The translations under genes were made by a program, and so were the position numbers. A stretch of 64,000 nt of DNA from Chrysomallon squamiferum (Eukaryota; Animalia; Mollusca), in NCBI GenBank assembly GCA_012295275.1, contig CM022677.1, positions 19,468,001-19,532,000 on the forward strand. The letters run 5' to 3'. How positions within the stretch are numbered: position 1 is the stretch's first letter; each line of letters starts with the position of its first letter. Positions 1 to 64,000 of the stretch are shown piece after piece. The notes beneath the pieces were generated by a model. The model worked only from the letters and a program-made list of their open reading frames with translations. It ran no database searches and was not told where the DNA came from.

Positions 1-1990
1 TAATAATAATAATAATAGTAACAGTAATTATAATAAGAAGAATAAGAAGAATAACAATAATAATAATAATAACAACAATAATAATAGTAATAATATTATA
101 TAATAATAATAATAATAATGTTGATGATGATAATTATGATGATGATAATGAGAAGGAGGAAGATGATGAAATAATGAAAAAGTAACAAATCAAGAACAAA
201 TGAGTTGTTAAATGCTTATTCTGCTTTCGGTTGATGTTACATAATCGATTTAGGAACAATGCGCTCCCCCTCTGAATGTTAGAAAGAAACCAGATGTATG
301 CACAGGCCAAGTTCATTATATACAGAGGTAATCAGGTATTGCGGTAAACCAGATTTTTCTACGAAATGGGAATTATACGAACTGGGAATCTACCAAATGG
401 GAAGACACCGTCGATACAAATGTAAGAACGCTAGGAGCGCTCGCTACCCCTCAGCTCATTCAGTTACCTTTTCTGTACAACTGGAAAGGTCTGACTCTGT
501 TTAAAATGATTATGTTTGCTCATGTTTAAAATAACTTGGCTATGTTTTTCTCCAATGTTCCTGCTTTTAACATACACATTATAGCACCTGTATATCGAAA
601 TCGCTGTAAGTTGTTTCCTACAAGGCCAAATCGCCATATATTTTATATGCAACTAAAAGACCCTGTGTTGTTTTTAATAATTATATTTCTATGTTGGTTA
701 TATTAATAACTTGTAGGATTCATGTTTTATTGTTTTGACTTTTACTTTATATAAGTTCTGAAATAAATGAAGTAACATTTTTTTGCCAATGGAATACATT
801 TTAATTTGACATTTTCACCAAAATGATTAGCATTGCTAACAAGTGGACAGTACATTTCACTCGATTGGGGAAAATGCTGAGCTATCCATAATATTGTGCA
901 TGTGTATTTGCAAACGGGCAAATTTAAAAAAAGAAAAAAAAAAAAAAAATGAAGAAAACAACAAGAGAAAATCCCAAGCAGAGAAAACGAAATACAAGTA
1001 TGGAGTAAGAAATCAAGAACGAAAAATTGAAAATGACTGATTTCTACGAATTACTGACTCTTTCATTTATTTATTTAAAAACAAAAAAAAAGACGTTTGC
1101 AAGAAATAGACATAGATTGAATAGTTCGAGTTACCTAAATGTTTCTGATATACATGTGTAATTACTTATGTCTGTATGTTTCTGTGTGTATGTGTGTGTG
1201 TGTGCGTTTGTGTGTGTGCATACTTGCTTCTGTGCAGGTATATATGTGTGTATCTCTATTCTTGTATGTGTGAGTGTGTGTGTAGGGATGCTTATTTGAC
1301 GCTAAATGATTTTATAACATTTGTGTTCAAAAGAAACCTTTTGTCTCTGTGATAAAAATTAAAATGTCATTTCATTCATAGAAACAGTTGTTTGTGTTTG
1401 TATGCAGCCTTATTTTTATATTTCAACTGGGAATTTTATGACATTTTTGTCCTGGATAGTGTGCTTCGACAGAATTGAAGAATTAATATTAATAAAAATA
1501 AATAAATAAACAGGTCGATCATCACTGATCCGACAGTCACTTAAACTGGTTGGTTCGGTAGTCGGGCACAAATTTTTGATAACATTTGATCTTGCTGCAT
1601 AAACACTGCTAGCATCACTTGCAAACATTGTCATTAATAGGTATTCATTTACTGTTGTATCAGGAATGATGCACTTTAAATCCCAGAGAATTAAAAAGGC
1701 TGTATTTGTTTATGAACTTGTAAAGGGACATGTTACAATACAAATATCATACAGATAAAATTATTGATTATAAATAAAAAATAAACACAATATAAACAAA
1801 TAAAATTGAAAATGAAAGTATTAAAAATTGAATTTTAAAACGTCACTTTGACGTAATGTAGTTAATTAGTTTCTATATTATATTAATAATGTATCGGGTT
1901 CAGGGTTTGCTTACTTAATTATAAAGTGTTTCTTTTTTCATCTTTATTAACAGACTAATTAATGAACCCTGTCTGCTCCGTTTTTCAGAA

Positions 1991-2992
1991 ATGGCCAAGA
2001 GTAGAAGGAAGTCAAGAAAAGAGCTGAATTTCAGGACAAAGCAATGGGAACATTTCCTGTGTGCTCTAACCCCGAAAAGATCGCAAACAGCAGCAGCTTT
2101 CAGGAAAGAATTTCAGGAACCAGAAGATTCTGGCACTTCTCTCATTTACAAAAAAATTTCCAGAATAATGTCTACCGAATACACATTGTTCAAATCTTGC
2201 AACAAGTGGAGTTTAACGGACTTCAGTAAATGCATTGGTTTCCATGATTTAGGAAAACTGAATACTGGGACAAAAGAAGTCACTCTGGAATATTCATTGG
2301 AATCCATTATTAAAGAAAATCTACAAATGTTCCAGATTGGTTCGGAAAGGCCTAATATTGATGACGTCCTCAAGAAAAAGGTCGATGTAAGAACATTTAT
2401 AGACTCCATACTTCGGAAATTATGTACAAATCTAGACTTTGGTGTCAGACTAGAAAACAAACCGGACTCAGGTGATCTTCCCGGTTGCAAGTTTGATTAT
2501 CTAGTCTTTAACCATAGCGGAAAACCGATCGGTTGCGTAGAAACGAAAAAACCTTCCGAAATAAATAGTAAAGCATTTGTTCAAGCAGTCCTCAAACTTT
2601 TTGTTTTACAGAAAATTGCTAGCGAAGAAAACGTCGACGTTAGAAAAGTACCGTTATTCAACATTTTGACAGACGGTCTGAGGTTTGTCTTGCTTCAAGT
2701 AAAAGGAGATAAACTACTGGTGGAACAGAATGAACAAAACAAACTGAAAATTCGTACAGTCAAGGAAGACCTATTGCAGGAACAGAATGAACAAAGTCAA
2801 ACCGATGGAGTCCTGGAATCCATTTACAGGCTGATTCAAACGAGTGTTGACGCATCTGTTGAAATACCACAGACTCGTAATATAAATTCTAGAAATTTGA
2901 AGGGTTTTACCATTTTAAACCTACATTGGATGGATTGGGTGTTTTTACACCAACCTGAAGAATTATTTAGCAGCTGTGAAAGTAGTGATTGA
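1991..2992 (+). CDS. PD-(D/E)XK restriction-endonuclease-fold protein (HsdR-N / CR-REase-like), paralog A, 333 aa, single coding exon
   Basis: Long non-repetitive ORF. Motifs RLE..SGDLPGCKFDYLVF..PIGCVETKK (E..D..ExK), FVQAVLKL helix and PLFNILTDGLRFVLL. Splice acceptor CTCCGTTTTTCAG ends at 1988, 2 nt before the ATG. Basic N-terminus MAKSRRKSRK. ORF conserved in paralog B. Confidence 0.8.
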   Translation: MAKSRRKSRKELNFRTKQWEHFLCALTPKRSQTAAAFRKEFQEPEDSGTSLIYKKISRIMSTEYTLFKSCNKWSLTDFSKCIGFHDLGKLNTGTKEVTLEYSLESIIKENLQMFQIGSERPNIDDVLKKKVDVRTFIDSILRKLCTNLDFGVRLENKPDSGDLPGCKFDYLVFNHSGKPIGCVETKKPSEINSKAFVQAVLKLFVLQKIASEENVDVRKVPLFNILTDGLRFVLLQVKGDKLLVEQNEQNKLKIRTVKEDLLQEQNEQSQTDGVLESIYRLIQTSVDASVEIPQTRNINSRNLKGFTILNLHWMDWVFLHQPEELFSSCESSD

Positions 2993-4030
2993 ATCACTGT
3001 AGTTTTTCTTATGAAAATTTAGTTATTGCAATTGTTGTCTTTTGTGCAGATATTCTCTATGTATCTCTAATGTATTTATCTTAATTTTTTTATTAACATA
3101 CTAAGAGCATTACTAATTATTCAATGGATATAAGTTGCATTAAAATTATTTTACTAAATTTTATATTAATAAATAGTGTTATCTTTATACAGAAAATATA
3201 GTTATATTTTCGATAATAGAAATAAATATCAGATGCTTAATAAATTAATATCCTTGTAATAAACAATGTCAATATATAAATTATTAACTGTGGTTGTAGA
3301 TCCTTTTATTATTTCAGTGAGTGTCTGTGTGTTAAATTATAACATTTATTACCATTCATTTAAATGCAGGCGTTCTTTTGTAGTCTGATTCTATAGGTTA
3401 AAATGTATTTACCAGTTTATAACTTTGGTGATATGGATCTGTGAACAAATATTACACTGTGACTTGCATGTTTTCATATTTTATATTATCATATATTTAA
3501 CATTGTATTATACGTTTGAATGTGCTGTGTACAAAACTCTCGTGTTTGATCACTTATCAAAATGATATGAACTTTGCACTTGTTATCTTTATATAAGTTT
3601 TCACATTTACTTATCTTAACTGATGCATTTTAAAACTAGACATACAGTCTAATCACATGTAAATAAAATATATACAGTGCCAGGTATCCGACATCACAAA
3701 TTTGTGTGCGCAAACCTAAATAACTGGAAACCCTAGATATTTGTATGAAATGTGGCAGACTTTTTTTTGTCCTTTGGTTATCTTGCAGCAGTCGAGTACA
3801 CATGGAAATATCGAACTCCAACATTCTCGTCTGCGAACAAATGAATATTTTGTACATTGGTCAGCAAGAAGCAAAACAACATAAACAGGCTTTATAAGGG
3901 TCAACAATGTTAATTTACTGCTTTTCAAGCGTATATGACTTTGAATCTAGCGCCAGATATGAAGTATGTTCTTTGTCCCCCTCTGTCATTCATACGTACA
4001 AAAAAAAAATAGTTAATAACTGATACAATC

Positions 4031-4685
4031 AAAAACGCGACTAGACACTAAACTACAGATCTCACAGGAGATCTATACACATTTGTTTTAAATTCGGGTG
4101 TTAGAGATCATGTTTCTTCTTTTCTTTATTATCCACGTTCAAGTTAGTTCCATCAAGGACTGATTCACAATAGTCACAGAGGAGGGGAACAGGGCCAGTA
4201 CTGAGCATTCAGTGTGTTTAGTATGAATAAAACGACAAATGTAATTTTGTTTGGAAAATGTTATTATTTATCTATTTATTTACAAGTATTTTAAAACAAA
4301 AATGTATTCTTTGTAGTTTTGTTTTTTCGTTTATTCAGATGATTATAAATTGATGATAAGTAATGTAAGATATTTATAAGTATAATTAAACAACTAAATG
4401 AGTCAAAACAACGAAAGTGAACGTTATACATGAGTAAACAAATAAAATGTAATCTGATTACTATTGTATGTTGTATTTACGTTAGTCTTTAAAAACAGCC
4501 GGTATTTTCAAAACCAGACTAGATGTGAAAGTGGATACATCACTGGAGATCTACTGACACGTGTTTTAAATCCGGGTGTTAGAGATCTTGTTTCTTCTTT
4601 GTTTTACTCTGCACGTTCAAGCTGGTGTGAAAAAAGGGCGAATCACAATAATTACAGAGGAGGATGACAGGGTCGGTACCTACAC
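4031..4685 (+). repeat. Two diverged copies (~4031-4205, ~4510-4685) of a ~175-bp element, also present at ~12843-13022 and ~13326-13505
   Basis: Shared core GACTAGA..GGAGATCT..TTTTAAAT(T/C)CGGGTGTTAGAGATC(A/T)TGTTTCTTCTT..CGTTCAAG..ACAGAGGAG..ACAGGG.C.GTAC. Confidence 0.8.
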
Positions 4686-4689
4686 ACAA

Positions 4690-4744
<55 letters not shown>

Positions 4745-5344
4745 TTACTATTATTATTTGTTGATCTTTTCTTCTTTTTATTTGTTTCTATTTTTTTAAT
4801 TGTTATTTATTTACTTATTTTTCACAATAATAATAACAACAACAACAACAACAACAACATCAACAACAATAAAATAATAATAGTAAAGACTGATATCGTT
4901 TTTCTTGTGAAATTAAATAGTGAGATACATGTTTTATTTAGTCAACTTATAAAATATATATTCTTATAATGTAATGAATTTAACAGTTAATATTATTTAT
5001 TTATTTATTTGTAAGGAAATGAAGCGATAAAATACATAAATCTCAATATTTTTATACATTATTATTATTATTACTACTACTACTCTGTGCACGTGACTAA
5101 AAATCATGCGTTCATTTTCTGTCCCGTTTTCCACTCGTACAGTTTATTTATACCGCCAGTTCACTATTCAAGTTTAAACAAGATATATCTTTGTTCGCGA
5201 AGTGTATTAACTTACACTGTCATTCTAAAAATTATTGTGACAAATTGTGAGAAATATTGTACAAAAGTGATTATTTATTTATTTATTATTAGTATTATTC
5301 TTTTATTTATTTACTTGACTGTCTGTTATTATCCGTTTTTATTT

Positions 5345-5414
<70 letters not shown>

Positions 5415-5687
5415 TTACTGTCGCTTTTTTTAAATTATTTTTATTTTTAATAATGTACACTGCTAGGAGAAACGTGTGGTGGTGTCACTAAAATTATACT
5501 GTGACGTGACACTTCGCAGAAAATAGAAGTGTATGACTTTCAAATTACAGCTATGACAATAACAATAAAAATAATAATACGAGATAATGTAATCTATATA
5601 CACATGTTCTACTTGCATACATACATAGATATATTGACACAGGCACACACACACACACACACAGACACACAGATATACACACACCAT

Positions 5688-5830
5688 CAGCGTACCTTGA
5701 CTTACGAGTGCACCAACTTACGAGTGTTCCGAGTTACGAGCAGTCGCCTGGTCGATTTTCTTGGTTTCAGTTCCGAGCCAAAATCCGAGTTATGATTGAG
5801 CTTCAGATACGCCGCTGGTAGTTGGCACAT
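5688..5830 (+). mobile_element. Terminal fragment of a Tigger/pogo-like (Tc1-mariner superfamily) non-autonomous element; shorter copy at 13748-13823
   Basis: CAGCGTACCTTGACTTACGAGT..AACTTACGAGT..GAGTTACGAGC resembles Tigger-type TIRs with repeated TTACGAG sub-motifs; CpG-rich against the background. No second TIR or transposase seen. Confidence 0.5.
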
Positions 5831-6179
5831 ATAGACTGATAGTTACACAAGTTTCATGCTTAAAAGGAGTAATTTAAATAAAAACAACAACAGCAACAAC
5901 AAAATGTATAATGATAAATAAATTAAGATATCGCTTTTATGTTTGAAAACCAAAAACAAAAAAAAAAAGATAAAAAAGAAGAACAGAAATGTATATAAAC
6001 AAAAATAATATATTTGAATAAATAAATGAATATTAAGGTCAGATAAAAAATAAATAAATAAGTAAATAAAAATTAAGATCAGATAAAACATAAATAAATA
6101 AAAAGTTTAAAAGAAAACTAAATTAAATTAAAAACGAAAGGTTAAGGTACTCTAATGAATATGTGTTCTTCTGCTAACA

Positions 6180-6750
6180 TTAAGTCTGTATATTTGTATA
6201 CGTATACATTTGCACAAAAACAACAATATTTTATAGAAATCAAGAATATAATGACATCGATTTCTACGAATGACTGACTCTTTCATTTCTTTATTTAAAA
6301 ACGAAACAAAATGCTGCCTAGAAACAGAGCTAGTTTGAACAGTTCGACTTATGTACATATTTGTGATAATCGTGTATAATAATATAACGTACGAAGATAG
6401 ATAACTCTAGTAGTATAGATATTTTCAAACCTGCTTCGATCTGTAATCGATGTATAAATTACATTCCTCAGTGTAGAAATTATATCACTTCAACTTTAGC
6501 CAGGTAAGTTTAATCTGTTTAATATATTATATTTTATGCTCTAAGAGTATAGTGTGTGTATCTCTCTGTGTGTGCATCTGTTTGTGTCTGTACGTACTTA
6601 GCTTGGGTTTGTGCGCAGGTGTATAGGTATAAAGGTATGGTTACTTTAGAGCTATCAGAGGGCTTGGGAGTCTACACTGACAAGTACAGGCCTGTGTGTA
6701 AGTGAATATTTCAACTAGGAGTTTTATAACATTTTTTTTTCTGGATATTG
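6180..6750 (+). repeat. Older, more diverged third partial copy of the upstream/intronic part of the duplicated unit (cf. ~900-1320 and ~8900-9490)
   Basis: Shared blocks AGAAATCAAGAA, GATTTCTACGAAT.ACTGACTCTTTCATTT, GAACAGTTCGA, TTCAAACCTGCTTCG, TCACTTCA.CTTTAG. Confidence 0.7.
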
Positions 6751-6770
6751 AATTATTAGAAAAAAATAAA

Positions 6771-6837
<67 letters not shown>

Positions 6838-7427
6838 GAAATACAAATAATAATAAATTTATAAGTTCTGGTTTAGTTGTCAAAGATTTGATCATGTTTT
6901 ATTTTGACGTGCTGTGCCACTAGTGACCTGTTCAGTTGTCGTATTAATACAAGTATCAACGCCACCATTTTCCACTGTCAAAGCTGGGTGTGTGACGTCG
7001 TAACTTAGACGGCCTCCTCACAGTAGTGCACATTTTTCTCTAGCGCACTAAAACAAATAATAATAATAAATAAGTAAATGAATAAAAATAAGAATAATAA
7101 AAACTTTAAAAAAAATACACCTGTAAATAATAAAATAATAAAATAAAAATAAATATATAGATAAATAATAATGAAACAAAACAATATGAAAATAACAACA
7201 AAAACAACAATAAATAAATAAATAAATAAATAAAAAAAATTAATACATCTGAATACGTCTATATAAATTATGGGTTTAAAGTAGGAAGGAAACAAGAAAT
7301 GTGATATTTTTCAGGTCGTACAAAGAAAGAAAGAAAGAAAATAAGCAGGAAATAATTGTTTCTTATCTCCTGTTGTATCTAAATGGTGTTATGGTTAACA
7401 TTGTTACAGTTTACAATGTTTAGGGGA

Positions 7428-7641
7428 ACCGGAATAAGAAAGTGTTATATGACGTCACTGGGAACGTGCGTTAGTTTTTCTTCGTAGCCATTTTTGAAAC
7501 GAAATAAATTGTTTGGAAACTCAAACGAACTTTATGTTTTCGTGTTAAAACATAACATGTCCCACCTACGCTTAAAAGTTTCATTTTAGGCAGTTCAAAT
7601 ATTAAGTAATCTGTAAAATTTGTTCTGAGAATAAGGTAAGT
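7428..7641 (+). promoter_or_regulatory. Candidate TATA-less promoter and non-coding first exon, probably of nuclease gene B
   Basis: ETS-like ACCGGAA (7428), perfect CRE TGACGTCA (7450-7457), YY1-like GCCATTTT (7487-7494), local CpG enrichment, strong donor AAG|GTAAGT after 7635. Confidence 0.55.
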
Positions 7642-8110
7642 AAATTTATTCCTTTTTTGTTACAACAACGGTCGATAAATGACCCTGGGTCAAAAGAGTG
7701 TCGACTTAACTATTGCGGTCGAATGTTGACATTTGTAAAATAAATAAAAATAATACAATTTGCTGATACTCATTTTTAATTTATATGTATATATCATTTT
7801 ATATTCTATTTGAACTTTAATGAAAGATTATACGGATTATTTGAAATACTAGTAACTAAAAATTCCATTTAATGCCAGCAAAATATAGTTAGTTCTGTAG
7901 CAGTGGTAAACAGTAGATGGGGGGGAGAGCAAGGGCCATAGGGAATCAATTCCAGTTTACTGGTCTAGTTCTATGTGAGGGTCATATTCGCCAGAGATCA
8001 GTCTCTTCCATTCGAACGTCTTCACAACAACTGCTGGCCTGTCAGATAGTGTGCATGTCGCAACTCGCTCTGATTAGCACGTTAATTTTTTTCATTTCTT
8101 TCCATTCCAG

Positions 8111-8387
8111 AAATCAGTCTCTTCCATACAAACGCCATTACTGCAGGAAAACATATATCTGACTTTTCATCCAGTGGAATCCGCCCTTTTAATATATCAA
8201 AAACGTAGAGAGAGAAAAAAAATACGCCTGGAAATTAAGAAGAAAACGTCTGTCTGAAGAAACGAAAGCGAAAGACGCTAGAGCCAGGAAGCACAAGTCA
8301 AAGGAGCAAGGCAGGCACACAACAGGACCAATCCGGAATTGAACAACAATATTTTGCGTTGGGCGCAGGAAAAATCAGTGAAAAACG
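8111..8387 (+). other. Candidate non-coding 5'UTR exon of nuclease gene B
   Basis: Polypyrimidine acceptor TTTCTTTCCATTCCAG ending 8110; donor ACG|GTGAGT after 8387; stops in all three frames. Confidence 0.45.
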
Positions 8388-8428
8388 GTGAGTTAGATAC
8401 TTCTACTGGGTATTGTAAAAGTGGTTGT

Positions 8429-9647
8429 GTCGATACAAATGTAAAAAAGCTAGGAGCGTTTGCTTCCCCTCAACATATTCAGTTACCTTTTATGTACAAC
8501 TGGAAAGGACTGACTCTGTTTAAAATGATTGTTTGTTCATGTTTAAAATAACTTGGCTGTATGTTTTTCTTCAATGTTCCTGCTTTTAATATACACATTA
8601 TAGCTCCTGTATATCGAAATCGCTGTAAATTGTTTCCTACAAGGCCAAATCGCCATAGATTTTATATGCAACTAAAATAATATGTGTTGTTTTGAATAAT
8701 TATATTTCTATGTTGGTTATTTTAATAACTTCTAGGATTCATGTTTTATTATGTTTTGACTTTTACAGTATGTAAGTTCTTAAATAAATGAAGTAACATT
8801 GCTTTGCCGATAGAATACATTTTCACAAAAATGATTAGCATTGCTAAGAAATGGTCAATATATTTGACGAGATAGGGGTAAATGCTGAGCTATCCATAAT
8901 ATTGTGCATGTGTATTTGCAAAGGTGTAAATTTGCACAAAAAGAAGAAAAAATCCCAAGCAGACAAAACGAAATACAATTTCGTTTCCAAGAAGTATTGA
9001 GTAAGAAATCAAGAACGTAAAATTGAAAACTGATTTCTACGAATTACTGATTCTTTCAAACGAAACAAGACGTTTGCAAGAAATAGACGTAGATTGAACA
9101 GTTCGAGTTACCGAAATGTTTCTGATATACGTATGTAATTACTTATTGACACGGATAACAGCAGTAGTTAAGAAATCTTCAAACCTGCTTCGTTTCTGGA
9201 AAATGATCTTGAAAATCCGTACGTGAACGAATAAATTACATCACTTCAGCTTTAGTCAGTTAATTTTGTATCTAATTAGTATATATTACACTTTCTGTGT
9301 GTATGTGCACGTGTGGGTGTGGGTTTCTGTGTGTGTGTGTGTGTGTGTGTGTACTTGTTTCTCTGCAGGTTTATATGTGTGTATATCTATTCTTGTATGA
9401 GTGTGGGTAGGTATGGTTATTTGACGCTAAATGCTCAGTTGGTACAGGAGATACATGTAACTGAATATTTTAATTAAGTATTTTATACATTTGTCTCTGT
9501 GATAAAAATTAAAATGTCGTTTCATTCATAGCAACAATTGTTTGTGTTTGTATGCAGCCTTACGCAAAAAATAATTTAAAAACAAAACCAACAATAATAA
9601 ATAAATAAACAGTTGCATCGTTTAATTTAATGCATATAAATTTGCAC

Positions 9648-9678
<31 letters not shown>

Positions 9679-9933
9679 AAATTGCCATAGAAAGCAAAAT
9701 TTGAATGTGATTTGCTGAAATAGGCAGTAAGATATCTGAAGCATTACGTAGCATTATCTACAAAAAAGATAAACCTAAAATGTCATTCAAAAACGAAACA
9801 CGATTTGAGTTATATAGGAGGGTGTATACTTGTTTTATCGCATTTATTTTTATATTTCAACTGGGAATTTTATGACATTTTTGTCCTGGATAGTGTGCTT
9901 CGACAGAACTGAAAAATTAATATTAATAAAAAA

Positions 9934-9972
<39 letters not shown>

Positions 9973-12097
9973 ACGAATAAATAAATAGGTGGATCTTCAC
10001 TGATCCGGCAGTCACTTAAACTGGTTGCATCGGTAGTCGGGCACAAATTTTGGATAACATTTGATCTTGCTGCATAAACACTGCTAGCATCACTAGGAAG
10101 CATGGTCATTAGTAGGTATTCACTTACTATTGTGTCAGGTAAGATGCACTTTAAAACTCAGATAACTAAAAATTCTGTATTTGTTTATGAACTTGTAAAG
10201 GAACATGATAAAATACAAATATCACACACATAAATTATTTATTATAAATTAGAAATAAACACAATATAAATAAATAAAATTGAAAATTAAAGTATTAAAA
10301 ATTGAATTTTAAAAGGTCACTTTGACGTCATGAAGTTAATTATTTTCATTTTTAGCTGAATAATAATATTGCGATTATTAACTGTCTCTCTGTATCTGTC
10401 TTTTCCTTTATTTCCTCTATTTAAAATATACCTTTAGTGTGTGATAAATAGAAATAGCCTAAATATTTATATCACTTACAAAATAATAATACCGTGTGTG
10501 TGTTGTTTGTAAGTTTAATAAAAATCCTTACATAGAAGTATTAAATCATTGCCAAAACAGCCCTCTCAGTTTGTCACTAATATATATTTTTTAATTTTTG
10601 TATTTATTATACATTTTATCTCTATATTATATTAACAATGTATCGGATTCAGAGTTTTTGCTTACCTATTAATTATAAAGTGTTTCTTTTTTTCAACTTT
10701 ATAAACAAACTAATTAATGAACACTGTCTGCTCCGTTTTCAGAAATGGGCAGGACAAAAAAGAAATCAGATAACAAGATGATTTCGAAACTTGAATTGTC
10801 TGACCTGATCGCAGAGGAAGAAGAAGTTTCCGACCTAAAACGTCAAGATCCAGCAGTTCCTTGCACTTCTCTTATTTACGAAAACTTTGCCACGAGAAAA
10901 GAAAGTAGAGATAAAAATATTAAATCACGGAACAATCCTTGCAGCAAGTGGCATTTAAAGGACTTAAGAATATACATTTATTTGGATGATTTAAGAAAAC
11001 AGGATGAGAGGACAAATGATGTCATTCTGTCCTATTCACTGGAATCCATTATTAATGAAAACCTACAAATGTTCCAGATTGATTCGACAAAGCCTAAGAT
11101 TCGCGATGTCCTGAAGAAAGAGGTCAATGTAAGAATATTTATAAACTCCATGGTTCAGAAATTATGTACAAATCTAAAATTTGGTGTCGAACTAGAAAAG
11201 GAAAGGAAATCAGGTGATCTTCCCAATTGCAGGTTTGATTTTCTGTTCTATAACCATCGCAAACAACCCATCGGATGCTTAGAAACGAAACCATCTTCCA
11301 AAATGAATGATAATGCACTTGCTCAAGCAGTCCTCCAACTTCTTGTTTTACAGCAATTTGCCAGCGAAGAAAACGTCGACGTTACAAAAGTACCGTTATT
11401 CAACATTTTGACAGACGGTCAGAGGTTTGTCTTGCTTCAGGTGAAAGGAGATAAACTGTTGGTGGAACAGAATGAAGACAACAAACTGAAAATTCATAGA
11501 GTCAAGGAACACCTATTGCAGGAACAGAATGAACAAAGTCATACTGATGGAGTCATGGAATCCCTTTACAGGCTGATTCAAACGAGTGTTGACGCATCTG
11601 TTGAAAGACCTCAGACGACTTGACTCGTAACATAAATTCTGGAAACTTGATGGAATTGAGCATTTAAAACCTAAAATTGATAGAATGCTTGTATTAACAC
11701 TAACCTGAAGAATTATTTAGCAGCTGTAAAAGTAGTGATTGAATCACTGTAGCTTTTCTTATAAAAATTTATTTATTGCAATTGTTGTCTTTTGTGCAGA
11801 TATTCTCTCTGTGTCTTTAATATATTTATCTTAATTTTTTTATTAATTTACTAAGAGCATTACTAATTATTCACTGGATATATCATACTAAATTTTATAT
11901 TAATAAATGGTGTTATCTTTATACAGAAAATATAGTTATACATTCGATAATAGAAATAAATATCAGATGCTTAATAAATGTATCTATTAATAAATTAATA
12001 TCCTTGTAATAAACAATGTTTGGCATCGTCAAAATATAAATTATTAACTGTGATTGTAGATCCTTTTATTATTTCAGTGACCCGATTTCAAATGTAT

Positions 12098-12149
<52 letters not shown>

Positions 12150-13823
12150 AATTATAACATTTATTACCATACATTTAAATTCAGGCGTTCTTTTGTGTGA
12201 TTCTATAGTTTAAAATGTATTTACCAGTTTATAACTTTGGTGATATGGATCTGTGAACAAACATAACACTGTGACTTGCATGTTTTCATATTTTTTATTA
12301 TCATATATTTAACATTGTATTATACGTTTGAATGTGCTGTGTACACAACTCTCGTGTTTGATCACTTATCAAAATGATATGAACTTTGCACTTGTTCTCT
12401 TTATATAAGTTTTCATATTTACTTATTTTAATTGATGCATTTTAAAACTAGACATACAGTCTAATCACACGTAAATAAAATATATACAGTGCCAGGTATC
12501 CGACATCACACATTTGTGTGCGCAAACGTAAATAATTGGAAACCCTAGATATTTGTATGAAATGTGGCAGACTTGTTTTTGTCCTTTGGTTATCTTGGAG
12601 CAGTCAATTACACATGGAAATATCGAACTCCAACATTCTCGTCTGCGAACAAATGAATATTTTGTACATTTCTCAGCAAGAAGCAAAACAACATAGGCAG
12701 ACTTTATAAGGGTTAAACAATGTTAATTCACTGCTTTCCAAGCGTATATGACTTTGAATCTAGCGCCAGATATGAAGGATGTTCTTTGTCCCCCTCTGTC
12801 ATTCATACGTACATAAAACAATAGTTAACAACTGATACAATCAAAAACGGGACTAGACATTAAACTACAGATCTCATAGGAGATCTATACACATTTGTTT
12901 TAAATTCGGGTGCTAGAGATCATGTTTCTTCTTTTCTTTATTGTGGACGTTCAAGTTAGTTGGATCAAGGGACTGATTCAGAATAGTCACGGGGGAGGGG
13001 GGAACAGGGCCGGTACTGAGCATTCAGTGTTTTTAGTTTGAAGAAAACGATAAGTTTATTTTTTTTGGAAAATGTTATTATTTATCTATTTATTTACAAG
13101 TATTTTAAAACAAAAATGTATTCTTTGTAGTTTTGTTTTTTTCGTACACTTTTATTCAGACGATGATAAGTTGATGATAAGTAATGTGAGATATTTATAA
13201 GTATAATTAAACAACTAAATGAGTACAAACAACGAAAGTGAACGTTATACATGAGTAAACAAATAAAATGTAATCTGATTACTATTGTTGCATTTACGTT
13301 AGTCTTTAAAAACAGCCGATGTTTTCAAAACGTGACTAGAAGTGAAACTGGATACCCCACTGGAGATCTTATACACGTGTTTTAAATCCGGGTGTTAGAG
13401 ATCTTGTTTCTTCTTTGTTTTACTCTGCAAGTTCAAGCTGGTGTGAGAAAAAGGGCGAATCACAATAATTACAGAGGAGAAAACATACAGGGCCGGTACT
13501 TACACACAAGACATTACGTTATTATTATTATTATTATTATTATTATTTTACTGTCTTTTTTTTTTTTTTGTTAGTTTGTTTTTAATAATTAATATTAAGA
13601 CGTCATACTTCGCAGAACTTAGAACAGTACATAAACAAATCAGTTTCAAATTAACAGATATGACAGCAAAAACGATAAGACGAATAAAATAATACGTGAT
13701 AATGTTATCTATATACACATATTTTACTCACACACACACACAGACAACGTACCTTGACTTACGAGTGAACCAATTTGCGCGTTTTCCGAGTTACGAGCAG
13801 TCGCCTGGTCGATTTTTTGGTTT
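8429..13823 (+). repeat. Segmental direct duplication, copy B; contains nuclease gene B
   Basis: Collinear with 410-5767 at an offset of ~8.0-8.8 kb. Confidence 0.95.
10745..11623 (+). CDS. PD-(D/E)XK restriction-endonuclease-fold protein (HsdR-N / CR-REase-like), paralog B, 292 aa, single coding exon
   Basis: Motifs KKEVNVRIFIN (helix-1 Glu), ELE..SGDLPNCRFDFLFY..PIGCLETK, LAQAVLQL, PLFNILTDGQRFVLL. Acceptor CTCCGTTTTCAG ends at 10742, 2 nt before the ATG. Basic N-terminus MGRTKKKS. Confidence 0.82.
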   Translation: MGRTKKKSDNKMISKLELSDLIAEEEEVSDLKRQDPAVPCTSLIYENFATRKESRDKNIKSRNNPCSKWHLKDLRIYIYLDDLRKQDERTNDVILSYSLESIINENLQMFQIDSTKPKIRDVLKKEVNVRIFINSMVQKLCTNLKFGVELEKERKSGDLPNCRFDFLFYNHRKQPIGCLETKPSSKMNDNALAQAVLQLLVLQQFASEENVDVTKVPLFNILTDGQRFVLLQVKGDKLLVEQNEDNKLKIHRVKEHLLQEQNEQSHTDGVMESLYRLIQTSVDASVERPQTT

Positions 13824-14559
13824 GTAGGTTAATACAAATTGGAATATTAAAAAGAAAGAGTCAATAGTTAAATAAATAAATAAATAAATAAACAAACAAA
13901 CAAATGAGATAATTTGTAATTTAAATTTTTTGTTGTTGCGTTTTTTGTTTTTTTTTAACTAACCTCTGCAAGAACAAGGGACAAACATTTGTTTCACAAT
14001 GTGTTTCTCTTTTTTATAAATTTTGCTGCTTCAGTTTTGTCTCAGATCATCGGCAGAAAAATTCAAATATGGTGTTGAAAGTAAATGAACTGATATGTGT
14101 TTGCGATTTGTTGAGAACATAACAAATTATGTAATATTTGTGTTTTCTATTTACAGTTATGTAGGCTTTGCTACATTATTGTGTCACCCATATCAAGACA
14201 CTTTGTAATAAAAGTAAATAAATACTGTTTGTATTGTTTTTTTTAATACCTTGAACCTCAAAGCCCATTTGTGCAAATCATGGTTATGTCAACCTAGATT
14301 TAACTTAATTCCACATTTTTTTTATTCATTATTATTATTATTTTTTTTTTTTTAAAAGAAACGAAAATAATATTAATAATAAAAATAAAATAAAAAAGTT
14401 CTATTCAATGCATTCAATAATTTATCTAATTACAGCAGCTATCGAATTTGAGCAAGATTCCTTTTAAGATTTTGGCCTAAATAACAAATATCAATGTGTG
14501 AATTAATAGCCCAACAATTAACGTCTGGCCTCCAGTTGTGTTGTTAAATAATCTTAACA

Positions 14560-16780
14560 ATTTGTAATAAAAGTAAATCAATACCAGTTCTATAATAAAA
14601 AAAGAGAGGAAAACCAGGGAAGATGGAATTATTAAAACACTGAAGTGGTCCTGAAGTGAACACTGTTCACACTGAACCATTGCACTTTTTACCTCTTGCC
14701 CTGACAGATACAATCTTCTTCACTGTTTCTGTCCTTCATTTTGAATACCTCTTGCCCTGACAGATACAATCTTCTTCACTGTTTCTGTCCTTCATTTTGA
14801 ATACCTCTTGCCCTGACAGATACGATCTTCTTCACTGTTTCTGTCCTTCATTTTGAATACCTCTTGCCCTGACAGATACAATCTTCTTCACTGTTTCTGT
14901 CCTTCATTTTGAATACCTCTTGCCCTGACAGATACAATCTTCTTCACTGTTTCTGTCCTTCATTTTGAATACCTGTTACAATCTTCTTCACTGTTTCTGT
15001 CCTTCATTTTGAATACCTTTACGATCTTCTTCACTGTTTCTGTCCTTCATTTTGAATACCTCTTGCCCTGACAGATACAATCTTCTTCACTGTTTCTGTC
15101 CTTCATTTTGAATACCTCTTGCCCTGACAGATACAATGTTCTTCACTGTTTCTGTCCTTCATTTTGACATCAGGTGTCCTTCAACATGCGGCTAAAAACA
15201 AACTGTTTGACATTTCCTCTGTTCTGTGACCATATAACATGTAACCTTTTTTCTATTATTATTATTATTTTTTTTTTTTTTTCATTATTCTGCCAACGAA
15301 GATTTTCTTCAACCATACCATAAGGACCACTTGGTTTAAGACCTCTTTCAATTTCCCCTGGGCATGCACGTCTTTAATACTTACCTATAAGTTTGTAGTC
15401 ATGACCAGAAATATTTTCATTTCAACTTACTTCATGGTAGCTACAAATGCCTCGGACATTACCCCGATCTTCCATCCACATTACATGCAGTTTCTTTCTG
15501 TTCTTCAGGTTATTCGCCATCTTCAGTCTCTTAGTGGCTCTTCCTAGTAGACCATCTTCTTTGTACACGGACAGATTTTTTTCTCCTGTACAAACTGCCC
15601 ATAAATGTTGACTGATCTTTCTGTAGTCCAACTTACTTGTATCACGCTTTTTCTTTTTCTCATTTGAAATCTTCTTCTCTCCACCTTCATGATTAACATT
15701 CTGCAACACAACAGAAGTAGATTTGTATGGGGGGAAAGAAGAAAAGAAAAAGAAAGTGATTTCCTTGACCATGAGTTACATTTAATACAGTCAGTTTTAA
15801 TCAAGTTGAAATTTTTCCTTTTCTGCAGTCAAAGCTGCTCAGAACATAACTAATGTAACAATAGATAACACATTTTTGTTTCAGTGTTTCTTAAATCAAA
15901 TTTGATGAAAACAATTTCATCTGTATTTATTATATGTGGATGAAAATAATACTTACTTTACTTACATACAACATAATTTTAGCTTGTAAATAAACAGTAT
16001 TTACTCCCAGATCAAGTCCCATCAGACTGAAAAACAAATTTATAATTTCACATGTTTGTTTCTAGGAAATGAGAAACTTTAAGAAAAACAGAAACAATTG
16101 TTATACTGCTACACCCAGTAAAATGCACTAAAAAAGATATAAATAAATGAATGGCACTGAAGAATGTAAATGTTTTTCATAATTCTCTGAGTCAGTCTAA
16201 ACATATGTATACAGTGATAGAATGAGAAATAAATGAATGGATGATAAAAGAATAAAATTAGATAGAAAGATAGAAACACATATACACAAAAAAAAAAAAA
16301 AAAAAACATTTTACATGTGTATATATATATATATTGTGAGAATGAACTAGTAAAGTCTGATGCTACATTGTCAAGAAGTATTTTCTTTTAAGAAATATAA
16401 AATATCTTTTAACAATACTGCATGGTATTAGTGACTCACGTTTCAGTATTTGACAACAAACTTTGGTTAGTAGGAACCAAAACAATGTTTAAATAAATAA
16501 TCATTTCAAGCATTAACTTGTAAATTAAAAAAGACAACAACAACAACAACAACACAAAAAAACCCTTCCAAAACAGTGCAACTTAAACCTGTATTTTTCA
16601 TAAAGTGTACATGAATCATGTATAATCAACATTAGATGAAAAAAAACTTTAGAATAATAATAAAAACAAGTACAGCCATATAAAGACTAATGTATTTCTG
16701 AAGTGTAAACTTTAATATTTATACTTTATTATTAATTTTCATTTGCTGGCAAAAAGAAAAAACATAAAAATAAAAATAAA

Positions 16781-16838
<58 letters not shown>

Positions 16839-18800
16839 TTAAATGAAAAATAAAAAAACCCAAATAAAACAACTGGTAAGAATGCAAAATATATATGAAA
16901 ATTGTGTAAATATCAGCAAAGGACACTTTAACTATGAACGAATTCTTTATCTGAACATTATCAGTTTTGTCTTGTAACTAAGAACTAAATGAGTTTGCAT
17001 GATTTTGTAAATCACATGAAATTATTTATTTATTTATTTATTTTTGTGGTCATAACTATATAAAATGCTACACTATAGCAAAATAACAATCCCATCATAA
17101 AACTGAACTAGCTGATACGTGAAACATTTATCAGCATGTTTTGGTTATTAACTGGTTAACTGTAAGAAATATGAACAAACGAAAAGGAAGGTAAACAACT
17201 GAACATTTATAACAGTAAATGAATCAATGTAACAAGTCTTTTGTTAATGATTTTATCACCCATTTTGAAGCATCACATCTTTCATTACTGGCTTCTGTTG
17301 ATAGACAAATGTTTATCTCAGTAAAAGAACTGACAGCAGAAATGTGTGTCAAACATATACTTTTTAAACTATATATGACTTATAAATGTAAAACAAAAGT
17401 TGGATGTAGGCTTCAACTGAGTGTAATTGTGTACAGGTGTGTGTGAATGGGGAAAAAAAGCATCAATATAATCTTACCTGAGATTTTCTCTTCTTCACTT
17501 TTTCCCATAATGGGAAATCATTATCATAATCATCAGAGGTATGATCTTCTGGTGTAACTGTCTTCCATAAACACTGTCCTCAAAAAGGTGCCCTTCCTCA
17601 CAAGTCTGATCTTCATCTGACATACCAGTCTGAAATGTTTCATTACAGTCTTGTTAAAAAAACAAAAACAGAATCTGACAAAAAAAATATCCTTCATCAC
17701 AGCAAAGTACATGAACACTGTTCTTACATAAAAGTAAAAAAAAAAAAAAAAAAAAAATAAAAATAAAAACTTAATATTATAAATAAATAAATAAAAATAT
17801 TTAATATAAATACCTGAAGTATGTCATCCCATCTAAATGTCACATCCATTCTGACATTTTCCACTTTTCATTTGCTGCAGAAATAAAGTGAAGAAATATC
17901 TGAATTGATACAACTTATTATAATATTATGAAAAAAACCCTATAGAAACAATGATACATGAGAAGCAAATGTGAAAATTAAGAATGTGCCTATGATCTGC
18001 TCATGAAAAAGGTAACAAACAGCAGAAATAATAGTGAAGTGCCAGTTCTGGAATAACAATTAGTGAAAATTCATACTCACAAATAAAGTTTATTAGAATT
18101 ACTGATACGAGTAAGAACATAAACAGAAAGAACATTACCTACACAAAATAATGTGTCAAAAGATGTTCAAGACTCTAATCTAAATTAAATTAGAAAAAAG
18201 GAAATAAACAGCGACTCTTGTAAAAACTTGCCTTATCATCTACAACAGGTTCCATGTGCAGTTGAGGCCAATCACTTTCAACATAGCTGAAAAGAGCATA
18301 GATTAAAATATTGCAAAAGTCTGTGCAGTTCCTGATACTACATACTAATATGGTTTATACCACATATAGAGATTTATGTCACAGCATTTAGTTCTGTCTG
18401 CAAAAGGAAGATCAATGTAGCTAATGACGACTTACATGTGCACACTCTGGAAAACCCCCAGTGCCCTTAAACCAAGTTTCTTGATGCAGATGTCCATGCA
18501 TTTTCTGAATGTGCTCTTATTATGGATTAGACGATATATAGTTATTTATGTTATAGCATTTAAGTGTCTGTTAGTCACAACTGAAGTGGTTTATAGTCCA
18601 TTTATTGAAGCATAGTTAAGACATTCTGTTGTTAAATGTATTTTCAATAGCCAGACATAAGGTTATGATACACTTTTTGAAATAGGATTAACTTTAAACT
18701 TACGTGAATGCCTTCAATTCTTGAAATAGATTCTTATCATTAACAGACTTCTGCTGCCATCTACTTTTTATAACCAGTCTCGAAAAGGAACGACTGGAAT
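14560..18800 (-). pseudogene. Multi-exon gene of unknown family, apparently disrupted. Candidate exons 18800-18704, 18504-18436, 18286-18232 (GC donor), 17874-17814, 17629-17478, and 15700 to ~14560; encodes two tandem related domains and a degenerate PHD-like finger
   Basis: Each block has an AG acceptor and a GT/GC donor, and the blocks join to ..KSVNDKNLFQELKAFTKCMDICIKKLGLRALGVFQSVHIYVESDWPQLHMEPVVDDK... Frameshifts are needed in 17874-17814 and 17629-17478. In-frame stops at 15424-15422, 15376-15374 and 15172-15170. Confidence 0.55.
14691..15166. repeat. 56-bp minisatellite, 9 units (2 internally deleted)
   Basis: Unit ACCTCTTGCCCTGACAGATACAATCTTCTTCACTGTTTCTGTCCTTCATTTTGAAT at 14691, 14747, 14803, 14859, 14915, 14971 (short), 15015 (short), 15058, 15114. 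Confidence 0.97.
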
Positions 18801-19216
18801 CTAAAAATGTGACAAATTTGCTCATTATCAATAATAATCAAAAATGAAGTAAATATATCTGATATATATGGATATAAAAAGATTAGAAATGGTTAATGAA
18901 AACTGAGCTAGCGAACAATATGTCTGATGCGGAATGATACATAATAAACACCATATTTCCAAAATAAATTGCATTACATATTTGGAATTTTAATTTTGCT
19001 ACAGTTTTCAAACACGTCTACTTTTTTTAATAATAAAAGTGAGCATGTTTTATAACTTTTAAATATTAAACTTTTATTGAAACTGCGAACTATTTGTTTG
19101 AAAGAACTGACGTGCGATAAATTATTCACTGGACTTATCGTTCGCTGGTTTCACAGCAGCTGGAATTGTTCGCTGCCTTTATTTCAGTATTTTAATGGAA
19201 TATTGAAACGTGCCAC

Positions 19217-19536
19217 ATGAGTTTTCTTCACCTTGTAGAAAAACTGTTAATAACTTTGACTTTGGAAATATGTCTGCTCGCAACATGTTTATTTGGAGAC
19301 ACCATTATCTCGATTTTATCACCTACCAGGTCAAACGAACCGGATTTATTATGGATGCGCGCAGTCGTTGATAGTGCTACGCATGGTTTCGTGGCTTTTT
19401 TTTCGTGGGCTATTGTCGAATTGACATCATTAGGTGACATAAATGCGATAACTTTTATAAACTGCGGTATATGTGCTGGACTTGCAGTGATGGTTGATTT
19501 GGATCACTTTATGGCAGCCAGGTCGTTCCATATTAA

Positions 19537-19537
<1 letters not shown>
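19217..19537 (+). CDS. TMEM267: Transmembrane protein 267, coding exon 1
   Basis: RAVVDSATHGFVAFFSW and AVMVDLDHFMAARSFHIK match TMEM267 (human RALSDNAVH..SW, SVIDVDHFFLAGSMSLK); phase-0 donor AAG|GTGAGA. Confidence 0.93.
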
Positions 19538-19615
<78 letters not shown>

Positions 19616-20077
19616 GTATTCATTTAAATCATAAGAAATAATTATATTTATATATTGATAAGAGAGAGAGAGAGATTGTATATCGAAATGAGAAAAGAAG
19701 AGAAAAGTAAAAATAACAGATGAAAATAATAAAAGTTACTGTTTTATGTTATGTAATTAAAACAAAAATATTTAAATGTTATTATGTGGTTACTTATTTG
19801 AATAGTCACTTTTAAGTTTCAAAGTCTGTTATGAATTTAGTAATCTAGTAAAAACTTAGAAGTATTACTATCCAGTAAATAAACAAATAACAATTTTATT
19901 TGTTAATTTGTTAATTAATCATCATCATTTTATTATTATTATTATTATTACTTCTTAGTAAAAGGTTTATGATTGAATATTTGTGTGTGTGTGTGTGTGA
20001 TGATAACTTTTAATATTTGTTTTATAAAATCAGGAAGGATTAATTACTAGTATTAATTATTTAATACTAAAAATAAA

Positions 20078-20122
<45 letters not shown>

Positions 20123-20240
20123 ATAATAATAATAATAATAATAACAACAACAACAAAAAACTAAATTTCACTAACAACATACATCCAACATTTAATAAAC
20201 ACAAATTAATTTTTTAATTTTTATTTTTTTTGTTTTATAG

Positions 20241-20543
20241 GATGCTATGAACCTTAGCAACAGGCCTCTTTTCCATGCAACCACAGTGATTCCAACCATC
20301 TTCTTCCTGCTCATCATCTGTGGACAAGTTCTGAAATCAAACAGGCTGAAATATCTTTCTTTTATATTTGTCTTATCTTGGAGTTCTCACCACGTAAGAG
20401 ATGCCACGAGGAGAGGTTTGTGGTTACCTCCCTTTGCCAGCTCTCCACCTATCCCGTACGCTATGTATGTATTTCTGATAATGTTTTTACCTTTGTGTGT
20501 CAGAGGCGTTATTAAGTTTTTGGGTGTGTGGGAGATTTTGTGA
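20241..20543 (+). CDS. TMEM267: Transmembrane protein 267, coding exon 2 (spliced protein 207 aa)
   Basis: Acceptor TTTTATAG|GAT; RPLFHATTVIP and SWSSHHVRDATRRGLWLPPF match human RPFLHCSTVIP and [20 protein letters not shown]. Confidence 0.93.
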   Translation, partial: DAMNLSNRPLFHATTVIPTIFFLLIICGQVLKSNRLKYLSFIFVLSWSSHHVRDATRRGLWLPPFASSPPIPYAMYVFLIMFLPLCVRGVIKFLGVWEIL

Positions 20544-20821
20544 ATGTAAAAAAAAAAAAAAATAATAATAATACCAATTAATATCCCATAGGTTCATGTC
20601 AGTTGACCCTTTCGCGGTGTAATTAAAGTGTAGCCATCATTTTCGTAATTATTGTTAATTATCGACAAAAAATTTAGAATTTGGATTTTCAGATTCTGAT
20701 GTGATGTGAAGTTTTGGCGGTCTTTAGGGGTGTGTCCATTTCTTACAGTATCAGTAGAATTTTTTATTTATTTTTTTTAAACTGTATATGTTATAGGTAA
20801 ACAATAGATGATAGATGTTTT

Positions 20822-21475
20822 TATAAGTAAACAGTAAATGTAAGCATTTTAAGTAAACAGTGAATGTAAGCATTTTATTAGTAAATAAATGTAAACATTT
20901 TATTAGGTAAATTTTATGAGTAAACAGTAAATGTAAGCATTTTATTAGTAAACAGCAAATGTAAGCATTTTATGAGTAAACAGTGAATGTAAGCATTTTA
21001 TTAGTAAACAGTAAATGTAAGCATTTTATGAGTAAACAGTAAATGTAAGCATTTTATGAGTAAACAGTGAATGTAAGCATTTTATGAGTAAACAGTAAAT
21101 GTAAACATTTTATGTAAGCATTTTATTATTAAACAGTAAATGTAAGCATTTTATGAGTAAACAGTAAATGTAAGCATTTTATGAGTAAACAGTGAATGTA
21201 AGCATTTTATGAGTAAACAGTAAATGTACGCATTTTATGAGTAAACAGTAAATTTAAGCATTTTATTAGTAAACAGTAAATGTAAGCATTTTATGAGTAA
21301 ACAGTAAACAGTAAATGTAAGCATTTTATGGGTAAACAGTAAATGTAAGCATTTTATGAGTAAACAGCAAATGTAAACATTTTATCACAAAACTGAACAT
21401 AAACATTTATAAGTAAACAGTGGACTTAAACATTTTATAAGTAAACAGTAGATTTAAACATTTTATAAGTAAACA
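20822..21475 (+). repeat. 28-bp minisatellite (~20 units) downstream of the TMEM267 stop
   Basis: Unit AGTAAACAGTAAATGTAAGCATTTTATG. Confidence 0.95.
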
Positions 21476-23949
21476 TTACGGGAAAGAAGTTTGATGCTTA
21501 ATTATGTTATAAGTTAAATAGTGGATATAAATATTTTGTAGCTTTGCCGTCGATACAAATAAGCGGGAAAATCTGCTTTCTTCAGTTAACAGAAATAAAA
21601 ATTCTCGAGTGCATTTATTTGCTTTTCACAGTGAAATTGTTAAACTCGTATCTTAGCAACAGTCTAAATCAGTGTTTGCAAACTAAGTGACTGTGTATTT
21701 TAAATATAATGTATTTAAAACAAAATTTGAATCCATTAATGTCAAAGGTCAGTATTCCAGCTATGGGGTATAAGTGAAAATATTAAATAAAATTTGACTT
21801 GTTGTATGAAATACGTCAGTATATAAATACGGGTCTGTTCTAGAAAACATTCTAGAAGTTTTTTGATCAAAGAAGTTTGTCACTTGCTCTATTAGTGAGG
21901 GTGTAGCATCAAAGTTTTTTTTGTTGTTTTTTTTTTCATTTGTTATAGGATGTTTGGTTGTTCATTGATATGAAGTTTGTTTAAAAAAATACAAAAAAAA
22001 ACCTGTTTCTATGGTTGTGTCAAATGAACTTTTAAATTGTCTTTCTTTATATGTGAAATATAGTTATGTATATTTATGTCTGTCAGTGTGTGTGTGTGTG
22101 TGTGTGTTTGCGTATTTTTAAAGCATAATCATTATTATACAAAATTATTTTTTTAATCGTGTTGGTTGGTGCTAAGATTACTTTTTTTAAATTTAATATT
22201 AAAACTGAACACTTTTTAATGTGTTCATTAATTATATTGTTCTATGTGTCTTATTTATTTTTACTTTTGTCTAAAGATTTTTAATTGAATTTAAACAATT
22301 TTCTAGATGCAAATAGTGAACCAAGGCATTATATTTTTGTTAAACTTCTTACCGTTGTTAATGGTTACCATGTTCTTTATTCATGTTATTTTTAAACGTG
22401 TTATTTTTACTTTCTTCAAAGAGTTTTATTAAAATTTTAAAATTTTTTTTAGGTTTAAGCAGAGGAAAGGATGTTGGAATTTTGTTACAAATTGTTATTA
22501 TTGATGACGCTGTTTGATCCAGTTTTTAAAGGTTTCATATTCAAATTCTCATGTTTTATTCTTCTGAATTATTTGTACAAATTAAAATTATATCTTTTGT
22601 TAATAAAAATTTTGTTAAACTGTTTACATTTTATTTTTTTTTTTTTTGTTTGTTTTTCTTAAAATAAGAAATATTTTATTAGCATTCTCATTGTTACTGT
22701 TATTAATTAAATCATTTTAATTAAATAAAGTTAAAACACCATATCACAAAAATCTATTTTAGAATTTGAAATAATCATTTTTCGATTTTTTTAAACTTCT
22801 TTATTTATTTTGTTATTGACTGTGAGCAGAATCTACTTAAGATGTTTCCATAACAAGCAGTTACCTCCCCTGAGTTCACCATGGAATTACAGCTGTGTAT
22901 TATAAAACAGTAAATAACAATTGTAGGTATTAATATTATTTTTTATTTCAATTTTCAGTTTTATGTACAATAAAATTAAACAATGTTGTTAACTTTCCAT
23001 GGGTTAACGAAATTCCTATTATACAGTATGGTGTCACCAAGTTCAAATAAATTAATAATAATAATCATTAAAAAAATAAAAATAATACTAGTAATAATAA
23101 TTACTATTACTACTAATAACAATAAATAATAAATAAATAAATAAATAAATAAATAAGGAAAAAACAAAAGAATCAAAAAAAAATTAAAAATTAAAATATT
23201 GGGTTTCTTAGTTCATTTATGGTAATGATAAAAACAAAAATTTAAAAAGTCCTAAAATAAAAACCCAGTTTTGACTTTGTACTTTTAAAAAAGTCTTAAA
23301 ATAAAAACCCAGTTTTGACTTTGTACAGCTGAGATCATACGTAAGTAAATGTACAAAAATATTATTAATAAGAATTGTGCAGTAATGGGAATGACTTTAG
23401 ACAACAATGTGTGTGTGTGTGTGTGTGTGTATATACATAATAATAATAATAATAATAAAGTAAGAAAAGAATAAAATACAAATAAAAGAATCGCTCAAGA
23501 TTTGGTAATGTTAACTCAAACTTAACTGAGTATTTACTACTGTTAAAATATATTTTATTTTTTTTTTTTAAAATGGGATGGTTGGTTTTTAAAAGCTTAT
23601 TACATCTGTATCTTTGATAAAACAAACTACATTAAAATATACTGCTTCTATTTAACAATTAAAAAAAAAAAAAAAATAATAATAATAATAATACTCAGCT
23701 TGTACAGACTTATTTTACCAAGGCTTCATTTCATTTGACATATACTAAAGTTTGGTTAAACAAAAATATTTATTTATATGTTACAAATATACATCCATTT
23801 TAAAATTCCATAAATTTCACTTGAAATGTTTTGAAACTGCAGTGCCATGTTTATTTAAAAAAATAAAATAACATAAAATAAATAAAAAAGATTTGAAAAA
23901 CTACGATACAAATTTGGATATAAAAAATGTTTACAACTGCAATACCATG

Positions 23950-24337
23950 TAAATAAAAATATTTCTACTGCAAATTCAGATTAAATATATATATTTTTTT
24001 ATATTAAGCCATCCCCCATCCCAAGAAAAGAAAATTAAAAATTAAACTAATTAAATAAATAAATAAATGATAAAAAAAAAAATTCTGTTGTCAGCAGAAG
24101 TTGATGATTTTGAATTAATCACAATCAGCTGTCTAGATATCACTTAAATAAAAATATTTCTACTGCAACTTCAGATTAAATTTTTTATTTTTTTTTATAT
24201 TAAGCCATCCCCCATCCCAAGAACAGAAAATTAAAAATTAAACTAATTAAATAAATAAATAAATGATATAAAAAAAAATCATTTCTGCTGTCAGCAGAGG
24301 TTGATGATTTCGAATTAATCACAATCAGCTGTCTAGA
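23950..24337. repeat. Tandem ~195-bp duplication in the CEP78 3'UTR directly after the stop codon
   Basis: 23950-24138 vs 24145-24337, AAATAAAAATATTTCTACTGCAA..CAATCAGCTGTCTAGA. Confidence 0.92.
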
Positions 24338-24342
24338 CAACG

Positions 24343-24573
24343 TCAGATATCTTCTTCACTTAAAGTAATCTGCGCAGCTGGCGAAGACAAGCTCCTCTGC
24401 AGGTCGTCGTCGCCAAGGCGAATGACCTCGCCTCGTTCACTGATGTACGACTGGTCGAAGCTGTCCATGCTGTAGTTGAAGTCGCTCATGCGCGACGCGC
24501 GATGTTCGGGTGATTCCCGGTCGTGCGCCGATGTTGTTGCTATGCTGTGGTCGCTGACGCTCTTCTCGGAAAC
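24343..24573 (-). CDS. CEP78: CEP78 terminal coding exon (VSEKSVSD..LSEEDI*)
   Basis: Acceptor TTTTCTCTTCAG|GTT, phase 0, open to TGA; GC-rich coding island; assigned by position in the exon chain. Confidence 0.8.
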   Translation of the reverse strand, partial: VSEKSVSDHSIATTSAHDRESPEHRASRMSDFNYSMDSFDQSYISERGEVIRLGDDDLQRSLSSPAAQITLSEEDI

Positions 24574-24855
24574 CTGAAGAGAAAAATAAGTAAACAAAGA
24601 AACAAAGAAAATAAAACAGTAAGTATATAAATAAATAAATAAATAAATAACCAAATAAATAACCAAATAAATAAATATATAAATAAATAAAATAAAATAA
24701 AAAAAATATATATATGTTTTTATGTATGTCTGTTATTGTGTGTTCACATATATACATATATATATATATTTTATATATTTTTGAATTAAAAACTCCCAAA
24801 AATTAATATTAATAATAAATAACAATAATTTAAAAAAAAAAAAAATAATATTCTA

Positions 24856-24956
<101 letters not shown>

Positions 24957-25325
24957 AAGTCAATGTTGAAAAACTACATGAAAATCTAACTTTTATACTA
25001 AATATGACATAAAAAAAAAAATAGGCTGACATTATAACCCGAATGACCCTGCTGACCTTTGAACTCTTGACCCCATTGTTTTCACTGGTTTCTGTTTTGT
25101 CTGTGATTCTTCTGTCTGTCTGTGCCAAATCAGCTTGTTTCATCTGCTCATTGTTCAAGTCCTGACTGAAATCCTAAAACACACAAAAAAAAAAAAAAAC
25201 ATGTAAATTTAAAAAAAAAAATTAAAAAAAAAGAAGACAAAAACCCCCATAAATTTAAAAAAAAACAGGACAAAAAAATTTTTTTTTTTTTTTTTTTTAA
25301 ATAATTGAAAAAGAAACAAATACAT

Positions 25326-25379
<54 letters not shown>

Positions 25380-25537
25380 GTGTCTTAACAAATAACAACA
25401 AACAACACAAAAACCACAAAGGTGAGAGAAAAAAAAAAAAAACCCACCCCCTCCTCTTTTCAAAAACCAACCAAAAACGTCTCCAACCCACCACCGAGAA
25501 AACCCCCCCAAAAAATCCCATTCCAACTCTGTCTCAC

Positions 25538-25774
25538 CTGCGACTCGTCAAACATGGACATGTTTGTGGGTTTGATGGGAGAGGGGTGGGGGGCTTCGAA
25601 CCCAGGCCCCTGTGTGGCTGAAGACAGCGTTGGCCCTGCGCGACGTTCTCTCGAACAGGTCGTCAGGCTTCCTCTGCCTCGCATCGTTGACAGCATCGTC
25701 GTCAACATCGTTGTACTTCATTGTCGGGTCTTTGAGGTGTGCGTTGCCTGGACGAATGTTGTTTCCTGCAACAC
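25538..25774 (-). CDS. CEP78: CEP78 internal exon (GVAGNNIRPGN..MSMFDESQ), apparent frameshift as assembled
   Basis: Acceptor TTTACTCAG, donor CAG|GTGAGA; GC-rich; length 237 does not fit phase 1 to phase 0. Confidence 0.65.
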
Positions 25775-25784
25775 CTGAGTAAAA

Positions 25785-26165
25785 TTATAGAACAACAATC
25801 TGATGTAAATAATAAAGTTTTTTAAAGTTATAGAACAACAATCTGATGTAAATAATAAAGTTTTAAAGTCCTAGAACAACAATCTGATGTAAATAATAAA
25901 GTTTTAAAGTTATAGAACAACAATCTGATGTAAATAATAAAGTTTTAAAGTTATAGAACAACAATCTGATGTAAATAATAAAGTTTTTTAAAGTTATAGA
26001 ACAACAATCTGATGTAAATAATAAAGTTTTTTAAAATTATAGAACAACAATCTGATGTAAATAATAAAGTTTTTTAAAGTTACAGAACAACACACTGATG
26101 TAAATAATAAAGTTTTAAAATTATAGAACAACAATCTGATGTAAATAACAATGTTTTTTTTAAAG
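25785..26165. repeat. 41-43-bp minisatellite, 9 units, abutting a CEP78 acceptor
   Basis: Unit TTATAGAACAACAATCTGATGTAAATAATAAAGTTTT(TT)AAAG. Confidence 0.95.
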
Positions 26166-26497
26166 ATAATAGTGATAGTAAATTACTAAGTTACTATTAC
26201 TGCCTTCTTACTGTTGGTATTATTACTATTGTTACTACCACGATTGCTAATATTTTATTACTAATACGATTACATTACTAATACTATTACATTACTACTA
26301 GTACCTTAAATATTACTACCATTACTGTATGATTATTATTACTACTACTACTACATTACTACTACCACTATTACAAATATTCCTGCTACTACATTAGTAG
26401 TATTGCATTATTACACTTACTAATATTACTAAAACCACTACGTTACTAATAATACTACTACTTACACCACTACAGGTGCTAGTACTATAATTATACT

Positions 26498-26549
<52 letters not shown>

Positions 26550-26631
26550 GTAATAACAATGATAACTGATAATTAATAATATCAATGATAATAACAACAA
26601 CAATAATGATAATAATAATAAAAAAGAATGG

Positions 26632-26674
<43 letters not shown>

Positions 26675-26770
26675 GGTAATAATAATGATAGTGATAATGA
26701 TAATAATAATGATAATGATAATAATAATGATAATGATAATAATATAATAATAATACTAATGATAATGATA

Positions 26771-26802
<32 letters not shown>

Positions 26803-26877
26803 GATAATAATAACGATAATAATAATAATAATTATAATAATGACAATGATAAAAATAATGATAAAAATAATGATAAC

Positions 26878-26927
<50 letters not shown>

Positions 26928-26945
26928 CAAAGATAATAAAATTAC

Positions 26946-27369
26946 CTGAACCAACGAACAAGGGGGCCTCCTCCTCAAAGGATCCGAAGGACACCGACAC
27001 CCCCCCATTCTTGGTGTCTCCCCCAGCGACGACCGGCTTCCCCCCGCCCCCTCGCCGCACCCCCCGTAAATGCTGCCGACGACCATCGGGCTGGAGAACT
27101 TCCCGTTCCGACCACCGACTCCCTCCATCCCCATTTTGCTTCCGAGGCCGTTGGCGAAGCTCTTCTCGCTGATGCCGCTGAAGCTGTTGATGTGCCTGGC
27201 GACGCTGTTGCTGTCGAAGGTCATCTTGCTGTTGCTGTGATGCGATGATGGTGCTGTTGCTGCTGCTGCTGTTTGTGGTCCGTTCGTGATGGCGTCTGGA
27301 ATGTTTGTGAGGGAGGAGAATGGAATAAGACTCTGGTCCAGACCTGCCATTGTTATCAGCTGTCCCAGA
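26946..27369 (-). CDS. CEP78: CEP78 internal exon (LGQLITMAGLDQS..), probable 1-nt frameshift in G-runs near 27040-27066
   Basis: AG|LGQLITMAGLDQS matches human AGLGQLATMAGIDQS; acceptor TTTCAG, donor CAG|GTAATT. Confidence 0.8.
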
Positions 27370-27431
27370 CTGAAATTGTTTGAAATTAAAAAAAAAAAAA
27401 ATATATATAAAAATATATATATATATACATA

Positions 27432-27517
<86 letters not shown>

Positions 27518-27704
27518 CCTATATCTATATCTATACATATATATCTATATAGATATATATTTAGAATTTAATAAGACAAATTAAATTAATTAAATGAAAA
27601 ATGAAAAAAAAAAAAAAAAAGAAAGAAAAATTAGGTAAATGCAAAAGATTAATAATAAATAAAAATGAAATGAAATAAGAAAAGAAAAATAATATAGGTA
27701 AAAA

Positions 27705-27811
<107 letters not shown>

Positions 27812-28126
27812 AACCCAGAGACAGAAAAATGAAATAGACTTTAAAATATAAATTAGTACTTCTGAATGAAGGGAAATAACTCTTGTAGGAATGGCTCTCC
27901 ACTTCAAACTTTATAACAATTTTTTCACACAGATATCTTTACACAGATATCTTCCCAGATAAAAATAATAATAAAAAACAAAAAAAACCCTCATTTAATA
28001 ATTCTAAATTAATCAGTATTATGAAAACTTATAAAACAATCATATTTTTTTTTTTTTTTTTTTTTTTGTTATTTTTTTTTTTTTAAGGTGAATACTGTGG
28101 GGTGATGGGTGTGGTGTTTTTCTTAC

Positions 28127-28275
28127 CCAGCTTCTTCCAGCATGTCTAGGAAGGTGTGGAACTGTTTGAATGAGGCTTCCACGCTCGCCAACATTTTCGG
28201 GTCCTCAGAGCTGAGCAGAACTTGCTGTCTGAGTCGACTGTTCTCACTTTTCAGAATTTTATTGTCAACACTGAG
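28127..28275 (-). CDS. CEP78: CEP78 exon (LSVDNKILKSEN..SVEASFKQFHTFLDMLEEAG)
   Basis: Matches the conserved CEP78 motif [20 protein letters not shown]; acceptor TACAG, donor GG|GTAAGA; phases fit the neighbouring exons. Confidence 0.9.
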
Positions 28276-28493
28276 CTGTACGTAAACAAATAAAAAATAG
28301 AAAGAAAAAAAAAGAATGATGATAAGAGAAGATAAATAAATAAATAAATAAATATATAAATAAGTAAATAAATAAATAAATAAATAAAAAAAAAAATAAA
28401 TAAATAAATAAATAAATAAATAAGTAAATAAAAAAATAATAAATAAATAAATTAATAAAAAAATAAAAAATAAAAATAAATAAATAAATAAAA

Positions 28494-28524
<31 letters not shown>

Positions 28525-28619
28525 ATTAAAATAACTAAGTAAACATAAATAAATAAAAAAAAAATAAATAAATAAGTAAAATAAATAATAAATAAATAAT
28601 ATAGAATAATGTTTAACAA

Positions 28620-28856
28620 AACATTTACTGTTTACATAAAAAATATTTACATCTGTTTACCTACAAAATGTTTACTTTATTGTTTACCAACACAATGTTT
28701 ACATCTACTGTATACCTACAAAGTTTTACTTCTACTGTTTACCTACAAAATGTTTACATACATTGTTTACCTGTAAAAATGTTTACATCTACTGTTTACC
28801 TGTAAAAATGTTTACTTCTACTGTTTACATACAGAATGTTTACATCTATTGTTTAC
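28620..28856 (-). repeat. Degenerate ~28-bp minisatellite beginning at a CEP78 donor site
   Basis: Plus-strand unit AAAATGTTTACATCTACTGTTTACCT(A/G)(C/T). Confidence 0.85.
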
Positions 28857-28934
28857 CTGTAACATTTGTTCTTCGAGTCTCACTCTTGTCTTTCTTTCTT
28901 CTTCGAGCTGACGTTTGTTCTGTTCCAGTTCAAT
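28857..28934 (-). CDS. CEP78: CEP78 coiled-coil exon (IELEQNKRQLEEERKTRVRLEEQMLQ)
   Basis: Acceptor ATTCAG, donor CAG|GTAAAC, 78 nt, phase 0-0; resembles human LEECLKQLKEERVIRL. Confidence 0.85.
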
Positions 28935-29279
28935 CTGAATTTTAAATAAAAACAAACATCAATAACAACAACTACAACATTAAATTTAACAATAATGACA
29001 GTGTATCATACCGCTTTCTTTGAAAGTTTCCTTAAGCTCAACTTTTTAATTTACATATTCACTACAATCTTTTTCTACTCTTTCTTGATAAACAGTAAAC
29101 ATTTACTATCAGTTTTTCTCATCAACTGTAATCACACCCAATCAATTCTTTTCATCAACAGTACGCACTTAGCATCAACCTTTTCATCAACAGTAAATAT
29201 TCACCATCAACTTTTTCCTCAGCTTCGCCATAAATTCATCAACAGTAAATATTCATCAACTGTATTCATCGACAGCAAA

Positions 29280-30198
29280 TACTCACCATCAACTCTTTTC
29301 TTTAAATTGCTATCTTTTGCCATCAACTGATTTTCTTCAATTTCAAACACATCAACTGCACACTCACCATCAACTGATTTTCATCAATTTCAAACACATC
29401 AAACTCTGCGTCATCAACTGTACACACTCATCATCAACTTCAAACACATCAACTGTACAAACACATCAACTGATTTTCATCTAATTTCAAACACATCAAC
29501 TGTACACATTCACCATCAACTGATTTTCATCAACATCAAACTCTCAGTCATCAACTGCACACACTCACCATCGACTGATTTTCATCAATTTCAAACACAT
29601 CAACTGCACACTCACCTTTGATTTTCATCAATTTCAAACACATCAACTGCACACCCTCACCATCAACTGATTTTCATCTACTTCAAACACATCAACTGTA
29701 CACACTCACCATCGACTGATTTTCATCAATTTCAAACACATCAACTGCACACACTCACCATCGACTGATTTTCATCAACTTCAAACACATCAACTGCACA
29801 CACTCACCATCGACTGATTTTCATCAACTTCAAACACATCAACTGCACACACTCACCATCGACTGATTTTCATCAATTTCAAACACATCAACTGCACTTT
29901 TTTTCATCTAATTGTAAACACATCAACTGCCACACACACCACTGATTTTCATCAACTTCAAACACATCAACTGCACTCACCATCAACTCTTTTCTTTAAA
30001 ACACATAATCACACACTCACCATCAACTGATTTTCATCAACTTCAAACACATCAACTGCACACACTCACCATCAACTGATTTTCATCAACTTCAAATTGC
30101 AATCTACTGATTTTCATCAACTTCAAACACATCAACTGCACACACTCACCATCGACTGATTTTCATCAACTTCAAACACATCAACTGAACACACTCAC
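29280..30198. repeat. 49-bp minisatellite (~18 partly degenerate units) containing the CEP78 exon/intron junction
   Basis: Unit CACACTCACCATC(A/G)ACTGATTTTCATCAACTTCAAACACATCAACTGCA; period 49 at 29701, 29750, 29799, 29848. Confidence 0.93.
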
Positions 30199-30403
30199 CA
30201 TCAACTCTTTCAGCTGCTTCTCGTCAATGGACAGTCCACTCAGGTCCAGCATCTTCAGATTGGGAAACGTCTCCGTTTCGTTCAGAGTGCTCTCCTCCTG
30301 GTCGATGAGTACGGACGCACTCTGGTTGAGCGGAAACGTTGAGTCGTTCTCGCTGAGTTCTTCCAGACTCAACATGCCTGGCACATGGTCTGGAGGGAAG
30401 CCT
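30199..30403 (-). CDS. CEP78: CEP78 exon (RGFPPDHVPGMLSLEE..QLKELM)
   Basis: Continues the RYR-GFP motif (human RHRGFP); acceptor TTTACAG, donor ATG|GTGAGT; phase 2 to phase 0. Confidence 0.88.
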
Positions 30404-30852
30404 CTGTAAAGTAAGTAAGTGAGTAAGTAAGTAAATTAAGTGAGTAAGTAAGTAAGTAAGTAAATTAAGTGAGTAATCAAGTAAGTAAGTAAATTAAGTG
30501 AGTAATCAAGTAAGTAAACAAGTAAATTAAGTAAGTGAGTAAGTAAGTAAACAAGTAAGTAAGTAAATAAGTAAGTAAATTAAGTAAGTAAATAGGTAAG
30601 TAAGCAAGTAAGTAAGTAAATAAGCAAATAAGTAAATAAATAAATAAATAAGTAAAATAAATAAAAATAATAAGTAAGAAAGTAAGTAAAAAAAAGTAAG
30701 TAAGTAAGTAAGTAAATAAGTAAGTAAGTAAGTAAGTGAGTAAGTAAGTAAGTAAAGAAATAAATAAGTAAATAAATAAGTATATAAAAAAGTATATAAA
30801 CACAATAAGGAAATAAATAAAGAAAGTAAATAAATAAATAAATAAAGTAAAA

Positions 30853-30883
<31 letters not shown>

Positions 30884-31895
30884 AAAAATAAATAAATAAG
30901 TAAATAAATAAAAGTAAAATAAATAAATAAAAAATAAGTAAGTAAATAAAAAATAAATAAATAAATAAAATAAATAAATAAATAAAGTAAAATAAATAAA
31001 TAAATAAATAAATAAAATAAATAAATAAATAAAAAAGTAAAATAAATAAATAAAAAGAAAATAAATAAAAATAAATAAATAAAGTAAAATAAATAAATAA
31101 ATAAAAATAAATAAATAAATAAAAAAAAATAAATAAAATCAATGAATAAATAAAATAAATAAATAAAAACAAATAAATAAATAAATAAAAAAAAAAAAAA
31201 AATAAAATAAAATAAAATAAATAAAAAAAAAAATAAATAAATAAATAAATAAAATAAATAAATAAATAAAAGTTTAATAAAAATAAATAAAAATAAATAA
31301 AATAAAAAATAAAAAATAAATAAATAAAAAAAAATAAATAAAAAAAAGAAATTATAAATAAAAGAAAATGTAAATAAATATAAACAAAAAAAAAAAAAGT
31401 AAAACAAATCAAATAAAAAAGAAACTGAACAAATAAATAAAAGAATGACAAAAGTACACACACACACACACACAAACCTTGCCAAAACTTGCACACAAAA
31501 AAGACAGACAAGAAAGACAGACACCAAAAACAATGGCACAAACAAAATTTATATAAAGTAATAAGAAAGAAAAAAACGACTCAATAAAAATAAAAAAAAA
31601 AAAAAAAATATAACAAACAAATAAATAAATCAAAAATTAAAAGACAAACAACAAAAAAAGGAAACAAACAAAATTTAAATAACAAAAACCAAAATCATTG
31701 AATAATAATCAAAATAATAATAATAATAACAATAAAAATAACAAAAACAATAATAATAACAATAATAATAATAACAATAACAATAATAATAACAACAATA
31801 ATCAAAATAATAACAATAACAATAACAATAACAATAATAATAAAAAAAACAAAATTAATTAATTAATTAATTAACAGGTAAAAATTAAAACTCAC

Positions 31896-32008
31896 CTGTA
31901 TCTATTGGCCCGGGCAGCAGTTCTCCATGGATACCCAGGTGTCACAGGAATACTGCTGGTCGGTGTACCCGACATCTTGGCCCTTCTGCGACCTGACCCG
32001 TGACTTAT
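31896..32008 (-). CDS. CEP78: CEP78 exon (ISHGSGRRRAK..PGYPWRTAARANRY)
   Basis: PWRTAARA matches the conserved CEP78 PWRTAERA; acceptor CTGCAG, donor AG|GTGAGT. Confidence 0.9.
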
Positions 32009-32670
32009 CTGCAGAGGTCAAAGTTCAAACCAGTATTACTCTTTTTTTTGTAATTTCCACAGCATTTGCAGAGCACCAAAGTAATTTCAGTTTATAAAAT
32101 AACACGAATGTCAAAATTAAACGGATTTTTGATATACAATATAAATATTAAAATTGAAATTTTACTCTGTTTTTTTTTTAATTGTATTTTTTCTTTTTAT
32201 AATCTAGTCTTCCTAACCTTCCTTGGGCCATGCCACCCCTATTTCACCCTCTGGCACAGAAACCCTACCCAAGTTCTAAAAACCTCTAGTATAATCACAC
32301 TGATTAATATGTATATTGCATATAAAACAAGTCTTGTGTTATTTAACAATTTACTTATTCTGCACGGCACAATTTCCTAGGCCACTGATGTTAATGGATT
32401 CAGAAGAGTTTGTTCTTAATACAAAATATTCAAACAAATAAAAATGAACAAAAAATAATACTGGTAAATGATAAAGAAAGAAGCAGTATGTAACATAAAT
32501 GAAATGAACTACCCCCTCCTTTGTGTTCTGTCTGCCCACACATTCAGTGTGTGCCTCATTTTGGAATACGCTGATTTACGTAACATTAGAAGTCAAAACT
32601 GACATGTAATTTCAACATGCTCTTCTTAATTGTCACAATAAAGAAAGAATTATATAATGAAAATAAATAA

Positions 32671-32716
<46 letters not shown>

Positions 32717-32980
32717 AATAATAAATATAATCAAAATAATAATAAATATAATAATATAATAACAATAATATTAATAATAATAATATAATAATACAATAAA
32801 AAATAATAATAAATATAAAAATAATAACAATAACAATAATAATAAATACAATAATAATAAACATAATAAAACATAATAATAATAAATATAATAATAATAA
32901 ATATGTATAAAAAAATAATAAACAAAACAAAATTAAAATATTTAAATAAGAAATACAGATAACAAATGTGTAAAGTTTAC

Positions 32981-33092
32981 TCTGATTGTTGTTTTTTTTT
33001 CACGACGCTGTGGTTCAAGCCCAAAATAAAACAGATGTGGGCGTTGTTTACTCTGATTGATCAACCGGCTCCTCGGCCTTTATCCACTTGTA
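32981..33092 (-). CDS. CEP78: CEP78 exon (YKWIKAEEPVD..LNHSVVKK..TTIR), internally corrupted as assembled
   Basis: Start matches human EYQWI and end matches KATIRI; acceptor TATTTCAG, donor AGA|GTAAAC; internal TAA and frame jumps. Confidence 0.6.
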
Positions 33093-33340
33093 CTGAAATA
33101 AGTAAACAAACAAATAATAAATAAATAAATACATAAATAAATAAATACATAATAATAAATAAATAAGTAAATAAATAAGTAAATAATAAATAAATAAATA
33201 ACTAATTTTGATTGTTGTTTTGCTAAATAAATAATTAAATAAATAATAATAAATAAATAAAGTTTAAATAAATAAATAAATAAATAATAATAAATAAATA
33301 AGTAAATAAAATAAGTAAATAAATAATAATAAATAAATAA

Positions 33341-33372
<32 letters not shown>

Positions 33373-33462
33373 AAATAAATAAGTTTTAAATAAGTAAATA
33401 AATAATAATAAATAAATAAATAAATAAACAAATAAATAAATAATAATAAATAAATCAACCGG

Positions 33463-33502
<40 letters not shown>

Positions 33503-33551
33503 AATAAATAAATAAATAAATAAAAAAAATAATAAATAATAAATAAACAAA

Positions 33552-33582
<31 letters not shown>

Positions 33583-33663
33583 AAATACAAAATAAAAAAA
33601 TAAATAAATAAAAAAAAATAAATAAAAAAAATAAATAAATAAATAAATAAATAAATAAATACA

Positions 33664-33702
<39 letters not shown>

Positions 33703-33739
33703 ACAAAAAAATAAATAATAAATAAATAATAATATATAA

Positions 33740-33771
<32 letters not shown>

Positions 33772-33773
33772 AA

Positions 33774-33808
<35 letters not shown>

Positions 33809-34323
33809 AATAAATAAATAAATAAATAAAAAAAAATAAAATAAAAAAATAAAAAATAAATAAATAAACAAACAAATAAACAAATAAACAACTAAAAAAA
33901 CAAATAAATAAGCATTAAACAATACAAATAAAGTAAAATAAAACAGAATAAATACAAAAAAAAAAAATAAAAAAATAAAAATATACATTTAGGAAAAAAA
34001 AATAAAATTAAGGTAAGTAATAAATGATAAAAAAAAATAAAAATAAAATAAATATAGAAACAAGAATAAATACACAGCAACATTTTCAGAAAAAACACAT
34101 TTTTCAACATTCAGGGGACCTAACTACAAATGCTTAATAACGTGAAACCTTCGAGTTACCTCCCTTACACCATAAACACTATGTCCATTAATTACGTGTA
34201 ATAATAATAACAGTTACTATTCTAAAATAATTGTTTTACATTGCTTACAATATCTAAATATCATTGAATTAGATTAAATTTTTGTTTTAATTATATGAGA
34301 CAGTAAGTAACCATGGAAACAAC

Positions 34324-34388
34324 CTCAGTGTCCTGTCCATTGCTGTTGACCATCAGCTGTTCAAGAATACTGTGTAGAACATTTCTGT
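34324..34388 (-). CDS. CEP78: CEP78 exon (DRNVLHSILEQLMVNSNGQDTE)
   Basis: Follows KNPLI-D as in human (DHSMMKAVIKKVLQN..SE); acceptor CTTTCAG, GT donor; phase 1 to phase 0. Confidence 0.85.
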
Positions 34389-34994
34389 CTGAAAGTAAAT
34401 AAATAAACAAATAAACAAACAAACAAACAAATAAATAAATAAATAAATGAACAAATATACAAATATACAGATGTGTGTGTGTGTGTGTGAATAAATAAAT
34501 ATGTAAATAATTTTTTTTTTAATAAATTAAATATAATTTAAGTACGTGTATGTGTGGGTGTGTAAATAAATAAATAAATAAATAAAGTCAGAAAGATAGA
34601 AAGACAGAAAGAAAAAAGACTAATAAATAAATTTGTAAAAAAAAAAGAAAGAAAAAAATTAATTTATAATAAATTATTAATTACTAAATAAACAAAAATA
34701 AAACCTCAAAAATAGTAATAACGAAAAAAAAAAAAAAAATACATAAATAAAAAATGAGAAATAAAATTCTCCATTTTTTCTCTCTCATCTTTTAATTTAT
34801 TTATTTATTTATTAATATTCTATTTTTTAAATAATGATAAACACACTTTTACATTAAACCTTATTAATAATGAAATATATATTTTCTTAACAATACAAAA
34901 GAAAACTGCAATGGCTACTTCTGCAGTATTGTGGTTGGATTGGGAAAACTGACACTGATTATTATGAAAAATACTTTGATAAGCCAACACTTAA

Positions 34995-35524
34995 GTATTT
35001 ATTCTTATTTTTGATTCCAAGTACTTCAGAAATTTCGTTTAACCCTCTCTGTTATAAAAATGCCTGTAACTTTCACCTTGGTAATATTTAAATCTGTTTA
35101 TTTAACCCTTTCTCTGTCTGCATCAAGTAACATACAAACAGACAGAGAGACACACTGTTATATATCAGTAATTAAACAGAATTGTGCAGACAGACAAACA
35201 AACACACAGACAACAAAGCAAAACTATCTCTTGTACAACAAAACAGACAGAATTTTGTTGAAAAAGTTTGTTTTATCAAGTAACAAACAAAAAGACAGAC
35301 ACTCATATCATATCATATCATATCATATCATATCCACTTGAAGAAATAAGGTTAGATTGGGAAATATAGTAACTGGTTATTATAAAACAGGTAAACTTTG
35401 ATACACTTTATCTGTTAACAAACTTAACCACTTGAAAGTTTGTTTAAAAGTCACTGAACAAGCTAAGCTCTTTTCTAAAATATCTCTGCAACCCCTACAG
35501 CACAACAAACTCTGCTTCTCTGTA

Positions 35525-35592
<68 letters not shown>

Positions 35593-37104
35593 ATAAAAAT
35601 AAAAAAATTCAGAGAAGAAAAAAAAAAGAAAGAATTAAAAAGGAAAATAATAAGAAACAAAAAATCAAATAAATTCAAGAAAAATGGATGTATCTAATTA
35701 CTGAATATTCATTTAGGAAGAAAGAAAGAGAATTAAAAAAAAATAAAAGAGGAAAAGATAAGAATGAAGAACAACTGATGAAGCTGATTCCTGAATATTC
35801 ATTTATACACTTCATTACCAGGAACTGATCTCATGACTCTTCAGATGACAAGAAAAATGTTTAACATTTCAGATAAATGTCAAAAGTGGAAGCACTTTAT
35901 TTTCTGGGACTAAATTACATTCATTTTCTTTTATATCTCTCTTTCTCTCTTTCATATTATTTTATGTATATATCTGTCTTTCTTTCTCTCTCTCTCACAT
36001 ATTTTATGTATCTCTCTCTCTCATATTATTTTATATATACGTATCTCTATTTCTCTCTCTTTCTCTCTTTCATATTCTTCTCTCTCTCTCTGGGTCTTTC
36101 GTATTCTTTCATCTCTTCCTCTCCCTCTCTCATATTTGTTTACATATATCCTTATTCTGTGTTTTCTTTCTTTTTCTCTATCTCTTTCTTTAATCTGTTT
36201 CTCTATTTTCATTCCTCCATCATTCTTCTTTTAGTCACTTTTCTCTCTTTTTCACTATCACTTCCTTTTATTCCTTCTTTCTCCCATCCTCTCTCTCTCT
36301 CTCTCCCCTCCCTCTTCCCTCTCTCACATATTAAAACTACAGCACTACTTAATTGTGTATGGATCTGTTCTTCTGCTGCCTCGCGACATTCGTGCGGATG
36401 TAAACGAGTTAGGCAAAGGAGAGCGAAGAATTAAAATATTCATTACACAGAGCTTATTTCAGTTTATCCAGTTACTCGATGAAAATCACATTGTCAGAAC
36501 TCAGTCTGCAGCAAGAACACACACTGTGTGTGTGTCGTCTTTTGTCCGTCTGTCTGTCTGTATGTCTTTTTTTCTAAATCACTCGAAGAGATAGACTTGT
36601 TCAAATGAATGGCGAGTATTTTTGTAGTACAAGATAGAGTTTTGTTTTGTTTGTCTGTCTGTGTGTCTGTGTGTGCGTGTGTGTGTGTCAGTTAATGAAA
36701 ATTTACACTGAATAAATAGTGATTATTTTGTTTTACAAGATAGTGTGTGGTTTTCTGTCTGTATGTCTGTGTGTGTTATTCAAAGAAAATTTCATTATAT
36801 GAATAAATATTGCTCAGTTTTTATAGAAAAAGTTTCTGTTTGTCTGTCTGTGTGTTACTCTATAATTAGTCATATGTGTGTGTGTAGAAGTAGACTTGTT
36901 CAAATAAATTCCGTTTGTTTTGTTGTACAAGATGCAGCTTGTTTTTGTCTGTTGTCTGTGTGTTTGTCTGTATGCATCTTACTACATAGCGAAATAAAAT
37001 AGCGTCTGTATGTGTGTCTCTGTCTGTATGTCTGTCTTTCTGTATTATACCTGTTAAAATAAAAACTGTATATTTTCTAATACAAGATACAGTTTTCTTT
37101 TTAT

Positions 37105-37148
<44 letters not shown>

Positions 37149-37449
37149 TCTTTTTGTTTGTTACATGATAAAACAGGCTTTTTCAAATAAATTCTGTCTG
37201 TTTTGTTGTACAAGACACAGTTTTGCTTTGTTGTTGTCTGTGTGTTTGTTTGTCTGTCTGCACAATTATGTTTAATTACTGATATATAATAGTGTGTCTC
37301 TCTGTCTGTTTGTATGTTACTTGGTGCAGACAGAAAAAGGGTTAAATAAATAGATTTAAACATTACCAAGGTGAAAGTTACAGGCATTTTTATAACAGAG
37401 GGTTAAACACATTTCTGAAGTACTTGGAATCAAAAATAAGAATAAATAC
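34995..37449. repeat. Pair of ~305-bp inverted repeats (34995-35302 and 37143-37449) enclosing ~1.85 kb
   Basis: GTATTTATTCTTATTTTTGATTCCAAGTACTTCAGAAAT.. and its reverse complement; both produce ORFs starting MPVTFTLV on opposite strands. Confidence 0.92.
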
Positions 37450-37465
37450 AGGTTCTCAGAGTAAG

Positions 37466-37514
<49 letters not shown>

Positions 37515-37555
37515 ATAATAATAAATAAATAAATAAATATATAAAAAACAAATAA

Positions 37556-37593
<38 letters not shown>

Positions 37594-37775
37594 TAATAAT
37601 AATAGTATTAATAATAAAATAATAACAATAATAATAATAATAAAATAATAATAATAGACAAAATAATAATAAAGATAGTAATAATAAATAAATAAAATAA
37701 TAATAATAATATTAATGTAAAAACAACGTTTGAAAAAGAAGAAATATCTAAATCTATTAAATAAGAATCAGCCAC

Positions 37776-37963
37776 ACCAATAAGAATCTAACATTATAAA
37801 ACACCCCATCACCCCAACCACCACAACCAACAACTACAACAACAACTACTACTACAACTACAACAACAGCTGCAGTCGTAGCTGTTCTTAATAACATCTG
37901 CCACGAGGAGGAATTGAAATAGAACAAAGTCAATAAAATAAACATGAGTATTCCGAGTGACCC

Positions 37964-38037
<74 letters not shown>

Positions 38038-38179
38038 CTGAAATCCAAGTTAATGAGTGTTTTAAGGAAACAGAGAGAGAAATTTTTTAATTATTTATAA
38101 CAAGACAGAGAAAATAAATAAAGAAATATATATATAAAAAATAAATAAATATAATAATAATAAATAAATAAATAAATAA

Positions 38180-38222
<43 letters not shown>

Positions 38223-38992
38223 TAATAATAATAGTACTAATAATAGTAATAATAATAAAATAATAACAATAGTAATAATAATAAAATAATAATAAACAAA
38301 TAAAATAATAATAAAGAGAGTAATAAGAAATAAATAATAATAATAATAATAATAATAGTGTAAAAACAACAACAAAAAAAGATGAAAAAGAAGAAATGTC
38401 TAAATCTATGAAATCTCAACCACACGTTTTTTTTTTTCGTTTTTTTTCCACATCATCATAACGACATCAACAGCACTGAAGTTTTGATTTATAGCTACCG
38501 TCGTCGCGGCAACCTGTTCCTCCAATCTTTAACCCATCAACTTTAATCACTCGATTTATCAATTTTCACTAAACTGGGTCTCGAAGACGATGCCCACGAT
38601 GCGAAAAACGGCGAATGTTGGCGACGTGGTAAATCGGAAATAACCAATTTCCTGTCGGCGTGAAAATTTTTTTTGTTTTGTTTTGTTTGTGCTCCGGCAA
38701 ATTTCGGAGGAATTAACAATGCAAAGAAGAAGAAAAGCTGATGGTAATGGAAATGAGTATTTTTGTAAGCACCGATGTTGTTGTTTTTTTTGATTAAACA
38801 GAGCTGGTAATTATGGGAAGACAAAATAAATAAACAAAAAATGAAAAGTAAATAAAGTGTTTGTTGAGTTTTGCTGTTTTTTGTGTAAATATTGATAATC
38901 GTAAACGATAAAATAATTGTAAATGATAAAATAATTGTAAATGATAAAATAATTGTAAATGATAAAATAATGACAGTAATAATAATAATGAC

Positions 38993-39035
<43 letters not shown>

Positions 39036-39595
39036 TTCAAAATAATAATGACAAGAGTAATACCAATAATAATAGAAATAACAATAATATTAAATATAAT
39101 CACAAATAATAATAAAAATAGCAATAACAATAAAAATAACAATAATAATAATAACAATAATAATAATAATAGTGACAATAATAATTAATACTTAATGAAT
39201 ATTACAATGATAATAATAATAATAAAAATAATAATAACAGTAATAAAATAACAACAATAATAAAAATAACAATTATGAAAAAAAAAAAAAAAAAAAAAAA
39301 AAAAAACACCCAATAAGAATCTAACATTATAAAACACCCCAACCACCACCACCAACCACCACCAACAACAACTACAACAACAACAACTACAACAACAGCT
39401 GCAGTCGTAGCTGTTCTTAATAACATCTGCCACGAGGAGGAATTGAAATAGAACAAAGTCAATAAAATAAACATGAGTATTCCGAGTGACCCAGAGACAG
39501 AGAGAGAGAGAGAGAGAAAACTGAAATCCAAGTTAATGAGTGTTTTAAGGAAACAGAGAGAGAAATTTTTTTAATTATTTATAACAAGACAGAGA
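37776..39595. repeat. Near-identical ~290-335-bp direct duplication (37776-38112 and 39309-39595)
   Basis: Identical unique cores (ACAGCTGCAGTCGTAGCTGTTCTTAATAACATCTGCCACGAGGAGG..TTATAACAAGACAGAGAA); differences almost confined to the microsatellite tracts. Confidence 0.92.
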
Positions 39596-39791
39596 AGATC
39601 TGTACGTGCTGAAGTAATGGATTCAGTTCCAGGTCGATTGTGAAAGGAAATACACAAAAAGAGAGGAGAAGAAATTTAAATGGAATACGAAAAAAGAAGA
39701 ATGGGAAATGAGATGAAGAGATAGAAACAGATTGTGAATTTAATTTAGAGTGGGTGGATTGATGAGGTGATGAAGAGGGAGGCAGACTCAC

Positions 39792-39905
39792 CGATGAGAG
39801 GGTTCTTGCGAAGGTCAAGGACAACAAGGGTCGTGTTGTATTTGAGGACTTCGTTGAACATCTGAGCTCCTTTTGTAGAAATACCACATGTCTGTAGATC
39901 TAACG
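39792..39905 (-). CDS. CEP78: CEP78 LRR exon ([29 protein letters not shown])
   Basis: Matches human [29 protein letters not shown]; acceptor TTGCAG, donor G|GTGAGT; phase 1-1. Confidence 0.95.
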
Positions 39906-39963
39906 CTGCAACAGCAACAACAACAACAACAATAATAACAACAATAATAACAATAATAATAAC

Positions 39964-40011
<48 letters not shown>

Positions 40012-40024
40012 CAATAACAATAAC

Positions 40025-40097
<73 letters not shown>

Positions 40098-42229
40098 GTA
40101 ATAACAATAATAATAACAATAACAATAGTAACAATAATAATAATAATAATAGTAATAACAATAATAGTAATAATAATAATAACAATAACAATAATAATAT
40201 TAATAATAATAATAACAATAACAATGATAGAAACAATCATAATAATAATAATAATAACAGTAATAATAATAATAATAACAGATCATAATAGTAACAATAA
40301 TAATAATAATAATAATAATAAAAATGATGATGATGATGATGATGATGATGATAATAGTAATGATGATGATGATAATGGAAATGATGACGATAACAATACT
40401 ACTACTACTACTTCTACTACTAATAATAACAGAAGCAATAATAATAATAGTTCTAAAGTTATTACGTATGTACTAGAAAATTCAAAACTGTAGAAGCATA
40501 CAACACCAGAAACAGACTGATGTAAATATATATATATATATATTTACATCTATAAAGATTGTTTTATAACTGAATATATGAAGACACTCCAAAGATTCTG
40601 CTATGTCTAAATAGGTTATTATGAGTTCTAAAAGTCCTTATGTAGTAATTTGAGAGTTCAGAATGTCTTGAGGCATACAGCACCAGATATGGACTGATTT
40701 TTAAAAATATATATATATATATATATATATGAAGACTGCTTTGTAACTAAATATTTGAAGATACTCCAAGTATTATAACTAATTACAAGTTCTAAAAGTC
40801 TGTATGTAGGTACAGGATGATTTAAAACTGTGTGGCAGACACATACATACATACGTACATCTGGAATTTGTACAGAACTGATTACAAATTTTATTTGACA
40901 TACATTCTGATAGAAATATACTTTAAAGTTACTTTTACAGACAGGGTATCTATAAAGAAAAAAAAAAAAAACAAGAACTCAAGAAATAAACTTACTATTT
41001 ATTTAATAACGCCTCAAAATTTAATGGGTTCTTTTATTTTCGTCCTGATGAAACCAAACGTAATCGCGTTATAAATTTATATTTTCGTTATCACGTTTGC
41101 GCGAAATTTCTCTTCATCTGTATGTCTGTCTGTCTGTCTGTTATTAAATTTTAACAACAGATCACCGGTAATGCTGACACCGCGATCTCTCCCTTGGTCT
41201 GTATGTCTGTCTGTCTGTCTGTGTGTGTTATCAGATTACAAATTTTTCAATTACTTGAAAAGTGTGGGTCTTTGTTTTGACTATGTAATTGCTTTTTTTT
41301 TCTGCTTTTTTTAAAGATATTTTCTTTTAAATTCTTGTCACAACTCTTCTCTCCAAGAAAAATAATGAAAAAAAAAAAAAATAAAGAGTCTTTTCAGTTC
41401 TGGACAAAATAAAATGAATGTTTGTCTGACTATACGTCTTTGACTGTTTGATAAATTGGCGTTGAGCTGGAAATTTTTTTTTCAAAGCCTGAGCCATGAT
41501 GTGAGATCAAGAGTCAAATAAATCAATCAATAAAAAAAATAATAAACAAACAAATAAATAAATAAATCAATAAATAAATGAATGAATGAATGAATTAGTG
41601 AATGAATGAGTAAGCAAGTAAGCAAGTAAGCAAGTAAGTAAGTAAGTAAGTAAATAAGTAAGAAAGAAAATAAATAAATAAATAAATAAATAAGCAAATA
41701 AATAAATAAATAAATATGTCAATAAATAAATAAATAATAATGACGACAACAACAATGATGATGATGATGTTGCTGATACTGTTATTATTACTACTTCTGC
41801 TTTTGCTACTGTTTTTACTATTACTACTACTACTTCTACCACATCACTGAAAAAAAAAGAAGAAAAAAAAGAAGAAATAAAAAAATAATCCATCTGTCTC
41901 ATCCATCCATCATTCTGTCACTCTGTCTGTCTGTTTTGTCTGTCTGCCTGTTCTGTCACTCTGTCTGTCTGTTTTGTCTGTCTGCCTGTTCTGTCACTCT
42001 GTCTGTCTATTATGTCACTGTCTATTCTGTCACTCTGTCTGTCTGTCTGTTCTGTCACTCTTTCTGTCTGTCTATTCTGTCACTCTGTCTGTCTGTCCTG
42101 TCACTGTCTGTTCTGTCACTCTGTCTGTCCTGTCTGTCTGTCTCTCACTCTTTCTGTCTGTCACTCTGTTCTGTCTGTCTGTCTCTCTCTGTCTGTCTGT
42201 CTGTCTGTGTGTCTGTGTGTTTAAATTAC

Positions 42230-42404
42230 CTTTCAGCCACAGATCATCTTTGAGCGCCTCTGCGAGGATGCAGGCCCCCTGGTCGCCGAGCAGGGGGTTG
42301 TTGTTGATGATGATGCGACGCAGGCCGGACATGCGGTCGAGGTCGGGGCGCCGGTAGCGCAGACTGTCACGCCACGCCTCGCTGTGCCTCTTCATCGCCT
42401 GGTG
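42230..42404 (-). CDS. CEP78: CEP78 LRR exon ([37 protein letters not shown]); most 5' exon found in the window
   Basis: Matches human [39 protein letters not shown]; acceptor TTTCAG, donor G|GTAATT. Confidence 0.96.
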
Positions 42405-42551
42405 CTGAAACGAGCGAGAATACTCATTTAAATACATTGCCAATTCCAACCAATCCTCTGGGCGTGGTCTTCATTTTACGTCTATTTTACATTTAGTAGT
42501 ATTACCACCACTGCTACAACCACTCTACCACTACTACTATTACTACCACTA

Positions 42552-42608
<57 letters not shown>

Positions 42609-42692
42609 TTACTACCACCACTACTACCACTACTACTACTACTACTATCACTACTATTACTACTACTACTACCACTACTACTACTACTACTA

Positions 42693-42801
<109 letters not shown>

Positions 42802-42803
42802 CA

Positions 42804-42844
<41 letters not shown>

Positions 42845-43271
42845 GCTGTTGCTACTACTGCTGTTATCCATTTAAGCTGTAATGCATTTAATCCTTGCTG
42901 TGTACATCCCATCCAAGCTTCATTCAATTATTCATTCATTCATTCATTCATTCATTCATTCAATCGTCTATTCCTTTCAAATTGACCTCCTCTAAAATAA
43001 AAAATCCAAATAAAAGAACAAAATGAGAGAAAAAAAAGAGAGTGTTGACTATATAAAAAAACTCACAAATCAATTTTATCCGTTTGTGTTTTTATTTTTT
43101 TTTTGAAAAAATGAAAAAAAAAAAAAGATAAAAAAAAAAAAAAAAAAAAGATTAAAAAACACAACACAAAAATACAAAATGTGATAAACCTTCACTACAG
43201 AAGATAACTCGCACATTAATTAAATCTATAAAAAAAAAGAAAAAAAAAAAAGAAAAAAAAAAAAAAAGAAC

Positions 43272-43308
<37 letters not shown>

Positions 43309-43689
43309 TAAAATAAAATAAAATAAAATAAAATAAAATACTGAGAAGAAAGAAAGAAGAAAAAACTACTTTACGACTTTGCCTTCAAGTCGGATGTAAA
43401 GAACTGGCTAAGATATTTCTTGCTTTTTTAATAATTTACTTCGTGTTCTAGATTGATGTATGATCTCATATGACACACACACACACAAAAAAAATGCCTG
43501 GGGGGGTGGTCTGCAGAGCAGCTGTTTCCAGGGTAGTGGTACAAGACAGGAAATTAAAAAGATGTTTTCAGGAAGCTTTTGTCTGAAAATAGTATGTCGG
43601 TTTTGTGAGTAATGTTTTATGGAGAGTTCAGTACATTTTTGGAAAAAAAAAAAAAAAAAAAAAAAAAAGATTTAATGTGTGTGTCTGCA

Positions 43690-43720
<31 letters not shown>

Positions 43721-43757
43721 TTTAAAATAGTGAGTAATTTTCTGGATGTTTTAGTAG

Positions 43758-43788
<31 letters not shown>

Positions 43789-43974
43789 CAAAAAAAAACT
43801 GATTTAGTTTATGTGTGTTTTGTATGTGTGTGTGTGTGTTACTTTGTTTGTGTGTGTATGTATTTTTATGTTAGTGTGCATATGAATGTATATATATATA
43901 TATATGTATGTATGTATATATGTGTATTTGTGTATGAGTGTGTGCATGTGTGACAGAGATACAGATAGAAAGAC

Positions 43975-44005
<31 letters not shown>

Positions 44006-44433
44006 AATCAAAGAACAACAAAATTACAAAAAAAAAAAGAAATAACAATATATTTTAACAGCAGATGAAGAAAAAAAAGAACAGAACCACTATTAAACTC
44101 AGCTAACTACACAGATGACTTTGTTAATGTTACTTCCATTTATCATTTAGGAAAAAAAAACCTGCTTGCATCAAAGTGACAAAGTAACTGAAAGTGATGT
44201 CACACAGAGAATTCCCATTAAACTGGAATGACAGGGGATAACTACAGTGCGATAAGTAAATAAATAAATAAATAAATAAATAAAAGTGTGTGAGAGAGAA
44301 AGTCAGTGAGAGTCAGTGAGTAAAAGAAAGAGAGATTAAGAACAGAAGTAATGCGATACGACAAATCAACCAAAAAAAATAAAAAAATAAGATAATAAAT
44401 AAAAGGTTTTGATGAGAAATGTAAAGGTCACTT

Positions 44434-44497
<64 letters not shown>

Positions 44498-44616
44498 GTT
44501 TCTATTTCTTTCTTTCTTCCTCTCTGTCATTCTCTATTCTTTCAATCTGTCTTTCTATTTGTTTTGTCTCTGTTCTTTATTCTTTTTCTCAGTCTGCTTT
44601 CTTTCTTTTTATTTTG

Positions 44617-44671
<55 letters not shown>

Positions 44672-44780
44672 CACACACTTATTTTTCTTCTCTCTGTTCC
44701 TTTGTAATTTTTTTCTGCCAACAACTGTTTCTTTTTTTTCTTTTCCTTCAAATTTTAATTTTTCTTTCTTTCTTCTGTCA

Positions 44781-44880
<100 letters not shown>

Positions 44881-44951
44881 CCATCTTCTCTCTCTCCTCT
44901 CTTCTCTCTCTCTCCTCTCCCTCTCTCTCTCTCTCTTTCTCTCTTCTCTCT

Positions 44952-44992
<41 letters not shown>

Positions 44993-44998
44993 CTCCCT

Positions 44999-45108
<110 letters not shown>

Positions 45109-45484
45109 TGTCTCTCTATATGTCACTCTCCTCTTAGGCTCTTTCCTTTATTATTGTTCTCTTCATACACACATATATATATACACACATACATACATAC
45201 ATACAAACATACATACATACATACATACATACATACATACATACATACATACATACAAACATACATACATACATACATACATACATACATACATACATAC
45301 ATACATACATACATACATACATACATACATACATACATACAAACATACATACATGTACACATACATACATACATACATTTACATACATACATACAAACAT
45401 ATATATATGTGTGTGGACTTGACATTTTATTAAAACTGCTGAAATCAATTTCACTCGAGTTTACACGTTACGTCACTCATTCTC

Positions 45485-45515
<31 letters not shown>

Positions 45516-45699
45516 CAGAGGAATGGATAAGAAATCCACAAGAATGGATCTGGCTGGATCAATGCTAACCGTATCAGCATTTGTCACGTTGAAACGTCAG
45601 GTCTGTGTAAACTGAAGCTAATATTTAGAACAAACACATCTGACTGGGCAATTACTCCCAGCAGCATCGGAATTACACATACTTTATTTATTGGAGAGG

Positions 45700-45830
<131 letters not shown>

Positions 45831-46007
45831 GGAGAGAGAGAGAGAAAGAGAGGGAAGGACGGAGGAAAAAAGAGATGAGAAAAAGAAAAAGAATGAGATA
45901 GAAAGAAAAAGATACTGCAAAGTGAAAAGAAAGACAGAGAAAGAGAGAAAAAAAACTACAGAAAAACAAGTGAATTATAGAGACAAAGAGAGTAAAAGAT
46001 AGAGGGG

Positions 46008-46120
<113 letters not shown>

Positions 46121-46293
46121 CATTCTAAAGTTCAACTTCAGAATGTCTGCATGTATGTCTGTATTAACTTTAACACATGATTTTCAGAAATACATTTCCA
46201 CTTTCTACAACCCCCAGCACCCATACACCCACCCACACAACACACACACAACACACACAGTCACACACACACACACACACAATCACACACACA

Positions 46294-46331
<38 letters not shown>

Positions 46332-46479
46332 CCCACACAACACACACACACACACAACACACAACACACACACACACACACACACACAACACACAACACA
46401 CACACAACACACAACATACACCCACCCACACAACACACAACACACAACACACACACACAACACACACACACACACACAG

Positions 46480-46528
<49 letters not shown>

Positions 46529-46769
46529 CCCACACAACACACACACACACACTGAAAAACGTAGAAATTTTTTTTTTTTGTCTGTGGTATAATACTGAGT
46601 GTGAAACCAGCAAAACAGAAATAAATGACCAGTCACTGACCAGTGTCTGACCAGTGGCTGACCAGTGTCTGACCAGGTGATAATGAAACACGGTTTGAAG
46701 TGTTAACAGAGCTGATGACGTTACACTGGTCTGGTTAGTAACAAGTCTTAAACCAGTTTTACTTTTACT

Positions 46770-47230
46770 CTGGTTAAGCTGTAACTGGAAGGTTCATGGA
46801 TCAACCCCTGGCACCGATTTCTGTTCCTAATCAGCTTATTATCTTCTCTCTAACAAACTAACGTTCTAACTTGTTAACACACTAACAGAAAATATGGTAA
46901 TAAACCTTTTATTTATTTATAATACAGTTAAGCTGTCTACTTCAAGACTGGCAGGTACCTGGATCCATTCCTCAATACAGAATTAGTCTAATATTTAGTC
47001 TAATTACAATTAGTCTAATATTTTTGTAACTAACAATCTAACATGCTTTTCTTTCCTAACATTTTAACATACTAACACAATGCACTGTCTGTTGTGGTTA
47101 AGCTCTCTGTGTTAAAACTGACAGATACCTGGATCAACTCCTTGAAGCAGCCTCTGCAGTAACTTTTTTTTTTTTCACAGATGATCTAACCTGCTATTAT
47201 TTCTAACATTATAAACACATTAACAGTATC
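46770..47230 (+). mobile_element. Three degenerate ~160-170-bp units resembling tRNA-headed SINE remnants
   Basis: Repeated (G)GTTAAGCT.T..CTG...GGATCAAC.CCT..CTAAC..TAACA at ~46770, ~46926 and ~47095; weak A-box/B-box-like motifs. Confidence 0.35.
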
Positions 47231-47291
<61 letters not shown>

Positions 47292-47888
47292 AACATTTAA
47301 ATCAAAAACAACAAAATCAAATAAAAATAAAATATTAGTTGTTATTATATTTTTTGTTGTTGTTATTGTTATTACTGCTATTTTTGTTGTTAATGTAATC
47401 AAAATAAAAAAAATCTATAATTACTTCATATTTCCTGTAGTGAAAAATTCATTAAAAAAAAAAAAAAAAAGCATTAATTTTTTTTTTGTTTTATAATTTT
47501 AAAATTTTCTTTTAAACTTTTAATTTGTTTTTGTTATTACAACAAATGACATTTTAATTTCATACAGAAATTCTTTAAATAGAAAATCTAGCATCAATCT
47601 GAAAAAAAAAAAAGTAATTAAAAAAAAAAATAAAGTTAAAGAAAATATCATTTTAATCACAAAGAAAAAATAGCTAATTTTGAATTCAAGTAGACTGGAA
47701 AAACACACACATACATGCATCTACAGACACACACATGTATGACACATACACATCATACATGCACACATACAGATATACACATCAAATACAGTTATTTATC
47801 ATAACAAAAAAGTTAACTGTCTACACAGCTTATTTTAAAAAATCAAATGAGGAAAAAAAAAATAAAATAATAATAATAATAATAATAA

Positions 47889-47919
<31 letters not shown>

Positions 47920-48046
47920 AAATAAATAAATAAAATTTAATAAATAAATAAATAAAAATAAATAAATAATTAAATAAATAAATAAGTAAAAATAAATAAA
48001 TAATTAAATAAATAAATAAATAAATAAGAAAAAATAAATAAATATA

Positions 48047-48097
<51 letters not shown>

Positions 48098-48098
48098 C

Positions 48099-48141
<43 letters not shown>

Positions 48142-48856
48142 AGAATAAAAAGGAAATCTAAACTATCACAATAACTGCAGTGCAAACTAAAAAAAATATC
48201 CTTTGTCAATAAACAAAATTAAAAAAGAAGAAAAAGAAAGAAAAAATAAGAAACTTAATCAACAGATAAAAAAGATAACAAAACAAAAACAAGAAGACTA
48301 TTAAAACAGGTAATAATAATAAAAGGAAAAAAAAAAATTAATGGATTCGATTTTCTTTTTGTACAGTAAAATGAAACTGAATACTTTAAATTCTTTTATT
48401 CCTCCAAGAGCAATCTCCACAGCAAATGCAATAATAATAAAAACGTCATCAACTGCTAAAAATAGAAACAAAAGACAAAACCAAGCCATAAAGTTAAAAC
48501 GCCATCTGCCACTAAAAACAGAAGACGAAACCAAACCATAAAAGATAAACAGAAAAATATTTTTCTGTTGTTTACTGTTTGTTTGTTTTAGTTGTTATGT
48601 AATATTAGTGATGCTGTTGTTGTTGTTGTTGCTGTTACTATTAAAATATTTCAGTTATTTTGCTAATATTTAACCACAGTGATAATTTTTCTATTTTTCA
48701 TATTTTTACTTTTTTTCTTTTATGTTCTCAGTTGCTCTCTCTCTCTCTCTCTCTCTCTCCCCCATCTTTTTCCTTTCTTTCTCTTTCTGTTCTATCATTT
48801 TTTCCTCCTTCATCTTTCTCTCCCACTCATTCTTTCTCTCATTCTATAACATTTCT

Positions 48857-48957
<101 letters not shown>

Positions 48958-49261
48958 CCTCCCTCTCATACATAAAAAGGACTGGCATTACTTAAACACA
49001 CAGATTTGTCAGCTGGATTTTTCAGGATTTCCTGAGACTGAGAAAAATGCACACAAAGCAGAGAATTCTGAAAGCAGAGAAATACCAATGAGAGAAACGC
49101 GAAACTGGTCTGGAGCGTTTAAGCTAATGAAATTGGACTGAACTGAATACTGACCAGAAATGTGATGTTTGGTATTCATAACACACCCAGTGAAATGTCT
49201 GCTTATTAGATTAGTTTCTGGGTCTGATCAGTGCTGCAAGGAAAGAGAAATAGGCTGGATG

Positions 49262-49337
<76 letters not shown>

Positions 49338-50246
49338 AGAGAGACATAGTGAGAAATAGAGAGAAAGAAAGAGAAAGGAGAGAAAAAAAAAGAAAGAGAG
49401 AAAGAAAGAAAAAGAGAAAAAGAGATAAAGAGAGATACAGAAAGATGGAGACAATTACAGAGAAAGAAACAGAGAGAGAGAGAAAGGTAAGAGAAAGGAA
49501 GAGTAAAAAAAACAAAAACAGATAGAATATTAAAAGAGACACTGATATTTTTATGTGTATGGTATATTTATGACAAAGACAGATAGGCAGAGACAAACAG
49601 ATGTGTGTTATACATAGAATATTTAACATGTTTCTATATAATACCAAGCTGTATTCAATACCCAGATCTAATACAAGATAGTAACCTAGCACCAGACTGA
49701 TCACAGCTTTATACCAGCACTAAATATTAAAATATTCACAATGAAAAATTCTTCAGGGTGATTTACAAAGCAAGTGAACCATGATGCACTTGAAATACAA
49801 TACATCTCTACAAATACAAATCACGTGAAGACAAACACACAGACTGACAGAAAGACAGACAGACAAATACGTAATGTTGTTCATAGGTTTTGATTTGATA
49901 ATGCACCAATATAGAACATTGGTTTATAAAAAAAAAAAAACTGTTGTAAAGACAAACACACTGACAGACAGACACATACAGATATAAACTGATTATGCAC
50001 CAACAGAGAATGTTTGTCTGTAAATACAATAGTCATAAAGACTAACACAGACTTGTAACCAAAACTGCTAATATGATGATACACCAATGATACAATAATA
50101 TACAATATATCTCGACAAATACAACATCTTGTACAGACAAACACATAGACAGACAGAGAGATACTTATAACCAAACCTGCTAATAAGATGATACACCAAT
50201 GATACAATAATATACAATATAAGTCTACAAATACAACATCTTGTAA

Positions 50247-50283
<37 letters not shown>

Positions 50284-50780
50284 TACTGTTCAAATGTGCT
50301 AAACTGTTGGAACAGTATATAACATATCTCCATAAGTATAACTGATATAAAGTCACACACACCTATTCAGTGATGACGTTACAGATAGACTAATCTACAG
50401 CTTGTCACAATAAATGTTGATGACACAAAGACACACACACACACACAGACAGACACATTATATTCCAATCCTAGATCTGCCAATCTGCAGCATTATCTAA
50501 ACTGACATACAGACGTGAATACAGACATGAATTCAGAAATGAATATTATCTTTCTATCTCTCTGTCTTTCTTATTTTTGTTTATCTCTTCCTCTTTCATG
50601 CTCTGTCTCATTCTATTATTCATTCTTTTTAATTCTGACATTCTCTCTTTCTTGCTTTCCTTCTTATTCCTATATTTTCTTCCTCTTTCTCTCTAGTCCC
50701 CTTCTCTCTTTCATTACTAATTTCTCCCTTTCTGTTCCAGTCTCTTTCATTACATATTTCTCACAATCTGCTACCAGTAT

Positions 50781-50887
<107 letters not shown>

Positions 50888-52023
50888 ATAATTCACACAC
50901 AGACACACAATCTCGCACCTGTCAGTTTGATGGTGCACCAATCTGTGAGCTGTCTCTATTAATAAAGGGACACACAGAGAGACAAATATGAATCATGTCA
51001 GAGGCTGTCATGTGTGCTGAAGTTGATCAATAAAACGTCACAACGCGACGACATCTCCACTGCGATAATTTCACTCTCACAGCGAGGCTCCGCAAGAAAC
51101 TTCAGTCAGTGCAACTGTTACACACAACCAGCTCAGTAGTAACAACACTGTTATTATTGTTATTACTGTTATTATTATTGTTATTACTGTTATCATTATT
51201 ATTATTGTTAGTGTTATTATTATTGTTAGTGTTATTTTTATTGTTAGTGTTATTATTGTTGTTATTATTATTGTTATTACTATTATTATTAGTAGTAGTA
51301 TTATTATTGTTGTTATTGTTATTATTATTATTATTGTTAGTGTTATTATTGTTATTATTATTACTGTACTGCTTATTATTGTTATTATTATTATTGTTAA
51401 TGTTATTATTGTTATTGTTATTACTGTTATTGTCATAATTGTTATTATTATTGTTGTTGTTATTGTTATTATTGTTATTATTAGTTATTGTTGTTTTTGT
51501 TATTATTATTATTACTGTTAATGTTACTATTGTTATTTTTATTATTGTTGTTATTATTGTAATCATTATTATTATCATTATTGTTATTATTTTATTTTAT
51601 TATTGTTTGTGTTACTACTATTACTATTGTTGTTGTTGTTACTGCTGTTTGTAGTAATAGTAATATATCAACAATCAGATGAAAGAAAAGAACAATTGTA
51701 ACTGTAGACAGTCACACAAATAACAGTACCAAAGATGGAAAGAAAAAAGAAAGAATAAATAAAAGAGGGAAACAAGAAGGAATAAAAATAATAAAAAAAT
51801 ATATATATATATATCAAAACCAATATGTTCCTTTTTTCATTGCCTTTCAAAAATATCCAAAAAAAACCATCATCACTGTCAACACACGATGACATCGACA
51901 ACTGCACCATCATTCATCATCGCTGCCACTACATCAACATCAACAGCCACAACGTCGATGTTGAAAGAAATCTGAGTGACACGAGGGACAGATAGGAAGT
52001 AGAAAGAAATTAAATTTTCAGAA

Positions 52024-52058
<35 letters not shown>

Positions 52059-52568
52059 AATTACCGCAATCAACCTCATTGATTTTCTTAAATTTCTTCT
52101 TCCTCTTACTTTTTTCTTATTTTTTTTTATATTCTATTTCTTTCTCTTTTTTTTTAAATGATTTCTGCCCTTTAGGCAATATTCTATTCATTCCAGCCAA
52201 AGATCTTTGGATTTCAATTTTTTTTTCTTTTTTTGACCATTAAATAAATGGCTTTTTAAGTTCTTCCTTTTTTCGTGAACTTTTCTCGGGTTTTTTTTTT
52301 TTTTTTTTTTTTTTTTGCGGTTCGTTAGGTGTTTTTGCGGTTTCTGCGAGGACCTGGTTATTCAGTGGTAATGGTTGGTTAGGTCAAGGTATTTAAAATT
52401 CATCAGCACGGATCAGGTTTGAAGGAATGTCCTTTTCCTTTCAGCTGGCACTGAACTGGGTTTTTAATTTATATGGAAAGCGATTTGGACAAAATCAAAT
52501 GTAAAAAAGAAAAAAAAAAAAAGAAGAGATTGTTGATGCTAATGGCAAACTTAAGAGGATGAAAGATT

Positions 52569-52620
<52 letters not shown>

Positions 52621-52813
52621 AATAAGAGGTTATGGGGATATTCATTTATTTATATATATATATATAATAAAAAGATAGAAAAAATTAAAGTGACACACAA
52701 ACAGAAACAGAGATACACAAATACATATATATAGAGAGAGAGAGAGACATAGAGATTCAGAGACACTGAGAAAGAGAGAGAGAGACAGAGGAGAGAGAGA
52801 GAGAGAGAGAGAC

Positions 52814-52858
<45 letters not shown>

Positions 52859-53979
52859 AATATATATATATATAAAGAGAGATATATATATATATGAATG
52901 AATTCAACTTTTTTTCTTTATTTTTACCATCATCAGCTCCTTTCAACCTGTCCCCTCTTTTTAACGCGATCCACGATAAACGTGTCCCTCTTTTCTATCA
53001 TCCACTTAACAACCACATTTCACTCATGTACTCTTTCCTCTTACCACCCCCCCCCTTCCATTCATCCCCCTCCATAATCTGCCCTTGATAACATGAACAC
53101 CTCTGCAACAAGTAAACACACCTGTGTACTAATTAAACACATTTTTTTTTTTTCATCATTTTTGTGTCTCTCCACCCAAACATCTATTATGTCTTCTTGC
53201 CGACCCTCTATTCCATCCATTCCACCCCCCTCCATAATCTGCCCTTGAAGACACAGGACACCTCTGGAACAAGTAAACATACATGTGCACTAATGAAACA
53301 CACACATTTTCTCAGTTCACCAATAAACAGTAAAATCACTTCCACCTCTGAACCTAACCAAACAAGCAAAACAAAACAAAACAAAACAAAACAAAACAAA
53401 ACGAATCAATGAAATCATTTAAAACTTGAGGCCTGAATCTGGCAGGAATCCCTGATCACACAAAAGGAATAAAAGTAAAAAAGAAAAAAACACGGAGTTT
53501 AAGGAATAATAAAAAAAAAAAAAAAAGAATTGAGAGATGAAGGAATAAAGGAATCGAGCAGGAGAGCAAGAGAGAGAGATGAAGGTATGAAGAAATACAG
53601 AAAGAGCGAAGAGATAAAGGAACAAGGGAATGTACGAAGAAGGGATATAAATGAAACTGAGTGACGGATGAAGGAATAAAGGAATACAACAGCAACTGAG
53701 TGAAAGAAAAAAGAATATAAAAAGAATTGAGTGAAAGATGAAAGAATAAAAGAAACTGAGTGAGAGATTAAGAAATAAGACTGAAAGAAAGCTAGATGAA
53801 GGATTACAATAGGATTACAAGTGACATAAGGATGAAATAATTGTAATAGCAACTGAGTGAAAGATGAAGGAATGCAAGACAAAAGAATAAAGGAGTAAAA
53901 TATATATTTTTTTTATTTCTTCCTTAGTCACAACTTAACATACTGTAATGCAGAATCAAAGTAGAAATTCTGGTCACCA

Positions 53980-54027
<48 letters not shown>

Positions 54028-54294
54028 CTTCCTTTGTGTGTGGGGGAGTGTGCATGGGTGATTTTGTGTAGATGTATATGTGGGTATGTCTGTCTATATG
54101 TTTGTGTGTAGGTGTTTGTGTTTAGGTATACGTGTGTGTCTGAATGTGTGTGTGTGTTTGTGTGTTTAGGTATACGTGTGTGTGTCTATGTGTGTGTGTG
54201 TGTTTGTGTGTCTATGTGTGTGTTTGTGTGTGTTTGTGTGTGTGTGTTTGTGTGTCTGTGTGTGTGTGTTTGTGTGTGTGTCTGTGTGTGTGTC

Positions 54295-54368
<74 letters not shown>

Positions 54369-54899
54369 AACATGCTGTTTGTGTGTGTGTGTGTGTCTCC
54401 TGACAAAATGTTAAACATGTGTGTGTGTTTAATTAGTGTTAATGAGTCTTTGTGACATTAACAGTAATCAATGTTAAAACACCCACAGAGGAAAAACAAC
54501 AAAAAACAATTAGAAAGTTTAGATTAGTCCTTTGTTTGGAATAATAAATGTGTTTGATTCTGAAATGAGAACAGGCAGACTGTTCACACATACAAACAGA
54601 AATACAGATATACACACACAATCACACACACAAAGACAGACAGACAGACACACACAGACACAACAACACACACCCACACAGACACACACACCAATACAAC
54701 AACTACAACAACCATCACAAACAACAACGTCACAAACAACTACAACAACCACAACAACCACCATAACAATCATCAACAACCATCACAAACAACCACAACA
54801 ACCATCAGAAACTAAAAAACAACAAAAAACAATTAAAAGATCACAAACAACCACAACAACCATCACAAACTTTGGAATAACAACTAAAACTACAACGAC

Positions 54900-55620
54900 A
54901 ACCATCACCACCATTCATAAACTCATCATCTCCCATTGACTTATTACAAACTGCCAGACCCCACATCACAACAACAACCATTACAACAACAGCAAACACA
55001 TGAACTCATCATCATCACCCACTAACTTATTAAAAACAGCCAAACATCAACACCATAACAACAACCACAGACAACCATCACAAACAACTACACACAACTA
55101 CAACCACAACCATTCATGAACTCATCATCATCATCTCCCACTGACTTATACTAAAACTGCCAGTGACACCACAACAACTACAACAACAACAACCATCACA
55201 AACAACCACAACAACCACAACCATCACTAACCACAACTACCACAACAACAACCACAACCATTCATGAACTCATCATCATCATCTCCCACTGACTTATACT
55301 AAAACTGCCAGTGACACCACAACAACTAAAAACAAACAACCATCACAAACAACTACAACAACCATCACAAAAACTACAACAACCATCACAAACAACAACT
55401 ACCACAACCATCACAAACAACAACTACCACAACAACAACCTCCTCCACCATTCATGAACTCATCATCATCACCCACTGACTTATTACAAACAGCCAGCGA
55501 CATCACAACAACCACAACAACCATCACAAACAACAACAACAACAACAACGACAACCACAACCACCATTCATGAACACATCATCACCCACTGACTTATTAC
55601 TAAAACTGGCAGTGATACCA
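54900..55620. repeat. Complex repeat: ~6 copies of a ~55-bp core separated by (ACA/ACC)n spacers
   Basis: Core CATTCATGAACTCATCATC(ATC)n.CCCACTGACTTAT..AAACTGCCAG. Confidence 0.85.
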
Positions 55621-55648
55621 GTGGCTGTTGAGAGTGGAAGTTAAGTGA

Positions 55649-55847
55649 CCAATGGCAGTATGAGAGAGCTGGTTAGCTCACAGATCAATGAGACATATAA
55701 AAAGTATTGCACACATGCAGAAACTCTCTGTATGTCACACACACACAGGGAAAACTCTCAGTGTTGTCTGTCTGTCTGTGTGGCGTTTGCGTGTGGAAAG
55801 GTTTTTTAATGTGCTGAGAGGTATTTTTCTGTGAGAGACAGGTAAGA
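55649..55847 (+). promoter_or_regulatory. Candidate Pol II promoter and first exon of a gene nested antisense in the large CEP78 intron
   Basis: CCAAT at 55649-55653, TATAAAAAG at 55696-55704, unique non-repetitive sequence, strong donor CAG|GTAAGA after 55841. Confidence 0.5.
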
Positions 55848-56819
55848 TTGAAGATTTATACTTTCTCTTTTAATTGGTGAAGGTTAGCTGTTGTTAGGTT
55901 TTTTTTAAATTCAGATGTGTGATTCTTTTTTTTTTTTTTTTTGTTTTTTTTCTTAAAGAAATCTTTTTTTAATCTTTCTGTGGGTTTGTAGACATTTTTT
56001 TTTTTGAATAAAGTGTTATTTTTTTTTTGGGGGTACTTTCTTTAACAAAACAATTTCTGTGTTAGTCTGTAGTGGTAAGATACCATTTATTGAGTGTTTT
56101 ATTATTATTATTTTTATTTTATTTGGTTGTCTCTATTGGTAAAAACTGTTTGTGTTAATCTAAAGAAGTAAAAGAAAATTCAGCATACACTAGTAGGATA
56201 TCATTTTATATTAGTGTGTACACTAGTTTATGTTAGTGTACACTAGTTTATGTTAGTGTACACTACTTTATGTTAGTCTACAGTGGGGTACACTTTTTGT
56301 GTCAGTCTACACTGGATAGATAACATTTCTGTGTTAGATATCTGCAACAAAATTCAGTTTGGTACGAAATTCAACTCAGAATTTTTATTTCTTATCTTGA
56401 TCTAGTTCATTATTTCTACCTGTGCTACTACTACTGCTTGTAATACTACTACTACTGCTACTACTACTACTATACTACTACTACTACTACTATTACTTTG
56501 CTAATATTAATATATTATTATTTCTAGTAATACTATTACTGTTGTTTTTATTTCTTCTGTGACTGTTATTATTACATATACCACTACTACAACTATTGTT
56601 ACTACTACAACTACTACTGTTACTTTTATTAACATTATACTGTTACTATTACTACTACAGCTACTACTACTACTGAACTGCTTCCACTATGACTAACATT
56701 ATCAGTACTAAATCTATTCATTAATAATAATAACAATAACAATAACAATAACAATAATAATAACAATCATAATAACAATAATAACAATAACAATAATAAT
56801 AACAATAATAACAATAACA

Positions 56820-56861
<42 letters not shown>

Positions 56862-57225
56862 GTAATAATAACAATTCTAATAATAGTAGTAGTAATAATA
56901 ATAATTAATATAACATTAACAACAACATGAACATTTTTTTTATTTATTTTTAAAATCTTAACAAAACTTTTTTATTTCAATAACAACCCCCACAAAAAAA
57001 AACGTAACGAAACAAACTCTAAAACACATCCAACAACAAAACTACTGAAACAAAATAACAATAATAAAAAAAATATATACAAAAAGAGAAAACAACATCA
57101 TTTCTCTGATCATCCCTGCAAATTTGTTTCTTAAACAATTGTTCGCTTAATTAACAACTTCTTGTTTATGTGTCGTGAATCGATATTCATAATTCTGACG
57201 AACTGCTGCATGGTTATGTCATACG

Positions 57226-58130
57226 ATCTATTTGTGCTAATTAATTTCTTCATCCTGTTAATTTGAGAAATTATTACTACAAACTCTATTTGTACCACAC
57301 AATATTGAAAATTAATTTTATATTATATAAAACAACTGCATCCTGAAAATTACTTAATATACTGTCACACGATCTATTTGTGCTAATTAATTTCTTCATC
57401 CCTGTTAATTTGAGAAATTATTCCTACAAACTCTGTTTGTACCACACAATATTGAAAATTAATTTTATATTATATAAAACAACTGCATCCTGAAAATTAC
57501 TTAATATACTGTCACACGATCTATTTGTGCTAATTAATTTCTTCATCCTGTTAATTTGAGAAATTATTACTGCAAACTCTATTTGTACCACACAATATTG
57601 AAAATTAATTTTATATTATATAAAACTACTGCATCTTGAAAATGACTTAATATACTGTCATACAATCTATTTGTGCTAATTAATTTCTTCATCCCTGTTA
57701 ATTTGAGAAATTATTACTGCAAACTGTGTTTGTACCACACAATATTGAAAATTAATTTTATATTATATAAAACAACTGCATCTTGAAAATGACTTAATAT
57801 ACTGTAACACGATATATTTGTGCTAACAAATTTCTCAGGTCTTTTTAGTTTGGAAATCATTTATCGAGCCCTATTTTTGTCATATACAATATTGAAAATT
57901 GTTTTTATATTACATAAAAACAACTGCATCGTGAAATTACTTAATATACTGTCACATGATACCTTTGTGTTAATAAAGTTCTTGGTCTTTTTGTTATAGG
58001 GAAGAGTTACTCAAAACCCTTGTTCTTGTCATGAAATACTGAAAATTAATTTGATATTACAGAAAATAACTTTTATGTTGAAATTACTTCATACACTGTT
58101 ACATAATATCTTTGTGATAACAAACTTCTA
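57226..58130. repeat. 146/147-bp tandem repeat, 4 well-conserved units then ~2 decaying units
   Basis: AT(C/A)TATTTGTGCTAA at 57226, 57372, 57519, 57665, 57812. Confidence 0.93.
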
Positions 58131-58214
58131 GATTTTTTTTTTATACTACAAGCAAAAATTACTCAAACCCTGTAATGTATGAAATTAATTTTACATCATC
58201 TTATGTAATTTTAT

Positions 58215-59030
58215 GTTGAAAATACTTGATACATTGTTAAGTTGAAAATACTTGATACATTGTTACTAACTGAAAATATTTGATACACTGATACTAACTG
58301 AAATGACAATACATTGTTATTAAGTTGAATATATTTGACATCTTGTTCTTAAGTTGAAAATACTTGATACATTGTTATTAAGTTGAATATACTTGATATA
58401 TTATTAAGCTAAAAATACTTGATACATTGTTATTAAGTTGAAAATACTTGATACATTGTTATTAAGCTGAAAATACTTGATACATTGATATTAAGTTGAA
58501 AATACTTGATATATTATTAAGTTTAAAATACTTGATACATTGTTATTAAGTTGAATATACTTGATATATTATTAAGCTGGAAATACTTGATACATTGTTA
58601 TTAAGTTGAAAATACTTGATACATTGATATTAAGTTGAAAATACTTGATACACTGTTATTAAGTTGAATATACTTGATATATTATTAAGTTGAATATACT
58701 TGATACATTGTTATTAAGTTGAAAATACTTGATACATTGTTATTGAATATTGAAATGATATATTATTAAGCTGAATATACTTGTTATTATTAAGCTGAAA
58801 ATACTTGATACATTGTTATTAAGCTGAAAATACTTGATACATTGTTATTAAGTTGAAAATACTTGATACATTGTTATTAAGTTGAAAATACTTGATATAT
58901 TATATTAAGTTGAAAATACCTGATACATTTTTTATTAAGTTGAACATTCTTGAATATATATATTAAAAAAATTGAATATAAATTTTGATACATTGTTATT
59001 AAGAATTTTGATATACTTGATACATTGTTA
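58215..59030. repeat. 29/26-bp minisatellite
   Basis: Unit TTGATACATTGTTATTAAGTTGAAAATAC and a 3-nt shorter variant. Confidence 0.93.
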
Positions 59031-59182
59031 ACATCAAATTATTAAATTATTAAATATACAGATAGACAGACAGAAAGACAGATAAATACAGATAGATAGA
59101 TAGAGACAGATAAGTATTAAAAAAACTAATACAATGTATTTATCACAAGTTATGCTGAAAGTTCTGTGTGCTGAATAATTAG

Positions 59183-59257
<75 letters not shown>

Positions 59258-59805
59258 AAAGATACAGAAACAAAAAAGAAAAGAATAAATGGACAAAGAT
59301 TATAAGATGTGAAAAAAGGAAAAGAGAAAGTGAGAAGACAAATCTGAGAGAATAATTAACTAAAAATGTGACAAGGAGATGGATGACAGCAAGAAGAACT
59401 TTTCTGTTGAATAATGAACAGTTTGTAAAGCAGACACAATCTAATTACCAACAGTGAAATGTGACACAACATAAAGCACACCGCACAGTTTAAAACTAGT
59501 ATCAAGTTTTATGTATGCAAATTAGTCGAATACTTGCTGAACTGTCCTTCCTCCCACACACACAGACACACACACATACAGACCTCCCCAATGTACGTAA
59601 GATACATACAACAATATACATTCTTAAACACACCAAAGTACATGTTTATATACACACACAGACCACATGCATGTATACATACGTATGTATTGATATAGAA
59701 GTATACACACTCTATCATATACACAAAAACTTATACGCACATATACACACACATGCACACATCCAAACATACACACATATAGAGATATAGAGACACAACA
59801 GACAC

Positions 59806-59842
<37 letters not shown>

Positions 59843-60045
59843 AATGCACACACACATATAAAACAGACACAACAAACACCCCAATATATATATATATAAA
59901 CACACACACATACATAGATGAATACATGTACATATACACAAACCATCACTCACAGACACACACACATACATACAAATTGCTCGATACCTATCACACAGAC
60001 ACACCCATCACACACCCAAGAAACACACACCCAAAACACCCCTCC

Positions 60046-60078
<33 letters not shown>

Positions 60079-60319
60079 TCACACAAAACCACACAAGACA
60101 GCTAGACACACAGAGACACACAAAAACACGTGAATGAGAGTAATGAAAACGTATTTAGGCTTCTTGTTCGGATCAGTTTCAGTGAATCACTTTTTCCATT
60201 CACATTCAGTTAATCAATATGCATGCAACTGACCCAAAACTGGTCAAAATAATTACTTCTTTTTTTTTTTTTTTTTCGAACAAACTGACGTCAAGATAGA
60301 TATATCTGAATAATTGTGT

Positions 60320-60543
<224 letters not shown>

Positions 60544-60934
60544 GAAAAAATAAAATATAATGAAAAACACAGAGTACAAATTACCAAATTAGTTAAGGGA
60601 TGAATGAATGAATATTTAATTAAAAAAACCTGGAAAATAATTTCAAACATTATCATTTAACACAAACAATGTCCAACCCCAAAATTTCTAACAACAGTTG
60701 GTCATCAAAACTGCATTATGAGCTCTAAGCAGTTTTGATCCTGCTTCCAATCACAGCCAAGCTACATTTGTGTACAGATCTGAGCAGCTGTCTGATAAAA
60801 ATTAATCATCGAATCGTCCAGTTACCAGAACAAAATGATAAACCCTTGAGACGGTAATTGCATTCGTAATTAGATTATTTTTATTATTCATTGATGTGTC
60901 CTACAAGCATATTGCTCTGTTTAGATGTGTGTGC

Positions 60935-61040
<106 letters not shown>

Positions 61041-61577
61041 AGGGAAGGGATGAGAAAAGGTGATGGGGGTGTAGAAAAAGAGAGAAAGATAGAGAGAGAG
61101 AGAGATGGAAGGAGGGTTGTAGAAAGACAGATGGAAGTAGGAAGGAAGAAAGAGGAGGAGAGTGAGAGAAAGAGAGAATAAAAGGAAAAGAGTGAGGAAG
61201 AGAGAAAAAGAGAAAGAAATAGGCAGAGAGAAAGAAAAGAGGGATAGAAGAGAGAGAGAAAGGTAGGAGAGATAGAAGTAGAAAGAGAGAGAGAGGAAGA
61301 GAGAAAGAGACAGAGAAAGGAGAAAGATACAGAAGAATGGAAAGAGAGAAGGAAGAAGAAGGAAGGTAAGAAATAGAGGGCAGAAGAATGAAAGAAAGAG
61401 GGAAAGAGAGAAGGGAGGATGAATAAAGACACTGAGATGCAGAAAGAAATGGAAAAAAGGAGAGACAAACATAGAACGAAAAAGATAAATATTGTTTGAA
61501 TATTAATAGATATAAATAACCAATAAATAAATAATAATAATCATAATGCTGCTACTACTGCTACTACTGCTGCTACA

Positions 61578-61609
<32 letters not shown>

Positions 61610-61710
61610 AACTACTACTACTACTACCAATCATAATAATATAAAAAATTAAATAAATAAATAATTCAATAACCTAACCTAACTACAACACAAAATCAGT
61701 CGAGTTCATT

Positions 61711-61758
<48 letters not shown>

Positions 61759-62141
61759 TCTCTCTGGGGTCAGTAAAGAAGTGGGGAAACCTTTTTGAAC
61801 CACTGTTTTCTGTGACATTTGGTATTTAAGTCTCAAAGCTTTCTAGGTCTGAAGTGGTCATGTCAAAGCACTGTGTTGTTTTTCCTTTGATGTTCTTTGT
61901 TTTGCTATATGCTGTTTGTCTCCTGGGGGAAAACTAGGAAGAATGAACCCACAGAGTGAAATAAAATAATAATAAAAAAAAAATCTTTTGAGGATTAAGG
62001 CAGAGAGAGTAATGGACAGGGAGCAAGGATATATATCTATGTATGTGCACACACCCACACAACTACAGATGTATAATTTCATTTTAAAAAGAGAGAGATA
62101 ACCAGAGAGATATAGAAGAAAGCGAGAGAAAAAAGAAAAAA

Positions 62142-62222
<81 letters not shown>

Positions 62223-62321
62223 CACAATGGATATGTAAATATGCACAAAACCTGACAGACAGATAGAGATGTACATACAGAATTTCATTTTTGAGAGAGA
62301 GAGATAGAAGAGAGATCAAGA

Positions 62322-62383
<62 letters not shown>

Positions 62384-62620
62384 GCAGAGAAGAAGGTAAA
62401 GCAACAGATAGACAAACTGAAACAAAGAGCGACAAACACTAACCAAAAGACAGAGACAGAGACAGACAGAAGGATGGATGGAAGAATGGATGGATGAACA
62501 AACAAACAAAACAAACAAAAACAAACAGCACAAAAAACAAAACAAAAAAAAACAAAGAAAAAAATTGATTATTTTTAACACAAACAAATGTTTCTCCATT
62601 CTTTACTCCATTCCCTTCAG

Positions 62621-62647
62621 GCTTCGCCGTTACCATGGTGACAATTA
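62621..62647 (+). other. Candidate 27-nt exon carrying a start codon (ATG 62635), possibly exon 2 of the nested gene
   Basis: Long polypyrimidine acceptor TTCTTTACTCCATTCCCTTCAG, Kozak ACCATGG, donor A|GTGAGT. Confidence 0.3.
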
Positions 62648-62928
62648 GTGAGTGGACACTACTACCACTACTACTACTACAAACAAACAAACTATTTATG
62701 AGTTTACACTGACCCTGGTCAGTAATGAATCTCTGGCCAAATGGACACAGGGAGCTGACATTACAGAGCAAACAGACTGAAAGTAATGGCTGGTAGCAAT
62801 CAATGCTGGCAAGAACCGCAAACAACCAACTAAAGAGCAATAACGTGGTCCTTTGCGGTTCTTTGATTATATATAGGAGTGTGTACACTGAACTCATGCA
62901 GATAATAATATATATAGATATATATATC

Positions 62929-62967
<39 letters not shown>

Positions 62968-62986
62968 ATACACATACATATATGTG

Positions 62987-63205
62987 GTGTCATACATTTG
63001 TAGTTTTTATGCTGTCATACATCTATGGTTTCTAAGGTGTCATACATTTGTGGTTTTTATATTATCATACATTTGTGGTTTTTATATTGTCATACATTTG
63101 TGATTTTTATATTGTCATACATTTTTGGTTTTTATATTGTCATACATTTGTAGTTTTTATATTTTTGTGTTTCTGTATGTTGACATACATCTGTGGTTTC
63201 TGTTA
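62987..63205. repeat. 25-bp minisatellite (~7 units)
   Basis: Unit TGTCATACATTTGTGGTTTTTATAT. Confidence 0.9.
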
Positions 63206-64000
63206 TGTTATATTTCCGTGGTGTCTACAGTGTTATGTTTTTGTGGTTTTTATGGTGTTGTCATACATGTGACATGGAATTAAAATCATTCGTAGGTTAC
63301 TCTTTTTCAAATAACAACAAAAATACCTCTTTTTAGTGCATGTTATTAGAGAAATACGAAAACAGAAATAACAGTTAAACAATGTAATAAATATATAAAC
63401 ACACGAACATGAAAACATTAAAAATCCACAAAAAATAAAAAACACATATACATACATAAATAAAAACAATCATAAAATCACACACACAGAAATACATACT
63501 AAAAACACATACAACTCCAAAAAACAGAAAAAAAGGACAAAAAAAAATACTTACAAGAAAAAACACACAAACACCCACAGAAATATAATCACATACACAT
63601 ACACATGTAAACAAAACAACCAACAACAACAACAAAAAAAAAAACAGCTGAAAAGCCCCCAAATCGTTAAAAAACTAATTTGTGACCCCTCACACTGAAT
63701 CAAGTCTTATGACAAATGATGGCCACATACTGAATGTTTGCCAGCAATTGTGACAGAGAAATTTTAGATTTTGATATTTTGATAAAAATCAATTTAAATA
63801 CAAATGTATATATATATCACACACACACACACACACACACACACATCTTATCACTTAGATTCAGTTATGAAATCAATAGATATTTATCCTGAAAGAGGAA
63901 ATGTTTGAACACTTTGATGCACACTGTTATTTTCTTGTTGCCTCAGTTTCTGAACATTTGACAGAGAATCTTTTTTACCGAAAGTACCAGCTGCCACTTT

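Follow-up and report, generated by a model that had tools for sequence, protein, structure and literature searches.

The two restriction-endonuclease-like genes in the analysed window, a stretch of 64,000 nucleotides from Chrysomallon squamiferum, are best explained as tandem duplicates of a spliced gene with a single coding exon, belonging to an old family of solo proteins with a predicted restriction endonuclease (REase) fold. In this explanation, to which we give an even chance of being right, copy 2 is likely a metal-dependent nuclease that acts against invading or own nucleic acid in defence or conflict. Both coding exons lie on the forward strand and are free of stops, in agreement with the first-pass annotation: copy 1 (P0001) occupies positions 1991 to 2992 and encodes 333 amino acids, and copy 2 (P0002) occupies 10745 to 11623 and encodes 292. 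The proteins are 64% identical over 258 amino acids. Copy 1 carries, in order, KVDVRTFIDS, LE, FDYLVF, PIGCVETK, VQAVLKL and NILTDGLRFVLL, and copy 2 carries EVNVRIFINS, LE, FDFLFY, PIGCLETK, AQAVLQL and NILTDGQRFVLL. These motifs and their order had been described as common to the pair, and they are, but the first was read as opening with either E or K, and the lysine marks the place of a glutamate that copy 1 has lost and 110 of 116 homologs retain. The 38 additional amino acids at the end of copy 1 are homologous to the DNA 3' of the copy 2 stop, where that frame contains three stops.

An AG acceptor stands two nucleotides before each ATG, as claimed earlier, at 1987 to 1988 in copy 1 and 10741 to 10742 in copy 2. 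Its use in copy 2 is seen in one RNA contig from one study (run X1, 232 nt, depth 3.7), which is identical to the window over 10742-10930 and whose loose 5' end corresponds to 8357-8386 at 29 of 30 letters. By joining 8387 to 10743 this contig defines a GT-AG intron of 2355 nt (8388 to 10742, forward strand) and bears out the proposed spliced 5' leader for this copy. The non-coding leader exon (8111 to 8387, forward strand) has no ATG and two in-frame stops; its 3' end is visible in the RNA, and its 5' boundary is placed by the AG at 8109-8110. By analogy with copy 2, the copy 1 acceptor is presumably used as well, and the GT at 344 to 345 on the same strand, which aligns with the used copy 2 donor at 8388-8389, is the likely donor of its leader exon. 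A candidate promoter and first exon of copy 2 (7449 to 7637, forward strand, GT donor at 7636-7637) are suggested by sequence only, with what we take to be a TGACGTCA promoter element near 7450. An unspliced RNA-library contig (X4 record 16) can be assigned to copy 1: it departs from copy 2 at 24 positions, against 25 for copy 1 itself, and its loose end is identical to 2438-2467. Further RNA contigs differ from both copies, indicating at least one additional paralog outside the window.

The tandem arrangement noted at the outset is confirmed by blastn, which aligns a first unit of intron, coding exon and 3' non-coding DNA (410 to 4746) with a second at 8429 to 13566, both on the forward strand. 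The matching blocks (410-1169, 1166-1412, 1410-1890 and 1872-4746) are 75-84% identical with gaps, and ungapped non-coding divergence between the units is 0.05-0.10. A duplicated unit that includes the intron and the 3' flank resembles the product of an unequal crossover. The genomic surroundings are microsatellite-rich and animal-like.

The near-invariant columns among 120 homologs are the same columns as the motifs, so the motifs are not due to chance. The full family site is found in copy 2 (E126, E151, D165, E180, K182, Q194, Q198 and D224). Copy 1 has D169, E184, K186 and Q198 in its PD-(D/E)XK domain, with lysines replacing the family's helix glutamate (K130) and its second glutamine (K202). 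By copy 2 numbering, D165, E180 and K182 are each conserved in 117 of 120 homologs, the glutamate on strand 1 (E151) in 102 of 119 and the glutamine that defines the Q-helix in 115 of 119. The complete E-D-E-K-Q site is intact in 100 of the 115 members that could be scored and in copy 2, and copy 1 has the E to K change; the helix glutamate is altered in only 6 of 116 members. Four positions into the Q-helix, Q is found in 103 of 117 members, E in 11 and other residues in three (K in copy 1), and the QxxxY of HsdR/RecB-type nucleases and Spok was not found, as Y occurs in none of the 117. The missing tyrosine counts against our main explanation. We consider it probable that copy 2 is catalytically active.

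The N-terminal regions are less uniform. Conserved elements here are a W-x-x-F-L-x-x-L helix, an S-L helix and an S-D-x4-S-x-W-T segment. The first of these motifs occurs in 37 of 94 members, compared with 1.4 in shuffled sequences, and is present in copy 1 and absent from copy 2. The basic, NLS-like N-terminus attributed to the pair is real in both copies, but it is a local feature and no family trait: a net charge of at least +4 in the first 15 amino acids was found in five of 94 N-terminally aligned members, both window copies among them.

The REase-like fold originally proposed for these proteins is the assignment of which we are most confident, and it is very probably PD-(D/E)XK of the HsdR_N-like kind. 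The AlphaFold model of copy 2 (pLDDT 82.8, pTM 0.83) contains the expected alpha/beta core of a helix, a three-strand meander, a helix and further strands (by DSSP, helix 126-144, strands 147-154, 162-169 and 175-181, helix 189-208 and strand 218-223). The catalytic D falls on strand 2, the E-x-K on strand 3 and the acid on helix 1; all are present in copy 2, and copy 1 has the D, E and K with a lysine at the helix position. The model matches DrdV (Z 11.1, 139 aa, 2.7 A), BpuSI (Z 10.3, 151 aa, 3.8 A) and HsdR 3h1t (Z 7.7, 127 aa, 3.8 A), and the comparison gave similar results with the model of a coral homolog (pLDDT 91.9; Z 11.4, 11.3 and 8.8 respectively). In both cases REase-fold proteins fill the first five places among the structural matches.

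Among known restriction enzymes, DrdV (7lo5; 2.6-2.7 A over 139-142 aa) and type IIG BpuSI (3s1s) provide the best low-rmsd matches through their nuclease domains, at 14-17% identity; in both enzymes these domains are fused to methylase and recognition domains. Likeness to HsdR_N (PF04313 and PF13588; Vibrio vulnificus HsdR 3h1t) extends to motif order, E, E, D, ExK, Q-helix and T(D/N)G-x-x-F, which is also that of the solo cyanobacterial proteins WP_015328625.1, WP_254035905.1 and WP_235752279.1. Neither window protein matches Pfam HSDR_N or HSDR_N_2, although 28 of 121 homologs match one of these at E<=0.01, a single one over the gathering score (25.2 against 25.1) and 27 below it, and the PADLOC PD_DExK model matches 33 of 120. 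In hhalign, the family profile aligns with the three cyanobacterial proteins over 133 columns (probability 94.9), bringing E, E, D, ExK, Q and T(D/N)G into line; as these proteins were preselected as the best tblastn matches, the E-value is not database-corrected. The family differs from HsdR in lacking the helicase, HsdM and HsdS, in having QxxxQ/E instead of QxxxY, in its additional N-terminal helices and S-D-x4-S-x-W-T segment, and in being a spliced animal gene. Type I restriction-modification partners are absent, the proteins being single-domain and the window's long ORFs including no HsdM, HsdS or helicase. The earlier statement that no methylase, helicase, reverse transcriptase or transposase partner is visible holds for the window's long ORFs.

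The HMMER search found 121 relatives. The taxonomic range rests on the small sample of 13 with a named organism, none of them functionally annotated, which come from gastropods, an oyster, a brachiopod, an annelid, a nemertean, corals, a choanoflagellate and an ichthyosporean; no vertebrate, insect, nematode or yeast is among these 13. The family core is a single domain of about 250-300 aa. No second enzymatic Pfam domain was found at the curated cut-off in any of the 121 homologs (up to 851 aa), and no helicase, methylase, NTPase or kinase domain. Linker length differs by hundreds of residues among members, and lineage-specific duplications recur, with three paralogs in Gigantopelta and two in Haliotis cracherodii. 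In a tree built without a bacterial outgroup, the window copies fall inside a gastropod clade (0.987), itself inside a lophotrochozoan clade (0.963); Lineus pairs weakly (0.608) with Creolimax and not with the other lophotrochozoans. Our literature search found no description of this nuclease family, in keeping with the suggestion that it was undescribed. We read the family as old, unnamed and apparently undescribed, made up of predicted HsdR-like nucleases that stand alone and were probably passed on from early animals; an origin in bacteria is plausible, but only deep in the past.

The first-pass annotation considered the genes horizontally acquired or transposon-derived. For a recent acquisition of either kind in this lineage this is not supported, since the family ranges from molluscs to an ichthyosporean and the copies are nested among gastropods. 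A bacterial or symbiont donor in the recent past, or an assembly contaminated with bacterial DNA, would fit the fact that the Pfam sequence relatives of the domain are prokaryotic HsdR_N proteins, a group given as prokaryotic in an excerpt of PMC3424549. It is refuted by the splicing of copy 2, the closest homologs, which are gastropod proteins at 33-40% identity, and the tree position, and the microsatellite-rich animal context argues the same way. No plasmid match for copy 2 was found at E<=1, and no viral or metagenome locus with the one or two patterns searched; we regard this alternative as extremely improbable. Somewhat less remote, though still very doubtful, is a transposable-element ORF or cargo, or a mobile effector gene of Crinkler/RHS type. 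The single coding exon and several copies are compatible with this, the Atlas clusters closest in features consist of fungal hypothetical proteins (Mucoromycota, Ascomycota; 0.96), and a section of PMC5289972 connects CR proteins with transposons. Against a transposon, no transposase, reverse transcriptase or helicase ORF is among the window's long ORFs, the leader is spliced, the duplicated unit takes in intron and 3' flank, as unequal crossing over would produce, and the tree of named members tracks host taxa. Positions 1-15000 contain 1088 inverted pairs; the 25 longest all lie inside ATT/AAT microsatellite tracts, and none of these 25 is a terminal inverted repeat. As far as the passages of PMC5289972, PMC11342252 and PMC12957317 used here describe them, CR-REase effectors likewise are eukaryotic and have an REase domain after a short helical N-terminal region, and PMC12957317 records CR-type genes (AACRNL) in free-living animals. 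CR headers are either ubiquitin-like with LxLFLAK or one of several helical kinds; with its short W-x-x-F-L-x-x-L motif as at most a candidate helical header, our family lacks the ubiquitin-like header, LxLFLAK, NTPase and kinase. It shares the strand-1 glutamate of CR-REase7, CifB and Medea (E151 here) but not their usual N-terminal NTPase, nor the CR-REase7/CifB marker described in the same portion of PMC11342252, a histidine three residues after the active-site glutamate; at +3 of E126 and of E180, both copies have another residue.

The best structural matches were unexpected, and the same for two independent models. They are chains 3j7y_5 and 7a5f_s3, which we take to be the mitoribosomal proteins mL37 and mL65 (copy 2, Z 13.6 over 208 aa at 4.3 A and Z 12.6 over 205 aa at 4.4 A; coral model, Z 12.7 and 12.6 over 191 aa at 3.4 and 3.6 A), and they are also the top Foldseek matches. 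Unlike the alignments with DrdV and BpuSI, the match reaches the W-T segment of the family; Uma2/DUF820-type proteins (1wdj, 3ot2) also align from this segment, at Z 6-7. Identity is 9-10%, the family profile retrieves no mL37/mL65 chain from PDB sequences at E<=10, and no mL37/mL65 family is among the best 25 of 92 Pfam families matched. An excerpt of PMC8998825 calls the two proteins 'repurposed endonucleases' that form a pseudo-dimer; unlike them, the family keeps its catalytic residues (100/115), and it has no common basic N-terminus. Since non-catalytic proteins are the best matches, the fold also serves plain RNA binding. A housekeeping role in nucleic-acid processing or binding (repair, RNA maturation or an organellar function akin to mL37/mL65), with the divergence of the pair due to relaxed constraint after duplication, accounts for this match over 191-208 residues, for long vertical retention in the tree and for the strongly conserved active site.

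The divergence between the copies speaks to the same question. In residues 37-200, a region chosen after seeing the data, dN is 0.31 against 0.05-0.10 in both non-coding flanks (3-5 times more) and dN/dS is 1.72 (bootstrap share of dN-dS<=0, 0.013), compared with 0.42 in residues 201-292. Over the whole gene dN/dS is 1.25, not distinguishable from 1 as the dN-dS interval includes zero, and dS, at 0.17 (12 of 66 four-fold sites), is roughly double the divergence of the flanks. Given the post hoc region, this interval and the raised dS, relaxed constraint or gene conversion from a third paralog could mimic the pattern. An excess of amino-acid over non-coding divergence is not expected of a housekeeping gene, nor are recurrent lineage-specific duplication, variable linkers and the lack of vertebrates, insects, nematodes and yeast in the small named sample. 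Typical mitochondrial presequences are basic, and the family's N-termini mostly are not. Taken together, we consider a housekeeping role rather unlikely. An alternative of lower probability still is a selfish toxin-antidote pair, in which copy 2 would supply a nuclease toxin, germ-line or maternal, and either the E-to-K copy 1 or a different paralog would serve as the antidote, as in Spok, Medea and Cif. An intact and an altered copy are tightly linked here and diverge fast, and the Spok meiotic drivers of Podospora likewise have a eukaryotic HsdR-like PD-(D/E)XK domain in tandem, multi-copy genes and kill through it (excerpts of PMC6660238 and PMC9972908); REase domains in Medea and CifB are described in the excerpt of PMC11342252. 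Spok differs, according to the same section of PMC6660238, in having QxxxY and a separate resistance domain, and no kinase, NTPase or other resistance domain was found in the 121 homologs. The rarity of the helix-glutamate change indicates that such pairs are not the rule, and persistence across phyla, in species-tree-like order for named members, would be unusual for short-lived drivers.

A defence or conflict role stands at about even probability. In this role, D165, E180 and K182 of copy 2, with E126 and E151, would bind Mg2+ and hydrolyse the phosphodiester bond as in the nuclease domains of HsdR and type IIG/IIL enzymes. As the proteins have no methylase, recognition domain, helicase or NTPase, they would cut with low sequence specificity and would have to be kept under control, probably by the conserved N-terminal elements or by low expression. 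The basic N-terminus may direct both copies to the nucleus, and shifting targets or inhibitors may lie behind the excess amino-acid change in residues 37-200. Loss of the helix glutamate could make copy 1 a weakened, retargeted or decoy paralog. We speculate, with considerable reserve, that these solo nucleases have been kept since before the origin of animals for cell-autonomous defence and are the living sister group of mL37/mL65, which would have been recruited by loss of catalysis. The excerpt cited above names no donor for those repurposed endonucleases; a family that overlaps them in range and has kept its catalytic site is a concrete candidate, which makes their origin testable through structural phylogeny. 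Invertebrate immunity is not known to include partnerless restriction-like nucleases whose active sites are intact. Expression and assay are straightforward for so small a single-domain family, which is found in molluscs, worms, corals and a choanoflagellate, and the defence idea could be probed directly in infection datasets from oysters and corals.

The DNA of the window is AT-rich, rich in microsatellites and without N. Two long ORFs of ordinary composition are found in 1-15000, both on the forward strand: copy 1 (P0001, 1991-2992, 333 aa) and copy 2 (P0002, 10745-11623, 292 aa), with 64% identity across 258 aa. All motifs named in the first-pass annotation were found in both ORFs in the order it gave, and the acceptor it placed before each ATG is present as an AG two bases upstream in both copies. 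The tandem pair it described also holds, the copies sitting within a duplication (410-4746 and 8429-13566) that takes in the intron and 3' flank. There are further partial duplicates, 6235-6593 of intron DNA at 9004-9354 and 5677-5767 of 13734-13823, a 170-nt element found twice per 3' flank (4032-4202/4510-4679), and a tandem array at 14690-15167 whose unit, about 56 nt long, recurs in several copies (identity 85-99%). On the reverse strand, 15425-18270 has several short exon-like frames of one gene, the longest with no match in Pfam, head-to-head with a gene at 19217. The latter has two membrane-protein exons on the forward strand (19217-19537 and 20241-20540), which we take to be TMEM267-like from their DSATHG and DLDHF motifs; searched singly, neither matched Pfam. 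Exons at about 24346-42470 on the reverse strand, with weak LRR-type matches only, presumably encode a CEP78-like leucine-rich-repeat protein, and this gene supports an ordinary animal chromosome context.

Four public runs, all made up of contigs (three RNA-library runs from one study and one of unrecorded kind), were compared with positions 10660-12070 only; stretches lacking RNA cover carry no weight as evidence. An RNA contig from run X1 (232 nt, depth 3.7) is identical to the window across 10742-10930, and in its loose end of 43 letters, 29 of the 30 letters shown match 8357-8386. The contig thus joins 8357-8386 to the copy 2 exon, indicating that copy 2 is spliced across a GT-AG intron, 8388-10742. 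The transcription proposed from the sequence is therefore seen for copy 2, in this one X1 contig. The exon upstream of copy 2 lacks an ATG and contains two stops in frame with the coding sequence, and so is a leader; a coding upstream exon was rejected on the same grounds. At 344-345 a donor-like GT lines up with the donor used by copy 2. A contig from run X4 fits copy 1, with 24 differences from copy 2, against 25 for copy 1 itself, and a loose end identical to 2438-2467; it is unspliced and may stem from DNA carry-over. RNA contigs X4 record 15 and X1 record 3 have letters present in neither copy, and the loose end of one contig of this third type is not in the window, which shows that there is at least one more paralog. 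In run X2, a number of different contigs, as many as five in one spot, fall on 10938-11603 with less than 90% identity over the catalytic region, suggesting that the family has more than three copies or that alleles have diverged; X2 depth is not usable as copy number.

Neither copy is named by Pfam, both falling below its thresholds, and copy 2 has no significant match in Pfam, PADLOC, NCBIfam or PHROGs. The word filter held down the yield of a single-sequence search (one homolog among 1010 candidates) and of a broad alignment search (six among 7986). A profile built from the two copies plus the one word-search hit retrieved, at E<=0.001, 121 representatives out of 1.84 billion. NCBIfam and PHROGs matched 0 of 120 family members and the PADLOC PD_DExK model 33 of 120, while HSDR_N or HSDR_N_2 was found at E<=0.01 in 28 of the 121 homologs, one of them at the gathering score. 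In none of the 121 homologs does a further enzymatic domain reach its Pfam cut-off. Four short or partial matches (P0100, P0118, P0124 and the P0004 duplicate) lie outside the 120-sequence alignment, in which the near-invariant columns are, in copy 2 numbering, E126, D165, G177, E180, K182, Q194, L199 and an aromatic residue at 166, followed by R130, E151, P160, W69, Q198 and D224. The E-D-E-K-Q set, the predicted catalytic residues, is intact in 100 of the 120 members, copy 2 included; another 15 have changes in it and 5 have gaps. In copy 1, K replaces both E126 and Q198. Upstream of the nuclease core are an S-D-x4-S-x-W-T (W-T) segment common to the family, a linker with length differences of hundreds of residues between members, and a W-x-x-F-L-x-x-L motif, which occurs in 37 of 94 members versus 1.4 in shuffles, is present in copy 1 and has been lost from copy 2. 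The basic, NLS-like N-terminus reported in the first-pass annotation is present in both copies, but as a family trait an NLS was rejected, since only 5 of 94 members, the two copies among them, have a basic N-terminus. In P0009 (Haliotis cracherodii XP_071086571.1) the W-x-x-F-L and S-L motifs, N-terminal in the family, are at the C-terminus, behind the nuclease domain, which we read as a permuted gene or a gene model fusing two tandem copies.

The predicted model of copy 2 (pLDDT 82.8, pTM 0.83) has a restriction-endonuclease core, in which D165 lies on strand 2 and strand 3 ends in E180-x-K182. In a comparison with 48,161 chains, four matched at Z 8 or above, 3j7y_5 (Z 13.6, 208 aa, 4.3 A), 7a5f_s3 (Z 12.6, 205 aa, 4.4 A), DrdV (Z 11.1, 139 aa, 2.7 A) and BpuSI (Z 10.3, 151 aa, 3.8 A), with HsdR at Z 7.7. 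A model of P0039, a coral protein (pLDDT 91.9), gives the same match order (Z 12.7, 12.6, 11.4, 11.3 and 8.8), the two models sharing much of their alignment, and Foldseek concurs with the list. Restriction-endonuclease matches of the kind that the first-pass annotation anticipated, here DrdV, BpuSI and HsdR, are found with both models, and copy 2 almost certainly has an HsdR-like PD-(D/E)XK fold, as modelled. Copy 2 had 0 matches among PDB sequences; family profiles matched HsdR 3h1t only (E 0.15-0.23), plus coiled-coil noise, and a viral structure library gave scattered PD-(D/E)XK nucleases, none better than E 2e-4 and with TM 0.2-0.35. We take 3j7y_5 and 7a5f_s3 to be mitoribosomal mL37 and mL65. 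Their match extends into the W-T segment, whereas DrdV and BpuSI stop short of it; Uma2/DUF820-type proteins likewise align from this segment (Z 6-7). Identity of mL37/mL65 to the family is 9-10%, and its sequence profiles do not recover them. In one review, mL37/mL65 are repurposed endonucleases forming a pseudo-dimer (PMC8998825); our literature search found nothing tying MRPL37 and MRPS30 to restriction endonucleases. Kinship of the family with mL37/mL65, suggested by the models, is a lead and not a result.

Organism names were sought for 20 of the 121 representatives, and one subclade was searched further (60 matches). Thirteen homologs have an organism name, the remainder being unlabelled: Gigantopelta aegis (three), Haliotis (two), Crassostrea virginica, Lingula, Owenia, Lineus, Desmophyllum, Oculina, Salpingoeca kvevrii and Creolimax. 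None of these is bacterial or has a functional name, and the Gigantopelta proteins are nearest (33-40% identity). In a FastTree analysis (116 of 120 sequences, four with fewer than 120 core residues being left off; 195 columns, midpoint root, local supports, no bacterial outgroup), copies 1 and 2 are sisters (0.998) and nest with Gigantopelta and Haliotis proteins (0.987), and this gastropod clade joins a Lingula, Owenia and oyster clade (0.963). The coral protein is in a separate clade (0.968), and Lineus and Creolimax group weakly (0.608). We infer vertical descent since at least the lophotrochozoan ancestor, and probably from earlier. Among bacterial sequences, the closest that we found come from cyanobacteria: solo HsdR_N proteins, 160-210 aa long, which, chosen as best hits, align with the family profile motif for motif (hhalign 94.9%, 133 columns). 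On two Planktothrix plasmids (L001:2968-4646 and L003:2719-4544), behind the solo HsdR_N gene come one for a Uma2 endonuclease and then a hypothetical one; in L003, DUF1156 and DUF499 genes flank this run. By features, the nearest Atlas clusters are fungal hypothetical proteins (0.96), with a cyanobacterial cluster, HSDR_N on 22% of its members, also near (0.93).

Within the duplication, divergence is highest in the coding exon; non-coding DNA on either side differs by 0.05-0.10 per site, a flank figure that gap-tolerant alignment lowers. For residues 37-200, a region picked afterwards, dN is 0.31 and dS 0.18 (ratio 1.72; dN-dS<=0 in 1.3% of bootstraps); the ratio is 0.42 for residues 201-292 and 1.25 for the whole gene, for which the interval takes in neutrality. 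This pattern would fit diversifying selection; dS is about double that of the flanks, which makes relaxed constraint, or conversion from a further paralog, a possible reading too.

The genes are real, with expression seen for copy 2, and are a variant of HsdR-like nucleases for which we found no published description among the papers listed, either under HSDR_N in animals or eukaryotes, defence, gene expansion and CR-REase or under six family gene ids. The chief risk to novelty is that the family may already be one CR-REase clade of Zhang et al. 2016, CR-REases having been compared through the descriptions in other papers only. The histidine characteristic of CR-REase7, as described in PMC11342252, is absent here. 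Other sources state that free-living animals do carry Crinkler-type genes (PMC12957317), that some Crinkler-type proteins carry helical headers (PMC5289972) and that HSDR_N is essentially prokaryotic (PMC3424549).

The horizontal acquisition in this lineage proposed in the first-pass annotation is contradicted by the position of the copies inside the gastropod clade, within the lophotrochozoan one; recent transfer was rejected, and with contamination it is scarcely credible. Carriage as mobile-element cargo is improbable. Related loci were not found in metagenome contigs (25 pattern matches, 0 confirmed) or viral contigs (108, 0 confirmed), and plasmid sequences had no match for copy 2 and eight weak cyanobacterial matches (E 0.07-0.7) for the homolog P0093. 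A selfish toxin-antidote pair is unlikely. A housekeeping or RNA-binding role, beside which the mL37/mL65 lead may be set, is doubtful though somewhat less so. A type I R-M system was rejected. A role in defence or conflict has about even chances, and copy 2 is probably an active nuclease. From the models, the family would act like the HsdR or type IIG nuclease domain. It also resembles Spok as described in PMC6660238 and PMC9972908, but lacks QxxxY. Copy 2 is most likely a metal-dependent nuclease of low predicted sequence specificity; low expression, or else its N-terminal elements, may hold it in check. Its targets would be the nucleic acid of invaders or, in a suicide response, that of the cell itself, and copy 1 would be a weakened or retargeted paralog.

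Follow-up and report, generated by a model that had tools for sequence, protein, structure and literature searches.

Restriction-type nucleases are a type of bacterial defence enzyme, and their fold recurs in chains of the mitochondrial ribosome that are conserved, non-catalytic proteins. The fold of the PD-(D/E)XK superfamily is defined in PMC3424549, according to which a Glu of the first helix often completes the active sites and the Pro preceding the catalytic Asp is replaceable. In DrdV, one of the type I/IIG restriction enzymes, the site consists of E25, D64, E79 and K81 (bioRxiv 10.1101/2021.01.06.425610). Eukaryotic restriction-fold proteins, among them the Crinkler/CR effectors and fungal stand-alone enzymes, are placed in the context of conflict in PMC5289972. 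For tandem gene pairs, the red and green opsins offer a comparison, as PMC3924837 describes a peak of coding divergence between flanks that have stayed similar.

The locus studied here lies in a window of 64,000 nucleotides of AT-rich, microsatellite-rich animal DNA from Chrysomallon squamiferum (GCA_012295275.1, CM022677.1, 19,468,001 to 19,532,000, forward strand), and all positions below are those of this window. It holds two copies, A and B, which we find to be real, expressed duplicates of a restriction-fold family without a name. An animal family of stand-alone proteins with the active site of restriction enzymes, arranged in tandem and probably positively selected, is a candidate for an invertebrate DNA defence or for a selfish element. 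Moreover, a natural pair in which one copy has the full predicted site and the other is without the Glu of the first helix makes activity and specificity directly testable.

Organisation and expression of the duplicated genes

Self-blastn of the window reveals one direct duplication with units of ~5.4 kb (Table 1), each containing a single long coding exon, and the self-comparison found no third copy of the gene within the 64 kb. An 8-nt indel at 2871 shifts the stop codon between the copies, and the derived 39-residue tail of A is a read-through of the former 3' UTR after this indel.

Table 1. Positions of the features in the window (units, exons, splice sites and blocks of the coding exon)
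Feature	Position	Strand	Basis or count
Duplicated unit A (intron, coding exon, 3' UTR, downstream DNA)	410..5767	+	self-blastn, alignment
Duplicated unit B	8429..13823	+	self-blastn, alignment
Copy A coding exon, 333 aa, predicted PD-(D/E)XK fold	1991..2992	+	
Copy B coding exon, 292 aa	10745..11623	+	
Splice acceptor AG, two bases 5' of the ATG of A	1987..1988	+	contig junction in X1 and X2
Splice acceptor AG of B	10741..10742	+	
Predicted non-coding exon 5' of B (preceded by AG, followed by GT, without ATG)	8111..8387	+	
N-terminal helix of A, residues 9-26, with the family WxxFL motif	2015..2068	+	
Fast-evolving gap-free block, codons 70-210	2198..2620	+	59/141 codons amino-acid-changing, 8/141 silent
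Lys130 of A, aligned with the Glu of the first core helix (B 11120-11122)	2378..2380	+	
D169...E184-T-K186 motif of A, retained in A and B (B 11237-11290)	2495..2548	+	
Slow C-terminal block, codons 211-291	2621..2863	+	9/81 codons amino-acid-changing, 5/81 silent
Divergent island, coding tail in A, 3' UTR in B	2880..2960	+	19/81 columns differ

Sequencing reads of four of the nine listed runs were mapped to 200-3500, and what follows is based on 40 of the 287 rows of variants and on 32 of the 499 assembled pieces. Runs X1 and X2, whose library type is not on record, were taken as DNA by a guess from their index; X9 is on record as RNA. Both X1 and X2 yield one 902-nt contig with no difference from A over 1988-2673 and with an additional 216 nt at the 5' end that resemble the end of the predicted exon upstream of B, and most bins of the A intron are without read depth in these two runs. 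The contigs can be read as spliced transcripts of A, and one of the two runs may come from the assembled individual. Since the spliced loose end of A is similar to the 3' end of the exon upstream of B, the own upstream exon of A likely lies before the start of the window.

The second copy is likewise represented in the reads. B-type pieces differ from A at 67, 62 and 55 positions in X1, X2 and X4, where B of the window predicts 66, 62 and 55, and contigs of A-type and B-type occur together in all three runs. X9 contributes a 163-nt piece of A along with a 1120-nt contig of a third paralogue. This third paralogue is found over 2475-2730 in X1, X2, X4 and X9, is located outside the window, has letters of its own at several sites and retains an ancestral strand-1 motif that A and B have lost. 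The A contig of X4 displays six differences over 1590-2673, and the five that can be placed are L12Q, R15W, T16A, T94P and I191M. The tail region of A (2880-2992) is variable in the reads, with a 6-nt deletion at 2919 and substitutions at 2943 and 2969; by contrast, X1 and X2 show no variation over 1988-2673 of A.

Pseudogenes, or an assembly artefact in which haplotypes were joined, could be suspected from two features, namely that neither protein matches a Pfam family above the cut-off and that the C-terminal tail of A stems from 3' UTR. However, A is present in spliced contigs without a single difference in two samples, its frame and that of B are preserved, and the two types of contig co-occur in three runs, so that this explanation is already largely refuted and highly improbable.

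Divergence along the coding exon

The preliminary description of this DNA had claimed that the coding sequence diverged faster than the flanking non-coding DNA, and segment-wise distances bear this out. The K2P distance between A and B amounts to 0.61 for codons 1-69, 0.33 for codons 70-100, 0.21 for codons 101-210 and 0.07 for codons 211-292, compared with 0.116 upstream. Overall, protein-changing differences are ~2-3 times as dense as differences in silent and flanking DNA. Decay of CpG sites was considered as a cause of the coding excess and rejected, as 17 of 99 coding differences and 25 of 218 flank differences fall on CpG. The broad extent of the peak (~210 codons), its mostly non-synonymous make-up and silent sites near the depth of the flanks set it apart from the opsin-like peaks.

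The same description had the flanks align almost base for base. This is true of the end of the intron (6 of 77 columns differ) and of the 3' UTR (14 of 264), with the exception of the first 81 nt past the stop codon of B, an island that is 23% diverged (K2P 0.28). The flanks are moreover of unequal depth (P = 2e-8), with 142 of 1323 clean columns (10.7%) differing upstream and 76 of 1502 (5.1%) downstream, and the upstream flank includes an identical run of 87 nt that is longer than expected by chance (P = 0.006). Taken together, the unequal flanks, the identical run and the diverged island indicate that age along the duplicated unit is not uniform and that some gene conversion or uneven age is likely.

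Two further statements about the coding exon need to be revised. The first ~40 residues, which had been regarded as unalignable, do align as DNA, with a score of 44 against 16 ± 7 for shuffled sequences and none of 500 shuffles as good; identity over these 40 codons is ~55-60%, and the N-terminal gaps of 15, 9 and 12 nt are all in frame. Nor do the replacements cluster around the catalytic strands. From codon 70 to 209 the amino-acid changes per 20 codons number 11, 9, 5, 8, 7, 9 and 10, followed by 1, 2, 3 and 3, and predicted strands carry the lowest share (9 of 44 positions, compared with 30 of 93 in helices and 29 of 85 in loops).

Selection on the two copies

Selection was tested with our own codon-model code rather than codeml, on two sequences only and from several starting points. 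The count of 28 amino-acid-changing and 7 silent codons among the 86 codons from YSLESII to ETK is exact, but as an excess it does not hold, because a neutral simulation at matched depth with the mutation spectrum of the flanks gives 28.2:7.1. The ω of this stretch is 1.12 by NG86 and 1.5 by maximum likelihood (CI 0.7-3.5), which is not significant. An ω above 1 with both frames open, as first proposed for these 86 codons, is supported instead by the wider block of all 222 gap-free codons. Here 68 codons change the amino acid and 13 are silent, and ω reaches 1.92-2.15 with a dS of 0.094-0.099 under three frequency models (P = 0.010-0.028). Allowing double-base changes leaves ω at 2.04 (P = 0.022), and fixing κ at the flank value of 1.38 lowers it to 1.73 (P = 0.062).

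Within the wider block, the two parts of the protein display distinct behavior. Codons 70-210, a block whose boundary was picked by eye, have an ω of 2.3-3.0 (P = 0.002-0.003 for values of 2.8-3.0; 2.9 with double-base mutations allowed), with a dN of ~0.3 and a dS of ~0.10-0.12 that is similar to the upstream flank. For codons 211-291, ω is ~0.5-0.6. A pairwise two-class model with ω above 1 is preferred over M1a at P = 0.0009, or 0.007 with κ fixed to the flanks. At the depth of the upstream flank, 13.0 silent codons are expected and 13 are observed, whereas 68 amino-acid changes are observed against 47 expected (none of 600 runs as many). Fourfold sites differ in 5 of 34 and 8 of 59 cases, which is not lower than in the flanks. 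More conservative treatments weaken the signal: simulation at matched depth gives P = 0.06 for codons 70-210 and 0.15 for codons 70-291, and removal of multiply changed codons leaves ω at 2.0 (P = 0.07) and 1.5 (P = 0.24). Changes affect 8 of 32 family-conserved columns and 56 of 156 columns elsewhere, an avoidance that is not significant (P = 0.31).

Many charge-swapping replacements had been noted in the 86-codon stretch, and neutral simulation shows them to be in excess, both for charge changes (18 of 28 vs 11.1, P = 0.0035) and for charge reversals (6 of 28 vs 1.1, none of 2000 runs). For codons 70-210, the charge-changing share is 34 of 59, compared with 20.6 of 55 in the simulation (P = 0.001). 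Meanwhile, the ~870 nt of coding sequence have accumulated no frameshift, where 7.5 are predicted from an indel rate of the flanks that is itself inflated by microsatellite indels (P = 0.0006), and no stop codon (P = 0.01). Derived states are evenly shared, with 21 in A and 20 in B. All five placeable coding differences of the A allele in X4 change a residue, which alone is not significant (~0.3), and the 5:0 ratio of these displayed A polymorphisms gives no McDonald-Kreitman excess.

An alternative account of the pattern invokes a mosaic of ages. The duplication would be older (~0.25 changes per site), conversion would have refreshed both flanks as well as the C-terminal third, and in their N-terminal two-thirds the redundant copies would have drifted at an ω of ~1. 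A dS of 0.245, fitted under ω = 1, is indeed similar to the K2P of the tail island, and the unequal flanks, the identical upstream run, the two read variants of A that carry the letter of B (2563 and 2943) and the loss of four conserved residues in A all fit such a history. The likelihoods point the other way. A better fit is obtained with one age and two ω classes (dS 0.09-0.11; ω 2.6-3.3 and 0.5-0.6), which exceeds two ages with ω no higher than 1 by 4.4 and 2.9 lnL units, and a free model is preferred over the capped two-age model at P = 0.003 and 0.014. Only 8 silent codons are found where the mosaic leads one to expect 12.6 (P = 0.06), the excess of charge changes together with the intact frames rejects pure drift, and PMC3924837 describes a divergence peak that survives conversion as a signature of selection. 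The neutral version with an older island is thus disfavoured (P = 0.003-0.014; 0.06 by simulation), and we consider the mosaic of ages unlikely as a whole.

As the outcome that would speak against selection, the preliminary description had named an old coding divergence, held under purifying selection beneath converted flanks. The maximum-likelihood dS of 0.09-0.12 disagrees with this case, and because even the two-age account needs ω to be at 1, a coding sequence under plain purifying selection between converted flanks does not describe the data. We consider it probable that positive selection drove the N-terminal two-thirds of A and B apart.

A lophotrochozoan family of restriction-like proteins

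Relatives of A and B allow the changes to be placed against a family background. Neither copy matches a Pfam family above the cut-off, including HSDR_N and HSDR_N_2, and in a family scan of 69 representatives sub-threshold HSDR_N matches occur in 15. Of 30 relatives looked up, 13 are named, and all of these are lophotrochozoan (Gigantopelta, Haliotis, Pinctada, Saccostrea, Argopecten, Owenia, Lingula and Lineus), so that the family ranges over molluscs, an annelid, a brachiopod and a nemertean. The closest named relatives are five paralogues of Gigantopelta aegis on one 81.6-Mb scaffold, and a tree of 21 selected sequences pairs A with B as sisters (100/99), both with long branches. A fast core combined with a slow C-terminus is also displayed by two of four Gigantopelta paralogue pairs (61/85% and 78/89% identity); the two pairs that include sequence P0004 are without this profile (92/72% and 77/74%), and a Haliotis pair shows 95% and 93%.

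The family layout comprises a WxxFL helix at the N-terminus, a variable linker, an SxW...Y motif and a core with the motifs E...R, LP, D, GxxExK, QAxxQ and TDG. In P0005 of Haliotis cracherodii, the WxxFL helix and the next motif are instead located in the last 50 residues, i.e. at the C-terminus, which amounts to a natural circular permutation and suggests that helix and motif pack on the core. An internal repeat with copies 57 nt apart at 2717-2790 (B 11459-11532) encodes LLxEQNEQ twice in both A and B and is not present in the Gigantopelta relatives.

The predicted models of the two proteins are confident (pLDDT 82 for A and 81 for B, pTM 0.82). The model of A contains helix 130-148, strands 151-156, 168-173 and 179-185, helix 193-212 and strand 222-227, and, as far as a prediction can tell, it and its matches conform to the fold definition of the PD-(D/E)XK superfamily. 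A chain of the mitoribosome is its best match of all (Z 13.6, rmsd 3.5, 200 residues aligned), followed by DrdV (7LO5; Z 13.0, rmsd 2.7, 140 aligned), BpuSI (3S1S; Z 12.4, rmsd 3.6, 151 aligned), a second mitoribosomal chain (Z 12.2) and HsdR (3H1T; Z 9.3). Other searches yielded little: sequence searches of solved structures returned nothing, or only HsdR at E = 1.3, a Foldseek search of the PDB had nothing at E <= 0.001, and in a viral structure library the matches were weak and of a generic PD-(D/E)XK kind (best E 6e-4, TM ~0.25).

As the best match is mitoribosomal, the fold alone is no proof of nuclease activity. The mitoribosomal chains (3J7Y chain 5 and 7A5F chain s3, which we take to be mL37 and mL65) rank among the best scores and have the longest aligned stretches (~200 residues), at 9-10% identity; unlike them, the family of A and B is multi-copy, fast evolving and keeps the catalytic motif. 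One could therefore think of a non-catalytic binder of nucleic acid or protein, in which the fold serves as a scaffold and a surface for a partner, with no link to defence, is what selection acts on. Two mitoribosomal chains among the top matches and the tolerance of A for the loss of its helix-1 Glu would agree with this. The conservation of the site residues, however, fits catalysis better than scaffolding: D is kept in 72 of 72 relatives, E and K each in 71 of 72, and the site residues including Q in 70-72 of 72. We regard a mere binding role for the family as quite unlikely.

The predicted active sites of the two copies are not equivalent. The preliminary description held that D and ETK were kept in both, which is correct for D169, E184 and K186 but incomplete, given that A has Lys130 in place of the helix-1 Glu of the family. 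This acidic residue is present in B (E126) and is Glu in 68 of 72 relatives, and the X1 and X2 contigs of A, identical to the window, confirm its replacement. The full predicted site of B reads E126-D165-E180-K182-Q194, and its E-D-E-K spacing of 39/15/2 equals that of DrdV, a match by spacing rather than by a printed structural alignment. In A and B the predicted catalytic Asp is preceded by Phe, not Pro. Besides Lys130, A departs from conserved sites by S71N, Y81C and Q202K; the departures of B are D138N, L141V and Y170F (numbering of A). B has further lost the WxxFL motif, and its model is unconfident over residues 1-60 (pLDDT 37-66), compared with 88-95 over the helix of A.

A and B resemble the nuclease domain of type I/IIG enzymes through the predicted fold, the spacing of E...D...ExK, the sub-threshold HSDR_N matches and the neighbourhood in the Atlas, where fungal clusters without names rank at the top (0.95-0.96) and bacterial HSDR_N clusters follow at 0.93. 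By the tests applied here, they are members neither of a restriction-modification system nor of the Crinkler effectors. In contrast to those enzymes, the family is animal, intron-containing and stand-alone, shares 10-15% identity with them and adds the WxxFL helix and the SxW...Y motif. The Pfam matches of the 69 relatives include no methyltransferase, helicase or target-recognition/specificity domain, apart from one sub-threshold RNA-methyltransferase match in the linker of a relative, and no methyltransferase, helicase or specificity domain is evident among the window ORFs of at least 90 aa. A weak search for longer fused forms, covering 5638 candidates of 1379-3935 aa, found none. Similarly, the ubiquitin-like or LXLFLAK header, NTPase and kinase of Crinkler/CR effectors are missing from the family; neither A, B nor the 69 relatives have a Crinkler Pfam match, and Crinkler clusters reach only 0.79 in the Atlas.

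Pattern scans confirmed no relative among 97 viral, 200 + 30 metagenome and 18 prokaryote candidate stretches, which leaves a viral or bacterial donor unsupported. A description of the family was not found in the paper titles and beginnings of abstracts searched, and Zhang et al. 2016 may list the family.

Proposed roles of the two copies

These features can be combined into a tentative mechanism for the tandem duplicates, which are ~10% apart at silent and upstream sites and encode a stand-alone protein with a predicted restriction-endonuclease fold. Positive selection likely split their N-terminal two-thirds in the course of a genetic conflict, in which the likely task is defence against invading DNA, with the C-terminal third apparently staying under purifying selection. 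With its full E-D-E-K site, B is likely the active copy, a DNA endonuclease that depends on metal. A has Lys instead of the helix-1 Glu and has lost three further conserved residues; it is likely impaired or inactive and would have been retained as a binder, a decoy or a regulator. The WxxFL helix, retained in A and lost in B, likely lies against the core and adjusts activity. Changes of the charged surface would follow a target or inhibitor that belongs to a virus, a mobile element or a symbiont, and the arms race over target specificity that was suggested at the outset would be one form of such a conflict, as far as the sequence lets us infer. For the whole chain, from the conflict role to a likely active B and a likely impaired A, we see the chances of its being right and wrong as evenly balanced.

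A more far-reaching version would have the lophotrochozoan stand-alone restriction-like nucleases act as an innate restriction factor or a selfish element, with B as an active cutter de-repressed by the absence of its header helix, A as its dead partner and both racing an antagonist. We hold this version to be possible, if rather doubtful.

The tight linkage of the copies and their complementary losses would also suit a selfish toxin-antidote or drive pair, in which B is a nuclease that harms unprotected gametes or embryos and A a linked, catalytically impaired antidote that co-evolves with it. Fast change on both branches is consistent with such a pair, and restriction-fold toxins are described for eukaryotic conflict systems in PMC5289972. 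Yet the family is old, is spread over four lophotrochozoan groups and retains the Glu in nearly all relatives, and we assign to a toxin-antidote pair the same low probability as to the binding scaffold.

Other features of the window

Several additional elements surround the two genes. A high-copy repeat at 230-420 in the intron of A has no counterpart in unit B, and its summed depth in X4 rises to at most 2460, compared with ~40 nearby. The 3' part of both units contains an older internal duplication of 170 nt, 73-79% alike, at 4032-4202/4510-4679 in A and 12844-13017/13327-13500 in B. A candidate promoter and first exon of B is located at 7440-7640, with a GCCATTTT motif that is presumably YY1-like and a donor GTAAGT at 7636. 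Further downstream, a two-exon gene at 19217-20543, whose single exons have no Pfam or PDB match, resembles what we take to be TMEM267/C5orf28. Between the duplicated units and this gene lies a minisatellite (14690-15167) of near-identical copies with a period of ~56 nt.
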